Of a DNA stretch of 64,000 bases, positions 1-64,000 are shown piece by piece. The stretch is taken from the NCBI GenBank assembly GCA_963847705.1, contig CAWKBC010000030.1, positions 96,001 through 160,000 on the forward strand. The letters run 5' to 3'. Source of the DNA: an uncultured Pseudomonadota bacterium (GTDB taxonomy: Bacteria > Myxococcota_A > Polyangia > Fen-1088). Under the pieces are notes generated by a model. The model worked only from the letters and a program-made list of their open reading frames with translations. It did not search any database and had not been told where the DNA came from. The first letter of the stretch is position 1. Each line of letters opens with the position of its first letter. The position numbers and the translations under genes were made by a program.

Positions 1-429
1 CACCAGCACGACGCCGATGATGAAATCAATCTGGACCCGCTGCCGCCGGTCGTACCACCCCTGTCGATGGGCGACGATCCGTCCGAACTCGGTGAGCGCC
101 GTCTGCAGGTCGAGCTGCTTGTTGATCCCCAGGAGCAAGAGCCCAATCGCGATGGCCTTCCACAGAGCGCTCATGCGGACGGCCTCCGGCAGCGCGGCGA
201 GCCTCCGTCTCTGTCCGAGCAGGGCCAACGTGACGGGGAGCCATGCCCCCCTGAGCGACGCTCCCGCCGCCGTGCGCCAGGTCCGGTGGTTGACGAAGCA
301 GAGATACGAGGCCCACAGATAGGCGACGACGGTGATCCAGCCGATCGCGTTCGGGTCGCCGATTCCCGGCGACCAGGTGCCGACCCAGCCCGCCGTCGGC
401 TCCCCCGTCATGCCCAGCGCCATCGTCAT
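1..429 (-). CDS. Conserved hypothetical membrane protein (3' end runs off the window)
   Basis: Not in the ORF track because it has no stop in the window. Hand translation from ATG 429: MTMALGMTGEPTAGWVGTWSPGIGDPNAIGWITVVAYLWASYLC...LLLLGINKQLDLQTALTEFGR, with several TM-like segments; divergent from rmlB. Confidence 0.7.
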   Translation of the reverse strand, partial: MTMALGMTGEPTAGWVGTWSPGIGDPNAIGWITVVAYLWASYLCFVNHRTWRTAAGASLRGAWLPVTLALLGQRRRLAALPEAVRMSALWKAIAIGLLLLGINKQLDLQTALTEFGRIVAHRQGWYDRRQRVQIDFIIGVVLV

Positions 430-524
430 CGAGGGTGATCTAGCACGGGGGCGACGGCGCTCGGGGGCACCGCACGGGCCGGAACTGTTGAACTTTGGGG
501 CCCGTTACCCCAAACTGCTTGTCC

Positions 525-1562
525 ATGAACGTGTTGGTGACCGGAGGCGCGGGGTTCATAGGCTCATCATACGTACGCCTCGCGCGCCGCAAGCGGCCGA
601 GCGACCTCGTGGTGAACGTCGACGCGCTGACCTACGCCGGCAACCTGGAGAACCTGCGCGATCTCGAGAGTGACCGGAAGCACCTCTTCGTGCGGGCCGA
701 TATCCGGGAGGGGGCGACGATTCTCGAGCTCCTCCGCCGTCACGCCATCGACGCCGTGGTGAACTTCGCCGCCGAGAGCCACGTCGATCGCAGCATCGCC
801 TCGGCCGCCCCCTTTCTCGAGACCAACGTGGGAGGGACGCTGAGTTTGCTGGAGGCGGCGCGCGCTGCCGGCGTGCGGCGATTCCTGCAGGTCTCGACCG
901 ACGAGGTCTACGGATCGTTGGGTCCGACCGGCGCCTTCGAAGAGACGACGCCGATCTCGCCTCGCAGCCCCTACTCGGCCAGCAAGGCCGCGGCCGATCA
1001 CTTCGTGATGGCGTTTCACCACACGCACGGGATGGACGTGGTGATCACGCGCTGCTCGAACAACTACGGTTCGTACCAGTTCCCGGAGAAGCTCATCCCG
1101 CTCATGATCCTCAATGCCTTCGACGGCAAGCCCCTGCCGGTCTACGGCGATGGCCTCTACGTCCGCGACTGGATCCACGTGGACGATCACTGCGAGGCGA
1201 TCGATCTGGCTCTCGAGGGCGGCACGTCCGGCGAGGTCTACAACATCGGCGCAGAGAACGAGCGGCCCAACATCGACGTCGTGCGGGCCATCCTGGGCCT
1301 GACGGGCCGGGACGAGTCGCTGATCCGCCATGTCCCCGACCGCCCGGGCCACGACCGCCGCTACGCCATGAACTCGCGAAAGATCCGGGAGCAGCTCGGC
1401 TGGCGGCCCCGGCATGGGTTCGAAGAGGGGCTGGCCGAGACCGTCGCCTGGTATCGCGCGAACGGCGCCTGGTCGGACGGCGTGCGCAGCGGCGCTTATC
1501 GCGACTATTACGAGCAGCAATATGCCCGGCGGCTGGCCGCTGGCGCGGGAGGCACGAGATGA
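525..1562 (+). CDS. rmlB: dTDP-glucose 4,6-dehydratase
   Basis: VLVTGGAGFIGS, DALTYAGNLENL, AAESHVDRSI, VSTDEVYGSL, PYSASKA, DRPGHDRRY. ATG 525 preferred over TTG 495. Confidence 0.97.
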   Translation: MNVLVTGGAGFIGSSYVRLARRKRPSDLVVNVDALTYAGNLENLRDLESDRKHLFVRADIREGATILELLRRHAIDAVVNFAAESHVDRSIASAAPFLETNVGGTLSLLEAARAAGVRRFLQVSTDEVYGSLGPTGAFEETTPISPRSPYSASKAAADHFVMAFHHTHGMDVVITRCSNNYGSYQFPEKLIPLMILNAFDGKPLPVYGDGLYVRDWIHVDDHCEAIDLALEGGTSGEVYNIGAENERPNIDVVRAILGLTGRDESLIRHVPDRPGHDRRYAMNSRKIREQLGWRPRHGFEEGLAETVAWYRANGAWSDGVRSGAYRDYYEQQYARRLAAGAGGTR

Positions 1563-2302
1563 GCCAAGAGGAGCTTCGAGGAGTGGTGCTGGCGGGCGGT
1601 ACGGGGTCGCGCCTCTTCCCGCTCACCAAGGTGACGAACAAGCACCTCCTGCCGATCGGGCGGGAGCCGATGATCTTCTATCCCGTCAAGAAGCTGGTCG
1701 AGGCGGGCATCCGCGAGATCCTGATCGTCACCGGCACCGAGCACATGGGCGACGTGGTGAGCCTGCTCGGCAGCGGCAAGGAGTTTGGCTGCGAGTTCAC
1801 CTACCGCGTGCAGGACGAAGCGGGCGGGATCGCGCAGGCGCTCGGGTTGGCGCGGCGCTTCGGTCGCGGCGGGCGACTGGCGGTGATCCTGGGCGACAAC
1901 ATCTTCGAGAGCTCCATCGCGCCGTTCGCGGAGGCTTATCGCCGGCAACCCGGCGGCGCCAAGGTGTTGCTGCAGGAGGTGCACGATCCGGGACGCTACG
2001 GCGTGGCGGTCACCGAGGCCGGCAAGGTGGTGCGGATCATCGAGAAGCCCAAGGATCCACCGACCAACCTGGCGGTGACCGGGATCTACTTCTACGACAC
2101 CGCGCTCCACGAGATCATCGCGGAGCTCAAGCCGTCCAAGCGCGGCGAGCTGGAGATCACCGACGTCAACAACGCCTACATCGCGCGCGGCGAGCTGACG
2201 TTCGACGTCCTGCCCGGATGGTGGACCGACGCCGGCACGTTCGAATCGCTGAAGCACGCGACCGACCTGGTCGAGAGCGCGCTCCGCGAAAAGACCCGCT
2301 AG
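1559..2302 (+). CDS. rmlA: Glucose-1-phosphate thymidylyltransferase (short SpsI/RmlA type)
   Basis: GVVLAGGTGSRLFPLTKVTNKHLLP, LGDNIF, EKP, RGELEITD, WTDAGT; ATGA overlap with rmlB. Confidence 0.93.
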   Translation: MSQEELRGVVLAGGTGSRLFPLTKVTNKHLLPIGREPMIFYPVKKLVEAGIREILIVTGTEHMGDVVSLLGSGKEFGCEFTYRVQDEAGGIAQALGLARRFGRGGRLAVILGDNIFESSIAPFAEAYRRQPGGAKVLLQEVHDPGRYGVAVTEAGKVVRIIEKPKDPPTNLAVTGIYFYDTALHEIIAELKPSKRGELEITDVNNAYIARGELTFDVLPGWWTDAGTFESLKHATDLVESALREKTR

Positions 2303-4003
2303 AGACCGGATCAATTTAGGTCGCTGAGGGAAAAGCCTAAGCGTTTGGATCCCTTAGAAGAAAGGGGATCGACGCGGATCGCGGATTGTGATCAAACGGT
2401 TCCAGGAGGGAATCGATGGACACGATCTGGACGACCGAGACGACGCTGACGGGCCTGGAGGAGCGGATCGTCAAGCGGTGTGGAAAGCGGCGTGTCTTCG
2501 TGTTTCTGCGGGAGCTGCGGCACCGCATCTTCGACGAGGCCTTGCAGGCGAAGCTGGCCGCGGCTTACGCAGAGCTGGTGCGCGGAAAGGAGCGAATTCC
2601 GCCCGCTCAAGTGGCGATGGCACTCCTACTTCAGGCGGCGTTGGGCGTGCCCGATCACGAGGTCGTGGAGCTGACGGTCATGGACCGACGCTGGCAGATG
2701 GTGCTCGGATGCCTGGGTGCCGAGGAGCCCCTGTTTTCTCAGGGAACGCTCTTCAATTTCCGGCAGCGAATGATCGCCAAGGGCCTCGACCAGGAGCTGT
2801 TCGACAAAACGGTGGCTCTGGCGCGCGAAACCGGCGGTTTCAGTGCGACGCATCTACGAGCGGCGTTCGATGCGAGCCCGCTGTGGGGCGCTGGGCGAGT
2901 GGAGGACACCTTCAATCTCATCGGTCGTGCTGCGATGCACGTCGTTCGCACGGCCGCCGAGCGACTGGGGCGACCATTCGCCGAGGTCGCCGCCGAAGCA
3001 GGAATCCCGGTGGTGGCCGCGACAAGCATCAAGACCGGGCTGGACATCGACTGGGACGACCCGGACGCCAGGAAAATGGGCCTGACGAAGCTCCTGGCGC
3101 AGGTGCAGTCGCTGGAACGCTGGCTTGATCGGGAGCTCAAGGAGCAGCTGAAACAGCCACCGTTGAAGGAGCAGTGGACACTCGTACAGAAGCTGATTGC
3201 TCAAGACACGGAGCCAGATCCGGAAGGTGGGGGAGGACGAAGAATCACCGACGGCGTCGCCAAGGACAGGCGCATCAGCGTCAGCGACGCGGACATGCGC
3301 CACGGCCGCAAGAGCAAGCGGAAGCGCATCGACGGCTACAAGCGGCACATCGCCCTCGACGTCGACACACCCGGCTTGATCTGCGGCGTAGCCGTCACAC
3401 CAGCTAACCAGCCAGAGCGAACCGCGAGCGCGACGCTCCTCGCCGACTTGGACCGGCAGAGATTGAAGCTCAGCGAGCTCTTCATCGACCGCGGATACCT
3501 CGGCGACGAATCAATCGAAGAGCGGCGACAGGAAGGGCTGCAGGTGCACTGCAAGCCTTTCCCGCAGCGAAACGGTGACCTCTTCGACAAGGGTGATTTT
3601 CAGATCGATCTCGTCGAGAAGACCATCCGCTGCCCGGAGGGCATCATCGTGCCGCTACGCCTTGGCACCAACGCCCATTTTCCGGCCGCCAAGTGCGACC
3701 CCTGCTCCAAGCGCGACGCCTGCACTCGCGCCAAACCCGGCAGAGGCCGCAGTCTCAGCATTCACCCAAACGAGCCCTTCATGCTCGATCTCAGGAGCAA
3801 GGCCAAGTCCCCCGAAGGCCGCGCCAACCTCAGAACTCGAGTGAAGGTCGAGCACGGCCTCGCAACCATCCACTCACGCCAGGGCGACAAGGCCCGCTAC
3901 CGTGGCCTTCGAAAAAACCTCTTCGACGTCCGCCGGCACGCCGCCGTCGAAAACCTCTTCGTGATCGATCGCTTACAGCTGGCCGCCTAATTTGGTCGGC
4001 TCT
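2303..4003 (+). mobile_element. Insertion sequence (IS1182/IS5-like), 1701 bp, apparently complete
   Basis: Imperfect 18-bp terminal IRs (AGACCGGATCAATTTAGG 2303-2320 vs the reverse complement of 3986-4003, AGAGCCGACCAAATTAGG; 14/18 identical), flanked by CTAG at 2299-2302 and 4004-4007. Confidence 0.88.
2416..3990 (+). CDS. DDE transposase, IS1182-like
   Basis: DUF772-like N-terminus (DRRWQMVLGCL..FSQGTLFNFRQR), AFDAS, DADMRHGRKSK..GYKRH, FIDRGY, Cys-rich insert, RVKVEH. Confidence 0.9.
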   Translation: MDTIWTTETTLTGLEERIVKRCGKRRVFVFLRELRHRIFDEALQAKLAAAYAELVRGKERIPPAQVAMALLLQAALGVPDHEVVELTVMDRRWQMVLGCLGAEEPLFSQGTLFNFRQRMIAKGLDQELFDKTVALARETGGFSATHLRAAFDASPLWGAGRVEDTFNLIGRAAMHVVRTAAERLGRPFAEVAAEAGIPVVAATSIKTGLDIDWDDPDARKMGLTKLLAQVQSLERWLDRELKEQLKQPPLKEQWTLVQKLIAQDTEPDPEGGGGRRITDGVAKDRRISVSDADMRHGRKSKRKRIDGYKRHIALDVDTPGLICGVAVTPANQPERTASATLLADLDRQRLKLSELFIDRGYLGDESIEERRQEGLQVHCKPFPQRNGDLFDKGDFQIDLVEKTIRCPEGIIVPLRLGTNAHFPAAKCDPCSKRDACTRAKPGRGRSLSIHPNEPFMLDLRSKAKSPEGRANLRTRVKVEHGLATIHSRQGDKARYRGLRKNLFDVRRHAAVENLFVIDRLQLAA

Positions 4004-4050
4004 CTAGCTCGCCCGGAGGTCGACCACGGCGGTCGACCACGGATGGTTGA

Positions 4051-4599
4051 CTACGGGGGGAGCAAGCCGGCCGGAATGTCGGCCAGCAGCGGGTTCTCGC
4101 GATCCCGGTCCGAGACGATGGGATTCTCGACGCCCCAGGAGATCCCGAGCGTCGGATCGTCCCAGCGCACCCCGCGCTCGTCGCTGTTGTCGTAGAGCTC
4201 GTCGACCAGGTAGGTCATGAACGAGTCGACCAGGGCGCAGAAACCGTGGGCGACACCCTTGGGGATGTAGAGGCCGAACCGGGAGTCCGTGCCCAGCTCG
4301 ATCACCTCGCTCGCACCGCGGGTCGGTGAGGAGACCCGCATGTCGTAGAGCGCGGCGCGGACCCGACCCGACGGAACAATCCAAAAATCGGCCTGCTTGA
4401 GGTGATAGTGCAGGCCCCGCAGGACGGTGGCCTTGGAGAACGACACGTTTCCCTGCACCATGTCGCGCACGCCCGGGACCCACTGCCGCCGGTAGCTCTC
4501 GAAGAAGTAGCCGCGGCTGTCCTGGAAGGACTTCAGCGCCACGATGTAGACGCCTTTGATGCGGTCAGATTCGCGCGACGGCGTCGTGGTCGAGGACAT
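4051..4599 (-). CDS. rmlC: dTDP-4-dehydrorhamnose 3,5-epimerase
   Basis: FQDSRGYFFESY, VLRGLHY, DMRVSSPT, LYIPKGVAHGF, WDDPTLGISW, SDRD. Confidence 0.95.
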   Translation of the reverse strand: MSSTTTPSRESDRIKGVYIVALKSFQDSRGYFFESYRRQWVPGVRDMVQGNVSFSKATVLRGLHYHLKQADFWIVPSGRVRAALYDMRVSSPTRGASEVIELGTDSRFGLYIPKGVAHGFCALVDSFMTYLVDELYDNSDERGVRWDDPTLGISWGVENPIVSDRDRENPLLADIPAGLLPP

Positions 4600-4604
4600 G
4601 ATGG

Positions 4605-5483
4605 CTACTCTAGCCGCATCTCTTCGGCCGCGAAAGCCCGGAGGGCCTCTTGCCAGGTCGACAGGGTGTCGAAACCGGTCTCACGGAGCATCCGGTTGTC
4701 GAGGATCGCGCGCCGGGGCCGGGGGGCCTTCATCGGCAGGGAGGCGGTCGGCACCCCCTCGACCTTTGTCGCCGGAAGACCGAGGATCTCGGCGGCGAAG
4801 CTGGCGAAGGCCGCCCAGGTCGTCTCGCCGTGCGAGGTGCAGTGGTAAAGGCCGTAGTGGTCGGTCGCCGCCAGTGCGGCCGAGACCCGGGCGACCTCCC
4901 GGACCCAGGTCGGCGAGCCGAGCCGCTCGCGGTCGGCGCGAACGGTTTCGCCCTTTCTCAGGCGGCGCACGATGGTCGAGGGAAAGTTTCGGCCGCTCCG
5001 TCCGTACAGGCACCCGACCCGCAGAATGAAGTGCCGCGCCGCCGCGTCCGCCACCGCCGCGTCGCCGGCCACCTTCGAGCGGGCGTAGCTCCCCTGGGGC
5101 GTGGGCGGATCCTTTTCGTCGTAAGGGCGGGCCTGCTCGCCGTCGAAGACGAAGTCGGTCGAGTAGTGGACCACGGCGGCGCCTGCGGCTGCGGACGCGC
5201 GCGCGACCGCGCGGGCCCCCGCCTCGTTCACGGCAAACGCGACCTCCGGTTCGAGCTCCGCCCGATCGACGTCCGTGTAGGCGGCCGCGTTGAAGACGGC
5301 CGTGGGCCGCGTCTCGGCGAACAGCGCCCGCAGGGCCGCCTCGTCCCGAATGTCGCACTCGCTGCGGGCGACGGCGGCGGCGACCGACCAACCGGCCAGC
5401 GGCAGTTGCTCACAGAGCGCCAGCCCCAGCGTCCCTCTCGCCCCCAGCACGATCGCTCTTCGTTCGTCGGCCATGTTGTTCAC
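4605..5483 (-). CDS. rmlD: dTDP-4-dehydrorhamnose reductase
   Basis: GARGTLG, NAAAYTDVDRAE, HYSTDFVFDG, YARSK, GSPT, APRP. GTGA overlap with the upstream gene; alternative ATG 5474. Confidence 0.95.
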   Translation of the reverse strand: MNNMADERRAIVLGARGTLGLALCEQLPLAGWSVAAAVARSECDIRDEAALRALFAETRPTAVFNAAAYTDVDRAELEPEVAFAVNEAGARAVARASAAAGAAVVHYSTDFVFDGEQARPYDEKDPPTPQGSYARSKVAGDAAVADAAARHFILRVGCLYGRSGRNFPSTIVRRLRKGETVRADRERLGSPTWVREVARVSAALAATDHYGLYHCTSHGETTWAAFASFAAEILGLPATKVEGVPTASLPMKAPRPRRAILDNRMLRETGFDTLSTWQEALRAFAAEEMRLE

Positions 5484-6115
5484 CTCGATCTGGTTCCGAT
5501 GCGAGCGGGACGCGCCGTCACCACCAGGCGCTTGTTGAGCTTCAGCAGGTTGGGCCGCCCCGCCCGATACGACATGTCCATGAACGACTGCATGATGTGC
5601 AGCCCCATGCCGGACTCGGGCAGCGCCTCGATGGCCGGGGGCTGCACCCGCGACGGATCGAACCCTGGTCCCCAGTCACGAAGCTCGATCTGGATGCGAC
5701 CGGGGCTCGTCTTGATTCGCAGATCGACCTCGGCGTCGCCGCTGCGGCGCGGGGCGCTCCCGACGTTCCCGTGCAGGACGATGTTGTTGAATCCCTCGCC
5801 GACGGCGGAGAGCACCTGATGGCGAAACTCGTCCCAGGCCGCGCCGCGCGGGCGCTCGGTCACCATTTTGCACGCCGTGGCCACCGCGCGAAGCGCAACG
5901 TCACGGTGCTCGAGGATGCCCCGAAGCTTCAGCCGCACCGTGCTCGGCGGAGAGACCGAGGCCCGCGTCCGAGAGGCGGCGGTCGTCGGGCTCCGTCGAA
6001 CCTTTCGGCGTTTGGGTGGGCTCAATGTGACTTTAGCTAACTCAAATCCAGAGTTCCGCGCCACCTCAAACTGGCGGCCGCCGCGGGACAGAAAGTAGTA
6101 AATCGATTTCCACAA
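5480..6115 (-). CDS. RsbW/SpoIIAB-like anti-sigma factor or Ser kinase (GHKL ATPase fold)
   Basis: AVGEGFNNIVLHG (N box), IELRDWGPGFDP (G1), LPESGMGLHIM (G2). The true start is probably downstream of 6115. Confidence 0.8.
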   Translation of the reverse strand: MWKSIYYFLSRGGRQFEVARNSGFELAKVTLSPPKRRKVRRSPTTAASRTRASVSPPSTVRLKLRGILEHRDVALRAVATACKMVTERPRGAAWDEFRHQVLSAVGEGFNNIVLHGNVGSAPRRSGDAEVDLRIKTSPGRIQIELRDWGPGFDPSRVQPPAIEALPESGMGLHIMQSFMDMSYRAGRPNLLKLNKRLVVTARPARIGTRSR

Positions 6116-6297
6116 AGGATACGCGTAGGTAGACCCCCTACCTCTCCCGCCGCCCCGCGCCTGGCGGGCGAATTCGGGACCGGTCGGGCGGGGGGAGCCA
6201 CCTCGTCCGAACCGCGACGGCGACCTGGGGCACGTTCGTCCAATTCCCGAGCGTCGAGAAAGCCGATCTCTTAATATCCGGGTGGCTCGGGTCCAAC

Positions 6298-7689
6298 TTG
6301 CTTCGCCAACACGAAAACGTCGTCCACCGCATTCAGCGCCTGGCCGACATCCTGTGGGTCGTCGTCGCGCACATCGCGACCACCTTCGCCTATCGTCAGA
6401 CCTGGCGGAGCGAGTCGAGCAACGCGACGCTGGCGGCGGTGGTGGTCTTCATCGTCGCCGCGGAGCTGTGCAGCGTCTACCGCCCCTGGCGGGTCGAGCG
6501 GTTCCACGTCGAGCTGAGGATGGTCACCCTGGCCTGGCTGGGGACCGTGGCCACCCTGATGACCTTCGCGTTCGCCACGAAGACCTCCCTGGCGTACTCG
6601 CGGGTGGTGATCTTCGGTTGGTTCGTGCTGACGCCGGTGATTCTCTGTGGTTGGCGGATCGTGGTGCGGCTGGCGCTGCGGACGATGCGGCAGCAAGGGC
6701 GCAACATCCGCAACGTGGTGATCCTTGGCGCGACCGCCAACGCACGTGCGCTCTGCAAGGAGATCGCAGAGCGGCCCTGGTTCGGCCTGCGCGTCATGGG
6801 CGTCTACGACGACCGCAGCCCCGATCGGCGCGAAGACCTGAGTGACGTTTCCTGCGCCTTCGCCGGCAGCTCGAACGATCTGCTGGAGGTCTGCCGTTCC
6901 AACAAGGTCGACTCGGTCTACATCGCCTTGCCGATGCGGGCCGAGCCGCGCATCGCGCAGCTGCTCCAGGATCTCTCGAACACCACCGCGACGGTCTATC
7001 TGGTGGCCGACTTCTTCATGTTCAACCTGCTGAGCGCGCACTGGAGCACGATCGGCGAGATCGCGATCGTCAGCGCCCACGACACGCCCTTCAAGGGCGT
7101 GGACGGGGTCCTCAAGCGCTTCGAGGACATCGTGGTCGGCAGCATGATCCTCCTGGTCATCGCCATCCCGATGCTGCTCATCGCGATCGGCATCAAGCTG
7201 ACCTCGCCCGGGCCGGTCCTCTTTCGCCAGCGCCGCTACGGCCTGAACGGCAAGGAGATCCGTATCCTCAAGTTCAGGAGCATGACGGTCCTGGAGGACG
7301 GGCCCCAGGTCGTGCAGGCCAAACGCGGCGACGCCCGGATCACCAAGTTTGGTGCGTTCCTGCGCCGGACCTCCATGGATGAGCTCCCTCAGTTCCTGCA
7401 GGTGATCACCGGGAAGATCTCGATCGTCGGCCCGCGACCGCATGCGGTCGCGCACAACGAGACCTACCGCGCGCTGATCCGCGGCTACATGCTGCGCCAC
7501 AAGGTCAAGCCCGGCATCACCGGCTGGGCGCAGGTGAATGGATGGCGCGGCGAGACCCCGGACGTCTCCTGGATGGAGAAGAGAGTGAAGTACGATCTGC
7601 AATACATCCAGCGCTGGACGCTGCTGTGGGACTTGAAGATCATCTTGCTGACCATCTTCGGACGCAAGAAGAGCAACAACGCGTTCTAG
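6298..7689 (+). CDS. wcaJ: Undecaprenyl-phosphate glucose phosphotransferase (WcaJ-like priming enzyme)
   Basis: Four N-terminal TMs, CoA-binding-like middle domain, KRFEDI, FRQRRYG, KFRSM, LRRTSMDELPQF, VGPRP, KPGITGWAQVNG. Confidence 0.93.
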   Translation: MLRQHENVVHRIQRLADILWVVVAHIATTFAYRQTWRSESSNATLAAVVVFIVAAELCSVYRPWRVERFHVELRMVTLAWLGTVATLMTFAFATKTSLAYSRVVIFGWFVLTPVILCGWRIVVRLALRTMRQQGRNIRNVVILGATANARALCKEIAERPWFGLRVMGVYDDRSPDRREDLSDVSCAFAGSSNDLLEVCRSNKVDSVYIALPMRAEPRIAQLLQDLSNTTATVYLVADFFMFNLLSAHWSTIGEIAIVSAHDTPFKGVDGVLKRFEDIVVGSMILLVIAIPMLLIAIGIKLTSPGPVLFRQRRYGLNGKEIRILKFRSMTVLEDGPQVVQAKRGDARITKFGAFLRRTSMDELPQFLQVITGKISIVGPRPHAVAHNETYRALIRGYMLRHKVKPGITGWAQVNGWRGETPDVSWMEKRVKYDLQYIQRWTLLWDLKIILLTIFGRKKSNNAF

Positions 7690-7694
7690 CCGTC

Positions 7695-9065
7695 TCACTC
7701 TTTCGGCAAGCCCGGCCGCGGAATCGGTCGGGTGGTCGCGGTGAGGGAGAGGTAGGCCCAGATCTGGCGCTGATCAAACCGAAAGTTGGGCGTGTCCAGC
7801 GTCGGTCCCCGATTTGCCCACAAGCCTCCCAGCTCGGCGTAGAAGTTCTCCGTCACCCGTCGGCGAACCCGCAGGGAGAAGGAAAAGGCGGTCTCGTCGG
7901 GAGGGGTTTGAGTGGGGAGGACCGACACGTCCTCGAGGACGGTGGCGAAGTCTCCCCGCAGGGTGACCGTCCAGCTTGGAACTGACACGGCGGTCAGCTC
8001 GGCGGCCACCGAGCCACGTGGCAGGGCATTTCCGACGACGGGGTCGAGGAAGTAATCGACCCCCGCGAAGGCCCGGCCCAGGAACACGATCTCGTCCCGT
8101 CGCGCGAGGTGCAAGATCAGCTCGGCGGATCCAATCGGCGACACGGATTGCGTCTTCCCCTCGGGAAGCAACGGCTGGGCCTCGGGCGGCGGAGAACCAA
8201 CCAGGTGGAGGTAGGTCAAGCCGAGCCGCAGGTTGAGATCGGCGCCCCTGTCGAGGCGCCTCTTCCAGGTGCCATTCGGAGTCACACTGAGGGCTCCGGC
8301 GTCATACGAGTACTCGGCGAATCCGACGGCCGTGCCCAACCCCAGCGCGTCACGCGCAGTCAGGAGAAACGAGGCCGCAGGTTCGCCGCTCACCCACGTC
8401 TGGCTGGTGACGGTCCCGGGGGGGACGACCCCGATGTCCAACCACTGCCAGTGCGAGACCAGCCCGGCGAAGCTCACCCCCCAGCGCTGGGTGAGCTTGT
8501 CCACGACCTTGGCCTGTCCGCTCACGGATGCCAAATCGACGACCTTTGGCAGCGTCGGCTGGTCGCTCCCCAACACTTGAGGCAGGGCCGTGTAATCAGG
8601 TTCGCCGATCGAGCCGACGGCAGCGGCCGTCACCGTGACGCTTCGCGATGTCCGGGCGTCGAGGGTGAGCGCGAACGTGTGCAAGATGAGCGGTTCGGAC
8701 ACCGAGGACGGATTGGTTGGCTGGCCGGCCTGAGCAGGAGCTTGCTCCAACTCCGAGGAGGGATTGGGATACTCCCAAAAGATCCGAGGCGAGTACCAGG
8801 CCGAGAAGATGATCCCGGGATTGCGAAGCTCGAGAGCCAGGCGCGGGATCAGGATCTCCGCCACGAACGAGCGGGGGTCGCTTCCGGGCACGAGCGGAGC
8901 TTCTCCAGCTCGCGACTCGCTGGAGACACTTGCTTGCAGAGCGAGGATTCCAGGGACGAAACCGAGCCCCGCCGGCGAGTCCTGGGCACCGGCCTCGCCG
9001 GCGAGGCTGGCCTGGGCGCCCAGATCTCCCGACAGGAGGCAGAACGCAACCAGCGCCGCGCCCAC
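7695..9065 (-). CDS. Probable outer-membrane beta-barrel of the polysaccharide export system (EpsX/Wzp-like)
   Basis: Signal peptide, then alternating hydrophobic beta-strand patterns; last gene of the co-polymerase/OPX operon. Confidence 0.6.
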   Translation of the reverse strand: MGAALVAFCLLSGDLGAQASLAGEAGAQDSPAGLGFVPGILALQASVSSESRAGEAPLVPGSDPRSFVAEILIPRLALELRNPGIIFSAWYSPRIFWEYPNPSSELEQAPAQAGQPTNPSSVSEPLILHTFALTLDARTSRSVTVTAAAVGSIGEPDYTALPQVLGSDQPTLPKVVDLASVSGQAKVVDKLTQRWGVSFAGLVSHWQWLDIGVVPPGTVTSQTWVSGEPAASFLLTARDALGLGTAVGFAEYSYDAGALSVTPNGTWKRRLDRGADLNLRLGLTYLHLVGSPPPEAQPLLPEGKTQSVSPIGSAELILHLARRDEIVFLGRAFAGVDYFLDPVVGNALPRGSVAAELTAVSVPSWTVTLRGDFATVLEDVSVLPTQTPPDETAFSFSLRVRRRVTENFYAELGGLWANRGPTLDTPNFRFDQRQIWAYLSLTATTRPIPRPGLPKE

Positions 9066-9074
9066 GGATGGTGC

Positions 9075-9683
9075 CTATTCTACGACCACGACGTCTCCGT
9101 CCTGCAGACGGAAACCTATCGCGTGCGGCTCGGCGGCCGTCAGATCGGCGGCGCGGAAACGGATCCGTTGGACCGTCGTTCCCTCGGTCCGGATCACGAA
9201 GATCCGGTCCTTGTTGGCGAACTCGCTCAACCAACCCGCCGTCGCCAGCGCCGCCATCACCCCGCGGCTTCGCGTCAGCTCGTACGCGCCGGGGACCTTG
9301 ACCTCACCGACGACGTGCACCCGAACCGCTGCGATCTTGAGGATGGCAACCGTCACCTCCGGTTTCACCAGCACGCCGGTGAGGCTGGTTTCGAGCTCGG
9401 CAACCACCGTCCCGGTGGTCTTGCCACCGACGCTGACGGCCCCCACGGTCGGCTGGGGATAGTCGCCGCGATCGCCCACCAGGAACTCGCCCGAGAGCGC
9501 TGGCTGATTCTTCACGGTGACCAGAATCGTGTCGCGGGGCTCGATCGTCGAGCTGTCGGTCGGAGCGACCGGCAGATCTTGGACCCAGCGGAACGCGTGC
9601 TCCGTGACGCACCCGAGCGCCGCGGAGCCCAACGTCAAGGTGACGACCAACGCGATCCTGACGGCGGATCTCTCGCCCATCAA
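9075..9683 (-). CDS. Short OPX (Wza-family) polysaccharide export lipoprotein, Poly_export plus one SLBB domain
   Basis: Lipobox ALGC; IEPRDTILVTV..PTVGAVSVGGKT; VHVVGEVKVPGAY..ALATAGW..LQDGDVVVVE; no C-terminal OM helix. Confidence 0.9.
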   Translation of the reverse strand: MMGERSAVRIALVVTLTLGSAALGCVTEHAFRWVQDLPVAPTDSSTIEPRDTILVTVKNQPALSGEFLVGDRGDYPQPTVGAVSVGGKTTGTVVAELETSLTGVLVKPEVTVAILKIAAVRVHVVGEVKVPGAYELTRSRGVMAALATAGWLSEFANKDRIFVIRTEGTTVQRIRFRAADLTAAEPHAIGFRLQDGDVVVVE

Positions 9684-11611
9684 AACTTTCGACCGACCGG
9701 GCGCTTGCGACGGGTCCGGGCCCCGGGGACGAAAATGGCCTCAGCAGCCAAGGTCTTGGCGATGATCCGCTCGGCCTCCCGGCCTGCAATTCCCAGGGCA
9801 GCGGCCAGGATTCCCAGAAAGAGGCCCAGTCCCCCTCGCATGGCGAGGGTGCTCCTGTTGCGCGAGCGCTCCAAACGGATGGGCGAGACATCGAAGCGGG
9901 ACTCTGCAGAGACCTTCTCGAGGTTCAGCTGAATCTCGGCCTGCTTGAGCTTCGCAAACAGATCGGTGTGAAACTGCATCGTCGCTTCTTGCCGGTGGTC
10001 CAGGTCTGACAGGTGTTGCTCGACCCGCGGCAGGTCGCGCACCACCCGCTGAACCTGGCCCAGGTTCTTCTCGACGTCAGAAAGGTTGGCGCGCGTCGCG
10101 GCGACCTGGGTCCGCAGCTTCTCTGCGTTCGAGCGCGCCAGCTGATAGTTGGGGTCGGACTCGCGACTCAAGGGGGAGGTCGGTGATTGAAGCTCGTCCT
10201 TGATCAGCGTCTCCAGGCGTTGCTTTTGGTCCTTGAGAGCCAGGACTTCCGGATGACCTTCCCCGAGCCCGCGGCCGTAGGCCTCGGTCAGCTTGCGATT
10301 CACCTCGGTCAGCGACTGCCGGTAAGACTCCGAATACTGAAACTTCCGCTGGGCTTCGGGTCTATTGGTCTTCAGCTGATCCTCCGCCGCCGCCAGCTCG
10401 CCCTCGAGTTGGTGAAGCTGAGACGACAGCTCGGTCCGGCGGGTCTCCAGATCGAATCGGCTGGAGTGCGTCTGCTGAGAGTCTTCCGGGAGCCGATCCG
10501 CGTTCTCTTCTCGATAGCTCGCCCTCTCGTTGCTGACCCGGTCGACGTCGCCTTCCACCGTCTTCAACTGGTCGCGAAGGAAGTCCGCCTTGGCGCTGAG
10601 CTCCCGGACCGACCGCGCGATCTCTGCCTGCACGTAGTCCCTGATGTGGAGCGCCAGGAACTCCTGGGGCGAAGGCTGCGCCGAGGCCCTGTCTTTGTAC
10701 GTGACCCGGAACGTGTGATCGCCGATCTCATCCACCTTGAAGCGGCTGGCCATCGAGGTGACGTGGGCATCCGTCAGATCCTGGACGTTGAGCTTCTTGA
10801 GGGTGGTTCGAAGCAGATCGGCCTGGGTCATGGCGCGCTCTGCACCCTTCGCAAACAGGGTCGAGTCGCGCTCACTGTTCTGCCACGGGTCCTCGTTCGG
10901 GCTGGCGGAGAGCGTCATGTGCGGCATCAGCTTGACCTCGGACACCGCAGCGACGCCCGGAGGAACCACGAAGAGCGACATGATTCCCAGCAGGGCGCCG
11001 GCGAGAGCGAAAGCGCCTATGAAGAGGCTGCGTTCGCGGACGAAATGGTAGGCGGCGACCGCCTTGCGCAGCATGTCGGCCAGCGACGGACCGTCCGCAT
11101 CATCCTCTCCCCGCTCGCGAGGGCGAACGGGCTCGCCCGCCAGAGGGGGGACGATGGTCGGGACCAGCATCGCGCCCTTCATGGGGGCTCGCATGATCCG
11201 ATCGGGGAGCCGAACGGTCGCGCTGGTCGGTCGATCGAGGAGAAACATGAACTCGACGTTCCCGACCGTCACCTGGTCACCGTTGCGCAGCTGCGATCGA
11301 GAGGTGCGCTTTCCAGCGACGAAGGTCCCGTTCGTGGAGTCCAGGTCGACGATCTCGAAGCCCTGGCTGTTCTGCATGATCCGGGCGTGGTGCGAAGAGA
11401 CGGAAGCATCGGCGATGCTCACCTCCGCCTCGTCCGCCCTTCCCAGCAGCACGGAGCTGGTCTTGATCGCGTAGATCCGTTGCGGGTGCTCGCCCACGAA
11501 GAGCACCACGTACGCCAGCGCCTTCTCGGAGCGGACCGCCTGTCCCAACTCGGAATCGAGACCACCGCCCATCCCCGGCTCGCTGCTATCTGACGCCCTC
11601 TCCCCGGCCAT
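9680..11611 (-). CDS. Polysaccharide co-polymerase (Wzc/GumC-like) with an N-terminal FHA domain and no BY-kinase domain
   Basis: FHA (LLGR..SVSSHHA..DLDSTNGTFV..LRNGDQVTVG), TM1, long periplasmic coiled coil (NADRLPE, LGEGHPEV), TM2, short basic tail. ATG 11611 preferred over 11653. Confidence 0.88.
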   Translation of the reverse strand: MAGERASDSSEPGMGGGLDSELGQAVRSEKALAYVVLFVGEHPQRIYAIKTSSVLLGRADEAEVSIADASVSSHHARIMQNSQGFEIVDLDSTNGTFVAGKRTSRSQLRNGDQVTVGNVEFMFLLDRPTSATVRLPDRIMRAPMKGAMLVPTIVPPLAGEPVRPRERGEDDADGPSLADMLRKAVAAYHFVRERSLFIGAFALAGALLGIMSLFVVPPGVAAVSEVKLMPHMTLSASPNEDPWQNSERDSTLFAKGAERAMTQADLLRTTLKKLNVQDLTDAHVTSMASRFKVDEIGDHTFRVTYKDRASAQPSPQEFLALHIRDYVQAEIARSVRELSAKADFLRDQLKTVEGDVDRVSNERASYREENADRLPEDSQQTHSSRFDLETRRTELSSQLHQLEGELAAAEDQLKTNRPEAQRKFQYSESYRQSLTEVNRKLTEAYGRGLGEGHPEVLALKDQKQRLETLIKDELQSPTSPLSRESDPNYQLARSNAEKLRTQVAATRANLSDVEKNLGQVQRVVRDLPRVEQHLSDLDHRQEATMQFHTDLFAKLKQAEIQLNLEKVSAESRFDVSPIRLERSRNRSTLAMRGGLGLFLGILAAALGIAGREAERIIAKTLAAEAIFVPGARTRRKRPVGRKF

Positions 11612-11709
11612 TGTTTGGACAACCGCGTTCCAGTGAAGGACGAGTTTTAGCACATCCGCCGGCCGATCTCAAAGGCACCACGCCGCGTCAGGCGGGCGTG
11701 CAGGGCGGG

Positions 11710-13275
11710 TCAGCCGCCCGGCGTCGACGATACGGCATGCCGGTGAGATGCCTTCACCGCGTGCCGAGCGATCCCGACGGTGAGCAGCGCCGCAAGAACT
11801 CCCAGCGCCACCGACAGCGAGATGATGAGCGTTCGGCGCCTGTCGAATCGGCTCGTCGGCTCCGAGCTGATGCTGCGCCCGGGGATGACCATCGTCTGGG
11901 CGAAATTCTTTCCGCTGGGCGTCGGCTGGGGCTCCGGCACCGACAGAGGCATCGCGACCGTGGGTGGCAACCCCGTGGCGGCCTGCTGCGCCAGGTCCAC
12001 ACGGCGTCGAACGACCTCGTCTGTCCCCGAGAGCTCGCGGCGGACAAACGCCCCCACCGCCGTCGATGGCGCGATCAGGTCGTTGTTGAATCCGACCTTG
12101 AGGAGGGCCTGGGCCATCTCTTCGGCGCTGGCGTAGCGACCTTCTCGGGGACGACTGAGCGCCCGCAGACAGATCTCGTCGAAACAGGCCGGGGCCCCGT
12201 GGACGCTGGGAGGCGTGATCTCCTTGCGCAAGACGTTCGCGATGATCTGTTCGTAGCTGTCGGCCGAAAACAGCGCCTGGCCGGTGAGCGCCGTCCACAT
12301 CACCACACCGACGGCGAAGATGTCGGTGCGGGCGTCCAGCGGTTCCACGTACAGCTGCTCGGGGGCCATGAAGGCGGGTTTGCCGAGGTTCGTGGGATCG
12401 GCCTGCCCGGTCTCCCCGAGCGCGGTGAAGCGGGCGCTGCCGAAATCCGTCAGTCGGGCCACCCCGTCCGTCCCGACCAGGATGTTGGGCGGGGAGACGT
12501 CGCCGTGGACGAGCCCGAGCCACTTCCCCTCCTCGTCCGAGAGCTCGTGGGCGCTCTGGAGGCCGCGCAGCAGATCGAGGAGCACGCTCACCAGGATGTC
12601 CGGCGGGACGGGGCGGCCGAATGAGAGCTCCTCCAGGTTGGTCCCCTCGACGAACTGCAGCACGAGGTAGGGCTGGTTCTTGTAGGTGCCCACGTCGACC
12701 ACCGATTGGGTGTTGGGGTGATCGAGCCAGCTTCCCACCTGAACTTCCCGGATGAAGGATCTCTCGGCCGCCTGCTCCTGCCCCGAGTCCTGACGGACGA
12801 CCTTGATGGCAAACAGGCGCCGAAAGCCCACCGCGCCGGTGCGGCGCCCCGCGTACACCGACCCCATTCCCCCCTGGCCGAGCCGCGCCGAGACCTCATA
12901 GGGTCCGAGCTGGAAGAGAGCCTCTGCGCCCTTGCCACGGATGGTGACTTCCTTTGCCTCGACCGGAACCAACACCCGACGGCTGCAGAGCCTCCGCAGG
13001 GATCGGATCGTCGCCTCTTCCGAGAGGCCAGAGAGTCCCGCCAGGCGGGCGACCGATAATCGGCCATCGACCAGGCCCAGCAGGAGGCGCTCCTCGGCCC
13101 GGAGGCTCGGCAAGACGACGGATCCACCCGCCACGGCGAGCCCGGACGACAACTCACGCTCGCCGTCCGCGGTCGGCCGGTCCGCCCTGGCAATGACCCG
13201 CTGAGAGACCGTGAGGACCGTGGTGCGCCGGAGAACCGGACCACCTGGGTCGTCTTCTCTCACTGGTTGCGGCAC
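11710..13275 (-). CDS. Membrane-anchored Hanks-type Ser/Thr protein kinase with an N-terminal wHTH-like domain
   Basis: LGQGGMGSVY, FAIK, VHGDVSPPNIL, DFG, FMAPEQ, TDIFAVG; C-terminal TM with a tail of about 20 aa. Confidence 0.93.
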   Translation of the reverse strand: MPQPVREDDPGGPVLRRTTVLTVSQRVIARADRPTADGERELSSGLAVAGGSVVLPSLRAEERLLLGLVDGRLSVARLAGLSGLSEEATIRSLRRLCSRRVLVPVEAKEVTIRGKGAEALFQLGPYEVSARLGQGGMGSVYAGRRTGAVGFRRLFAIKVVRQDSGQEQAAERSFIREVQVGSWLDHPNTQSVVDVGTYKNQPYLVLQFVEGTNLEELSFGRPVPPDILVSVLLDLLRGLQSAHELSDEEGKWLGLVHGDVSPPNILVGTDGVARLTDFGSARFTALGETGQADPTNLGKPAFMAPEQLYVEPLDARTDIFAVGVVMWTALTGQALFSADSYEQIIANVLRKEITPPSVHGAPACFDEICLRALSRPREGRYASAEEMAQALLKVGFNNDLIAPSTAVGAFVRRELSGTDEVVRRRVDLAQQAATGLPPTVAMPLSVPEPQPTPSGKNFAQTMVIPGRSISSEPTSRFDRRRTLIISLSVALGVLAALLTVGIARHAVKASHRHAVSSTPGG

Positions 13276-13417
13276 TCCGTAGCCCCCCCTCTTCGCCGGA
13301 GCGATCGAATGTCTTGCTCAGCGGCTTCTATCATATGTTATGAAATCCTGCGACAGCGAGACAAACCCAGACCGTTACGTTTCATCCCCGAGAGCTCGAC
13401 TTTTCGAAAGTGGCGCA

Positions 13418-14437
13418 ATGATTGACGTGGCAACGATCGTCGTGAACTACCGCACCCCAGCGGCGACGATCGACGCGGTCGCGGCGCTCGGCAAGGACCT
13501 CGACCGGCTGGAGAATCCGCTGGTGGTCGTGGTCGACAACGACTCCGGCGACGGTTCTGCAGAGCTGCTCGAAAAGGCGTTTTCCGAAACGAAATGGGCT
13601 GGTCGCGTGGTTGTCGTTCCCTCCGGGCACAATGGTGGATTTGGAAGCGGCGTCAACGTAGGCGTTCAACATGTTCTGAAATCGTTCGGCGCAGCTCGCT
13701 ATTTTTACATTCTAAATCCAGATGCAACGATCGATCCGGGTGCCCTCAACGCGCTTGTTTCATTCATGGCCGATCACCCCGACGCCGGGCTGGTGGGAAA
13801 CCTGGTGCGCAACACGGAGGGCGCGGGCGAGATCAGAGCCTTCCGGTTCCCTTCGATCTGGGGCGACCTGGAGGCAAGCGCAAACCTCGGTCTGCTCTCC
13901 CGGCTGCTTCACAACCACCGGGTGTCCATCAACCCCAGCGCCTCCTGCGAGGTGGATTGGGTGTCCGGTGTCAGCATGTTGTTCCGAGGCGAAGTGTTTT
14001 CGACCGTGGGCTTCTTCGATGAAGCCTACTTTCTCTACTTCGAGGAGATCGACTTCGCCAAACGAACGCGACAGGCGGGCTGGAAGACGTATTTCGTCGC
14101 CGACGTCGGGGTCGACCACATCGGAGCGCTCTCCACCGGCCTGAAGGACGAGTCCCGGCCCATGCCCCGGTATTGGTTCGAGTCGCGTCGTCGATACTTC
14201 GTGAAACATCACGGGCGTTTCTACGCCGCCGCCTGTGATGCAGCCTGGCTCTTCGGGCACGCGATCCTCAGGCTCAAGGGGAGCTTGCCGCGCCACCGCG
14301 AGACCTTCCGGCCAAACATTGGTCGTGACTTTCTCCGCTTCAGTCTGGCCAATGTCTTCAAGCCGGCGCCTGAAGCAGAGCAGTCAAAGGGGAGGGGCCC
14401 GTCTCATCGCGCGGCCCCCGACCAGGTCTCCGGCTAA
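13418..14437 (+). CDS. GT2 glycosyltransferase (rhamnosyltransferase-like)
   Basis: IVVNYRT, VVVDNDSGD, NGGFGSGVN, LNPD, DWVSG, FDEAYFLYFEEIDF. Confidence 0.9.
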   Translation: MIDVATIVVNYRTPAATIDAVAALGKDLDRLENPLVVVVDNDSGDGSAELLEKAFSETKWAGRVVVVPSGHNGGFGSGVNVGVQHVLKSFGAARYFYILNPDATIDPGALNALVSFMADHPDAGLVGNLVRNTEGAGEIRAFRFPSIWGDLEASANLGLLSRLLHNHRVSINPSASCEVDWVSGVSMLFRGEVFSTVGFFDEAYFLYFEEIDFAKRTRQAGWKTYFVADVGVDHIGALSTGLKDESRPMPRYWFESRRRYFVKHHGRFYAAACDAAWLFGHAILRLKGSLPRHRETFRPNIGRDFLRFSLANVFKPAPEAEQSKGRGPSHRAAPDQVSG

Positions 14438-14453
14438 CCGGGCTGTTTCGAGG

Positions 14454-15476
14454 TCACCGGTCGGTCACCGTTCCGGTGGTGGCGGGTCCCTTGTATTCGA
14501 TCAGATTCGATTGGCGGCCGCCGACCCGGCGAATCCAGTAGAGCGCCTGTCCGAGCATCTGGGGGACCTTCCCGATCGTGCAGAAGAGAGCGTAAAGGGC
14601 CGAATCCCGAGGGGAGAGACCGCGCAACCGCGAGGAGCGATAGATGCGAGCGGCGAGAACCCCGTAGGCGGCGAGGAGACCAAGCCCGAGCCCGCCGGTC
14701 GGTACCGCCAGCCCCAGCGCGAGGCCGGGAAGGACCAGCCCCCAGAGCCAGTTGCTTCGGACCTCCCGCACCCAGTGGTGCTCGGGTTCATGCCCGTGAC
14801 GGGCGGCGCCTTCCGCGTAGGCGTGACCGGCCCGGACCCCGCGCTTCCACCATTGCCGGAATTGCGTCATCGCCACGTCGTGAAGCGTCATCCCGGCGTC
14901 GATCCGCCAGATCTTCCAACCGAGACGCCGCAACCGGAGGCAGAGATCCGGCTCCTCGCCCGCGATGAGCGAGGGATCGAAGCCGCCGACGGCGCGCAAC
15001 GCGTCGACCCGCATGAGCGCGTCGCCGCCGCACGCGCTCACCAACCCGAACGGGGAGACGTTCCACTCGAGATCGCACAGGCGGTTGTAGATCGATCGGT
15101 CGGGGTAGCGCTCTTGCCGCCGGCCGCAGACGACGCCGAAGTGGGCATCGGCTGCAAACTCGCGCTCGGCCCGCTCCAGCCACCCGGCGGCCACCTCGCA
15201 GTCACCATCCACGAACTGGACGAGCTCCAGCGTGGGAACGGCTTCCAGGAGGCTCGCCAGCCCGGCGTTTCGGGCGCGCGCCGCCGTGAAGGGCACCGCG
15301 CGATCGAGCTCGACCACCCCCACCCCCATCGCCCGGGCCAGCTCCACGCTGCCGTCGGTCGAGCCGGAGTCGACGTAGATGACCGCCGCCACCCGACCGA
15401 CCAGCGAGGAGAGGCAGGTCCGCAGCCGTTCGCCCTCGTTTCGCCCGATCGCGACGGCCCCGACCTGGGGAGTCAC
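14454..15476 (-). CDS. GT2 glycosyltransferase
   Basis: GTG 15476 overlaps the upstream stop; AIGRNEGERL, YVDSGSTDGS, ARARN, QFVDGD, IAGEEPDLC. Confidence 0.9.
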   Translation of the reverse strand: MTPQVGAVAIGRNEGERLRTCLSSLVGRVAAVIYVDSGSTDGSVELARAMGVGVVELDRAVPFTAARARNAGLASLLEAVPTLELVQFVDGDCEVAAGWLERAEREFAADAHFGVVCGRRQERYPDRSIYNRLCDLEWNVSPFGLVSACGGDALMRVDALRAVGGFDPSLIAGEEPDLCLRLRRLGWKIWRIDAGMTLHDVAMTQFRQWWKRGVRAGHAYAEGAARHGHEPEHHWVREVRSNWLWGLVLPGLALGLAVPTGGLGLGLLAAYGVLAARIYRSSRLRGLSPRDSALYALFCTIGKVPQMLGQALYWIRRVGGRQSNLIEYKGPATTGTVTDR

Positions 15477-16018
15477 GACGCCTTGTCCGCGGTCGTTCCG
15501 CCCCGCACCACCCGCGCCGGGACGCCCAGGGCCACCGCACCGGCCGGGATGTCGTCGCAAACCACGGCGTTCGCGCCGATCGTCGCCCCATCGCCGATGT
15601 GAACCGACCCCAGCACCTTGGCGCCCGCGCCGACCGACACCCGGCTCCCCAGGCGGGGGGCCTCGAGAGGTCGGTCGGAACGGCGGTTCCCCAGCGTGAC
15701 GTCTTGTCGGATGATGCAGTCGTCGCCGATCTCGGCGTGGCCGTGGATGACGATTCCGCTCTGGTGCTCGATGATGACCCGCCGACCGACGCGCGCCGTG
15801 TACGGCAGCTCGATCCCGTAGAGATTGCGAACGCTTCGGAAGAGCACGCGATAAAGTACACTGAGGGGCGCCCGGAGAACCTTGGGGCCGATCCCCATCC
15901 GCCAAGTGCCGAACCGATGGACAGCCAATGCCTGGAAACCGGGACGTGTGACGTCACGATCGTGCGCTTCCCAGTCCTCGACGATCTGGGTGATCAGGCT
16001 GAGTCCCATGAAATTCAC
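15473..16018 (-). CDS. CysE/WcaB-like left-handed beta-helix O-acetyltransferase
   Basis: YGIELP..IEHQSGIVIH..IGDD..QDVTLG..GAGAKVLG..IGANAVV..GVPAR. Confidence 0.88.
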   Translation of the reverse strand: MNFMGLSLITQIVEDWEAHDRDVTRPGFQALAVHRFGTWRMGIGPKVLRAPLSVLYRVLFRSVRNLYGIELPYTARVGRRVIIEHQSGIVIHGHAEIGDDCIIRQDVTLGNRRSDRPLEAPRLGSRVSVGAGAKVLGSVHIGDGATIGANAVVCDDIPAGAVALGVPARVVRGGTTADKAS

Positions 16019-16071
16019 ACCTCGTTTCTCCGTTCATAACATGGCTGGACCCGAAGCCTGATGGGCACATT

Positions 16072-17268
16072 TTGCTAGAGGCGTTCCTCTCCGCGCTGGG
16101 CGTGGCGCTGCTGTTGCCGGCTGTCGTGCTGCTCATGGAGACGGCGGCGGCCTTCCTGCCGGCGCGCCGCCGGATCCAGCACGATGCCACCGTCACTCCG
16201 CGCGTCGTCGTCCTCGTGCCTGCGCACAACGAAGCGGCGCAGATCGCGGAGACGGTGGGCGCGCTGGTCCAGGACCTGCCGGCTCAGGGGACCGTCCTCG
16301 TCGTCGCCGACAACTGCGCGGACGAGACCGCGGCCCTGGCGAGAGGCGCCGGGGCGACGGTCATCGAGCGCCAGGATCTGTCGCGCGTGGGCAAGGGATT
16401 CGCGATCTCGAAGGGGCTCGAGCATCTTGCCGAGTTGCCTCCCGACGTGGTGGTCATCTTCGACGCCGACTGCCGGATCTCGGAGGGCGGCGTCGCCACT
16501 CTCGCCCGGGCGGCGGCGCGATTCCGGCGACCGGTTCAGGCCGAGTATCTGCTGGGCGCTCCGGGGATCCAGGACCCGATGGTGGTGGTGAGCGCCATGG
16601 CCGTCCTGCTCCGCAACCGAATTCGGCCGCGCGGTTTGGACCGACTGGGGTTGCCCTGCACCCTCACGGGGAGCGGCATGGCCTTCACCTGGGACGTTTT
16701 GCGCGCGGCACCGGAGACGGGCGCCAACCTGGTCGAGGATCTGGTCATGGGGATCGACCTCGCGCTGCGGGGGCACCCGGCCAAGCTGTGCTCGGAGGTC
16801 AAGGTGAACAGCGTCCTGCCGTCGAGCGGCGCCGCCAGTGTGCGGCAACGGCGTCGCTGGGAGCACGGGCATCTTCACACCCTGATGACCTACGCGCCCC
16901 GGCTGCTGGTCGCCGGGATTGTGCGCCGGCGACTGTCACTCATCGCGCTGGGCCTGGACCTGATCATCCCGCCGCTCGCCCTTCTGGTCCTGCTTCAGAC
17001 GGTCCTGCTGGGGGTGACGCTCCTCTCTTACGCGCTGAAGGCGACCTCGCTGATCCCGGTGACCCTCGTCGCGGCGGGCCTCGGTCAGGTCGTTCTGGCG
17101 GTGGCGGCCGCCTGGATCGGGTTCGGCAGACAGACGATTCGTTTTCGCCAGCTCGCCTTGATGCCGCTCTATCTGGCCCGGAAAGCTCCTTTCTATCTGG
17201 CCTTGATCCTCCGGGGCCGGCAACGGAAATGGGAGCGCACCACCCGCAAGGGTGAGCCGCCGGGCTAA
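16072..17268 (+). CDS. Membrane GT2 glycosyltransferase
   Basis: VPAHNE, VADNCAD, GKG, DAD, LVED, QRRRW, C-terminal TMs. Confidence 0.9.
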   Translation: MLEAFLSALGVALLLPAVVLLMETAAAFLPARRRIQHDATVTPRVVVLVPAHNEAAQIAETVGALVQDLPAQGTVLVVADNCADETAALARGAGATVIERQDLSRVGKGFAISKGLEHLAELPPDVVVIFDADCRISEGGVATLARAAARFRRPVQAEYLLGAPGIQDPMVVVSAMAVLLRNRIRPRGLDRLGLPCTLTGSGMAFTWDVLRAAPETGANLVEDLVMGIDLALRGHPAKLCSEVKVNSVLPSSGAASVRQRRRWEHGHLHTLMTYAPRLLVAGIVRRRLSLIALGLDLIIPPLALLVLLQTVLLGVTLLSYALKATSLIPVTLVAAGLGQVVLAVAAAWIGFGRQTIRFRQLALMPLYLARKAPFYLALILRGRQRKWERTTRKGEPPG

Positions 17269-17367
17269 GGACGAGACTGGTACCGCTCGTCGCGCTCCCT
17301 CAGGTCCGCCGGACTCCTTTTGATAAGGGCGCTCCCTTCGGATATTCTCGCCACGGTTCAGGCGGAG

Positions 17368-18120
17368 ATGATCGAACGCATTCAGATCGGCCAGGTTCCG
17401 ATCGACAAGGTGGATCTGCCGGGGACGTTGGCGGCCATCGGCGCGATGATCGATTCCCGCACGGGGGGAATGATCTTCACGCCGAACGTCGACCACATCG
17501 TGCTGGCGGAGGACGACGAGCGCTTTCGGCGGGCCTACCAGCGGGTCAGCCTTTCGCTGGTCGATGGAACACCGGTGCTCTGGGCGGCGCGTCTCCTCGG
17601 CCAACCGCTGCCAGAAAAGGTCTCGGGTTCCGATCTCGTCATTCCTCTCATGGAGCGAGCGGCCGCCAAGGGCTGGCGCGTGTTTCTCCTCGGTGGTGAG
17701 CCTCGTTCCGGGGAGGTCGCGACGATGCGGCTCAAGGAACGATTTCCGGAGCTGAAGCTCGTGGGCACGGCCGGGCCCCGGATCGATCTCCAAAGCGAAG
17801 TTGGTGAGAGGCTGGCGGTCGCCAGGCAGGTCGCCGCGACGGCGCCGGACCTGGTGCTGGTGGCGTTCGGCGCTCCCAAGCAGGAGATTTTCTGCGACGA
17901 AGCGCTCGATGTCCTCAAGCCTGCCGTCCTGGTCTGCGTCGGCGCGGGGATCGACTTCATCTCCGGCGTGGCGCGCCGGGCTCCGGCCTGGATGTCGCGT
18001 TGCGGAATCGAATGGCTGTACCGATTGGCCCACGAGCCGCGCCGGCTCGCCGGCCGCTACCTCCTGCGCGATCCGAAATTCATCCCAATCCTGCTGCGTC
18101 AGATGCGCGAGCGTCGGTAA
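17368..18120 (+). CDS. WecB/TagA/CpsF family glycosyltransferase (GT26)
   Basis: TPNVDH, DGTPV, KVSGSDL, GAPKQE, RAPAWM..EWLYRL..EPRRL..RY. Confidence 0.93.
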   Translation: MIERIQIGQVPIDKVDLPGTLAAIGAMIDSRTGGMIFTPNVDHIVLAEDDERFRRAYQRVSLSLVDGTPVLWAARLLGQPLPEKVSGSDLVIPLMERAAAKGWRVFLLGGEPRSGEVATMRLKERFPELKLVGTAGPRIDLQSEVGERLAVARQVAATAPDLVLVAFGAPKQEIFCDEALDVLKPAVLVCVGAGIDFISGVARRAPAWMSRCGIEWLYRLAHEPRRLAGRYLLRDPKFIPILLRQMRERR

Positions 18121-18193
18121 CGTGGGCGATGTCCGGGAAGCATCGTCATCGAGATTCGCTCGGGCATCGGATATCATCGGCTAGAAACAGGTC

Positions 18194-19393
18194 GTGCGAG
18201 TCGGATACCTCATCCCGGAATTTCCAGGACAGACCCACGTCTTCTTCTGGCGTGAGATCGTGGCGTTACGTGCCCAGGGGGTCTCCGTTCGGCTTCTCTC
18301 GACCCGCCGGCCCGCAGCGAGCTGTCGGCACGAGTTTGCGGCCGCCGCGACCGCAGAGACTCACTATCTGTTCCCTCCCCGAATCTCCGCGCTCCGGCGG
18401 TGGGTCGTACGGGGCGCGCCCGGCCTCCAGGGCGCCCTTCGGTACCTGAACAGCCTCTCTCCGCGGGGACTCAAGGCGCGCTCGCGCAGCCTCGCCATTC
18501 TGGCGTCCGCGATCGATCTCCTGGAGTACGCGCGGGAAGAGAGACTCGACCACATCCACGCCCACTCGTGCGCCGACGCGGCGCACGTCGTCGCTCTTTG
18601 CCGCAAGCTCGGGGGCCCACCGTACAGTCTCACCCTGCATGGAGATCTGGGCGTCTACGGGACGGATCACCGGCTGAAGATGGAGGGGGCCGCGTTCATC
18701 GCGGCGGTCGGTAGCCACTTGGTGCGCCAGATCGTGAGCGAGGTGGGTCTTCCGCAGGACCGCCTCCTCGCCACCTGCATGGGCGTCGACACCAGCCGCC
18801 TCGCGGGGCTCGACGTGAAACCCTCGGCGCGGGTCGGTCAGCTGCGGATCGCCACGGTCGCCCGTCTCAATCCGATGAAAGGCCACCTGCACGCGCTCGC
18901 CGCCGTCCGGCGGGCAGTGGATGAAGGAGCGGACATCGAGTACACGATCGCGGGGGAGGGCGAGTACCGCCCGGAGATCGAAAAATGCGTCCAGGCGCTG
19001 GCGCTCGAGGATCGCGTGCGCCTCGTCGGGACGCTGTCTGAATCCGAGGTGCTGTCGCTCCTGTCACGCACCGATGCCTTCGTGTTGGCAAGCGTGGGTG
19101 CGGGCGAAGCTTGGCCCGTCTCGGTGATGGAAGCCATGGGGGCAGGGGTGCCGGTGATCTCTTCGGTGATAGGTGCCACGCCCGAGATGATCACCTCCGG
19201 CGTGGACGGGATCCTGGTCGAGCAGCGCGACGAGGCGGGTCTGGCAGCAGCGATGCTGCACCTCGCCCGGGATCCCCAGGCGCGAATCCGCATGGGCGAC
19301 AATGCCCGTGCGACCGCCCAACGTCGCTTCGAGGTGAGCGTGACGGCCGGACGCCTGATCGAGGCGCTCGGTGGCGCGTCGTCGCCTCTCTAG
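18194..19393 (+). CDS. GT4 glycosyltransferase
   Basis: YLIPEFPGQTH, HIHAH, VARLNPMKG, EAWPVSVMEAM (EX7E). Confidence 0.92.
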   Translation: MRVGYLIPEFPGQTHVFFWREIVALRAQGVSVRLLSTRRPAASCRHEFAAAATAETHYLFPPRISALRRWVVRGAPGLQGALRYLNSLSPRGLKARSRSLAILASAIDLLEYAREERLDHIHAHSCADAAHVVALCRKLGGPPYSLTLHGDLGVYGTDHRLKMEGAAFIAAVGSHLVRQIVSEVGLPQDRLLATCMGVDTSRLAGLDVKPSARVGQLRIATVARLNPMKGHLHALAAVRRAVDEGADIEYTIAGEGEYRPEIEKCVQALALEDRVRLVGTLSESEVLSLLSRTDAFVLASVGAGEAWPVSVMEAMGAGVPVISSVIGATPEMITSGVDGILVEQRDEAGLAAAMLHLARDPQARIRMGDNARATAQRRFEVSVTAGRLIEALGGASSPL

Positions 19394-19473
19394 CGCCAGC
19401 CCCACCACGAGTTGCTGGACGCAGGCATCCGATGCAACATGCGGGCTCGATGACCGTGCTCCGATGAGGCGAG

Positions 19474-20784
19474 ATGCCATCGTCAAATAAACGACCACGG
19501 GTCCTGCTGATCGCCGAGGCGGCGCACCCTGATTGGACGAGTGTGCCGCTCGTGGGGTGGTCTCACAGCAGGGCCATTGCCAGTCTCACGGACGCTCATG
19601 TCGTCACCCAGATCCGAAACCGGGAGGCGTTCCAGCGGGCAGGCCTTCGCGACGACGTGGATTTCACGGCCATCGATTCTGAGCCGGTGGCGCGACCGCT
19701 CTGGGCCGTCGATCGGGTCCTTCGGTCGGTCGGCCTCGGTTGGACTGCGTCGACGGCCCTGGGCGCTCTTCCGTATTACTACTTCGAACATCTCGTCTGG
19801 AAGCGCTTCGGCGCTCGGATCCGCGGCGGCGAGTTCTCGGTGGTCCACCGTCTCACGCCCCTTTCGCCCACCACGCCCAGCCTCCTCGCCGCACGCTGCC
19901 ACGCGGCCGACATTCCATTCGTGTGGGGCCCGCTCAACGGCGGTGTCCCCTGGCCGAAACAGTTCGGCGACGTTCGCCGTGCGGAGGGGGAGTGGCTCTC
20001 TTACGTTCGCGACGCCTACCGGCTCCTGCCCGGGTATCGCTCGACGCGCGCCCAGGCCGCGGCCATCATCGTCGGGTCGCTCGCCACCCGGGATCAGATG
20101 CCTGCGGCTGTCCGGGACAAGTGCGTTTACATCCCGGAAAATGCCATCGACCCGGCCCGGTTCAACTCGCGCGTCGATCGGCCCCCGACCAGACCGCTGC
20201 GGGTCGCCTTCGTCGGGCGCCTGGTCCCGTACAAAGGAGCCGACATGCTGATCGAGGCCTGTGCCCCGCTCGCGCGCGCCGGTCTGGTCGAGCTCGACAT
20301 CATCGGCGACGGTCCCGAGATGCCGCACCTTCGGGGGCTGGTCCAGAAGCTGGAGATCGGCCCCTGGGTCAAGCTCGACGGGCAGATCAGCAACGCCGTT
20401 CTGCAGGATCGCCTGGTGGGCTCCGACGTCTTTGGATTCCCCAGCATTCGTGAGTTTGGCGGAGGGGTCGTGCTCGAAGCGATGGCCCTCGGGCTCGCGC
20501 CCATCGTCGTCGACTACGCCGGTCCCGCCGAGCTGGTGAGCGACGCTACCGCCTTTCGGGTCCCGCTCGGCTCTCGCGCCGAGATCATCGCGGGCTTCGC
20601 GGCCATCCTGGGCAGAGTGGCGGCGGAACCCGAGCTGGCCCGAGCCATGGGGGAGCGGGCGCGAAAGCGGGTGTTTTCGCTCTTCACGTGGGCTCACAAG
20701 GCGGAGCAGACCTTGGAGGTCTACCGCTGGGTGTCCGGCGAGCGATCCAAGCCGGACTTCGGGGCGCCCTTTCCCGATCCGTAG
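19474..20784 (+). CDS. GT4 glycosyltransferase
   Basis: SVPLVGW, FVGRLVPYKG, PSIREFGGGVVLEAM. Confidence 0.92.
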   Translation: MPSSNKRPRVLLIAEAAHPDWTSVPLVGWSHSRAIASLTDAHVVTQIRNREAFQRAGLRDDVDFTAIDSEPVARPLWAVDRVLRSVGLGWTASTALGALPYYYFEHLVWKRFGARIRGGEFSVVHRLTPLSPTTPSLLAARCHAADIPFVWGPLNGGVPWPKQFGDVRRAEGEWLSYVRDAYRLLPGYRSTRAQAAAIIVGSLATRDQMPAAVRDKCVYIPENAIDPARFNSRVDRPPTRPLRVAFVGRLVPYKGADMLIEACAPLARAGLVELDIIGDGPEMPHLRGLVQKLEIGPWVKLDGQISNAVLQDRLVGSDVFGFPSIREFGGGVVLEAMALGLAPIVVDYAGPAELVSDATAFRVPLGSRAEIIAGFAAILGRVAAEPELARAMGERARKRVFSLFTWAHKAEQTLEVYRWVSGERSKPDFGAPFPDP

Positions 20785-20840
20785 CGCCGGACGGGTCCAG
20801 GACGCCGGACGGGGTCAGACCAGGCGGGTCGAGCGTTGTG

Positions 20841-21650
20841 TCAGCGAGAGCGAATCATCGCCTTGACGTCGCCGATCGTCTTCTGGACCCGCCGCCAGAG
20901 CCGCTCGGCGGGCATATAGACGAGCCCCCGGAGCCGCTCATTCGGGCGCGCCTTGAAGATCGTCGAGTGGCTGGCGGTCATACCGGGTGGCGGCTCGCGG
21001 GTGTAATAATACGCTGCGAACGACTGGCGAACGTGGGGCGCCGAAGCAGAGACGGGGGCCACGCCGTGGTAGCTGACGTCGCTCGTCTCGAAAATGAGAC
21101 AACGATTCAGCTTCGGAGAGCTTCGAAAGTGGCAGGTCTTGACCTCTTTGTCCCAAAGCTCGATGTGACCGCCCCAGTCCTCCTGCCAGACGGGGTTGAG
21201 ATAGAGGAGGATGTTGAGCCGGCGGAAGAGCTTTCGGTCGTTGAGTTTGTTGAAGTCGACGTGAACATCGAGGCGGCCGCCAGGGCCCGTGAGGTGCATC
21301 CCGCCCCCCGAATACGCCTCGTCCGAGAGCAGGTTTGGAATCCCGGTAATGAACTCGAGATCCGCCAAGAACTCCGGCGACATGATCGCCTTCCCGAGCA
21401 TCGCGACGCGTTCCGGGAACTTGGACTGATCGGTCACCTGAATTTTCTTCTGTTCGTTGACGAAGTTGAACTGGAAGCCCTGCTGACCCGCCTGCTCCAA
21501 CGTCGGGTAGGCCGCCGCAATCTCCTCTGCGATTCCGGGCACGAGAAAGTCTTCGATCGCCATGTACGGAAAGGGCTGCGCGTTTCGAAACTGCTCTCGT
21601 AGACGCTCGCGATCCAGTGGCCGGATAAGGTCGTACGCTCTCGACGTCAT
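20841..21650 (-). CDS. 2-oxoglutarate/Fe(II)-dependent oxygenase
   Basis: GGGMH..LDVHVDFN (HxD), RRLNILLYLN, GGHIELW, SYHG, RQS. Confidence 0.88.
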   Translation of the reverse strand: MTSRAYDLIRPLDRERLREQFRNAQPFPYMAIEDFLVPGIAEEIAAAYPTLEQAGQQGFQFNFVNEQKKIQVTDQSKFPERVAMLGKAIMSPEFLADLEFITGIPNLLSDEAYSGGGMHLTGPGGRLDVHVDFNKLNDRKLFRRLNILLYLNPVWQEDWGGHIELWDKEVKTCHFRSSPKLNRCLIFETSDVSYHGVAPVSASAPHVRQSFAAYYYTREPPPGMTASHSTIFKARPNERLRGLVYMPAERLWRRVQKTIGDVKAMIRSR

Positions 21651-21718
21651 GGCTCAACAAATAGCACGGATCTCGGCGATCTGCACCCGCTCGGGCGCGT
21701 CGCTGCGTGCGCTGCCGG

Positions 21719-22915
21719 TCAGGCTCGAGCCCGGATTGACGACAGGACGTGACGACTCAACTCCAGCCGGCGATCCGGCCGGGAATCGAGCCAGCGATCG
21801 ATGAGATCGCTGCGCGTGAGCGACACCTGGATCGAGAGCCAGGCCTCGACCGATCGCTGCGAGGATTCTTGATACCGCTGCTGGTCGTTGCCCACGGAGA
21901 GCACCGCCCGGGCCAGAGCGTCCGGGGACGACGCCGGGAACACCGTCACGCCAGGCTGACTGCCCAGGGCACGCACCATCATCGGATGGTCGGAGATCAG
22001 CAAGGGCGTCCGGGAGGCGAGCGCCTCGTAGGTCGTCATCGGTAGGCCCTCGGGATATTCGTGGCGACTCGGGACCACCACCAGGTGGTGGGTGCGCATC
22101 TGGTGAAACACCTCGCGTTGCGGAATCCGACCGAGGAACCGGGTCTCCGCCCGCACGCCCAGAGCGCGAGCCATTTCTTCCATCGTCCCGTTTTCGCCGT
22201 CACCCGCGATGGTCACCTCGATGGCGCGCCCGGAAGCGCGAAGGAGGGGGATGGCCCTGATCAGATCACCAACCCCCTTCGCCTCGGAGACTGCCCCGGC
22301 GAAAAAGATCTTCAGCGGCCCCTCCCGATCCGGAAACGTCTTGGCGGGCCAGTCCTGGGGGCGGTTCTGTGGGGGCCAGTCCCAGGGGAGGATCTTTTCG
22401 GGGGCGACGCCGATCCTCGCCAGATCCGTGGAGGCGGGGATGTTGTGGTTCGCCACAAAGTCGATGGCCGGCGAGTTGAGCAATCGAACCAGAGCAGCCC
22501 GCTCCCACCGTCCCTTGATCGATAGCCTTTGCCCGAAGCTGTCGGCGAACAGCGGCAGGACGCGGGCCCCTCGGGCCAGGCCCAAGGCAATCGCCGGGAG
22601 ATGGGGGGTGAGCACCAGAAGGTGGGTTGGACGCAGCCTCTCCAGGTACGCGCAGAGCACAAAGCTCTGCGAGCGTCTGTACCGACCGAGCCCGATCGCG
22701 CGGACACCGTTGGGGAGAACCTCGTCGCCCGGGGGCGCCGGGAGACAGATCACCGTCACATCCCCGCCCGCGAGCAGCGATGCGGCGTGCTCGACGGAGT
22801 GGCGTTGACTGTTGTAGGTCTCCTCGCCCCCCGCCGCAAAGCGAAGCACCGTTTCCCGGTAGTCGCCGTACTGCACGAAAACGACGTGCCGTCTCCGGGC
22901 AGCCCCCCAGCTCAT
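21719..22915 (-). CDS. GT4 glycosyltransferase
   Basis: FAG..EAKGVGDL, VPSRHEYPEGLPMTTYEAL. Confidence 0.9.
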   Translation of the reverse strand: MSWGAARRRHVVFVQYGDYRETVLRFAAGGEETYNSQRHSVEHAASLLAGGDVTVICLPAPPGDEVLPNGVRAIGLGRYRRSQSFVLCAYLERLRPTHLLVLTPHLPAIALGLARGARVLPLFADSFGQRLSIKGRWERAALVRLLNSPAIDFVANHNIPASTDLARIGVAPEKILPWDWPPQNRPQDWPAKTFPDREGPLKIFFAGAVSEAKGVGDLIRAIPLLRASGRAIEVTIAGDGENGTMEEMARALGVRAETRFLGRIPQREVFHQMRTHHLVVVPSRHEYPEGLPMTTYEALASRTPLLISDHPMMVRALGSQPGVTVFPASSPDALARAVLSVGNDQQRYQESSQRSVEAWLSIQVSLTRSDLIDRWLDSRPDRRLELSRHVLSSIRARA

Positions 22916-23002
22916 GAATGGACGGTACCATCTCGACGCACCTCGAGGTAGTCGGGACGGTCGTTCGGCCGCCGCTCTGGGCGCTGTCGGCGTCTGATCG
23001 GG

Positions 23003-24373
23003 CTAACGGAGATGGATGTTGGGCAGCACGCGCTTGACGAGGATCCCGGCGACCATTGCGGCCCCGAAGATCGCGAATGCTCGGAACTCGTCTCTCAGCC
23101 TGAGGATGCCGAGACTCCAGCACTTCGGCCAGACCGCGAAGAACGTGGAGAGCTCGACGAGCACGGTCCCCCAGATGACACCTTTGACACCCGCCAGGTA
23201 CCACCCGAGCGGCATGCAGATCAGGGACGCCACCAGTCGCGTCACGCTCCGCAGAAAGCCATAGCGGGTGTGCCCGAGCGAGAACAAGCAGGTCTCGCTG
23301 GGGCTCACGATCAGGCTGATCGCAGAGCGGATGCAGAGGATCTGCAAAATCCAGGCGGCGTTCGCATAGCGGCTGTCCCAGAGCAGGTGGACGACCCACC
23401 CGCCGACGCCAGCCAGAAACCCGGTCGAGCCCATCGAGACGAGGTCGAGCCGCTTGCGCAGCCGGTAGTAGAACGTCGAGATGCTCTCGGGATTCTTTCG
23501 ACCCGCTTCGCTGAGGACAGGGTACATGACCCCGTTCACGAGTCGGAGAATCAGCGCGCCGATCGCCTCACTCAGGCTCATGGCGACCGAGTAGACCCCG
23601 AGCCAGGCAACACCCAGGAAGCGCCCCAGGAGGATGCGATCGCTCTGCCCGCCGAAGAAGGTGGCGGCGCTGCTGCCGAAGACCCAACGGCCAAACCGCC
23701 TGAGCTCCTCGAGCGCCTCTCGCTCCCACCGGAAGCGGTTGCGGTACGGCACCGGCAGGAAGTGCGAAGCGATGGTGTAAAAGATCGACCCTATCGCGCC
23801 GCCGATCACCAGAGCCCAGGGGCTGGGATACAGGCGCGCCAGGATGATGGTGGCGGGGACGGTGATCAGAGTCTGCGCGAGCTCGAGGCCATTGATCCAG
23901 CCGAGGCGCAGCTTGCGCCGCAGCGAAAACACAGATGTCGAATGCAGCCCGGAGAAGGCCACCTGCGCGGCCGCCACGCAGAGGAGAGGCGTGAGCTGCG
24001 GCTCCCGATAGAACCAGGAGATCGGTTTGGCGAGCGCAATCATCACCAGCGCCAGGACCGGACCGCGCACCGCCTGGACCGTGAACGCGGTGTTGAGGAA
24101 GCTCTCGTCATCACCGCGCTTGCTCTGGATGATGCACGGGCTGACCGCGACGTCGGAGAGCATGAACAGGCCGGTCATGAACAGGGAGACGATCGAGGAG
24201 ATTCCGAAGGCCGCCGGGAACAGCAGCCGGGTCAGCACCAGGTTGCTGCCGAGGCGGAGCACCTGCTGCGCGCCGTAGCCGGCGACCTCGAACAGGGAGC
24301 CGCGCAGCAGACGAGGCCGAAGGTCCGAGACAACCGCCGGGGCTGGCTCTTCAGCCGACGCCGTCTCGATCAC
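23003..24373 (-). CDS. wzx: Wzx oligosaccharide flippase
   Basis: LRLGSNLVLTRLLFPAAFG, SDRILLG..LGVYSVA; about 12 TMs. Confidence 0.9.
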   Translation of the reverse strand: MIETASAEEPAPAVVSDLRPRLLRGSLFEVAGYGAQQVLRLGSNLVLTRLLFPAAFGISSIVSLFMTGLFMLSDVAVSPCIIQSKRGDDESFLNTAFTVQAVRGPVLALVMIALAKPISWFYREPQLTPLLCVAAAQVAFSGLHSTSVFSLRRKLRLGWINGLELAQTLITVPATIILARLYPSPWALVIGGAIGSIFYTIASHFLPVPYRNRFRWEREALEELRRFGRWVFGSSAATFFGGQSDRILLGRFLGVAWLGVYSVAMSLSEAIGALILRLVNGVMYPVLSEAGRKNPESISTFYYRLRKRLDLVSMGSTGFLAGVGGWVVHLLWDSRYANAAWILQILCIRSAISLIVSPSETCLFSLGHTRYGFLRSVTRLVASLICMPLGWYLAGVKGVIWGTVLVELSTFFAVWPKCWSLGILRLRDEFRAFAIFGAAMVAGILVKRVLPNIHLR

Positions 24374-24606
24374 GGGCGCGTCTCGAACCTGATCGCCGTC
24401 CTGACGACATCGCGCAGGGGCAAGCGAAAGTTCAGGAGCGAACGGCAGCTCGGGATGAGATAGCTGCCACGGAAGGTCAAGTTCATCTGGTGTTGCGAGT
24501 CAGTGCGAGCATCACTATAGCTGGCGGCGCGCCAGATAGGAAGCGCGGTGGCAGCGAGCCGGCGATCTGCCGTCGCTGTCCGGGAGACGCCACCACCGCT
24601 CGAGAA

Positions 24607-26031
24607 TCAAGCGGGTTCCGCGCCGCGCGACCGCCAGTTCAGCCTCAGACCGTCAATCGCATCGGGGCGCTGCTCCCCCTCCAGGCCTCGCGTCACGATT
24701 CGGGAGAGCGCGGCGACCATGAAGGTGACGTACGGGTCGATGCTCGAGTTCGGAATCAGCTCGACCATGTAGACCGCTCCCATCAGTGCGAGGCAAGCGA
24801 CCAAGGTTCGATCCTCGGGGTCGGTCAGCCGGGCCACCGCTCTTCGACTGCGCCAGACGGGATAAAGCAACATCCCGAAGATGCTCACGAAGCCGACCAC
24901 TCCGTGGATGCCCAGCTCGATGGCCCACAAACCGTCGGTGGTGGACCGGTTGGCGCCGGTGACGGGATCCAGCCGAAAGGAACGGGCGCCCCCTCCCCAG
25001 CCAAAGACCGGACGCTGAAGCGCCCGGTTCATGACGTAAGCCTCCTCCTGAAGGCGCAGACCGAGCGAGCCCGCTCGATCCTGACCAAATTTGTCCACGA
25101 CGAACGCGTTGATGTCATCGACAGGAACCAGATCGAAGGCGCGCGCCACCGGATAGCTGAAGGCGAGGAATGCGACGATCGTGGCGATCTTGGTTTGGGC
25201 CTTGACGCTCGCAAACCAGATCAGCGGAACCACCAAGACCGCGTACATCAGCGCGCCCAGCGAGTGGCAGAGGATCAGGATCACGACCAGATAGATCGCG
25301 ACGGCGCGCCCCTTGAAGCCGAGCACCCGCGCTCCCGTCTGGCCGAGCGCGGCCGCGGCCATGCTGCTGAGGGAGAGGAAAAACGCCAGGATGAGGCCGT
25401 GGTTCATGAAGACCATGGGCCGATAGTGGTTGCCCCTGATGGCCTGTATGAAGTTGGTTGGGTAGTACCCGTAGAACCACATGTTCAACTGGGGACTGAA
25501 GATCATTTCAACGATGGCGAGGATGGTATAGATCATCGCGCCGCTCACCAGGATGACGAAGACGGTCCTGAGATCCTTTGAAGTCTTGATCAACGTCCGG
25601 CCCATGAATATCGACGGCCACCAATAGAGGATCATGCCCATGGTGCCGCTCATGAATGTAAAGAAGGAAAGCCCGGGTACGAACCCTCGCGGGAAAATGA
25701 GCGGATCGCGATTGGTCAAACAAGAACCCAGATAGCCCAAGATTCTGAGCACAATGAACAGATCCAGGCCCCTCCCTGGCTTCGCACGAGCAAAGCTCCC
25801 CCGCCAAAATATCAGACAGCCGATGAGCGCAGTCCATTGCGGAATGATGCTCTTGTCAATCGAGGGGAGCCCGGGCACGTCGAATCCGAACCCGGACGGA
25901 ATGAACATCTGACTCCCGATGAGCACGATCGGCACCGACACCGCGGGCCGCCAGCGAGACACGATCAGAAGCGAGATGGGCAGGGAGAGGACGAGCGCCG
26001 CCCAGGCCAATAAATTGGGCGTGCCCTCCAC
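24607..26031 (-). CDS. wzy: Wzy-like polysaccharide polymerase / O-antigen ligase family
   Basis: About 10-12 TMs, YRPMVFMNHGL, RAGSLGLR, RPVFGWGG, TDGLW; next to wzx. Confidence 0.78.
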   Translation of the reverse strand: MEGTPNLLAWAALVLSLPISLLIVSRWRPAVSVPIVLIGSQMFIPSGFGFDVPGLPSIDKSIIPQWTALIGCLIFWRGSFARAKPGRGLDLFIVLRILGYLGSCLTNRDPLIFPRGFVPGLSFFTFMSGTMGMILYWWPSIFMGRTLIKTSKDLRTVFVILVSGAMIYTILAIVEMIFSPQLNMWFYGYYPTNFIQAIRGNHYRPMVFMNHGLILAFFLSLSSMAAAALGQTGARVLGFKGRAVAIYLVVILILCHSLGALMYAVLVVPLIWFASVKAQTKIATIVAFLAFSYPVARAFDLVPVDDINAFVVDKFGQDRAGSLGLRLQEEAYVMNRALQRPVFGWGGGARSFRLDPVTGANRSTTDGLWAIELGIHGVVGFVSIFGMLLYPVWRSRRAVARLTDPEDRTLVACLALMGAVYMVELIPNSSIDPYVTFMVAALSRIVTRGLEGEQRPDAIDGLRLNWRSRGAEPA

Positions 26032-26169
26032 CGAACTAGCCTCCCGCCGCCTCGTCGACTGGCCCGTCCGACGAGCGGAGCAGCAGGATCGCGGGTCCGG
26101 TGCGCGTCGGAGCTTCGTCGCGGGCGTTTGACCGAACGCCCCGGCGCAGGATGTCCGGCGACCGTCGGT

Positions 26170-27435
26170 TCAACGGCCGTCCCCTGCGTCGCCCTCCAGA
26201 AGGACCGCCCCGAACAGCTCGCGGAGCTTGCCCGCCTCGACCGTGGCATCGTGGAAGGTGCGGGTCCTCGTCTGCCCGTTCCGGCCCAGGGCCAGCAGAT
26301 CGGCCGGTGCCGACGTCAACGCCTGCTGCATGGCATCAGCCAGGCCCTCGACGTCCCCGGCCGAGATCAACCAGCCGTTGGCGCCGTTCTGGACCAGCTC
26401 GGGGATGCCGGCGATGCAGGTCGAGATCACCGGCCGGTTCAGCGCGAAGGCCTCCATGATGACCACGGGGAGTCCCTCGGCGAAGCTCGCCACCACCAGG
26501 GCCCTGGAATCGAGCAGCAGCTCGCGAACCCGCGGGTTGTCGACCCAGCCGAGGATCCGCACCGTGTCCTGCAGTCCTCTCTCGCGGATCTCTGCTTCGA
26601 TGGGGGCGCGCAGGGGGCCGTCGCCCGCCAGGAGGACCTCGAAGGTCACCCCGCGCTGAGCGAGGATCTGGGCAGCGCGAACGACGAGGATCTGCCCCTT
26701 CTCTTCGCTGAGGCGCCCGATGCAGAGCAGACGGGGGCGCTCGGTGATCGGTTGAGCGGTTCCCTCGAAGTAGCCGCGATCGAGCGCGCAGCGAACGATC
26801 TGTATCTTCGACCAATCGGAAAACCGAGACCATCGAAAGAGCTGGCTGCGGCAAAATGAGGAAATCGCCACCACGAATCGAGCGTCGTGAATCTTCTCTC
26901 GAAGTGCCAAACGGGTCGGACTGTCGAATTCTTCAGGTCCGTGAACGGTGAAGCTGTACGTCGTGCCGCCCAGCTGGCCCGAAAGCATCGCGACCGTCGT
27001 CGCGTTGGTGCCGAAATGAGCATGCACGTGCTGGAGCCCCTGCTGTTGGAGCCATCTGGCCAGGAGACAGGCCTCGACGAAATAGGCGACGTGCTTCCAC
27101 ACGCCGGCGTCCGATCGGCGGCCCAGCCTGATCGCCCGAGCGAACGCGCCGACGAATTTCCGGGGGCGCCCGAACGCACGCCCCAGACAGGCCAGCGCGA
27201 TCTCACCGGGGCGCGCGCGGATGAGGTAGCGGGTGCGAGCGACCTCCTCGGCGTCCTGGGGGTCGACCGACTTGGTGTCGTCGGCCCGGATCGCGATCCG
27301 GACGACCTCCACCCCGGCCGCCTCCAGCGCGAGGATCTCGCGCCGGATGAAGCTGTGACTCAGCTTCGGATACTGGTTGATGAAATAGGCGATCCGGATC
27401 TTCGTGGGCTGCCCGGAGGACGCGCCACTCATCAC
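26170..27435 (-). CDS. GT4 glycosyltransferase (WcaL-like)
   Basis: YPKLSHSFIRRE, HVHAHFG, TVHGPEEFD, SFAEGLPVVIMEA. Confidence 0.92.
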   Translation of the reverse strand: MMSGASSGQPTKIRIAYFINQYPKLSHSFIRREILALEAAGVEVVRIAIRADDTKSVDPQDAEEVARTRYLIRARPGEIALACLGRAFGRPRKFVGAFARAIRLGRRSDAGVWKHVAYFVEACLLARWLQQQGLQHVHAHFGTNATTVAMLSGQLGGTTYSFTVHGPEEFDSPTRLALREKIHDARFVVAISSFCRSQLFRWSRFSDWSKIQIVRCALDRGYFEGTAQPITERPRLLCIGRLSEEKGQILVVRAAQILAQRGVTFEVLLAGDGPLRAPIEAEIRERGLQDTVRILGWVDNPRVRELLLDSRALVVASFAEGLPVVIMEAFALNRPVISTCIAGIPELVQNGANGWLISAGDVEGLADAMQQALTSAPADLLALGRNGQTRTRTFHDATVEAGKLRELFGAVLLEGDAGDGR

Positions 27436-27866
27436 GCGGTGACCAGTCGAACCAGACGGTCACTGCCGCAGGTGACGTTGATGATTGCGTCGAACGAGGC
27501 AGAAATCGCCTCCAAGAAAACGTCGCCGCAGGATTTCGTTCGTTGAACGAGGGACGTGCAGAAAGGCCTCGCTGCCCGATTCGATGAAAAAGCCGCTCCG
27601 CGAAGCGGACGCGAGCGAGTTGTGACTTGCAAGAAGTCGACCGCCGCGCAATCCGGGCTCCGGTAACGGGCCGTCTCGAGGCGCGACTGGATGTAGTCCA
27701 GATCACCGGCGGCGACCCAGCAGTTCAGGTTCGGAAGTCTCGCTGGACCGCGGGCCACGTTTTCCGGACTATATGCGCTGCCACCCCGGTCCACAAGGCG
27801 CCGCGCCTTCTCCGACAATCGGAAACAATGATTCATCCGCCTGTGCGCCTCGTATCCAGGCGATCT

Positions 27867-28859
27867 ATGCTCCCGTTGGTGTCTCGCCGCTACCTTCTCG
27901 TGTCCCCCTGCCGCGACGAAGCAGAGTACTTGCAGATCACGCTCGACACCGTGGCGGCCCAGAGCGTGCGTCCGACGAAGTGGATCATCGTCGATGACGG
28001 CTCGTCCGATGCGACCCCCGAGATCCTGTCGCGCGCGGTGGCCCAGCACTCCTTCATCCAGGTCGTCCGCCGAGAGAATCGCGGTCATCGATCGGTCGGC
28101 CCTGGCGTCATCGACGCCTTTTACCACGGCCTCTCGACGGTGAACCTCGACGACTTCGACTACGTTTGCAAGTTCGATTGCGATCTGGAGATGCCTCCGC
28201 GGTATTTCGAGCGGTCGATGCAGCTCTTCGAAGAGGACCCCTGGTTGGGAACTCTGTCGGGGAAGCTGCACCTCCGCATCGGAGGTCGCGAGATCATCGA
28301 GCGAACCGGGGACGAAAACTCGGTCGGCCCCGTGAAGCTCTATCGGGTCGATTGTTTCAAGGCCATCGGAGGGTTTGTTCGGGAAGTCTGTTGGGACGGC
28401 ATCGACGGACACATGTGTCGCCTGATGGGCTGGGTTGCCCGGTCGGTCGACGATCCACTGCTCCGAATCATCCATCTTCGACAGATGGGATCGAGTCACA
28501 TCAGCCTGTGGAACGGACGGAAGCGTTGGGGACGCGGGAAATACTTCATGGGGTCGAGCCCCCTGTACATGGCTGCGGCGGGCGTCTACCGAATGGCCGA
28601 GCGTCCCTATGTGTTGAGTGGCCTCGGGATTCTCTGGGGGTATCTTCGAGCTCGACTCGAGGGGGCCGCGCGCATGGACGACATCGGATACCTGGAATTC
28701 CTGCGGCGCTACGAGCTGGAGTCACTGTTCCTCGGGAAGCGACGCACGGCCGATCGCTATCACGCCAGGATTCGGAGCCGGCCGCCGGGAAGCGCGGGTT
28801 CGCCACGTCGCCCGATCCCTGTGAAGATCGGCAGCAGCGACCGGTCGCCCGAGCACTGA
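27867..28859 (+). CDS. GT2 glycosyltransferase
   Basis: SPCRDEA, IIVDDGSSD, KFDCD, WDGID; start uncertain (27828 or 27867). Confidence 0.88.
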   Translation: MLPLVSRRYLLVSPCRDEAEYLQITLDTVAAQSVRPTKWIIVDDGSSDATPEILSRAVAQHSFIQVVRRENRGHRSVGPGVIDAFYHGLSTVNLDDFDYVCKFDCDLEMPPRYFERSMQLFEEDPWLGTLSGKLHLRIGGREIIERTGDENSVGPVKLYRVDCFKAIGGFVREVCWDGIDGHMCRLMGWVARSVDDPLLRIIHLRQMGSSHISLWNGRKRWGRGKYFMGSSPLYMAAAGVYRMAERPYVLSGLGILWGYLRARLEGAARMDDIGYLEFLRRYELESLFLGKRRTADRYHARIRSRPPGSAGSPRRPIPVKIGSSDRSPEH

Positions 28860-28943
28860 CCCCGGGCACTGAGCGATCGACCTGGCGTTCGCCCTCAGGC
28901 CAATCGACCCAGGGACGGGGGCGCCTGGAACCGTCGACTCGGC

Positions 28944-30182
28944 TTGTACGCTCCGAACACTGGTAGTAGTGTTTTAGCTGTCACCGCAAGAGGTTGCAGT
29001 CTGTATACGATCACCCTCCCGATTCCCGTCCACCAGTCGCGCGAGGGGGCGATCCGGATCTTTTCGCCGCTGGCCCGTGATGTGTTGGCGCACGTTCGGT
29101 ATGTTCCGGCGCTCCGGATCATCTGTCCGACGGCCGGAAGCGCTGATGAGATCTCGGATTCTCAAGAGATCAATCTGAACGAATACCCCGGTCTGTCGTT
29201 TCGTCTCCTCCCCTGGAACGGCGGCCGAAAGAGCTGGCTCCTCAAGGCACCCGCGATCTGGTCCATTCTCGCCGAGGAGGCACGCCGAGCGGATGTGTGG
29301 CACACCGCCTGCGGTTGCAATCTATGGGACCTGACGACGATGAGCTACCAGGCAGGCGTGAGGTATGCCAAAGGGCTCAAAATCCTCTGCCTGGACAGCG
29401 ATCCGGCGTCGATGTTGGAGCAGAGCGGCTTGCGCGGGGCCTGGAAGGGAAAGTTGGTGCGGACACGATACGAACGTTGGGCCGCCCAGGCAGACGCGAC
29501 GATCTTTGTCGGCAGTGGCGTGTCGGAGAGCTACGGTCGTTTTGCGCGACGCTCGATTACGACGAATGCGGTCTGGCTCCAGAAGGGCGAGCTCGCCGAT
29601 GAGGCCGCAACGGCGGCAAAGTACGAAGATCCGCAGGAAACGGTTCGAATGGCAATTCCTTCTCGTCTCACCGCCTGGAAGGGCGTGGATGACGTGATCC
29701 TCGCCCTACCAGAGATTGCCGGCCAATTGGGGCCCGTTCAACTCGATGTGATCGGTGAAGGCCCCGAGAAGCCTCGACTCGTCTCGTTGGCGAAAGAATC
29801 GAAGCACATGATACGGTTTCTGCCTTCCGTGCCATACGGGCAGCCGTTCTTCACGTTGTTGCGTTCGTATCACGTGATTTTGGCCCCGACCAGAGCCCTT
29901 GAAGAAGCGAGGATCGTCTATGACGCGGCGGCCTCGGGTTGCGTGCTGATTCACTCCGCGACGAAAACGCTGGGCTCCGCGTTGCAGGGGATTACGCGGC
30001 GGTGGACCTTTCAGCCCGCGAGTCAACAATCCATTCAGAGCGCAATCCTCGCCGCATTCAGGGCCCGTTCACAATGGGGCGCGGCTGCACTGGAGGGCAT
30101 CGCGTATATGAAAGAGCGCACCATCGACGAGATGCATGCAATCCGCTCTCGTTTCGTGAACAACATCGTCGCCTCGATCTGA
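28944..30182 (+). CDS. GT4-like glycosyltransferase
   Basis: SRLTAWKGVDD, IGEGP, EEARIVYDAAASG; start uncertain. Confidence 0.75.
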   Translation: MYAPNTGSSVLAVTARGCSLYTITLPIPVHQSREGAIRIFSPLARDVLAHVRYVPALRIICPTAGSADEISDSQEINLNEYPGLSFRLLPWNGGRKSWLLKAPAIWSILAEEARRADVWHTACGCNLWDLTTMSYQAGVRYAKGLKILCLDSDPASMLEQSGLRGAWKGKLVRTRYERWAAQADATIFVGSGVSESYGRFARRSITTNAVWLQKGELADEAATAAKYEDPQETVRMAIPSRLTAWKGVDDVILALPEIAGQLGPVQLDVIGEGPEKPRLVSLAKESKHMIRFLPSVPYGQPFFTLLRSYHVILAPTRALEEARIVYDAAASGCVLIHSATKTLGSALQGITRRWTFQPASQQSIQSAILAAFRARSQWGAAALEGIAYMKERTIDEMHAIRSRFVNNIVASI

Positions 30183-30317
30183 CCGCCTGGCGAGAAGCTG
30201 ACGCCGTCGGCCGCCGGGGACAGGGGCACCGCCCGCCGCTCGCCGCAAGAATCTCCCCGGGTGGCAGGACAGGACGGGCGGGCGACGGGCAGCTGTTTGC
30301 CAGGCGCCGCGGCGCGC

Positions 30318-31955
30318 TCAGGGGCAGACGGGGGCCTGGGAACTGGGAGCGAGAGCGGACAGATCGATTGCGGAACCAAAGTCGGTGCCCCGAATCGCAC
30401 AGATAATGGCCTTGCTGTCCTCGAAGTCGCTGCGGACATAGTACCACATGGCGTTGTTGACCGATTCGCCGAAGCAGCCAGCCAGCTTGTAAGAATGAGC
30501 CCGAACGTATCCCTTGAGTGTCCTCACCATGCGCTCCCAGCCGGGAATGCCTATTGGTAAATCATTGTCCGCCAACGGTGACGAATAGGCATGAAACATG
30601 ACGACTTCTGGGTTGCGCCGCTCCAGGTACTGGGTGTCGATCTGACCGGCGTGGTGGGAGATCCAGGCGTCGTTGAGCCCCCACGAATCCACCGCGGTCC
30701 ATTCCGACAAGAAAGGCAGCAAGCCGGCCTCGGAGGCGACGATGGTGTAGCCCTTGGCGCGATATGGCCTGAGCTTCGTGGCGACTTCTCGGTGGGCGAA
30801 GTCGGCGCCCTGCTCGACGGGGAAGTCCTTCCGAAGAACGTACAGCAGGATGAAACCACAGAACCCCACGCCGATCCGAAGGAGCAGGCGGCTCACGGTG
30901 GACTGACGGGGCAACCGGAAGTCGAAGCCCAGGATCCCGGCCAGCTCGGTCACCAGCTCCGGCCACCCGAAGAGGAGAATGGGCAAGGCCGCATATTGGA
31001 ACCTTCCCTTTTGATTCATTTCGTCAGAAAGCAAAATCCAAATGAGCGTGAATCCACAGACGGGCAAAAACGTGAGGAGAGCCTTCTTCCGGAGAGGGCT
31101 GGAAAGCATGGCCAGGCCAACAGTGACCAGGAAGAGCCATCCGAAACGGATGATGTTTCGTACGGATTGAACGAGAGGCCAGATATGGAGGTGGCCTCCC
31201 CCCTTCTTGTAATAGGGGTTCGGAAGGGGATAGCCAAAGTAAGACCAGTGCCAGACGAAATAGGCGCCGCCGAACACGAGCATGACGATGAGGTAGCGCG
31301 CCACCAGGTGTCTGGCCCGGCCGGGGTCCATCGAGAGGATCAGCGAAATGGTGATGAACGCCCCGAGGAAAATGCCCTCCGGTCGGATGAGGCCGAGGAT
31401 CAGGCAGCTGAAGGCGTAGCCCGTATCAGCCCAGTCGCCCAGCCGATCGTCCACTCTGGCGCGGCCAATGACCAAGGTGACCAGCGAGAAGAGCGCGAAG
31501 GATGGCGTCCCGAAGTAGGCCGCGGTGAGAGCGAGTCCCGGCCCCAAGGCGAAAAAGAGCGCCACGAACACCGCCAGCGACACCCGCGCCGTCCCCTGGA
31601 GCCATCTGATCGAGAGGTAGAGGAGCGCAACAGTCAAAACATGGCAAAAGGCAGAGAGCCCCCAGGCCACCGCCGCAACGTCGAATCCCAGCCTTGCGAT
31701 CGAGCCCACGGCGAACATGTACAGAAAGTCGGTGGCGCCATCGACGGGCCGTTCGCCGAGGTTCCAGACGATCCCGTGGCCGTCGGCCAGATGTTTTGCA
31801 TAGCGCAACAACATCGCGGCGTCCTCATAGGGCAGGCCTGACGGACGGGCCCAGGTGTGGAGCAGCCAGGTCGTGAGTGCAGCCAGGGCTACGGCGATGC
31901 CGCAGTCCCTCCAGGTTATTCCGTTCGCGCGATCCGCTCTTGCCGCATTGCCCAT
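30318..31955 (-). CDS. Polytopic membrane protein, probable GT-C-fold (AftB-like) glycosyltransferase
   Basis: YEDAAMLLRYAKHLADGHGIVWNLGERPVDGATD after TM1, LIRPEG, YFGYPLPNPYYKK, periplasmic C-terminal domain. Confidence 0.65.
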   Translation of the reverse strand: MGNAARADRANGITWRDCGIAVALAALTTWLLHTWARPSGLPYEDAAMLLRYAKHLADGHGIVWNLGERPVDGATDFLYMFAVGSIARLGFDVAAVAWGLSAFCHVLTVALLYLSIRWLQGTARVSLAVFVALFFALGPGLALTAAYFGTPSFALFSLVTLVIGRARVDDRLGDWADTGYAFSCLILGLIRPEGIFLGAFITISLILSMDPGRARHLVARYLIVMLVFGGAYFVWHWSYFGYPLPNPYYKKGGGHLHIWPLVQSVRNIIRFGWLFLVTVGLAMLSSPLRKKALLTFLPVCGFTLIWILLSDEMNQKGRFQYAALPILLFGWPELVTELAGILGFDFRLPRQSTVSRLLLRIGVGFCGFILLYVLRKDFPVEQGADFAHREVATKLRPYRAKGYTIVASEAGLLPFLSEWTAVDSWGLNDAWISHHAGQIDTQYLERRNPEVVMFHAYSSPLADNDLPIGIPGWERMVRTLKGYVRAHSYKLAGCFGESVNNAMWYYVRSDFEDSKAIICAIRGTDFGSAIDLSALAPSSQAPVCP

Positions 31956-32120
31956 GGCTTATACGAGCCGGGAAGGTAACACACCTCAGGTGGAGGACGT
32001 CTGGGACTCGAAGGGTCGAGACCACGGGCGCGGCCGGCCGTTCAGAAGCGACAAAAAGATCGCGCACGTTTGTCCGATGAGCCCGGCTCGGCCGCTTGGG
32101 GTATAGTGCCGGTCGATCCG

Positions 32121-33419
32121 ATGCGCAGTGGCGACCGACCGCCTTCAGTGGCCCTCTACAGTCCGGGATGGCCGCCCAATCGTACCTTCAACGGCATTGC
32201 AACCTACGTTGGATGCCTTCGTGAGGCGCTGCGGGAGCTTGGTGTCGTCAGCCACGTCGTCACGGGAGCCGTGTTCGGCCCTGACGCGAACGCGACCGAC
32301 GCCATCAATCTCTCGGCAATGAGACTGCCGCGGGGACCAGAGGGGGCTCTTCGGCTCCTGGAGAGAATTCCAGGGGTGTCCTTCCCGGGTCTGTCATTTG
32401 GCTGGTCGATTGCGCGCGCTGTGAAGCACATCGTGGATCAGCCGCCCGATCTCCTCGAAATGGAGGAGACCTTCGGGGGCGCCTGGTACACCCAAAAGAT
32501 GCTGACCATCCCGGTGGTCGTCCGGTTGCACGGCCCGTGGTTCCTCAACGGAGTGGCGCTCGGCGTTCCGGTCGATGCCGCATTTCGGCGGCGCGAGGTC
32601 GCCGAACGTCGTTGTATCGCAGATGCGACAGGAGTGACCGCACCTTCGCGCGATGTTCTGAATCGCGTTCGAGAGAGATACGGCCTCTCCCTGCCAGATG
32701 CGGCGGTCATTCCCAATCCCGTGCTCCCTGTTCCAATCGAGGAGCGGTGGACGCTCCAGAGCTCCGACAAGAAGACGATTCTCTTCGTTGGTCGTTTCGA
32801 TCGCCACAAAGGCGGCGATCTGGTGATTGAGGCGTTCGCGGCCATGGCCAGTTCCCTGCCCGAGGCCAATCTGGTGTTCGTTGGACCCGATCACGGTCTG
32901 CGGAGCGATGACGGTGCGGTTCAATCTCTGCAGGCCTTCTTGGAGAGTCGTCTGTCTGGCGACCTCAGGAGGCGAGTTCAGGTCACGGGTCCGCTCCCCG
33001 CGGAGACGATCGCGGTCCTCCGCCGGCAGTCGTACGTGACCGTCGTTGCCTCGCGGTACGAGAATTTTCCGCTCGCGCTCGCGGAGGCGCTGTCTTTCGG
33101 CTGTCCGACGATCGCCGCCGACGTCGGCGGAATGCCAGAGATCTTGTTGTCCGATCAAACGGGCCTTCTTTTTGCGGCGGCAGACAGTGGTGACCTGGCC
33201 CGCAAGATCACCACGCTCTTCGAGCGACCCGAGCTGGCCGCGGAGCTCGGCCGCCGAGCCGCGCTCGACGTCGCCAGTCGACTCGCTCCGGCCACCATCG
33301 CGCGCCTCACGTTGGACTTCTACGAAAGCCTCTGGAAGAACTCTTCCGGCAGCCCCCGGTCATATCGCTGGCGGGCCTTCAACGCATTGACAGACCGGCG
33401 GGCGCTGCCGTTCACTTGA
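32121..33419 (+). CDS. GT4 glycosyltransferase
   Basis: NGIATY, VVRLHG, FVGRFDRHKG, SRYENFPLALAEA. Confidence 0.9.
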   Translation: MRSGDRPPSVALYSPGWPPNRTFNGIATYVGCLREALRELGVVSHVVTGAVFGPDANATDAINLSAMRLPRGPEGALRLLERIPGVSFPGLSFGWSIARAVKHIVDQPPDLLEMEETFGGAWYTQKMLTIPVVVRLHGPWFLNGVALGVPVDAAFRRREVAERRCIADATGVTAPSRDVLNRVRERYGLSLPDAAVIPNPVLPVPIEERWTLQSSDKKTILFVGRFDRHKGGDLVIEAFAAMASSLPEANLVFVGPDHGLRSDDGAVQSLQAFLESRLSGDLRRRVQVTGPLPAETIAVLRRQSYVTVVASRYENFPLALAEALSFGCPTIAADVGGMPEILLSDQTGLLFAAADSGDLARKITTLFERPELAAELGRRAALDVASRLAPATIARLTLDFYESLWKNSSGSPRSYRWRAFNALTDRRALPFT

Positions 33420-33460
33420 GACCAGACCCCACCTCTACCGAAAACTCCTACCCCCCGACC

Positions 33461-33520
33461 TCGGCGATCCTCGGCGATCTTCGGCGATCCTCGGCGATCC
33501 TCGGCGATCCTCGGCGATCA
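33461..33520. repeat. Tandem decamer repeat (TCGGCGATCN) x6
   Basis: Read directly: units end in C, T, C, C, C, A; intergenic. Confidence 0.97.
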
Positions 33521-33606
33521 AAGAAGGCGCCGACGGCAACCACCATGCTCTCGCCGTGATTTTTTCTGGTCGGGCACCTCTGGCTTGGGGGTAAAATCCG
33601 CGGCGG

Positions 33607-35622
33607 ATGCGAATACAGTGGGCTTGGGTAGCGTCCGTTCTCGGTATGTTCGCTCTCTTTGCCTGTGCTTCGGGTTCTTTCTACCACTCGACGAGCAGCC
33701 TACATCCGACCGATGCGGGGGCAGGCTACGACCTGGGGAGCTTCGACGCCGCGGCCCCGCCAGGTCCGCCGTATGGTTCCTGCGGGAACGGTCAGATCGA
33801 ATCGGGCGAGCTCTGTGACGGCGCCTCTCTGAACAACGCGACCTGCTCGCTCCTGGGCTACACCGGGGGAACCCTCGCCTGTTCCCCGGGCTGCCAGTTC
33901 GATGTCAGCGCCTGCACGGGCGGCACCATCACGCCGACGGTGGTCGCCTCGCGGACGAACTGCACAGCCCCCTGCGGCGTCTTCTTCGACGCGACCACCA
34001 CGGCCGGACTGTCGGGGTCCAACTACTGGCGCGCCAACTGGACCTGGGACTTCAACGACCCGACCAGCGCACACAAAGGAACGATCGGGTTTTCCGTCGG
34101 TCACGTCTTCGACAACCCGGGTATCTATCACGTCGTCACGCGGGTCCACGACCTGGGGGGGAACGCGGGCAGCACCACGACGACGATCACCGTCCGGCCG
34201 ATGAGCGGCACCACCTACTACGTGGCGAGCAGCGGGAGCGATTCGAACGACGGCACGAGCATGTCGACGCCGTTCTTGACGGCCACCCACGCCTTGAGCG
34301 CCGGCTACGCGACGAACAACACGATCTTGTTCCGTCGGGGGGATACCTTCGCAGGGGACGCCATCGGCAGCGTCAACTATTCAATCCCAGGACCCTTCCT
34401 GCTGGGTGCATACACCGACCCGGATCACCCGTCGACCGCCGACCCGATCATCACCACCGCGGTCAATGCGAACACGCAGTTCAACTTTTCCGCCAACGAC
34501 CTTCGCGCCCAGCACCTCCATCTCGTTTCCACCAACGGGATTAACCTGTGGTTCTGGCTGCCCAGCACCAACGGGCTGGTCGAGTACGTCGAGATGGAGG
34601 GCCTGGGAGCGCCAGGGACCAAGCAAGAGAACATCTATCCTGACGGCTCCGTGAACGCGTTCATTTTCGACAACTACATGCACGACTTCACGGCGTACGG
34701 CGTCTACGCCAGCGCCAGCAATCTCGCGATTGTCGGCAACAGGATCGTCAACTTCACGGGCGGCAGCGTGGCTCAATCGCTGCACGGCGTTCGGCTCAAT
34801 GCGTGCGAGGACGGGTCGGGTAACTGCAAAAACAACAACTACCTTGCGGAGAACACCATAACGGTAGGACCCACAGGAAACATCTATACCGCCTTCACTA
34901 TTCATGGAGACATGCGAAACACGGTCGTCGTGGGCAATACCCTCGATCATCCGTGTGGGATCGGCCCCACGAATGCAACCTCCACCGGTGGCCCGGACTA
35001 CGCGCTCTTCGAGGGAAACGTGGTGGACTGGTCGGCCCAGGACGGCACGGGGCTGACGCTCAACGCGGCCAAGGTGGAGGCCAGGAACAACCTGGTCGTC
35101 AACGGCGACATCGCCTTCTACGTCGGATACGGCGCGAACTACCCCCTGCTGCCGCCCAACTACGTCGATCAGGTTTTCGTAGAAAACAACACCGCCTATG
35201 TCAATCCACCTGCGCCAAGGCCGACGAATTTCGCCGTCCAATTCGCGGTACACCAGGTCACGACCGGGGCGGCCACGTTTCTCAACAACGTGTTCTGGCA
35301 GGGCAACACCAGCGCCGGAAGTCAGATGGTCTTTGCCGACGGCGCCGGCAGCGAGACCATCGACTACAACGACATGTATTCACCGAACGCCACACCGAGC
35401 GCCCCGAACGTGGGGACGCACGGGATCACCACCGACCCGCAGTTTGTCAGCCGCCCGGCCGACAGCGGGATCTGGCCGACGGTGCCGTCGAACTATGCCC
35501 TTCAAAGTGGCTCACCGGCGGCCGGCACAGGGACGAACACCCACGTCTACGAGGACTTTTATCGCGTGGTTCGGCCGCAGAACTCGACCTGGGATATGGG
35601 GGCGTTCCAGCACCTGCCGTGA
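33607..35622 (+). CDS. Secreted or lipoprotein with Cys-rich myxobacterial repeat, PKD domain and right-handed beta-helix
   Basis: LFAC lipobox-like; CGNGQIESGELCDG; WTWDFND..HVFDNPGIY (PKD); TYYVASSGSDSNDG..FRRGDTF; Asn-ladder repeats; ends with RPQ..WDMGAFQ. Confidence 0.8.
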   Translation: MRIQWAWVASVLGMFALFACASGSFYHSTSSLHPTDAGAGYDLGSFDAAAPPGPPYGSCGNGQIESGELCDGASLNNATCSLLGYTGGTLACSPGCQFDVSACTGGTITPTVVASRTNCTAPCGVFFDATTTAGLSGSNYWRANWTWDFNDPTSAHKGTIGFSVGHVFDNPGIYHVVTRVHDLGGNAGSTTTTITVRPMSGTTYYVASSGSDSNDGTSMSTPFLTATHALSAGYATNNTILFRRGDTFAGDAIGSVNYSIPGPFLLGAYTDPDHPSTADPIITTAVNANTQFNFSANDLRAQHLHLVSTNGINLWFWLPSTNGLVEYVEMEGLGAPGTKQENIYPDGSVNAFIFDNYMHDFTAYGVYASASNLAIVGNRIVNFTGGSVAQSLHGVRLNACEDGSGNCKNNNYLAENTITVGPTGNIYTAFTIHGDMRNTVVVGNTLDHPCGIGPTNATSTGGPDYALFEGNVVDWSAQDGTGLTLNAAKVEARNNLVVNGDIAFYVGYGANYPLLPPNYVDQVFVENNTAYVNPPAPRPTNFAVQFAVHQVTTGAATFLNNVFWQGNTSAGSQMVFADGAGSETIDYNDMYSPNATPSAPNVGTHGITTDPQFVSRPADSGIWPTVPSNYALQSGSPAAGTGTNTHVYEDFYRVVRPQNSTWDMGAFQHLP

Positions 35623-35818
35623 GACGCATTCAGAACCCCCGGGCGTTCCGCGCCGTCTTCTCCAGGTTTCAGGGCAAGAAGCGGGGGTCAGGCGTCGCGC
35701 TGTGCTTCCCGGGCTGGTGGTATGGTACGCGGAGATCCGGTCGGCCTCGGGGCGAGCCCGTCGTCCCGACGAGTCGTTCGGAGCGTTGTTGACCGCACGG
35801 ACCTGGGGATACGAAACG

Positions 35819-37411
35819 ATGCTTGTCGCCGAACCCTTCTATTTTGGCCATCCTTCCCGGCCGCTGTTTGGCTGGTACCACCCGCCCGTCGCTCCGGGCG
35901 GCAGCGCCGTCGTTCTCTGCAACCCGCTCGGCCTGGACGCGACCCGGGCCCACTGGAGCTATCGACATCTGGCCGAGCGGTTGGCCGCTGCCGGGCTCCA
36001 TGTCCTGCGGTTCGACTGGTCTGGGACGGGAGACTCCTCGGGCGACGGCTCCGAACCTGCTCAGGTGGCCACCTGGCTGGACGATCTGGGGCAGGCGATC
36101 GAGGAGCTGAAGCGACGGGCCGGTGCGGCGCGGGTGCACCTGGTTGGACTGCGGGCCGGCGCCACGCTGGCCGCCCACGGTGCGGCGACACGCGACGACG
36201 TCGACTCCACCGTGCTCTGGATGCCAGCGACGACGGGTGCGGCCTGGGTCAGCGAGATGGCCAAGCTGCACAAGCTCTACCTGCGGATGGTCCCGCAAAT
36301 CGACGCTCCTGAGCCAGGCGGCGAGGAGCTGCTGGGGTCTTTCGTCTCGGCCACCACCATCGCCGAGCTCGGGCGGATCGATCTGTTCGGGCTTCCCCGG
36401 CCGCCGGCGCCCCGGGTGCTGGTCGTCGAAGAGGGCACGCTCCGGGAGGGGGAGCGGTTGCGTGAGCGGCTGGTGGAGCTCGGGGCCGACGTCAGCTGGA
36501 CGCGCCAGCCCGCGCAGAAGTTTCTCCTCATGGTGCCGCATCGGGCGACGCTTCCCGAGGAGTCCATCGCGGCCATCGTCGGGTGGCTTCGCTCCTTGCC
36601 GGCGGCGGGCGCGCCTCTCCATCCTGGAGCGAGCGCGACGCCGGCCCGCTTTGCGGAGCGCCCGGTCCGGTTCGGACCCGACCATCGGCTGTTCGGCATC
36701 CTGACGCCCGCGGCCCGGCCGACGTCCGGCGAGCGCCCGGCCATCGTCCTTCTCCCCGCCGGCGCGGTGAACCGCTGCGGTCCGCACAGACTCTACGTTT
36801 CGATGGCGCGGCGCTGGGCCGATCTCGGGTTCACCGTGCTCCGGATGGATCTCTCCGGAATCGGAGACAGCCCCGCAGTGGCCGGAGAGCGGGAGAATCT
36901 GGTCTACCCGCGCGAGGGACTGAACGACATCGGCGCCGCGCTGGATTTTCTTGCAGCGGAGGTCGGCGCGGCGCGCTTCATCATCGTCGGTCTCTGTTCC
37001 GGCGCGGATCTCGCCTACCAGGCGGCGCGTCGCGAGGAACGGCTGGCCGGCGTGGTGATGATGAACCCCCGCACCTTTCTCGATCTCGATCTCAACCGGG
37101 TCGAACAGCCGCCGCCCCGACTCCCCCGTGAATCCGAGCCGGTGGAGACGGAGGAGGCGCGGCGGGTTCCGGCGGGCCTCCGGCAGATCTCGGAGCGCGG
37201 CCTCGACGCCATCTTGGTGGTGAGCGAACGTGATCCCGGCATCGACTACGTCGATCGCCACGCCCCGGCGGCGATGCGGGAGGCCGCGGCGGCTCTCCCG
37301 CGCTTTCGACGGGTCGACGTTCGGGGAACCGACCACACCTTCACCACCATCGCCTCGCAACGGCGGGTCGCCGACCTCGTCACCGACGAGTACCTGTCGC
37401 GTCACGGCTAG
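35819..37411 (+). CDS. Tandem alpha/beta-hydrolase fusion resembling the EPS/exosortase-associated hydrolase 2 + hydrolase 1 pair
   Basis: Domain 1: LRFDWSGTGDS, GLRAG. Domain 2: LRMDLSGIGDS, GLCSG, DHTF. ATG 35819 is in frame with the 35198 ORF. Confidence 0.82.
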   Translation: MLVAEPFYFGHPSRPLFGWYHPPVAPGGSAVVLCNPLGLDATRAHWSYRHLAERLAAAGLHVLRFDWSGTGDSSGDGSEPAQVATWLDDLGQAIEELKRRAGAARVHLVGLRAGATLAAHGAATRDDVDSTVLWMPATTGAAWVSEMAKLHKLYLRMVPQIDAPEPGGEELLGSFVSATTIAELGRIDLFGLPRPPAPRVLVVEEGTLREGERLRERLVELGADVSWTRQPAQKFLLMVPHRATLPEESIAAIVGWLRSLPAAGAPLHPGASATPARFAERPVRFGPDHRLFGILTPAARPTSGERPAIVLLPAGAVNRCGPHRLYVSMARRWADLGFTVLRMDLSGIGDSPAVAGERENLVYPREGLNDIGAALDFLAAEVGAARFIIVGLCSGADLAYQAARREERLAGVVMMNPRTFLDLDLNRVEQPPPRLPRESEPVETEEARRVPAGLRQISERGLDAILVVSERDPGIDYVDRHAPAAMREAAAALPRFRRVDVRGTDHTFTTIASQRRVADLVTDEYLSRHG

Positions 37412-37441
37412 CTGGCAGCCGCAGCCGACCGCCGGCGCCGC

Positions 37442-37702
37442 TCAGCTCGGCTGCTTGTCGAGATTCTTTCGAATCCACGCCGCGAGTGCCCGCACCGATC
37501 CGAAATCCTCCGGCGTGATCTCGTCGATCTCCACCGAGTACCCGAAGGTGTTCTCGATCCAGACCGCCAGCTCGAGCACCCCGGTCGAATCGATGATGCC
37601 GACAAGATCGGTGTCGAGCTGCAAGATGAGGCTGCGCCCCGATGACAGCTCGGTCTCGATGTGCGACTTCACCAGGCCCTCGATGTCGGGTTTGCTATTC
37701 AT
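37442..37702 (-). CDS. Acyl carrier protein
   Basis: 86 aa, acidic, GIIDSTGVLEL (Ppant Ser), EITPEDFGSV. Confidence 0.88.
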   Translation of the reverse strand: MNSKPDIEGLVKSHIETELSSGRSLILQLDTDLVGIIDSTGVLELAVWIENTFGYSVEIDEITPEDFGSVRALAAWIRKNLDKQPS

Positions 37703-38243
37703 GGGAAGATCGAGGGGCCTCGGCCGGGGGGCGAGTCAGTTTCGCGGGGACCCCCATCGCGATGGCGCCCGCCGGGACGTCGGTCAGCACCAGGGAGTTG
37801 GCGCGGATGATGGCGCGATCGCCGATGTTGACGGGGCCCAGGATCTTGACGCCGTTCTCGATGATGACGTCGTTGCCGATCTTTGCCAGCCCTCGCTTGA
37901 AGCGCTCGTTCGTCCCAACCGAGACGCTGCTCGCGATTCGGCACCGGTCACCGATCTCGACATCGGCGTGGATGATGATGTTGCGTGAACCACGCAGATC
38001 CACCTCCTCACCGAACTTGATCTCGCGATTGACGAGATTTCCCGTTGTGGCTTGGACGAAGAAGAGAGCGCTTCCGTACACTTTGAGACCGAGCCGGCGG
38101 AGGGTGGGGGAGGGAAGGTCGGCAGCCCAGTTTCCGAACCTTCGGACCGTGAGCGCCCACAAGCCCGGGTCGGTCAATGAGCGCCCGTGCCGCAGATAGT
38201 CGGCGTACACGGCGATCTTAGAGGTCGGCTTCATGGGAACCAA
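37695..38243 (-). CDS. LbH O-acetyltransferase-like protein
   Basis: Hexapeptide repeats IGDR..IGND..KILG..IGDR..ANSLV..GVPAK; overlaps the ACP start. Confidence 0.82.
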   Translation of the reverse strand: MVPMKPTSKIAVYADYLRHGRSLTDPGLWALTVRRFGNWAADLPSPTLRRLGLKVYGSALFFVQATTGNLVNREIKFGEEVDLRGSRNIIIHADVEIGDRCRIASSVSVGTNERFKRGLAKIGNDVIIENGVKILGPVNIGDRAIIRANSLVLTDVPAGAIAMGVPAKLTRPPAEAPRSSHE

Positions 38244-38292
38244 GACCTCGTCGAGCGAATAGGTTTGACAGCAAGGAGTCCCCCTCTGCAGA

Positions 38293-38874
38293 TTGATCGA
38301 CGTGCCCGATCTGCTCCAGCGCTTTCGCCAGGACGTGGACCGTCACCGTGGCCGGCTGCGGGAGTGGGGCATCTGGGCGGTCGTCGTTTGCCGGCTGGGG
38401 GACTACGCGCGAAAGGTCGCTCCCGGGCCGCTTCATTGGACCGTGCGGGCGGCGCAGGGATATCTTTCGTTGGTCCTCCGCCTCGTCACCCGGACGTCGC
38501 TGGATCCCGACATCGTAGCGGGTGAGGGGCTGGTGTTCGTTCACGCCATGAACATCACGATCGGTCCGGGCGTCGTCCTCGGCGATCGGGTGGAGATCAT
38601 GCAGGACGTCACGATTGCTTCGAGCTACGAGGGCCCGCAGGCCCCCAAGATCGGAAACGACGTCTTCATCGGTGCGGGCGCGACCATCCTTGGCGCCGTC
38701 ACCATCGGTGATGGCGCGGCAATCGGCGCCAACTCCCTGGTCGTGTCCGACGTACCCCAGGGGGCGTTCGTCATCGGTGTTCCCGCCAAGACGATACGCT
38801 GGGGGGCCTGGGCCCGTGGAAAGGTCGGCCCGAACGGCGAGGCTCCCAAGCCAGCGGCGCCAGACGCGGCGTAG
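38293..38874 (+). CDS. LbH O-acetyltransferase-like protein
   Basis: LVFVH..IGND..GAGATILG..IGANSLV..GVPAK; divergent from its paralogue. Confidence 0.85.
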   Translation: MIDVPDLLQRFRQDVDRHRGRLREWGIWAVVVCRLGDYARKVAPGPLHWTVRAAQGYLSLVLRLVTRTSLDPDIVAGEGLVFVHAMNITIGPGVVLGDRVEIMQDVTIASSYEGPQAPKIGNDVFIGAGATILGAVTIGDGAAIGANSLVVSDVPQGAFVIGVPAKTIRWGAWARGKVGPNGEAPKPAAPDAA

Positions 38875-39086
38875 CCGGACGCCGCGGGACGAGTCCCATC
38901 GGGCACTCCGGCAGGCCACCGAATCTGTCCCGTCACTCAACGCGCGCTCCTCCTCCTCGCCCTGTTTTGCAGCCTGCGACCCATCGTTGTCACAATTTTC
39001 TCGCAATCGTCGCGCTACGTCCATCAAGTCCTTCGCGAACCTGACGGTCGGTTCGCAAAGCGCCGCTCCGGAGTTTCCAGGAGGTC

Positions 39087-39638
39087 TCAGGGGACGCTGC
39101 TCGAGCCTGGTCGAGCGGCTGACTGGAGCGCACCGCCCGACGCAGGCCGGCGCCGGGAGCTCCAATAATCCCAGCAGAGGATGGCGGCGCCGAGCGCCTC
39201 GCCGATGAAGGTGATGGGGTTGAAGATCGTCCCCAGATGCTGGCCGAGGCTCCGAAACGGGTAGATCGGGAAGCGCCACCCGAAGAGCGGCCACAGCAGG
39301 GTCCCCAGGTTCATCGACAGCCCGACGAAATCGAGAATGAGGTGGGTCGTCACCCCGATCGCCAGCGCCCGCAGCGGCCGGGACCGCGTGGCCAGCGCCG
39401 CGGCGGAGAGGACCACGAGGAACAGCCCCGTGTGGGCGAACAGGTGCGTACCCGAGAGAATCCCCGCCGCAGCGCCGTGCCTTCCCGTCACCCAGGCCGG
39501 GATGTAGTAGAGCGGCTTGTCGATCAGATCGGGGAGCAGAGCGCCGACGAAGAACACCCGCCTTTCGATCGGGGAGAAGCGGCGAAAGGGCCGCGCCGCC
39601 AGCTTCTTCCCGATGCCCAGATGGCCGAGCGCGAACAT
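39087..39638 (-). CDS. Membrane metal-dependent hydrolase (YdjM-like)
   Basis: GH..GALLPDLIDKP..AHT..THLILD..LLWP. Confidence 0.82.
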   Translation of the reverse strand: MFALGHLGIGKKLAARPFRRFSPIERRVFFVGALLPDLIDKPLYYIPAWVTGRHGAAAGILSGTHLFAHTGLFLVVLSAAALATRSRPLRALAIGVTTHLILDFVGLSMNLGTLLWPLFGWRFPIYPFRSLGQHLGTIFNPITFIGEALGAAILCWDYWSSRRRPASGGALQSAARPGSSSVP

Positions 39639-39650
39639 CGCAAGTCCTTG

Positions 39651-39693
39651 TGCCCAGGGACAGAGTCGAACTGTCTACACACGGATTTTCAGT
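39651..39693 (-). tRNA. 3' fragment of tRNA-Phe(GAA): att-site duplicate, not a functional tRNA
   Basis: Minus strand reads ACTGAAAATCCGTGTGTA-GACAG-TTCGACT-CTGTC-CCTGGGC-A: GAA anticodon loop, perfect T-arm and 3' acceptor strand. The 5' half is absent. Confidence 0.88.
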
Positions 39694-39742
39694 GCCGGAA
39701 ACATGCGCGAAATCATGGAGAAAATCGAATATTCTTGCCTTT

Positions 39743-39775
39743 CTGTACCATAACTGTACCATAAAACCCGGGTTT
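39743..39775. repeat. Tandem 11-bp direct repeat CTGTACCATAA x2 plus a 12-bp palindrome AAACCCGGGTTT; probable integrase arm-type sites
   Basis: Repeats at 39743-39753 and 39754-39764, palindrome at 39764-39775; all lie between the att core and the integrase start. Confidence 0.7.
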
Positions 39776-39782
39776 CAGAGCC

Positions 39783-40967
39783 ATGGGGCGGCCACCATCG
39801 AGAGCCCGGCGGGGCGACGGGAAGGTCTACAAGAGGGGACGTCTCTGGTCGATCCGCTGGACTGAGGACGGCGAGCGCTGCTACTCCGGCGGCTACCTGA
39901 CCGAGGAGGCCGCCAACCAAGTGCGGGCGGTCATCGCGCTGAACCACCAAGCTGGGCGACCGGGGCTCGAGAGGATTCGCCCGGAGAAGCCGGAGCCGCT
40001 CCCCACCTTCGGCGCGCTGGTCGGCGAATGGCTCGATGACAGAAAAGCCAAGGGGCGGAGATCGGTCGATGACGATCGCCGACGCTGGAATCGACACCTA
40101 GCGCCGCTCCTCGCTCATCGCAGGCCGGATGCTAGCATCGACACCGGTTTTCTCGATCGGATGATCACCGATCTGCGAAGTCCCCCCGTCGGCAGCCTCG
40201 ATCCGAGGGGGCGCCCCAAGAAGGGCCTCTCGCCCGGCACGACGCAGCGCATTGTCCACCTGCTGTCGGCCTTCTACGTGTGGCTTGGCAAGCACCACAG
40301 CGTGCCGAGCAATCCAGTCCGCACCCTGAAAGGGGACGGGGACATCCGGGATCTCCTGCGCTCGACCCACGATCCGAAGCGGGTCCCGTTTCTCAAGCGC
40401 AAGGAGGATGTGGCGGCCCTCTTCCAGGCGCTGCCCAGCTCCATCAACATCGTCTACGCACTCGGTGCCCTAGCCGGGCTGCGGCCCGGAGAGGCGGTCG
40501 CTCTCGAATGGGAGGCGGTCGATTTCGACGCCGGGATGATCCTGGTCCGCCGGCAGCTTCGGGAGGGGCGACTCGGCGTTCCCAAGAGCGGAAAAGAGCG
40601 GGAGGTCCCGATCGTGCCGAGTCTTTCGGTCGTCCTCAAAGCCTGGCGCAAGAAGAACCCGAAAGCGGAGCTCGTCGCGCCGAGTCTCCGCAAGAGCCAG
40701 ACCGGCAAGACGAAGTTTCTCAACTGGCGGACCATCAAGAACGCCATGAAGACGGCTCTCAAGAAGTGCGGCCTTAAGCCCATGACCTTCTACCAGGCGG
40801 GACGACACACGTTCGCCTCGCAGTGGGTTATCTCCGGAAACTCGATCTACCGCCTCAAGGAGATCATGGGGCACAGCTCGGTGCAGGTGACCGAGCGATA
40901 CGCGCATCTGACGAATCAACTCACCGATGCCGAACTCGCGCGGGCAGACGTCAGGCTCGCGAGCTAA
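39783..40967 (+). CDS. Tyrosine recombinase / phage-type integrase
   Basis: Arm-binding-like N-terminus, GLRPGEA, PKSGK, YQAGRHTFAS, MGHSSVQVTERYAH. Confidence 0.95.
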   Translation: MGRPPSRARRGDGKVYKRGRLWSIRWTEDGERCYSGGYLTEEAANQVRAVIALNHQAGRPGLERIRPEKPEPLPTFGALVGEWLDDRKAKGRRSVDDDRRRWNRHLAPLLAHRRPDASIDTGFLDRMITDLRSPPVGSLDPRGRPKKGLSPGTTQRIVHLLSAFYVWLGKHHSVPSNPVRTLKGDGDIRDLLRSTHDPKRVPFLKRKEDVAALFQALPSSINIVYALGALAGLRPGEAVALEWEAVDFDAGMILVRRQLREGRLGVPKSGKEREVPIVPSLSVVLKAWRKKNPKAELVAPSLRKSQTGKTKFLNWRTIKNAMKTALKKCGLKPMTFYQAGRHTFASQWVISGNSIYRLKEIMGHSSVQVTERYAHLTNQLTDAELARADVRLAS

Positions 40968-41191
40968 TGGTGCCGACGGAATCGGAGGCGGTTCGGGACA
41001 AACTTCTTCTGCCTGCGGCGGACCAGGCGAAGGTCGAACCAACCCGAATCGGCTTCGTGTACGCACTTTCGCTGGTCTGCCGCGAATGGCAGCGAGCGAA
41101 CGCGCCTCGCGCCGCTATCGGCAACATCCCCCGCGATCTGGCTACTCTGCGCCTCAACCTCAAGCGGCTCGTCCTCCTAGCAGGCTGCTGA
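40967..41191 (+). pseudogene. Short ORF resembling the C-terminus of IS4-family transposases
   Basis: AKVEPTRIGFVYALSLVCREW..GNIPRDLATLRLNLKRLVL; resemblance recalled from memory. It runs into an IS-end-like sequence at CTAG 41177. Confidence 0.35.
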
Positions 41192-41257
41192 AAAAGCAGC
41201 TTCGGGGGATCGACAGGGGATCCCGGTGTGATCTCCTCTCGGTATGCGAGGAGAACC
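41177..41257 (+). mobile_element. Possible orphan left end of an IS5-like element
   Basis: CTAG followed by CAGGCTGCTGAAAAAG, then an MRGE start typical of such transposases; no right end seen. Confidence 0.4.
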
Positions 41258-41762
41258 TAATCTTGGTCTCGTGAAGAAGCCTCATCCAACCACGAAGACC
41301 CCGCCGGCCCCTCCAACTCCGTGGAGGATCCACTTCTTCCGGCGCCACCCCAGCGACGACCCATCGCAGGCCGTTCCGGGCCGAGCGTTTCTGCTCGCGT
41401 GCCCGGACAAGGTCCGTATGACGATGCTCGCCGTTCTCAAGGCCGTCGCCGATGCACCGCCGCCTCAGTTCTCCGGGGGAGGGAAGTGGAAGGCCATGTA
41501 CGGCAGCATGGCCGGCTACCACGAAGTCACCGTCAACGGACCGAACCGACACCACTACCGTCTGTTCTGTCTGCTCGAGCGAGACGGCGCGGAGTTGGGT
41601 CTCGGCGGCCCGAGCCTGGTCGTGCTCACCGGCCTCGACAAGCAGTTCATGACCACCCTCTCCGAGAGCGCCTATGCGAAGGTGAGGGCGCTCGGCGACG
41701 AGTACCGGAGTCGGAACCCGAGAAGCATCGAGCCGCCGAAGGGGCCGGCCTCGAAGTCCTAG
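41244..41762 (+). CDS. RelE/HigB(Gp49)-like toxin homologue
   Basis: WRIHFF..PGRAFL..KWKAMYGSMAGYHEV..HHYRLFC..LVVLTGLDK; alternative start GTG 41271. Confidence 0.6.
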   Translation: MRGEPNLGLVKKPHPTTKTPPAPPTPWRIHFFRRHPSDDPSQAVPGRAFLLACPDKVRMTMLAVLKAVADAPPPQFSGGGKWKAMYGSMAGYHEVTVNGPNRHHYRLFCLLERDGAELGLGGPSLVVLTGLDKQFMTTLSESAYAKVRALGDEYRSRNPRSIEPPKGPASKS

Positions 41763-42145
41763 CCCGTCGCTGCGCGCGTGTGCCGTCGCGCCGAGGTCCG
41801 TTTCCGAGCCGGCGCGGCTTGTGGGGTCGGCCGGCGGCGTGCGGGGCGATCCTTGAGCGGCACGACCTGGAGCCCGAAACCCATCGTCGAGAGCATCTTG
41901 AAGACCGTCGCGATCGTTGGATTGGCTTTTCGGTCGGTCAGCACCTTGCGGACTGACTGCGCCGGTAGGCCGCTCATGCTCGCGAGCTTCGCCTTCGAAA
42001 CGCCGCGGCTCTGCCGTAACGCGTTCATCGCTCGCATGAAGTGGTCGTAGGTGTCGATCTCCGCGCGAGCCTCGCGGTAGGCCTCCGCGCGCGCCGGATC
42101 CGCCATCTGCTCATCGAAGAAGTCGTCGAACGCCGTCCGATCCAT
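41759..42145 (-). CDS. XRE/Cro HTH protein, HigA-like antitoxin
   Basis: FDDFFDEQMADP..AYREARAE N-terminus; LRQSRGVSKAKLASMSG..ANPTIATV HTH. Confidence 0.8.
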   Translation of the reverse strand: MDRTAFDDFFDEQMADPARAEAYREARAEIDTYDHFMRAMNALRQSRGVSKAKLASMSGLPAQSVRKVLTDRKANPTIATVFKMLSTMGFGLQVVPLKDRPARRRPTPQAAPARKRTSARRHTRAATG

Positions 42146-42154
42146 GTCCCCAGT

Positions 42155-42170
42155 GTAGCATAAAATCTAC
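42155..42170. promoter_or_regulatory. Candidate operator GTAG-N8-CTAC over a -10-like TATGCT of the HTH gene
   Basis: AT-rich inverted repeat 10-25 bp upstream of ATG 42145. Confidence 0.45.
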
Positions 42171-42979
42171 GCCCGGGAACAAGGTCCAAATCGAAGCCCA
42201 GCCGGCGACATCCGCCGGGGGCACGTCCTGGGTTCCCGGCGGACTTGACCCGATTCGTCAAGCACCGCTGGTTTCTGCTCCTACCGCCACGGTCGAGCCG
42301 GCATGACGACTAGCGGCGCCGGTCCGACAAGTCCGCCGCGGAGGTCAAAAATTTCGCGGTTGGCCGAGAACCCCGGTGAGGAGCGGAAAAAAGATCCGGT
42401 GCGCTGACGAAAGTAGGTCCCTTTTTCGGGCCTCGTCTCGACAACTCCGGCGTCCAGAGCAGAAACGGAGCGGCCAGAAGAAATCCAGTTCCAGTTCCAG
42501 GCGGATTGCCGAGAAGGGTGGCGCAAGGACCTGAAGCGTCACCGCGTCAGAAAAGAGTTGGTCGCATTTCCGAGGCGATTGCCGAGAACGCCGTCCGAAA
42601 GGAAACATCACCATGAAGACCAAGCAACGAACCGATGGTCGCGACCTCCCCGGCGGAGTCCGCGAGACTCCCCGGATCTAAGCAGTGAACACAACACGAA
42701 AGTCACCGCGTACTTTTGACGGTGCGCTCATCTATGGCCTCGAACCGATGTTGTGCAGGGATTCAACCCCGCCAAGCGCCTTCCGACCTCCCGTCGGGTC
42801 CGAACCGGCCCTACCTTCTCGTGGAGCCAGCTACGCTGGGTAAAGCGGCTGCGCAGCCCCGCCGCAGGCATGCGGCAGGCCGTCTTTTGCGGCAACTCCG
42901 TGGAAGAACGGTGCGCGGAGGGAAGGACCGACCGAAACGAACGCTGAAGCCACTAGGAGGCGCCGCCGGTTGCCGCAGT

Positions 42980-43840
42980 TCAGACGGATTTGGAGATGAC
43001 CGCTTCTTCCATGCGGGTGCGCAGGTCTGTGCCAAAGAATCGTCGCGGGCTGCAGCCGAGTGTCTCCTGGAAGGCACGGTGACACTGCGAATAGCTTCCG
43101 AAGCCGGCGTCGAACGCGGCCGACAGCAGGTTCATTCCTCGCGTGTCCGCGATGTGGATGAATCGAAGCAAGCGCAACCGGGTTCGGTACTCGGTGAGGG
43201 TGAGACCCACGTCCTTGTGAAAGTACCGGCTGACGTCGGTGGGGTGCCCTCGGGCGGCCAGAGCAACGTCGCCACGTCGGAGCTCGGGTCGTTCCATCAG
43301 CGACACGATGGCCCGGTTGGTGAACGCGTGCTTGTCGAGGGTCGTCAGACGAAGAGTGTGGGCCTCTCGCCAGAGGTCGCCGACGTGCTGTTCGACCGCG
43401 CCCGGGTCGGTGCCAGAGGGAGCGGCGCAGAGCGATCGAAGCCTGAACAGCGCCCCTTGCTCGAGTCGGATCCGGGTCGCACCCGCGTGCGCCGGCAGGT
43501 TGTTTCGTCCCAGCACACGAGCGGAGAGCTCCGGTGTCAGACCGATAACGTACAGATCAAAGTCTGGAGAGGCGTCGAGAAGGACGTGGTCCTGACCCGG
43601 TGACCACCAGAGGAGATCGCCCGTCGCCACGGCGACGGTGCTGTCGCCGACCCCGAACACGCCGCTCCCGGCTGTGATCAGGTTGAGCTCTGGCTCGGTG
43701 TGAAAGTGACGGGGCCGACGGGTTTCGGGGACATGGTGCCAGACGTGGGCGCGCGCCGCGCCTGGCAGAGGGAACGGCTGGTAGAGCGCCTCCGGCACGT
43801 CCTCCAAGGTAGCAAACCGGCCGACCGTCGACACTCCCAC
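42980..43840 (-). CDS. AraC-family transcriptional regulator
   Basis: Cupin HFHTEPELN; C-terminal SRYFHKDVG..YRTRLRL..AAFDAGFGSYSQCHRAF..GCSPR. Confidence 0.93.
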   Translation of the reverse strand: MGVSTVGRFATLEDVPEALYQPFPLPGAARAHVWHHVPETRRPRHFHTEPELNLITAGSGVFGVGDSTVAVATGDLLWWSPGQDHVLLDASPDFDLYVIGLTPELSARVLGRNNLPAHAGATRIRLEQGALFRLRSLCAAPSGTDPGAVEQHVGDLWREAHTLRLTTLDKHAFTNRAIVSLMERPELRRGDVALAARGHPTDVSRYFHKDVGLTLTEYRTRLRLLRFIHIADTRGMNLLSAAFDAGFGSYSQCHRAFQETLGCSPRRFFGTDLRTRMEEAVISKSV

Positions 43841-43853
43841 AAAATGCGAAGTC
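43837..43853 (-). promoter_or_regulatory. Conserved box B (CTTCGCATTTYGTGG), copy at the AraC start
   Basis: GACTTCGCATTTTGTGG; 16 bp identical to 60370-60385. Confidence 0.55.
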
Positions 43854-43858
43854 GTTGG

Positions 43859-44731
43859 CTAGCCGCCCCCGGCGCTATTTCCCCTCCAGTCATAGACCTT
43901 GATCCAGTCGACGTCCGCGCTCGTGGGCGCGGACGTCGACGTCAGAGGGCCGGCCCACGACGCGGCGTTCGAGGCCCAGATCGTGAGCAGAATGGTCTCC
44001 GGGAGGTTCAGAAGACCGGCGTGCGCGGTCCAGGTCCGCAAGAGCGTGCCGTCGATGTAGGTTTTCACGCCGGCCGGCGTCCATTCGATATCGTACTGGT
44101 GGAAATCGGTCTCGGCGTTGACGCCCAGGTTCACGATCTGGGGGTCCTGCGTCGGAGAGACCGACGTGGTGCAGCTCGGCATTGGTGTACCCAGATAGAC
44201 CTGGCTGTTCAGCTGCGACGTGTTGCTCGAGTCTCCGAGGTGCTCGATGTCGATCTCGTTCCAGTTGCAGTTGGGGTAAGGCGTGTAGAACAGGACGAGC
44301 CCCGATACCACGCCGGAGCCCGTCGCGAAGCGCATCCGGGCCGAGACCTTTCCGTAGGTGAGCGTTTTGGCCGACCGCATCTCGACGCCCCAGTATGGCT
44401 CCGCGGTGCTGTTCGGATTCGGCGTCAAGCTGATGGTCAGGATGCCGTTGTTCACCGCGGCGTTCTGAGGGGTGAACTGGGCTTCGTTTCCCCCGAAGGT
44501 GAACGTCTGGAGCTGCCACGCAGTGGCGTCGAGCGTGTCGAAGTCGTCTTGCCAGGAAAGAACGAAGAGATCGGCGGCACCGTCGGCGCCGGAGTCGAGG
44601 TTGCTGGAGGATCCGCCCGCCCCTGTCGTGCCACCGGTCCCGCTCGTCGGCTGGCCGGCTGACGAGCCGCAGCCAACAAGAAGCACCAGCGAGAGAAGGT
44701 TCAAGAGAGTTCGACGTCGCACGTATGGCAT
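43859..44731 (-). CDS. GH16 (licheninase-like) lipoprotein
   Basis: Lipobox LVGC, Gly linker, WQDDFD, YGKVSARM, WNEIDIE catalytic motif. Confidence 0.9.
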   Translation of the reverse strand: MPYVRRRTLLNLLSLVLLVGCGSSAGQPTSGTGGTTGAGGSSSNLDSGADGAADLFVLSWQDDFDTLDATAWQLQTFTFGGNEAQFTPQNAAVNNGILTISLTPNPNSTAEPYWGVEMRSAKTLTYGKVSARMRFATGSGVVSGLVLFYTPYPNCNWNEIDIEHLGDSSNTSQLNSQVYLGTPMPSCTTSVSPTQDPQIVNLGVNAETDFHQYDIEWTPAGVKTYIDGTLLRTWTAHAGLLNLPETILLTIWASNAASWAGPLTSTSAPTSADVDWIKVYDWRGNSAGGG

Positions 44732-44762
44732 GCGTACTCATTAGATCGAGGCACGTCAGCGC

Positions 44763-44814
44763 GTCTTCGCGTCTCGTGGGATATGAGAAAGCCTCTCCCC
44801 CAAAATGCGAAGAC
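44763..44814. promoter_or_regulatory. Inverted pair of box B upstream of GH16
   Basis: GTCTTCGCGTCTCGTGG (+, 44763-44779) and GTCTTCGCATTTTGGGG (-, 44798-44814). Confidence 0.55.
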
Positions 44815-44855
44815 GCTCGAGAAGGTTCCAACCGCTGCGCGCAAGCTCTCGCTAT

Positions 44856-46199
44856 TCACGGATTGAAGTAGGGGTCGTTCGCCATCGTTACGAAGGCGGC
44901 CTCCGACGCCGCCGACGAATCAATTCGCCAGTCGGTCTCCTTGTTCATCTGGAACCAGACCAGGGCCTTCACGCCCGGGAACATCGTCTTGAGCGATGGA
45001 AGGATGCCGCCGATCCAGGCGGCCTTGTCGCCGCCGAGCTCCGCGCTCGCCGTCTCCGGGATCATGATCGGTTTTCCCTTGGTGACGAGGCTTGGATAGA
45101 TGCGACCGGCGATGGTCGGGAACGACTGCCAGGTCGACGTCGTCTGGACCGTTCCCCAGTTGTATCCGTCGAACCCCATCCAGTCGACGTAGGAGTCGCC
45201 CGGGTAGTAGTTCTGCCACTGGTTCCAGCTCACGTTGGGGACGTTGTCCACGTTCGGACAGAAGACCCAGAGGGCGTTGGTCGCGCCCGCGGCCACGAAC
45301 AGGTCATGGATGTGCCGGTAGGCGGCGATGAATGTCATCGTCGCGGCGGCGTTGGCGCCGTTGTTGGCACCGTCCCAGGGGTACCAGTTGCCGTTCATCT
45401 CGTGACCCCAGCGCAGGAAGAACTTTTGACCGAAGCTCTTCACCGCTTGAGCGCGCGCCGTGATCATCGAATCGTAGGTGCCGCCGATGATGCCGCTGAG
45501 AGGGGCACCGACGCTGTTCTCCCAAGCTTCCCAGGTGATGAGAGGCATGCGGCCATCCGCGGCCAGCCCGGAGAGCATCGTCGTGTAGTCGTCCGTCCAT
45601 CCGACGAAGTTGTGGTTGATGGCGACCTTGCGGCCGAGCTCGGCCTCGAGGCCGGCGAGCGTTCCCGTTCCCACGAACGCGCCCAGCAGGGCGCCCTGAG
45701 CGGGCACCAGCAGCGGGGAGGAGCCTCGCGAGCCAGCGGCGCCGCCAGCGCCGCCATTTCCGCCCGCCGCCCCCCCCTTTCCCGAGCTGCCGGCTACGCC
45801 CGTCCCCGCAGCGCCGGACCCACCGCGCCCTCCGTTTCCGCCGCCTGAGCCTCCGCTTCCTGAGGTGCCGGCGCCACCGGCTGCACCGCCTGGCGCTCCC
45901 AGCGCGCCAGAGGCTCCTCCTTGGCGGCCAGCGTCCATTCCACCGGCGCCAGCGAACGAACCGCCGCCCGCCCCTCCGGCGCTGGTCGCACCGCCGGACC
46001 CCGACGCCGAGAGGCCGCCGGTTCCGCCGGTTGCCGTGGCGCCGCCCGTAGCCGACGATCCTCCTGTTGCCCGCGTCCCTCCGCCGCCATTGTCCGTTCC
46101 GTTGCCGCCGTCGACGACAGCAGAGGAGGACGTGCAGCCGCAGAGCGCTACGGCGCAGGCGATTGAAATAAAACCGGGCCCAAGCCAGGGAATCTCCAT
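44856..46199 (-). CDS. GH26 (mannanase-like) lipoprotein with a long Gly-rich linker
   Basis: LCGC; FLRWGHEMNGNWYPW, YYPGDSYVDWMGFDGYN, KPIMIPET. Confidence 0.9.
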   Translation of the reverse strand: MEIPWLGPGFISIACAVALCGCTSSSAVVDGGNGTDNGGGGTRATGGSSATGGATATGGTGGLSASGSGGATSAGGAGGGSFAGAGGMDAGRQGGASGALGAPGGAAGGAGTSGSGGSGGGNGGRGGSGAAGTGVAGSSGKGGAAGGNGGAGGAAGSRGSSPLLVPAQGALLGAFVGTGTLAGLEAELGRKVAINHNFVGWTDDYTTMLSGLAADGRMPLITWEAWENSVGAPLSGIIGGTYDSMITARAQAVKSFGQKFFLRWGHEMNGNWYPWDGANNGANAAATMTFIAAYRHIHDLFVAAGATNALWVFCPNVDNVPNVSWNQWQNYYPGDSYVDWMGFDGYNWGTVQTTSTWQSFPTIAGRIYPSLVTKGKPIMIPETASAELGGDKAAWIGGILPSLKTMFPGVKALVWFQMNKETDWRIDSSAASEAAFVTMANDPYFNP

Positions 46200-46230
46200 C
46201 CGCCGGGATCGTAAGGGTCACGACCTGGCG

Positions 46231-46247
46231 GTCTTCGCATTTCGTGG
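46231..46247 (+). promoter_or_regulatory. Box B copy in the divergent GH26/GH29 spacer
   Basis: GTCTTCGCATTTCGTGG. Confidence 0.55.
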
Positions 46248-46388
46248 CATTCGGGATCAGATGCCGACGAGCCGATTCAGCTCGCACAGCGTTGAACCGA
46301 GGCCGGCGCGATCGGGACGACTCGAATCGATGTTTCCACCGGCGACCGAGCGCGTCTGCGCCGCTCGCGAGGCGGCAACAGGGCCCCC

Positions 46389-46415
46389 GTATCACTTTTG
46401 TCGGCACGTTCCCTT
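46389..46415 (+). promoter_or_regulatory. ECF-type promoter motif A
   Basis: GTATCA-cttttgtcggcacgtt-CCCTT upstream of GH29. Confidence 0.75.
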
Positions 46416-46466
46416 GTGGTCCCGCGGCGGAATCGAACGTCACAAAACCGCCGCTGAGGGATCACC

Positions 46467-48152
46467 ATGAAAAGCCAAACCCCGTTCTTCATCGTCGTCG
46501 CTGTCTTGGGATCTGCGATCGTCGGCCTTTCCTGCGCCGGAAGCGGAAATGGCGGTGGCAGCGGGAGCGGGGGAAGCGCTGACCCGACCGGGGCAGGAGG
46601 GGCCGAAACGGGTGGGGCACCCACCGGCGGCCAGACTGAAACCGGCGGTCGGGAAGGATCCGGCTCGGGAGGCACCGTTTCTACGGGAGGGACGGGCACG
46701 ATCGGCTCGGGCGGGACCACCGGAACGGGCGGCGCCGTTGGGTCGGGCGGAGCCATCGGATCTGGCGGGTCGACAGGTTCGGGTGGTGCCGCCACCGGGG
46801 GCGTTGGAGGGACCAAGGGCGCCGCTGGATCGTCGGGGACTGGTGGTTTGGGTTCGGGAGGGACGACCTCTACGGGTTCCGGTGGTTCGGGCACGGGCGG
46901 AACCGGAGGCTCCGGGGGCGGAACGTGTACGGGCGCCATCTGCACCGCCAAGACGTGGAACGACATCACCGCCGCGCACACCGTGCCGTCCTGGGTCAGG
47001 ACGGCGAAGCTGGGAATCGGAATGCACTTCATGGTGGCGACGGTTCCGGCGCACCACAACGAGTGGTTCTTTCAGCACGAGTACTGCGACGGGTCCTTCG
47101 CGACCTGGACGTCGCAGAATTTCCCCACCAAGTCTCCGCTCAGCGGCGGCCCCTGGGGCTACAAGGATTTCATCTCGCTCTTCACCTGCGCGCAGTGGAG
47201 CGCGCCGGCCCAGCCGCACGCGGCCACGACGGCCGCGTCGTGGGCGGCGCTCTTCAAGGCCTCGGGGGCCACGTTCGTCAACGCCACCGCCGAGCACCAC
47301 GATCGTTTTGCGATGTGGGACAGCTCCGAACCGGCGAGCATCGGCGGCGCCGGGACCTGGAACGCGGCCAAGATGGGACCGAAGCGCGACGTCGTCGGTG
47401 AGCTGGCGGCGGCGGTCAAGGCGCAAGGGATGAAGTTCGGCGTCAACAACCACATCATGTACGGCTACAGCTTCGCGTACTGCAGCGCGACCGGCACGAC
47501 TCCCGGTAACGTCGGACCCAACACGCTGGCGACGGTCTCCGATCTCTACGATCCGAGGTACGCCGACTTCTACGGTCCGCCCAATCCGGGGTGCGGCATC
47601 AAGGCGGCTGACGCCCAGTGCAACCCGGACAAGGCCTTCTGCGACGACTGGCTGTATCGCTCGCAGGAGCTGGCCGACAAGTACCAGCTGGACGACGAAT
47701 GGTTCGACTGGGACGGCGCGACCGTCGCCAACAGCCCCTGCATGGACGACAAGCTTTCGTTTGCGTTGCACTACTACCAGACGGCGGCGGCGCGCGGCCA
47801 GCAGGTTCAGATCATGTCGAAGGGTGGGGTGTTCCCAAACATGAACAATGGCGCAACCGGGGCCAACGTCTCGATCCAGGACTTCCAGTCGTCGATTCCC
47901 ACGGGGAGCGCGGTGCCGACCTCGCCCTGGATGGCCGACGAGACGATCTCGAGCAATGGATCGTGGTGCTACGTCGAACCGATGGCGTACAAGTCGTCGG
48001 CGACCGTGATCAACGAGCTGGACGAGATCAACGCCGCCGGCGGAATCATGCTGTTGAACGTTTCCCCTGAGAAGGACGGCTCGATTCCTCAGGAGCAGAT
48101 CGACATCCTCAACGCAGTGGGCAAGCACCTCGGCGCGCCGGGTAATTTCTGA
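46467..48152 (+). CDS. GH29 alpha-L-fucosidase-like lipoprotein
   Basis: GLSC, Gly linker, AEHHDRFAMWDS, GPKRDVVGEL, WFD nucleophile, LLNVSP..DGSIP. Confidence 0.88.
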   Translation: MKSQTPFFIVVAVLGSAIVGLSCAGSGNGGGSGSGGSADPTGAGGAETGGAPTGGQTETGGREGSGSGGTVSTGGTGTIGSGGTTGTGGAVGSGGAIGSGGSTGSGGAATGGVGGTKGAAGSSGTGGLGSGGTTSTGSGGSGTGGTGGSGGGTCTGAICTAKTWNDITAAHTVPSWVRTAKLGIGMHFMVATVPAHHNEWFFQHEYCDGSFATWTSQNFPTKSPLSGGPWGYKDFISLFTCAQWSAPAQPHAATTAASWAALFKASGATFVNATAEHHDRFAMWDSSEPASIGGAGTWNAAKMGPKRDVVGELAAAVKAQGMKFGVNNHIMYGYSFAYCSATGTTPGNVGPNTLATVSDLYDPRYADFYGPPNPGCGIKAADAQCNPDKAFCDDWLYRSQELADKYQLDDEWFDWDGATVANSPCMDDKLSFALHYYQTAAARGQQVQIMSKGGVFPNMNNGATGANVSIQDFQSSIPTGSAVPTSPWMADETISSNGSWCYVEPMAYKSSATVINELDEINAAGGIMLLNVSPEKDGSIPQEQIDILNAVGKHLGAPGNF

Positions 48153-48182
48153 GCGACCGCGACGGATCACGAGAGTGAATCC

Positions 48183-48209
48183 GTATGAGTTTTTATCGCC
48201 GAGGCCCTT
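48183..48209 (+). promoter_or_regulatory. ECF-type promoter motif A
   Basis: GTATGA-gtttttatcgccgagg-CCCTT upstream of the CE12-GH43 pair. Confidence 0.7.
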
Positions 48210-48270
48210 GGAGCCTTCAGCCGCAGTCGACACGTCGCCGGCGCGGGAACCCTTCACGGGAGTATTTGAG

Positions 48271-49851
48271 ATGCACAAGTCCCCCCATCGCTTTCGTCCT
48301 ATTCGATCGGTGCCGCAGCTGTCTTGGCTCTTGCTTCTTCTCGCCTCGCTCGTTTGCAGCGTAGGATGTGGCTCGAGCGATTCGACGGCTGACTCAGGCG
48401 TGGGGACGGGATCCGGCGGATCTGTGGGCGAGACCGGAGGACAGCCCGGGAACGGCGGATCGGGCAGCGGTGGCGTGACCGGCTCCGGTGGTGTCACCGG
48501 GCGCGGCGGAACTGGAGGCGAGGGTGATCTTGGCGGGGCTTCGGGCGGCACCGTTGGAACAGGCGGCGCGGTGGGTACCGGCGGGGTGAACGCAACCGGC
48601 GGCACGACCGGCGCGGGCGGCACGGTGAACACGGGCGGTTCGACCGGCGCGGGTGGCTCCGGCCCGGGCGGAGCGGGCGGCGTCGCCGGTTTCAGCGGGA
48701 CAACCGGCAAGGGCGGCAGCGGCTCGGGCGGCGCGACGAGTACGGGCGGCGTGACCGGTACTGGCGGCAGCATTCCGGCCGGATACCCGACGCCCACCAC
48801 CGCGAACAGGGCTGTCTGCAAGTCTGTTGCACAGACAACCTCCCCGGGCGGTGCAAAGGTCTGCCCGGGTGGCGGAGACGGTCCGGCGTGTATCGAATGT
48901 CTTTTCGGCGGCGACACCTGGAATAGCACCGACGTCGCCACGCAGCAGGCGATTTCCGAGGCGGGCAATTACGCCGTGACCGTCGCAATGGGCGGGTCGA
49001 CTGCCGGCCAGACGCAGATCGACGCGGAGACGAACCGGGTTCTCCTCGCGCTCACCTCGACCACCGCCGGTGCATCGGACACCTACGCGTTCGTCGTCAA
49101 CGTCCGAGCCAATGAAGGACAGCCGACCGAGAACGTCTCTGCCGGATATCCAGGGCTCGATCTCTACTTCTCGGGGCCGACCTCGATGGCGCCGGAGGTA
49201 TCAGCTGTCGGATACGGGCTGGTGAGCGCGTCCGACAAGCCCGTCATGATCTATGCCGCCAGCGATTCGACCGCCTGCGACCAGAGCGACACCGATTACG
49301 CCGGCTGGGGACAGATGCTGCCGCAGTTCTTCGCGCCGCCCGCCGGCGTGGCGAACTACGCGGACAGCGGCGAGAGCTCTGGCAGCTTTCTCAACAACTC
49401 ACGCGAATGGACCGCGGTGAAAAACGCGATGGTCGCGGGCGACTGGGTGCTGATCCAGTTCGGTCACAACGACGGCAACACGACGTCGGCGACCTTCCAG
49501 GCCAACATCACCCAGATGGTGAAGGACGCCAAGGCGAAAGGCGCCACGCCGGTGCTGGTCTCGCCGCCCGCGCGGGCCACCTTCAGCGGACAGACACTCA
49601 GCGATCAGTCGAGCCTCCACGCGGCCGACATGCAAGCGGTCGCCACCGCCCAGAGCGTCGCCTACATCAATCTGACCTCGATCACCACCGCCTGGTACAA
49701 CCAGATGGGCCCGACCGGGTGGCAGCAGTACCACGCCCTCGGAACGGACAAGACCCATACGAACGCCGCCGGTGCGAGCAAGATCGCGGGCTTCGTCGCG
49801 AGCGCGATGAGCACACAGAAGATCGGCCTCGCCCAATATCTCCGCCACTAA
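48271..49851 (+). CDS. SGNH rhamnogalacturonan acetylesterase-like (CE12) lipoprotein
   Basis: SVGC, Gly linker, SDST, GWGQML, QFGHND, DKTH. Confidence 0.87.
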   Translation: MHKSPHRFRPIRSVPQLSWLLLLLASLVCSVGCGSSDSTADSGVGTGSGGSVGETGGQPGNGGSGSGGVTGSGGVTGRGGTGGEGDLGGASGGTVGTGGAVGTGGVNATGGTTGAGGTVNTGGSTGAGGSGPGGAGGVAGFSGTTGKGGSGSGGATSTGGVTGTGGSIPAGYPTPTTANRAVCKSVAQTTSPGGAKVCPGGGDGPACIECLFGGDTWNSTDVATQQAISEAGNYAVTVAMGGSTAGQTQIDAETNRVLLALTSTTAGASDTYAFVVNVRANEGQPTENVSAGYPGLDLYFSGPTSMAPEVSAVGYGLVSASDKPVMIYAASDSTACDQSDTDYAGWGQMLPQFFAPPAGVANYADSGESSGSFLNNSREWTAVKNAMVAGDWVLIQFGHNDGNTTSATFQANITQMVKDAKAKGATPVLVSPPARATFSGQTLSDQSSLHAADMQAVATAQSVAYINLTSITTAWYNQMGPTGWQQYHALGTDKTHTNAAGASKIAGFVASAMSTQKIGLAQYLRH

Positions 49852-49870
49852 CCCCTGCGAGGAGATCCCC

Positions 49871-51376
49871 GTGAGCTTTTACCGGCTACCGCGCGCGCTG
49901 CGCGCGCATCCCTCCCGGTCCTTGGCGCTCTCGGCCAGCGCGCATGTCCTCGTGCTGGTCACCTCTCTGACGCCTTCCTTCGCGGCCACGAGCGGGGCGA
50001 ATGGCACCCACGATCCGTCGCGCATGATCACCTGCGAGGGACGTTTTTATGTCTACTCGACCGGGGGCGGCAGCAAGTCATCGACCGACGGCCTCGCTTG
50101 GACGAACGGTCCTGGGCTGTTTCCGGGCGGCGTCCCGACCTCGGCGACATCGGTGGTCTCCAACAACGAGGGTGTCTGGGCGCCCGACGCGATCTACCTG
50201 AACGGCCAGTACTACATCTACTACGCCGTCGCCAACAGCAACAACGACTGCGCGGTCGGTCTGGTCACCACCCCCACGCTCAACCCCAACTCCGCCAACT
50301 ACAAGATTACAGATCACGGCGTCGTGGTCTCCAACACCGGAAGCGACACCTATTGCGCGATCGACCCCGCCCCCATTCTCGATGCTTCAGGCAATCTCTG
50401 GCTCTCCTGGGGGAGCGGATACACCAAGTCCAGCTCGGACAACACGATCTACCTCACCCTGCTCGACAAAATGACGGGCTTGCCGAGCAGCGCGGACTCG
50501 GCGAAGCCCGGACATCCGCTCGAGCCCGGCCACATCGAGGCCTCGTACGTCTACTACCATTCGGGGAACTACTATCTCTTCTGGAACTCGGGCGGCTGCT
50601 GCAGTGGCGCTTCCAGCACCTACGAGATCCATGTGGCCCGCGCGGCCGACATCACCGGCCCCTACACCGGCAGTCGCATCTTCTATGCGAGCGCCGGCTC
50701 CGTCCATGGCCCGGGCCAGATCGGAATCTACGACCAATGCGGCGCCAGCCGCTTCACCTATCACTACTACCCTGACACGGGAGGCTCCGTTCTCGGTGAG
50801 AACGAGCTCACCTGGAGCAGCGACGGGTGGCCGGTGGCGGGCGCGCCTTCGACGACGCCGCTTACGGTATGTAGTGGGAAGGCAACCGGCGGCAGCACCG
50901 GCGGGACAGGAACTGGCGGCGCCGGCGGAAGTAGCGGCACAGGAACCGGCGGTGGCAAAGGAACCGGCGGCGCCGCTGGAATCGGCGGCGCCGCTGGTGC
51001 CGTCGGAGCCGGAGGCCGGGGAAGCGGTCGCGACGCAGGCTCGGCCGACGCGATCGGCGCCGGTGGCACTGTCGGCGCGACGGGAGGGGCGAGCGGAGGA
51101 TCGACCGGCGGAAGCTCCGGGACCGGAGGCGTATCAGGAACTGGAGGTCTCGACACGAGCTCGGGCGGAACGAACGGCGTCGCGGGCGGCGGCATGTCCG
51201 AGGGAGGCTCAGGTGCGACGGGCGGCTCTCCCAGTGCCGGAGGTGCCGATTCAGATTCGACCGGAGGTTGCTCGTGCGCCGTTGGCGGCGAAACCGGCGC
51301 GGGTCTCGCTATAGGGGCCCTCGCTTTGGTGCTCGCCATCTTGGCGACCCGGCGCGCCAGGCGCTCGGTCCCCTGA
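49871..51376 (+). CDS. GH43 arabinanase-like enzyme with a C-terminal Gly linker and MYXO-CTERM anchor
   Basis: HDPS, WAPD, AIDP, IEAS, HGPG; tail GGCSC..TM..RRARR. Confidence 0.9.
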   Translation: MSFYRLPRALRAHPSRSLALSASAHVLVLVTSLTPSFAATSGANGTHDPSRMITCEGRFYVYSTGGGSKSSTDGLAWTNGPGLFPGGVPTSATSVVSNNEGVWAPDAIYLNGQYYIYYAVANSNNDCAVGLVTTPTLNPNSANYKITDHGVVVSNTGSDTYCAIDPAPILDASGNLWLSWGSGYTKSSSDNTIYLTLLDKMTGLPSSADSAKPGHPLEPGHIEASYVYYHSGNYYLFWNSGGCCSGASSTYEIHVARAADITGPYTGSRIFYASAGSVHGPGQIGIYDQCGASRFTYHYYPDTGGSVLGENELTWSSDGWPVAGAPSTTPLTVCSGKATGGSTGGTGTGGAGGSSGTGTGGGKGTGGAAGIGGAAGAVGAGGRGSGRDAGSADAIGAGGTVGATGGASGGSTGGSSGTGGVSGTGGLDTSSGGTNGVAGGGMSEGGSGATGGSPSAGGADSDSTGGCSCAVGGETGAGLAIGALALVLAILATRRARRSVP

Positions 51377-51424
51377 GCCGGCACCCGCGGTCGACTGAGC
51401 CCTGATCGAGCGCAGCGCACCGAC

Positions 51425-51451
51425 GTATCAGATTTTTCGCGGGGTGCCCTT
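51425..51451 (+). promoter_or_regulatory. ECF-type promoter motif A
   Basis: GTATCA-gatttttcgcggggtg-CCCTT upstream of the GH53 operon. Confidence 0.75.
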
Positions 51452-51499
51452 AACCCGAAACCCGCGTCTGGCGCGGACCAGTCGTCACAAAGGAGCCCC

Positions 51500-53029
51500 A
51501 TGACGCGTCCTTACGAGTTCTTTGGAGTACTGGCGCTCTGCGCGTCGGTTGCCGGGTGTGCGAACAGTGAAATGACGGCGCCCGACGAAAGCGGTGCTGG
51601 CGGCTCCGTCCTGACGGGAAGCGGCGGCAGCAGCGGCGGGTCCACTGGAAGTGGCGGACAGTCGTCAAGCGGAGGGGCGATCGGCTCTGGGGGCGCGGTC
51701 GGCCAGGGCGGGAACAGTGCGACCGGCGGGGCCACCGCGTCGGGCGGCGCCATCGGCACCGGCGGAACGACCGGGAGTGGCGGGGCGGGGACGGGCGGTT
51801 CGACAGGCTCCGGCGGCTTGACCGGCGCCGGCGGCGCAACCGGTGGGAAAACAGGCATGGGCGGATCGGCCAGCGGCGGCTCACCAAGCACGGGAGGGAC
51901 GACCGGCAGCGGAGGGGCAGGAACGGGAGGCTCCGCCGGCGGCGCCGGCACGGGCGGCGCGTTTCCGTTCAATCCGTCCTACGTCCTGGGCGCCGACATC
52001 TCCTGGGCGACTCAGCACGAATCTCAGGGGTACACGTATTCGGACGGCACCAACAAGAAGCCCATGGAACAGATCATGGCGGAGAACGGCTTCAACTACA
52101 TCCGGCTCCGGACCTTCGTCGATCCATCCGCCTCCGACGGCTACTCGCCGGGCCAGAACTGGTGCGGTCAGGCCGATACCGTGACGATGGCGAAGCGCGT
52201 GAAGGGGTGCGGCATGGGCCTCTTGGTCGACTTTCACATGAGCGATACCTGGGCCTCGCTTGGGACGAATGCCAACGCCTCGGCGATGCCGCTTGCGTGG
52301 AGGAGCCTGTCCCAGACCGTCCCCTCGACGCCGGTGAGCAACGCGACTCACCTCACCAACAATCTCTATCAGACCGCGCACGACTACGTTTACGGCGTCA
52401 TGCAGGCGTTGGTGGCGGCGGGCGCCAAGCCGGACATGGTTCAGATCGGCAACGAGACGAACACCGGCATGTCCGGCATCTCGATGAACAACTGGCCAGC
52501 GTTCTCGGCGCTCGTCAACGCCGGCATCAAGGCGGTCCGCGAAACCGATCCAAAAATTGTCGTGTGGGCGCAGAACGGTCGTCCACGACCGGACAGTGCG
52601 GGCGGCAGCAACTTCGACGGCTGGGTCGATGACTATCTCTCGGGAAAGTCTCCGCACACCCCTGCCATCGATGAGGACGGGATCTGCGGTTCCACCTACG
52701 GCACGACGAACAACGGCGCCGACTGGACGGCCTGCTTCAGTTACGTGATCAGCACCTACAACAAGCCGGTGATGAGCTGCGAGTACACCGACAAGAGTCC
52801 CGACAACGCCGGGGGGCACGTCATCAACGACCTGGTGATGCGGGCTTTGCCCAAAAACATGGGACGCGGCTCTTTCATCTGGGAGCCCGCTGACTACCCG
52901 TCCGTCAACGGCAGCGGCACGCTGTTCACCCTGTCGGGGAAGGTCTATACGGCGAACGCCACCATGGGGGACTACCCCAAGCTGGCCAAGTCTTACGGCC
53001 TGCCCGTCCCCTTCGGGACCTGTCATTGA
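51500..53029 (+). CDS. GH53 endo-beta-1,4-galactanase-like lipoprotein
   Basis: VAGC, Gly linker, GADIS, NYIRLRTFVDP, DFHMSDTWA, VQIGNET, WEP. Confidence 0.9.
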   Translation: MTRPYEFFGVLALCASVAGCANSEMTAPDESGAGGSVLTGSGGSSGGSTGSGGQSSSGGAIGSGGAVGQGGNSATGGATASGGAIGTGGTTGSGGAGTGGSTGSGGLTGAGGATGGKTGMGGSASGGSPSTGGTTGSGGAGTGGSAGGAGTGGAFPFNPSYVLGADISWATQHESQGYTYSDGTNKKPMEQIMAENGFNYIRLRTFVDPSASDGYSPGQNWCGQADTVTMAKRVKGCGMGLLVDFHMSDTWASLGTNANASAMPLAWRSLSQTVPSTPVSNATHLTNNLYQTAHDYVYGVMQALVAAGAKPDMVQIGNETNTGMSGISMNNWPAFSALVNAGIKAVRETDPKIVVWAQNGRPRPDSAGGSNFDGWVDDYLSGKSPHTPAIDEDGICGSTYGTTNNGADWTACFSYVISTYNKPVMSCEYTDKSPDNAGGHVINDLVMRALPKNMGRGSFIWEPADYPSVNGSGTLFTLSGKVYTANATMGDYPKLAKSYGLPVPFGTCH

Positions 53030-53973
53030 TGGGTGCCTCTCGGACGGTTCGTCTTTCGTACCGCGAAGAGAGCGCTTTGTTCTGGAAGCTCTTCGTCGTT
53101 CGGGTGGTCATCGCCGTGATCTATCTGAAGCTCGCCGGGTGCGCGTCGCACGGATCGACCGGGACCGGCGGCACTGGTGGCGGGGGAGATGGGGGCGGGG
53201 GCGCCGTTACGACGGCGTCCTCGGGGGGCGATGGTGGGGTAGGTCTGGGCAACGGCAAAGGGGGCGCGGGGGGCGCTTCCGGAGGCGGAGGGGCAGCGGG
53301 GACCTCCGGTCGCGGTGGAGGCGCAGGAGCCGGTGAAATAGGCGGTGCAGCCGGGTCCGGAAAAGGAGGGATGGCTGAGGCTGGTGGCCGTGGAGTAGGA
53401 GCAGCAGGGGGGGCGGCGGCGAGCGCGGGCTCGGATGGGTCAGCCGAAGCCGGCGCTGGCGGCGGAGCGCTTGGGTCGGCCGGCGGTGCAGGAGGTGCGG
53501 CCGAGACAGGGGTTTGCCCAGGGGACAAATCTCCCAATCTCGACGTTACCGGCAATTGCACGCCGACGAATGCAAAGGCCGGTTCGGCATGTACGCAGAA
53601 CTGCTGCGTAGCTTGTGGCATCGATCAATTGGGGCAGGCCACTTGCACCTGCGGCAACCACAAATACGCGACCTGCACCTGTCCGCGGCCGGCCGCGTGG
53701 ACCGCTCTTGGCGGCGAGTGCGGCGACTCGGCGTGCCTCACAGATGGCGGTCCCTGTTCCCCGCAAGGATACGCTTCATCGACCGGCGCGCCCAAGGGGG
53801 CAATCGTCCTCGACGGGCAGCCTTGCGTCATGAACGGGAACGTCTGCTTCACAGCTGAATCGGACGGGACACACGGATGCGTCTGTGCGTCCGATCCATC
53901 CGGTGACTTCGTCATGCACTGTGGGTTGGTCGAAGGCTGGTTCTCGGACAACGGGATGCAGACGACCTACTAG
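53026..53973 (+). CDS. Gly-linker lipoprotein with a Cys-rich domain of unknown function
   Basis: LAGC, long Gly/Ala linker, 18 Cys in the C-terminal ~155 aa; overlaps the GH53 stop. Confidence 0.72.
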   Translation: MMGASRTVRLSYREESALFWKLFVVRVVIAVIYLKLAGCASHGSTGTGGTGGGGDGGGGAVTTASSGGDGGVGLGNGKGGAGGASGGGGAAGTSGRGGGAGAGEIGGAAGSGKGGMAEAGGRGVGAAGGAAASAGSDGSAEAGAGGGALGSAGGAGGAAETGVCPGDKSPNLDVTGNCTPTNAKAGSACTQNCCVACGIDQLGQATCTCGNHKYATCTCPRPAAWTALGGECGDSACLTDGGPCSPQGYASSTGAPKGAIVLDGQPCVMNGNVCFTAESDGTHGCVCASDPSGDFVMHCGLVEGWFSDNGMQTTY

Positions 53974-53991
53974 CTGTTCGGAAGGACAATC

Positions 53992-56010
53992 ATGTCGGAT
54001 GTCTGGAACAGCAAAAGGCTATCGCTTCCTTGTCTGGCTGCCTTGCTGCCGCTCGCGATATGGAGTGGCTGCGCCGGGCAGGGGTCGGCCGTGGATGCGG
54101 GGAGCTCGGGCAGGGGCGGCGGTGGTTCGGGCGGATGGTCCGGCACCGGCGGGTTCTCCGGGACCGGCGGAGGCAAGGACGGATCCTCTGGCGCTGGCGG
54201 AGGCACGGGTGCGGGCAACGGATCGGGCGGTGCTGGCGGATCGGGCGGCGGCTCAATCGCCGGCGCAGGCGGCGGGAGCGGAACCGGTGGTACGGGGGGA
54301 GGCAGTCCTGACAACGCCTGCACGCAGGCTGGGGGCTCGTGCGTAGCCGTTTATCCTGGAAGCTGTGCTTCCGGGACGGTCGCCTCCTTGTCTTGTGGTG
54401 CGGGACTCGGCTCCGAGTGCTGCCTACTGGGTGGGGTCGGTGGCACGAGCGGATTCGGGGGTACTGTCGGCAGCAACGGAACCGGTGGCGCCGCCGGCGG
54501 GTCCGGTGGATCTGGTGGCGGTGGATTTGGCGGTAACGCCGGGGAGGATCCGACCGCGCACCTGGACGATCTCAAACGACAGTTCCTCGGGCTCCAGTTT
54601 GGCATCTGGCACCACTTCGGGATCCTCACGTACACAGGGACCTGGGCGGAGGCGAACCTCCCCATCAACGACTTCAACCCTGGCGCGACGCTGAACCCGC
54701 AGCAATGGGCGGTGGCCGCGAAGTCGGCGGGTGCGAAGTTCGGCGTGCTGACGACGCGGCATCACGACGGGTTCGCACTCTGGCCGAGCAAGGCGAGCAA
54801 CTTCAACGTCGGCCACACGACCTGGTATGCGCAGGTCGGTGGTCAGGCCGCTCCGAATGACAAGGGCGATGTCGTTCAGCAGTTCGTGAACGGGTACCGA
54901 GCCGAGGGCCTGCTCCCCGCCTTCTACTACTCGATCTGGGACACGACCCACCCGGTCAGCGGCCAGCTGACCAGCGAGATGGTTCAGTACCTGACGACAC
55001 AGCTGACCGAGCTGATGTCGAACTACGGGAAGATTCCGCTCCTGATCATCGACGGCTGGTCATGGATGATGGGCCACCATGCGGCCGAGGGTTGGTACAT
55101 CCACAACCTGGTGAAGAGCCTGCAGCCCGACATCTTGATCGTCGATCACGAAGGGTTGGAGAGTCCTTACGATGAGGATCTGGTGATGTACGAGGAGCCG
55201 CGCGGTGTCTTCGCGCCGACCGGCAACACCTGGGCGGCCGTACAGGGGCAAAAGATCAACCAGCATGGCGGCAACGACTGGTTTTGGAAGAGCAACATCC
55301 AGGGCTACATCACGGTGTCGGACATCGTCGATTCGCACATCAACACGCTGGTGCCCCGCAACACGAACTTCATCCTCAATTGCCCGCCCAACAACAAGGG
55401 GCTGCTCGACGACGTCGTCGTCACCGAGCTCGGGCAGGTGGGCACTTACCGGCAGGCCCACCCGGCCTCCGTTCCGCCGCGGCTTCCCACGCAGGGTGTC
55501 CAGAACAGCAATCCGTACTTTCCGGTCGCCGCATCGGCCTCGAGTGGGACTGCGGGCAATGCCATCGATGGCTCGAACGACATAGGACGCTATTCCATCT
55601 GGCAGTCCTCAGGGAGCTTACCGCAGTGGATCCAGGTGGATTTGGGAGCGGTCAAGTCGGTGGGTTTCTTCGGATACCTGCCGCCGTACGTCGCTGGCAG
55701 CGCCTGGAATTCGAGCACCGGAAACTGCAGCGGGACGCCGTGCGCCGTGCCTGGATCGAGCGGGCTCATCACGTCCTACGAGATCGACGTCAGCATCGAC
55801 GGCATGAATTTCACCAAGGCAGCGACGGGGACCTGGCCCGCGAACGGCAAGATCCAGGGGGTAAGTTTCGCTCCCGTCCAGGCGCGGTATGTCCGTCTTG
55901 TTGCGCTGGCGGTCAACTCCGGATCGAGCGCGCAGGCCACCGAACTTGAGGTGGGCGGACCGCAGACGCTGACGGTCGTTACCCCGAAGACGACGGATTG
56001 GGGGCACTAG
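53992..56010 (+). CDS. GH29 alpha-L-fucosidase-like lipoprotein with a C-terminal F5/8C (CBM32) domain
   Basis: WSGC; FGIWHHFG, TTRHHDGFALWPS, FYYSIWD, IIDG, ILNCPPN; NAIDG..PQWIQVDLG..ARYVRL. Confidence 0.9.
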   Translation: MSDVWNSKRLSLPCLAALLPLAIWSGCAGQGSAVDAGSSGRGGGGSGGWSGTGGFSGTGGGKDGSSGAGGGTGAGNGSGGAGGSGGGSIAGAGGGSGTGGTGGGSPDNACTQAGGSCVAVYPGSCASGTVASLSCGAGLGSECCLLGGVGGTSGFGGTVGSNGTGGAAGGSGGSGGGGFGGNAGEDPTAHLDDLKRQFLGLQFGIWHHFGILTYTGTWAEANLPINDFNPGATLNPQQWAVAAKSAGAKFGVLTTRHHDGFALWPSKASNFNVGHTTWYAQVGGQAAPNDKGDVVQQFVNGYRAEGLLPAFYYSIWDTTHPVSGQLTSEMVQYLTTQLTELMSNYGKIPLLIIDGWSWMMGHHAAEGWYIHNLVKSLQPDILIVDHEGLESPYDEDLVMYEEPRGVFAPTGNTWAAVQGQKINQHGGNDWFWKSNIQGYITVSDIVDSHINTLVPRNTNFILNCPPNNKGLLDDVVVTELGQVGTYRQAHPASVPPRLPTQGVQNSNPYFPVAASASSGTAGNAIDGSNDIGRYSIWQSSGSLPQWIQVDLGAVKSVGFFGYLPPYVAGSAWNSSTGNCSGTPCAVPGSSGLITSYEIDVSIDGMNFTKAATGTWPANGKIQGVSFAPVQARYVRLVALAVNSGSSAQATELEVGGPQTLTVVTPKTTDWGH

Positions 56011-56045
56011 GATGGGCCGCCGCCTCGACGCAGGGAGGCCCGGCG

Positions 56046-56846
56046 TTAGCCCCCGAACGTGATGTCCGATGGGACCCGGAGCGGCATGTAGGCGCCGACG
56101 CCGTCCCCGAACGTGACGTCGTTACCGTTGCCCGAGAGATCGACCGAGAAACCGACGTGGTTGGCGTCGTCGAACGTCCAGTAAGCAACCAGCCCGGTCT
56201 CTCCCTGCCCCGAGGACGGCTGCATGTCGCCCATCACCTGGCTCGCCGAGCGGGTCACGGTCCACACCCGCACTTCGTCCATCTCTCCCGCGAAGAGGTT
56301 CTTGTATCCGTCGAACGTCCCCAGCCAGGCCGACGTCGGCGTGTGGGTGTCGGTTGGGTTGTTCTCGCTGTCGACCGCCGCGCCGTCGACGTAAAGAACG
56401 TTTGTAGTCGCGTCGGACGTGTAGGCGAGGTGGTGCCACACGCCGGCGGAGGGGTTCGTGGGTGCCTGCACGAGGACCCGATCGACGTAGACCCGCCACA
56501 CCGCCAGCGCGCCTCCGTGAAAGCCGATCTGGACGCCCGCCGCGACGTCGTCTCTCAGAACGACAAAGTCTTGGGTGCCCGCCGCCATCGCGTATTTGAC
56601 CCAAAGCTCGATGGTCATGCTGTTGCCCACAGAGGCGAATCCGCCGTCCCCGGCGGTGGCGTACTGACGGACCCCGTCGAACTCAAGTGCATAGCCGGCG
56701 ATGGCGCCGTCGAGCGGGGGGACGTCAAAGACCGGCTGCTCCAGGGAGGCATCCTGGACAGCCACTGGAGAAGCCGCCCCACAAGAGATCGCGAACGGAA
56801 CCATCGCGCAGGCGATGGCGCACAGAGCTGTTCTGCCGGATCGCAC
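56046..56846 (-). CDS. LamG/ConA-like jelly-roll lipoprotein
   Basis: AISC, ALEFDG, TIELWVK, WHHLAY, LYVDG, FAGEMDEVRVW, GLVAYWTFDD. Confidence 0.88.
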   Translation of the reverse strand: MRSGRTALCAIACAMVPFAISCGAASPVAVQDASLEQPVFDVPPLDGAIAGYALEFDGVRQYATAGDGGFASVGNSMTIELWVKYAMAAGTQDFVVLRDDVAAGVQIGFHGGALAVWRVYVDRVLVQAPTNPSAGVWHHLAYTSDATTNVLYVDGAAVDSENNPTDTHTPTSAWLGTFDGYKNLFAGEMDEVRVWTVTRSASQVMGDMQPSSGQGETGLVAYWTFDDANHVGFSVDLSGNGNDVTFGDGVGAYMPLRVPSDITFGG

Positions 56847-56851
56847 GGAGC

Positions 56852-57553
56852 CTACGGATCAGTTCGGCCGGCCGCCTGCTCCGCAGCTCGTCGGAACCGA
56901 CCGTGCGGGTAGAGACGCAGGTACTCGTCAGCCAGCGCGACCGTATTCGGGCTGTGCTGCGCCCGTGCCGCTTCGATGGCGAGAGCCCTTGCCTCTTCGG
57001 ACAGGGCTCCACGCGGATAAAGCCGCAAGTATTCGCGCAAGAGACGGCTTGCCCGCACCGGATCGTGCTCCTGGCGCAATGCCTTGACTGCCTCCATGAG
57101 GGCAGAGGGGTTCTCGCCGCGCGCCGCACGGGAGTGCGACGGCCCGGGCGTGGGCGCCCCGGGCCTCGGGAGCTCCACGACCTGGTCTTCCCCTACCGGG
57201 ACAACCGTCCGGGGAGCGGCGACCGGCGCAGAATGAACACGAACGGGCAGCGGCGGCTTCACCAGCTGGGGGACCGGCGCACGATCGACGGCCGATCTTC
57301 GCCTGATCCAGCTCGCGCCGAGCGTTGCGGCCGCGCTGACCCCCGCGACCAGGAAGAGAACGCCAAAGACGACGGCGGGACGCGCCAGACGGAATCTTCG
57401 CGAGGAGCGCTCTCGGCTGGGGGCCAGGATTGCCTGCAGCGAGCGGTGCTTCTGGCTGTCGGGAAGCGCGGTGGGGACCGCCGCTGAAAGAAGATCGATG
57501 AGACGGCCCTCCGTCTCGTTGGCGGCGGTCTTGGTGCGACTCAACGGTTCCAC
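56852..57553 (-). CDS. Single-pass membrane protein with a C-terminal TPR-like domain; probable anti-sigma factor
   Basis: GTG 57553 overlaps the sigma 3' end; short cytoplasmic N-terminus, TM, Pro linker, YLRLYPRG..EEA..YLRLYPHG. Confidence 0.7.
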   Translation of the reverse strand: MEPLSRTKTAANETEGRLIDLLSAAVPTALPDSQKHRSLQAILAPSRERSSRRFRLARPAVVFGVLFLVAGVSAAATLGASWIRRRSAVDRAPVPQLVKPPLPVRVHSAPVAAPRTVVPVGEDQVVELPRPGAPTPGPSHSRAARGENPSALMEAVKALRQEHDPVRASRLLREYLRLYPRGALSEEARALAIEAARAQHSPNTVALADEYLRLYPHGRFRRAAEQAAGRTDP

Positions 57554-58170
57554 AGCCCTCTCCCCTCGGCCTTGCCGCTCTTCAACGCCTCCATCAGCGT
57601 CTTTCTTCCGCGCTGGATTCGGGCTCTCACATTGTTGATCGAGATTCCTTGAATCTCCGAGATTTCCTCGGCGGTATATCCTTCGATCTCGAAGAGGATG
57701 AAGGTCGAGGCGATCTTGGCGCTCAGCCGCGACAACAGGGCCTCCAGCTGTCGTTGCTTTTCGCGGGTCTCGAGCACCATGAGCTGCGTCGGATTGACGC
57801 TCGCCACGTCGGAGGTGACCTCGACGCTCCTGCGAAAGATGTGTTTGATCCACATCGAGCGCCGGTAGTCCCGAACCTGGTTCGCCGTGATCCGGTAGAG
57901 CCAGGCGATGAGATTGTCGCCATCGAAGTGGGGCAGGCGGCGGTGGACGACGACGAAAACCTCCTGGACGACATCCGCGAGATCGGCGGGAGGCGCGCCA
58001 AGGGCGCGGCCCCAGCGGGCGACGTCGGCGTAACATCCGTCGTAGACGGAAACGAAGTCACGACAGTCGATCTCTACGCCACGCCGAAGCAGGGAGGGTC
58101 GGCGCGCTCCGGGGCCCGCCAGCGGTCCGCTCGGGACGTCTTCTCGAACGTGATCCTGCCTGATGGTCAT
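57541..58170 (-). CDS. ECF sigma-70 factor
   Basis: Region 2: DLADVVQEVFVVVHRRL..AWLYRIT; region 4: FILFEIEGYTAEEISE..NVRARIQRGR. Confidence 0.93.
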   Translation of the reverse strand: MTIRQDHVREDVPSGPLAGPGARRPSLLRRGVEIDCRDFVSVYDGCYADVARWGRALGAPPADLADVVQEVFVVVHRRLPHFDGDNLIAWLYRITANQVRDYRRSMWIKHIFRRSVEVTSDVASVNPTQLMVLETREKQRQLEALLSRLSAKIASTFILFEIEGYTAEEISEIQGISINNVRARIQRGRKTLMEALKSGKAEGRGLWNR

Positions 58171-58307
58171 TCGAGCCTCGAGCTCGGCTGAGCTGTCGCG
58201 AGGTCTCCTCAGTTTACACGAGCGTGTCTGAGGCGTCACCGATCGCCGACCGTCGAAACAGCGAATTCGCCGGCGGATCCGGTCTCACCTCGCGTCAGGC
58301 GAAGAAT

Positions 58308-58334
58308 GTATCAATCGAATGAGCGCGCTCCCTT
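58308..58334 (+). promoter_or_regulatory. ECF-type promoter motif A, antisense-oriented copy
   Basis: GTATCA-atcgaatgagcgcgct-CCCTT pointing into the 3' end of the minus-strand gene at 58363. Confidence 0.65.
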
Positions 58335-58362
58335 TGACCCGCGCGGCGATCGCGTACCACGT

Positions 58363-59151
58363 TTACAACCTGCCGGTCGGACCAACACGTACCAGGCTGA
58401 CAGCCGCGTCGTCGACATAGAGGTCGGATGGTGTGGGTGAAATCCCCTCCGTGGAGCTACAGGGCGACCAGTAGACCGTGCTGCTGAGGCCGAACGGCCT
58501 CTGGATGTCGTAGTTGACCTGCCCATCGAGCCAAAGCGTGAAGCGGCCCGTGTCGTCGCCCACGTTGCGATAGAAGACTTCGATCTGAAACCACTGCGCG
58601 ATGGGAATGGGAAGCGCGGGCTCTGCGGTGGGCGAACGCAGGTAGGGGGCCCGGTGGTCAAAGAGATCGATGATGAGATCCCCGTTGGCAAGACTCCTCA
58701 AGTCAACGTCCATGAGAAATCCGTTGGTGCCCCCGTCCCCCGCGTCCGGGACCTGAAACTCCATGACCCGCCAGTCGACTGTCGTTTGATAGGCTTGGGG
58801 GAGGTAGTACCAGGCGCTGTAGTAGGCCGCCTCGGGAAAGTCGTCCTGACGCCACAGGCGCCCGGTTTCGTACGGAGGCGGAGCACCATTCACCTGCGCC
58901 GCTGGGGCGCCGTTCGTGAGCTTGACGGACTGCGTGCCGCTGTGGGCGAAGTCGGTCGAGATCACGACGGACGTGTCGGGCGCATCCGCGGAGTAGCCAC
59001 CCTTGGAGCCGGCCGTCCATTCCGTGAAGTCGCCGGTCTCGTGCTGCGCGAACCAGAGCAGAGAGCTCCCGACGTTCACGTGGTTCGAGCAGGCCCCTCC
59101 AGTGCCTGCCAGCAATAGCGTCAACGCGAATGCACAACGGGGTCGTGTCAT
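58363..59151 (-). CDS. Lipoprotein with a polysaccharide-lyase-like jelly-roll domain
   Basis: ATG 59151 (ATGA overlap), GGAC lipobox, WFAQHETGDFTEW, YYSAWYYLP, QWFQIEVF..LWLDG, LYVDD. Confidence 0.68.
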   Translation of the reverse strand: MTRPRCAFALTLLLAGTGGACSNHVNVGSSLLWFAQHETGDFTEWTAGSKGGYSADAPDTSVVISTDFAHSGTQSVKLTNGAPAAQVNGAPPPYETGRLWRQDDFPEAAYYSAWYYLPQAYQTTVDWRVMEFQVPDAGDGGTNGFLMDVDLRSLANGDLIIDLFDHRAPYLRSPTAEPALPIPIAQWFQIEVFYRNVGDDTGRFTLWLDGQVNYDIQRPFGLSSTVYWSPCSSTEGISPTPSDLYVDDAAVSLVRVGPTGRL

Positions 59152-60131
59152 GGCGATAGGGAGAGCCCCGCGGTGAGACCGATCCACACGGCCGGCAATT
59201 GACCGATGTCTCCTTCCGGTGTTGCCGTGGCCTCGTACGGTTTGGGGAAGACGAGGGCGTGGAGCCCGACGATTGGTACGAGCCGCGAGGTGGGCGAGCC
59301 GAAGCGAACACCGACGCCGATGCGTCCCCCCAGATTGAGACGGGTGCCAGTCTGAGGGCCGGCGGTGTTCGTCCCAGAGATTCGCACCAGTGCGCCCGCC
59401 AGGCTGAGCTCCCCGAGCAGCGTGAGCCTTCTGCCGGAGTGAACCAGCGCTATCCCGACGTCGAGGGGCACGCGAAGCTCGTCGATCCCGATGCCGGCGA
59501 AGTCGAAGCTCGCCCGTGGTTGCACGCCTAGCCCTGCCATGGCGCTGAGGACCCCCGCGCCCCAATAGGCGCGCACCTCGCCCCCAGGTGCCGTTGCCTC
59601 CGAGTCAGAGCTGCCGGCAGCCGCGTCCAGGAGCGCGGAGAGTGCGATCTGGAACCGCTTTGGCGCCGGCGCCGGCACCGGCGCGAGGGCGACGAGCGAG
59701 ACAGAAGGTGGGGACTCGATCCGGATGGGCGGGGTCGGCGGCAGCTCTGGAGGCGTCGCCAGCAGGGCCTCAGGGGGCAGGAGCGTGACCACGATGAAAA
59801 CGGCGACGAACCGGGCGCGATGATCGCAGACATGACCGAGATCGTGAAACGTCCGCTGTCGCTCTCCGCCCTCGGCGAAGATCCGAACGCGGTAAGTTGA
59901 TCCGAGATCCGATACCTCGATCCTGACGTCGGAGAGGCGCGCCAGATCGCCGGCTGAGACGATCGATCTGACGTCAGTCCAGATCGTGTCGCCGGAAGGG
60001 CAGTCCCCGTTGACGGTGATCGTCGCCGGGGCGCTTTCGGCCGAGACCGGTGGGGTCTGGGCGGAAGCGCGACGCGCGCCGGCGAGCAAGAGTGCGACGC
60101 CGGTGGCCAGAGCGAGCCTGGACGAATTCAT
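59148..60131 (-). CDS. Secreted myxobacterial hypothetical protein; C-terminal part resembles a small OM beta-barrel
   Basis: ATG 60131, signal peptide ending ASA, small two-Cys domain, Pro linker, amphipathic beta-strands. Confidence 0.62.
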   Translation of the reverse strand: MNSSRLALATGVALLLAGARRASAQTPPVSAESAPATITVNGDCPSGDTIWTDVRSIVSAGDLARLSDVRIEVSDLGSTYRVRIFAEGGERQRTFHDLGHVCDHRARFVAVFIVVTLLPPEALLATPPELPPTPPIRIESPPSVSLVALAPVPAPAPKRFQIALSALLDAAAGSSDSEATAPGGEVRAYWGAGVLSAMAGLGVQPRASFDFAGIGIDELRVPLDVGIALVHSGRRLTLLGELSLAGALVRISGTNTAGPQTGTRLNLGGRIGVGVRFGSPTSRLVPIVGLHALVFPKPYEATATPEGDIGQLPAVWIGLTAGLSLSP

Positions 60132-60270
60132 CGCCGAGCCGCGCTCACGACGAGCTTCACCAGACGATTCTACCGTGTCGCTGAGATCGTTGACGAGACC
60201 TACCTGCCCACGGTGGATCGAAGCCGAGTTGCTCACCCCGGTTTTCGACGCTCCTTCGCCGATGATGCGT

Positions 60271-60297
60271 GTATCAACTTCCACACGCGGATCCCTT
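60271..60297 (+). promoter_or_regulatory. ECF-type promoter motif A
   Basis: GTATCA-acttccacacgcggat-CCCTT upstream of the SGNH gene. Confidence 0.75.
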
Positions 60298-60307
60298 GCA
60301 GCCGGAC

Positions 60308-61456
60308 ATGCTTCCCGAGGGTGCCGAGGCCACGCCGCGACCGTCGGAGGCGCTTCGTCAGACGACGGCACTTCGCATTTTGTGGTCGCTCCGCGGTCGG
60401 TTGGCCGCCATCGTCGTGGCCCTGGCCGGGTGCACCGGCACCGGCGGGGCGATGATCCAGATCTCTGGCAGTGGTGGAACGGTCGGACCGGGAGTGGACG
60501 GGTCGTCATTGGCCGGCGGCGCCGGTGGTGCGGGGGGCTCCGGCGAAGCCGGAAGCTTCGGTGGGGCGGCAGGAATGGGAGGAATTGCCGGAACCGGACC
60601 TGCTGGTACGGGTGGCTCTGGTGGGCGCAGCGCCGAAGGTCTCGACGGTGGCGCACGGGGAGGGACTCCCGGCGAAGCCGGAGCCAGCGGTGGTCGTGGC
60701 GCGGCGGGGACCCACGGCGCGGGCGGAATGGGGGGCTCGACTCGACCAGGCGGCGGTGGCTCGACGGGCACAGGCGGGAAGGCGGAGTTCGCTGCCTGTC
60801 CGACCGACGGAGCGGCGTGCGTGATCATGCCTCTCGGCGATTCGATCACCTGGGGGTACGGCTCGACGACCGGCGGAGGGTATCGCGTCGGCGTCTTCAG
60901 CCAGGCACTCATGGCGGGCAAGTCGCTCACCTTCGTCGGCTCTCAGAAGAGCGGGCCCGCTCTCGTGGACGGAAAGCCGTTCCCGCAGGGAAACGAGGGT
61001 CACTCTGGCTATTCGATCGACGACAGCTCGAAGACCAGCGGCATCTCCGGGGCGCTCACCGACGACGCCATCGCCACCTACAGGCCAAACATCATCTTGT
61101 TGATGATCGGCACGAACGACATGCACTATTCGATCGATTTGCCCAACGCGCCTGCCCGGCTCGGAAAGCTGCTCGATGAGATCGCCTCTGACGCGCCCAG
61201 CGCTCTGCTGGTGGTGGCGACGATCATTCCGGCGAACGGCGCCCAGAACACGGCAACGCAGACCTACAACGATGCCATTCCAGGGGTGGTGCAGGCCCGG
61301 GCGGCCGAGGGAAAGCACGTCATCTTGGTCGACATGTACGCCGCCCTGAAGAGCTGGTCGACATCGATTTACAAGGACTCGGAACACCCCAACGATGCCG
61401 GATACACCCTCATGGCCAACGCCTGGTATTCCGCGATCGGGGGGCTGCTCCAGTAG
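60308..61456 (+). CDS. SGNH/GDSL esterase (CE3-like) lipoprotein
   Basis: LAGC, Gly linker, IMPLGDSITWG, NEGHSG, IGTND, DSEHPN; start is ATG 60308 or TTG 60380. Confidence 0.88.
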   Translation: MLPEGAEATPRPSEALRQTTALRILWSLRGRLAAIVVALAGCTGTGGAMIQISGSGGTVGPGVDGSSLAGGAGGAGGSGEAGSFGGAAGMGGIAGTGPAGTGGSGGRSAEGLDGGARGGTPGEAGASGGRGAAGTHGAGGMGGSTRPGGGGSTGTGGKAEFAACPTDGAACVIMPLGDSITWGYGSTTGGGYRVGVFSQALMAGKSLTFVGSQKSGPALVDGKPFPQGNEGHSGYSIDDSSKTSGISGALTDDAIATYRPNIILLMIGTNDMHYSIDLPNAPARLGKLLDEIASDAPSALLVVATIIPANGAQNTATQTYNDAIPGVVQARAAEGKHVILVDMYAALKSWSTSIYKDSEHPNDAGYTLMANAWYSAIGGLLQ

Positions 61457-62073
61457 CCCTCCGACGGGCGCACCCACCGTCCGCGGCTGCTATCGACCGC
61501 GCGCCGATGTATTGGTTTCTGCGCGCCGCTCCCTTTCAACTTCAACGCCGGGTCTCTCCCGACGGAAATCTGGCGGAAGGAGCCCATGAAGCGCCCCATC
61601 TCGGCTTCATGCTCGGCGGCACGAGCGTGACGGCGGCGGCTCCCTGGGCGGCGCTCACCAGCGCCGTCCTCCCGCGCACGAACTTCTTTCATTACACGAC
61701 GGGGGCCACGGTTCACGGGGATCACCCGAAGGCCATGCGTCTTCTGGGACAGACCCACGCAGGCGGCGGCGCGCGGCAGAAGCTCGTCGCGCGTCTCCCA
61801 CAACCACGGGTCGGGGTCCTGTCGGCGCCCCTGCGAGAGATCGTGCGCGAGGATCCGCAGCCGCTCACTCAGCCGGGCGAGCGCGCCCCGCGAGCAGTCG
61901 GCTGTCACGGCATCAACCCCCTGCCGCCCGGCGAACGGCGGGTGCGTGAAGGGCGGCGGGGCGACAGCGCGGTGCGCAAGCGCGGTTGGCGCGGCGACAG
62001 GCGTCGGCGGAGGGGTGCGGCGGCAAGCCGCGGCCACGGCGGCGATCACCAGGGCGACGTGGAGGCGGGACAT
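61369..62073 (-). CDS. Possible lipoprotein, perhaps degenerate
   Basis: Convincing signal MSRLHVALVIAAVAAAC, but the distal half looks non-protein-like and overlaps the SGNH 3' end. Confidence 0.3.
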   Translation of the reverse strand: MSRLHVALVIAAVAAACRRTPPPTPVAAPTALAHRAVAPPPFTHPPFAGRQGVDAVTADCSRGALARLSERLRILAHDLSQGRRQDPDPWLWETRDELLPRAAACVGLSQKTHGLRVIPVNRGPRRVMKEVRAREDGAGERRPGSRRRHARAAEHEAEMGRFMGSFRQISVGRDPALKLKGSGAQKPIHRRAVDSSRGRWVRPSEGYWSSPPIAEYQALAMRVYPASLGCSESL

Positions 62074-62170
62074 CGTCTTCGAAAGGGGGCGGGCGGCGCG
62101 GAGTGATGCGCGTGCCGCTACGTGATCAGGCGCGACGAGAGGCCGGCGCTCAGATCCGGGCTCCGGACGG

Positions 62171-62197
62171 GTATCAATTTTGTGGATCGGTTCCCTT
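62171..62197 (+). promoter_or_regulatory. ECF-type promoter motif A
   Basis: GTATCA-attttgtggatcggtt-CCCTT upstream of GH5. Confidence 0.75.
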
Positions 62198-62248
62198 TAC
62201 CAAGGACACGCACATCCCTTCGGGGAGTCACTTGACCGAAGGAGAACC

Positions 62249-63769
62249 ATGGCGGCGCTGGCAAAGGCGAAGAGTGCTCTTTTAATTGTCGGCGGCGGCG
62301 CCGCGTTGACTTTGGTCCTCCTGACGCCGGGCTGCGGCGGCGCGAACAGCGCCGACGACGGCGGCGGAAGCGGCGGCCCGACTGAGACCGGGGGAATGAC
62401 CGGCGGGACGAACGGCGGCCCCGGGACCGGGGGTACGACCGGCAGTGGGGGCTCCGCCACGGGCACCGGCGGCGTCGGTCCGGGTACAGGCGGGGTTGGT
62501 TCGGGCGGGGTCGGTGCGGGCGGTGGCGGCGCCGGCGCAGGCGGGGCTGGTGCGGGCGGTGGCGGCGCCGGTAGGGGCGCCGGCGGTACGCCTGCGAATA
62601 CAGGCGGCACCGTCGGGACCGGCGGCACGACAGCCACCGGTGGGGCGTCCGGTTCCGGTGGCGCGGCAGGCCACGGTGCGGCCGGAAGCTCGGGAACGGG
62701 TGGCAGCCCCGGGGGGACAACGGGGCAGCTCACGCCGCAACAGGCGGTGAAGCTGATGGCTCCAGGCTGGAGCCTGGGCAACTCCTTCGACGGGAATCCG
62801 ACGGTGACCAGCTGGGGAAACCCCGCGCCCACTCAAACCTTCATCAAGGCCCTCCACGCAGCGGGGTTCAATACCTTGAGGCTGCCCGTCACCTGGACGG
62901 ATCACATCGGCGCCGCCCCAACGTACACCATCGACTCCGCCTGGATGAACCAGGTCGCGCAGACTGTGCAGTGGGCCGTCGACGCCGGCATGTTCGTCTT
63001 CGTCAACACACACCACGAGGCGGATGGGAATGGAGGGTGGATCAGCTTTCCCGCGACGACATCGGCCGCGCAAGGCGTGGCCGCCGAGGTCACCGCGGTC
63101 TGGACGCAGATAGCCACGGCCTTCCAGTCATTCAACAGCCGACTGATGTTCGAGTGCTTCAACGAGCCCAACGAGGCCGGCGGCGGCAACACCCCGCAGG
63201 CGCAAACGGACCTCAACATCTACCTCGAGGCTTGTTTCAAGGCGATCCGCGACACCGGTGGAGCCAACGCGACACGCATCATCATGATCCAGCCGGTCGG
63301 CGCCAGCCCCATCCAGTCGGGCATCCAGTCCATGCAGAAGGTGAGCTTCATCAACGATCCCAACCTCCTCATCTCGCTCCACACCTACTACCCCACGAAC
63401 TTTGGCCTGAGCGAGACGCCCTACGCCTGGGGGAGCAGCGCGGACTACACCAGCATGCAGAATTCCATCGCCCAGCAGATCCGGGTGTGGCTGCCCACCC
63501 AGCCGATCGTCATCGGCGAATGGGGCTCCATGGGTGCTCAGGCGACGGCCAACAGGGCCGCGCATGCGCTGGCCTATTCTCAGGACGTGACGACGGCCGG
63601 GATGGTCCCCGTGTGGTGGGACAACGGAGGCAGCGGCAACGGCTCTTACGGGCTCTTCAACAGGACCACGGGCGCCCAGACCTACCCGACGATCGTTGGC
63701 GGGATCATGACCGGGGTTGCCAACGGTCAAGCGTCGTCCAACAACTGGGCGACGCTGGCCAAGCCATAA
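62249..63769 (+). CDS. GH5 endoglucanase/xyloglucanase-like lipoprotein
   Basis: AAGGAG RBS, TPGC, Gly linker, GWSLGNSFD, LRLPVTW, NTHH, FNEP, IGEWG, WWDNG. Confidence 0.92.
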   Translation: MAALAKAKSALLIVGGGAALTLVLLTPGCGGANSADDGGGSGGPTETGGMTGGTNGGPGTGGTTGSGGSATGTGGVGPGTGGVGSGGVGAGGGGAGAGGAGAGGGGAGRGAGGTPANTGGTVGTGGTTATGGASGSGGAAGHGAAGSSGTGGSPGGTTGQLTPQQAVKLMAPGWSLGNSFDGNPTVTSWGNPAPTQTFIKALHAAGFNTLRLPVTWTDHIGAAPTYTIDSAWMNQVAQTVQWAVDAGMFVFVNTHHEADGNGGWISFPATTSAAQGVAAEVTAVWTQIATAFQSFNSRLMFECFNEPNEAGGGNTPQAQTDLNIYLEACFKAIRDTGGANATRIIMIQPVGASPIQSGIQSMQKVSFINDPNLLISLHTYYPTNFGLSETPYAWGSSADYTSMQNSIAQQIRVWLPTQPIVIGEWGSMGAQATANRAAHALAYSQDVTTAGMVPVWWDNGGSGNGSYGLFNRTTGAQTYPTIVGGIMTGVANGQASSNNWATLAKP

Positions 63770-63838
63770 AGGAGGCGGATCCGAAGGATGGGCGCCGGAC
63801 AGACAAGCCGGCCTCCGCAGTGGGGCGCGAGACTGTGG

Positions 63839-63865
63839 GTATTGGTTTGGGCGGACCATCCCCTT
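63839..63865 (+). promoter_or_regulatory. ECF-type promoter motif A (variant)
   Basis: GTATTG-gtttgggcggaccatc-CCCTT. Confidence 0.55.
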
Positions 63866-63872
63866 TGGAAGG

Positions 63873-64000
63873 GTGGTGGAACGTCTGCGCGAAAAGAAAC
63901 CGATTCCCGGGTCGCTGGAAGCGATCCTGGTCGAAGCGGTCAAGGCCCAGCAGCGAGTCGAGACCTCGCCCGTCAGCCAGCGGCGGGTCTTCGAGCGCGT
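63873..64000 (+). CDS. 5' end of a gene running off the window (anti-sigma-like N-terminus?)
   Basis: Hand translation MVERLREKKPIPGSLEAILVEAVKAQQRVETSPVSQRRVFER; open to the edge and directly after motif A. Confidence 0.45.
   Translation, partial: MVERLREKKPIPGSLEAILVEAVKAQQRVETSPVSQRRVFER

Follow-up and report, generated by a model that had tools for sequence, protein, structure and literature searches.

The window, meaning the whole 64,000-nucleotide stretch analysed here, appears to encode a Wzx/Wzy-type export unit with a co-polymerase that has no tyrosine kinase but carries an FHA domain, and on balance this co-polymerase is probably switched by a Ser/Thr kinase of its own through phosphothreonine-FHA contacts. 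As judged from their sequences, the kinase and co-polymerase are likely to be an undescribed switch for polysaccharide secretion, and are put forward as a candidate for one.

Four genes on the minus strand at 7695..13275, checked as ORFs, make up the unit: a kinase (11710..13275), an FHA-fused polysaccharide co-polymerase (9680..11653), an OPX lipoprotein (9075..9683), and an outer-membrane beta-barrel (7695..9065). The initial annotation had described a co-oriented Hanks kinase, FHA co-polymerase, short OPX, and barrel candidate, all of which are present as stated according to the ORF calls, Pfam, and model matches. By their coordinates, 56 bases separate the kinase and co-polymerase genes, and the tight coupling claimed for the last three genes is seen as a 4-base overlap between the co-polymerase and OPX genes followed by a 9-base gap before the barrel gene. 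A promoter scan gave 0 sites. The surrounding EPS locus (495..38874) contains, by Pfam scans, rmlB, a nucleotidyl transferase, rmlC, rmlD, GT2, GT4, and WecG glycosyltransferases, and acetyltransferases. It has the initiating transferase, Wzx, and OPX of a PCP-2 Wzx/Wzy locus, the first being a WcaJ-type phosphoglycosyl transferase on the plus strand (6298..7689, TIGR03023 above cut-off) and the second a minus-strand flippase (23003..24373, PF13440 E 2e-51). Across the loci the WcaJ gene often adjoins the genes for the kinase and the co-polymerase or is located between them. The minus-strand product of 24607..26031, which has at least 6 TM segments and no Pfam or NCBIfam family match, is likely to be the Wzy polymerase; members of the cluster taken as its family are present in 32 of 103 stretches. 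An ORF at 27432-28499 that seemed to be conserved in many loci was rejected, being the opposite strand of a GT2 gene.

The co-polymerase is 657 aa long from the first GTG, with homologues suggesting the ATG at 11611 as the start. Two TM helices (residues 212-230 and 604-622) lie around a long helical periplasmic domain, and past the second there is a basic, Arg-rich tail of about 35 residues and no BY-kinase domain. There is no match to Pfam Wzz/GNVR, and alignment by hhalign to the Wzc-like protein of the same genome is weak (probability 21%); the identity of this protein is drawn from TIGR03007 (E 1e-18, under its cut-off), its Atlas neighbours (Wzz/GumC 0.97), and its fold. The predicted model matches KpsE (Z 13.5) and Wzc (Z 13.1, rmsd 7.5 over 318 residues), with 12 of the 13 top structural rows being Wzc or KpsE by entry title, and the Wzc alignment stops at residue 451-453, where the BY-kinase of Wzc begins. 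The TM helices and these model matches place the protein in the polysaccharide co-polymerase (PCP) fold.

The FHA domain occupies residues 69-131 (11261..11449, minus strand, Pfam FHA E 1.5e-16). A phosphothreonine-binding FHA pocket has a conserved set of Arg, Ser, His, and Asn. That set is complete here as R72, S86, H89, and N108, invariant in 42 homologues, and the domain is predicted to be a phosphothreonine reader; its best PDB sequence matches are Mb1858, GarA, and the FHA of Rv1747. Just after it, in the linker, Thr146 (A-T-V-R-L; 11216..11218, minus strand) is a candidate second phosphothreonine site by its conservation, being invariant in 42 close homologues.

The kinase, 521 aa, is a membrane-anchored non-RD Hanks Ser/Thr kinase (Pfam Pkinase E 3e-32) with a small N-terminal HTH-like domain, the catalytic domain, one TM helix (484-502), and no periplasmic sensor. 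The Hanks signature is complete (Gly loop, beta3 Lys, alphaC Glu, HxD..N, DFG, xPE), the catalytic residues being K158, E177, H257-G-D259, N264, and D277FG, and the K, E, H, D, N, DFG, and PE are invariant across 26 orthologues. By these residues the kinase is intact, and Ser/Thr activity is predicted. Its juxtamembrane Thr461 (Q-T-M-V-I; 11893..11895, minus strand) is, from conservation, a candidate autophosphorylation site and FHA ligand: it is retained in at least 90% of 42 orthologues (as T341 of A5), and the strict motif is found in 22 of 49 kinases of the clade versus none of 46 own-genome paralogues with a TM helix. In the tree, the linked kinases from three families group as a single non-RD clade of 57 rows (support 93), outside which 33 of the 34 rows are HRD. 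Since bit score alone fails to separate orthologues outside family f1, where RD kinases reach 304 bits, orthology there was decided by the tree and the HxD residue.

The OPX is a short D1D2-type lipoprotein of 202 aa on the minus strand, with a lipobox (A-L-G-C25), Poly_export, one SLBB, and a best NCBIfam match to EpsY (E 4e-34, under cut-off). The adjacent barrel, 456 aa and also on the minus strand, has no Pfam match. It is EpsX-like, with 18 long strands counted on the predicted model (pLDDT 83.5), Foldseek matches that are all outer-membrane barrels (top 4y25), an Atlas assignment of BBP2_2, and an hhalign value of 98% against a protein that matches EpsX at 6e-21.

The initial annotation had reported that neither a BY-kinase nor a tyrosine phosphatase is encoded in the EPS locus, and this was upheld by family scans and a six-frame motif screen. 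No P-loop or phosphatase family was found among the 68 window ORFs scanned, and no BY-kinase Walker A, LMW-PTP motif, or phmmer match to the genome's own BY-kinase in the 367 six-frame ORFs of 1-40000. None of the 103 stretches encodes a Walker A protein ending in a Tyr tail, and neither a P-loop-like nor a phosphatase family recurs among them. The only over-cut-off BY-kinase of the genome is at another locus (C23), adjoining its own Wzz/GNVR co-polymerase. The window protein has no fused C-terminal BY-kinase of the PCP-2a (Wzc) type, and there is no stand-alone BY-kinase beside the PCP, as in the PCP-2b (CapA/CapB) type, in the window or the 103 stretches.

These screens used BY-kinase and AAA_31 models, which need not detect an EcpK-like pseudokinase. 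Such a protein, unlinked to the locus, might bind the C-terminal tail of the co-polymerase and carry out assembly as in M. xanthus, with the kinase-FHA pair as an added input. EcpK itself lacks both Walker motifs and a Tyr tail, its gene does not adjoin epsV, and the protein binds an Arg-bearing tail of 25 residues (PMC12004946), so a protein of this kind would be invisible to Walker A screens, and the window co-polymerase does have its roughly 35-residue Arg-rich tail. That tail, however, has only about 12-15 residues in family f11, and in 15 ORFs it forms a short connection to an OPX fused behind it. The 103 stretches contain no recurrent P-loop-like family, and NF041864, the EpsV model, has no match to the co-polymerase at E 0.01 while a control protein matches at 2e-72, by which the co-polymerase is not an EpsV orthologue. 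This explanation is considered quite improbable. When 251 genomes of the phylum were searched for EpsY loci of the M. xanthus type, as a source of an EcpK seed, none scored above cut-off.

Adjacency within a single genome is weak evidence for a kinase-FHA link. The source genome has 76 Hanks kinases, and 13% of random positions in it, and 12 of its 25 FHA ORFs, are within 5 kb of one. It is the conservation across genomes that raises the link above chance. The FHA-co-polymerase fusion is found in 78 genomes of four myxobacterial families. Among the 75 that could be scored, this kinase clade accompanies an intact FHA pocket in 48 of 51 genomes and occurs in none of the 24 in which the FHA is changed or lost. 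The refuting condition of the initial annotation, FHA co-polymerase homologues not linked to kinases, did not come about: 37 of the 48 kinase-positive genomes carry the kinase in the same fetched stretch; in at least 4 genomes it is away from the locus. The changed FHAs differ by lineage (N to E; R to S with S to E/D; S to A; or deletion) and are not one clade (p-AU 0.0003); two of the lineages may be one (p-AU 0.16). The association is seen in only two or three independent lineages, which is too few for significance, the tree having 4 state changes and 3 independent pairs (median p 0.5). In the 19 loci of f1, pairwise identity of the co-polymerase tracks that of the kinase (Spearman 0.885) more closely than that of WcaJ (0.52), an advantage that is nearly gone over all 31 loci (0.86 versus 0.82). 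Three genomes with an intact FHA are without this kinase, one of which (G463) is 95% complete. Another, G081, was rejected as such a case when its kinase orthologue was later found beside an OPX gene, showing that a single-sequence threshold can miss divergent members. EpsY-like loci of f2 with kinases nearby proved to be unrelated, their kinases scoring 43-99 bits with no FHA co-polymerase.

With so many kinases in the cell and so few independent losses, and with G463 retaining an intact FHA alone, it could be argued that the kinase is a co-inherited passenger and that the FHA either reads the phosphothreonine of any of the cell's kinases or is structural. This is thought very improbable. All 24 genomes with no intact FHA copy have a changed pocket and none has this kinase, while dozens of other kinases remain; the kinase is also retained when relocated outside the locus, and only one of the 45 f1 genomes with no co-polymerase match has it, there among EPS genes on a short contig.

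Under the favoured explanation, in which the kinase switches the export unit, the non-RD kinase would autophosphorylate T461 in the same membrane as the co-polymerase. The phosphorylated T461 would dock in the FHA, bringing the kinase to the export ring, where it may phosphorylate linker T146, to be bound by the FHA of the neighbouring protomer. These contacts would determine how the ring is assembled, and hence how it couples to Wzy and to the channel made by the OPX and barrel. A T-x-x-hydrophobic motif just after the FHA is seen in 66 of 89 intact-FHA representatives, where shuffling predicts 12.6 and a position further along gives 8 of 89. The linker step would not be universal, since the motif is absent from 11 of the 52 intact-FHA copies from genomes and, loosely defined, occurs in 14 of the 27 changed ones. 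A clean co-loss of the linker Thr with the kinase was dropped for the same reason, the loose window finding the motif in those 14 copies.

The FHA might instead be a dock only, holding the autophosphorylated kinase at the export site for other targets in the pathway, such as WcaJ or the glycosyltransferases, with the ring not switched. T461 is indeed more universal than T146, the WcaJ gene is placed as described above, and there is a parallel in S. aureus, where the Hanks kinase PknB is reported to phosphorylate the priming transferase CapM and lower capsule synthesis (PMC6441080). Against this, the 89 divergent representatives show a strong positioning of the linker Thr immediately C-terminal to the FHA, and the tracking of the kinase by WcaJ is poor within f1 (0.46). 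A dock alone is considered rather unlikely.

How far the switch stands in for tyrosine phosphorylation is a separate matter. The proposal that phosphothreonine-FHA contacts replace the tyrosine cycle, and so would control oligomerisation, chain length, and secretion, is consistent with the architecture, the lack of a BY-kinase in the locus, and the specific link between kinase and FHA pocket. What speaks against strict replacement is that 24 genomes retain the co-polymerase with neither this kinase, an intact FHA pocket, nor a BY-kinase nearby; most of them also keep the OPX and barrel if the contig extends that far. The family thus seems able to exist without a kinase cycle, and because kinase-less lineages keep their export genes the switch is likely an optional regulatory layer, not an obligatory stand-in. 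A stronger version is conceivable, though doubtful, in which this is a third cycling mode: the kinase would write phosphothreonine read by the FHA of neighbouring protomers, building the ring, which is opposite in sign to Wzc, and taking over the BY-kinase's role completely, with lineages that have lost it locked on, many by co-polymerase-OPX fusion.

The way in which co-polymerase phosphorylation governs the length and export of the polymer has been studied almost exclusively in BY-kinase systems. Here nature provides three states of one scaffold: an intact FHA accompanied by a Ser/Thr kinase, a changed FHA lacking the kinase, and a fusion to the OPX. These states let one ask if export depends on a phosphorylation cycle or is simply regulated by it. 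K158, T461, R72 or N108, and T146 are the residues named for mutation. If the proposal is true, one of the many orphan Hanks kinases of the myxobacteria would have a specific job.

Literature searches found no description of an FHA-fused co-polymerase and Ser/Thr kinase system. The initial annotation overlooked that the OPX/barrel pair and co-polymerases without a BY-kinase have already been described in Myxococcus (PMC9601211, PMC12004946). The M. xanthus EpsV/EcpK/EpsY/EpsX system shares the Wzx/Wzy-type locus, the BY-kinase-less co-polymerase, the D1D2 OPX lipoprotein, and the 18-stranded barrel (PMC9601211, PMC12004946), its co-polymerase partner being an unlinked BY pseudokinase without Walker motifs (PMC12004946). 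The window differs in its N-terminal FHA and linker and its dedicated Hanks kinase, and no EcpK-like gene was found in window-type loci. With E. coli Wzc/Wzb/Wza (PCP-2a) and S. aureus CapA/CapB/CapC (PCP-2b) it shares the two-TM fold and a phosphorylation module at the cytoplasmic face (PMC12004946), but its module consists of a Hanks kinase encoded separately and an N-terminal reader, with no P-loop tyrosine kinase, Tyr tail, or tyrosine phosphatase, and some lineages are kinase-free. In S. aureus a Hanks kinase likewise acts on a Wzy-type pathway, although PknB is global and acts on CapM and CapB1 atop an intact BY-kinase cycle, with no FHA fusion involved (PMC6441080). The M. tuberculosis PknF/Rv1747 pair is alike in having adjacent genes for a membrane Hanks kinase and an FHA-bearing envelope exporter, with candidate Thr sites in a disordered linker beside the FHA (PMC8339232). 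The predicted window pair has one FHA instead of two, a co-polymerase as putative target instead of an ABC transporter, and a non-RD kinase; with its FHA fused to a PCP fold, the comparison is one of how the pairs would work. PknF is reported to phosphorylate linker Thr of Rv1747 adjacent to its FHA domains (PMC8339232), and provides a precedent for the phosphorylation of the FHA linker proposed here.

All four of the minus-strand ORFs claimed in the initial annotation were recovered on reading the window: a Hanks kinase (11710-13275), an FHA-containing co-polymerase (9680-11653), an OPX protein (9075-9683), and a beta-barrel (7695-9065). Around these, Pfam and NCBIfam scans identified an EPS locus of ~38 kb containing rml genes, genes for WcaJ and Wzx, and numerous glycosyltransferase genes. 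The source genome is 85% complete, and the records of its relatives, labelled Polyangia or Myxococcales, are every one metagenome-assembled. The kinase has all of the catalytic motifs, is non-RD (HGD), and carries a single TM helix and no outside sensor. In the 657 aa co-polymerase, Pfam detects an FHA domain at E 1.5e-16; the rest of the protein comprises a linker modelled with low confidence, two TM helices, and an extended helical domain. It has no match to Pfam Wzz; TIGR03007 matches it at 1e-18 and its Atlas neighbours are Wzz/GumC clusters (0.97). Its predicted model (pLDDT 75) aligns best with KpsE (Z 13.5, rmsd 6.1, 241 residues) and also with Wzc (Z 13.1, rmsd 7.5, 318 residues), stopping at Wzc 451-453, ahead of the Wzc kinase; a Z of ~13 is only moderate for helical proteins. 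Since polysaccharide co-polymerase (PCP) entries occupy the top 13 structural rows and both TM ends align, the protein would appear to have the PCP fold. The OPX, a protein of 202 aa, carries a lipobox, and its top match is the M. xanthus OPX EpsY, under the cut-off. The barrel model (pLDDT 83.5), in which we counted 18 long strands, has structural matches to OM barrels only, and aligns at 98% probability with a protein that itself matches the M. xanthus barrel EpsX.

Elsewhere in the window, an RsbW-like (HATPase_c_2) kinase gene (5480-6115) is divergent from wcaJ, as also seen in stretches L005, L009, L076, L080, and L179 fetched around homologues, and is possibly a second control input. There is a DDE transposase within the rml cluster (2416-3990), a 545 aa multi-TM protein without a Pfam or NCBIfam match in the EPS locus (30318-31955), and, at the right-hand end of that locus, an integrase and an HTH antidote-like gene (39783-42145). 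At 43859-63769 lies a series of apparently secreted glycoside hydrolases and esterases (GH16, GH26, two fucosidases, GH43, GH53, GH5, and GDSL), accompanied by AraC and ECF regulators.

No BY-kinase was found among 68 scanned ORFs or 367 six-frame ORFs, in agreement with the annotation of the locus as lacking one. The source genome has four TIGR01007 matches, of which the one over the cut-off, on contig C23, is directly behind its own Wzz/GNVR domain. Five other carrier genomes contain four over-cut-off BY-kinases, each adjoining its own Wzz-like domain, with none in G068 (79% complete). In carrier G481 a 292 aa open frame (L401) is a weak match (88.6 bits), possibly stand-alone. On C23, a second polysaccharide locus has a Wzc-like gene (L139:12934-15139) that a frameshift splits between its co-polymerase and BY-kinase parts, likely an assembly error as the orthologues in L391 and L392 show frameshifts too. 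Among the ORFs of 103 stretches around homologues, filtered by codon-position GC, the Walker A pattern was present in four and a Tyr tail in none of these; 26 cluster representatives run through Pfam, of 65 recurring clusters, included no P-loop or phosphatase families. The M. xanthus pseudokinase EcpK is described as having no Walker motifs (PMC12004946), so these screens are blind to an unlinked EcpK-like protein; the reading in which such a partner does the assembly work is considered improbable.

The co-polymerase body is present in 44/89 genomes of the source family (f1) and, in a 401-genome sample of the class, in 31/71 of f11, 2/2 of f65, and 1/33 of f2, for a total of 78 genomes. Its homologues form 173 clusters at 50% identity (E < 1e-30), one with a representative labelled Nannocystaceae by NCBI; among the best 150 the FHA is present in 105, with the pocket intact in 89 of those.

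Adjacency of the kinase in one genome alone is weak evidence of a link. The annotated kinase-FHA link is nevertheless borne out by a tally over 75 of the 78 genomes (G575, G423, and G611, with the FHA off the contig end, were left out), the kinase column being entered by hand from separate searches: an intact pocket occurs with the kinase in 48 and without it in three, while a changed or lost pocket occurs with the kinase in none and without it in 24. The kinase is in the same fetched stretch in 37 of the 48 and on another contig in 11, at least four of these being truly apart. The three exceptions are G026 (70% complete), G569 (71%), and G463 (95%). Kinases from the f1, f11, and f2 loci group as one clade (57 rows, FastTree support 93), all non-RD, with HRD in 33/34 rows outside it. 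Absence was checked at differing depth: among the 20 f1 genomes with a changed pocket, 10 had every candidate scored (the highest reaching 237 bits versus at least 284 for clade members; HRD in 25/25 parsed top kinases); the four changed genomes outside f1 had 77-150 candidates scored; and G030, G032, and G036 were covered by a single test, which missed one true clade member. Only 1/45 f1 genomes without a co-polymerase match has the kinase, on a short contig among EPS genes. From genome comparison the kinase-FHA pairing is well supported, and that the kinase is merely a passenger of the locus is quite improbable.

FHA state changes four times on the co-polymerase tree, giving only three independent pairs, with which a sign test (median p 0.5) is unable to reach significance. 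On 36 of the 82 rows, a single clade of changed copies is rejected (p-AU 0.0003), and genus g18 may join g11/g12/f65 as one lineage (p-AU 0.16); the kinase-less lineages are therefore two or three. Two g252 genomes also have changed second copies, and one of the two retains the kinase and an intact copy. Co-polymerase identity correlates within f1 (19 loci) with kinase at 0.885, OPX 0.80, barrel 0.70, and WcaJ 0.52, and over all 31 loci at 0.86, 0.82, 0.84, and 0.82, values that are descriptive because pairs are not independent. Against L009 and L080, the WcaJ, RsbW-like, and rml genes (495-7689) are 90-96% identical and the co-polymerase only 56-57%, a pattern suggestive of spread of the block by recombination.

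The pThr ligands favoured by FHA domains have a particular residue at +3. The juxtamembrane Thr of the kinase, T461, is a candidate phosphosite: although the region around it varies, at least 90% of 42 orthologues keep it. Ahead of the TM helix, a [KRQ]-T-hydrophobic motif in its strict form is found in 22/49 clade kinases versus 0/46 own-genome paralogues, a comparison biased in favour of the clade, from which the motif was derived; the loose version is in 47/49 versus 13/46. Linker residue T146 of the co-polymerase, a second candidate, is invariant in 42 close homologues, and a T-x-x-hydrophobic motif directly follows the FHA in 66/89 intact representatives, versus 12.6 expected and 8 further on. 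Counted in genomes, it is in 41/52 intact and 14/27 changed copies, and so is neither universal nor cleanly co-lost. That the FHA serves as a dock only is unlikely. The reading favoured here, with modest confidence, is that the kinase would autophosphorylate T461, dock on the co-polymerase FHA, and phosphorylate T146, and that pThr-FHA contacts between protomers may then set the ring state. The C-terminal end of an FHA domain is opposite the pocket, and since T146 is close to that end it would bind the FHA of a neighbour rather than its own.

The co-polymerase is retained in all 24 kinase-less genomes. At 15 loci, all in the kinase-less branch (L180, L181, L184-L187, L189-L191, L194, L196, L202, L203, L269, and L270), co-polymerase and OPX share one open frame; the joint is another hydrophobic stretch, which bears a lipobox-like G-C in 14/15 cases. 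These carriers and fusions argue for the switch being an optional regulatory layer, and weigh against the strict form of the annotated proposal, in which pThr-FHA contacts would replace an obligatory Tyr cycle. The effect of the pair on the ring is hypothetical.

Other genes recur near these loci. A PilZ-domain protein, possibly a c-di-GMP input, is in 19/103 stretches (such as L289:15294-15992), and an AMP-binding family is in 14. The f11 kinase orthologues are in open frames of ~1,000-1,400 aa, the one scanned (L298:3731-7108) having an N-terminal DUF4388 domain. In kinase-less g18 (L212:720-5175), a 1,243 aa NRPS-like gene and a 238 aa gene, which reads like a phosphopantetheinyl transferase, lie between wcaJ and the co-polymerase. 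In two f2 genomes (L234:2441-6592 and L237:13642-17669), a ~290 aa Hanks kinase gene, unrelated to the present clade, directly precedes a 1,060-1,090 aa membrane acyltransferase gene near an OPX gene.

No description of an FHA on a co-polymerase or chain length determinant (Wzz or Wzc), or of such a protein in Nannocystaceae, was found in the literature searched, supplements and most subscription journals being outside it, and "FHA" is absent from the main text of PMC12004946, PMC9601211, PMC9603273, and PMC7484181. An FHA fused to VanZ-1, rather than Wzz, is reported (PMC12419801), and S. aureus PknB acts on capsule enzymes (PMC6441080). The short OPX with an 18-stranded barrel (PMC9601211) and the co-polymerase EpsV, without a BY-kinase and paired with EcpK (PMC12004946), are already described, and PknF/Rv1747 is a precedent for the kinase-FHA-linker arrangement (PMC8339232). 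The kinase-FHA co-polymerase system is real and conserved, no printed description of it having been found, and is a regulatory variation on the myxobacterial composite OPX/barrel pathway.
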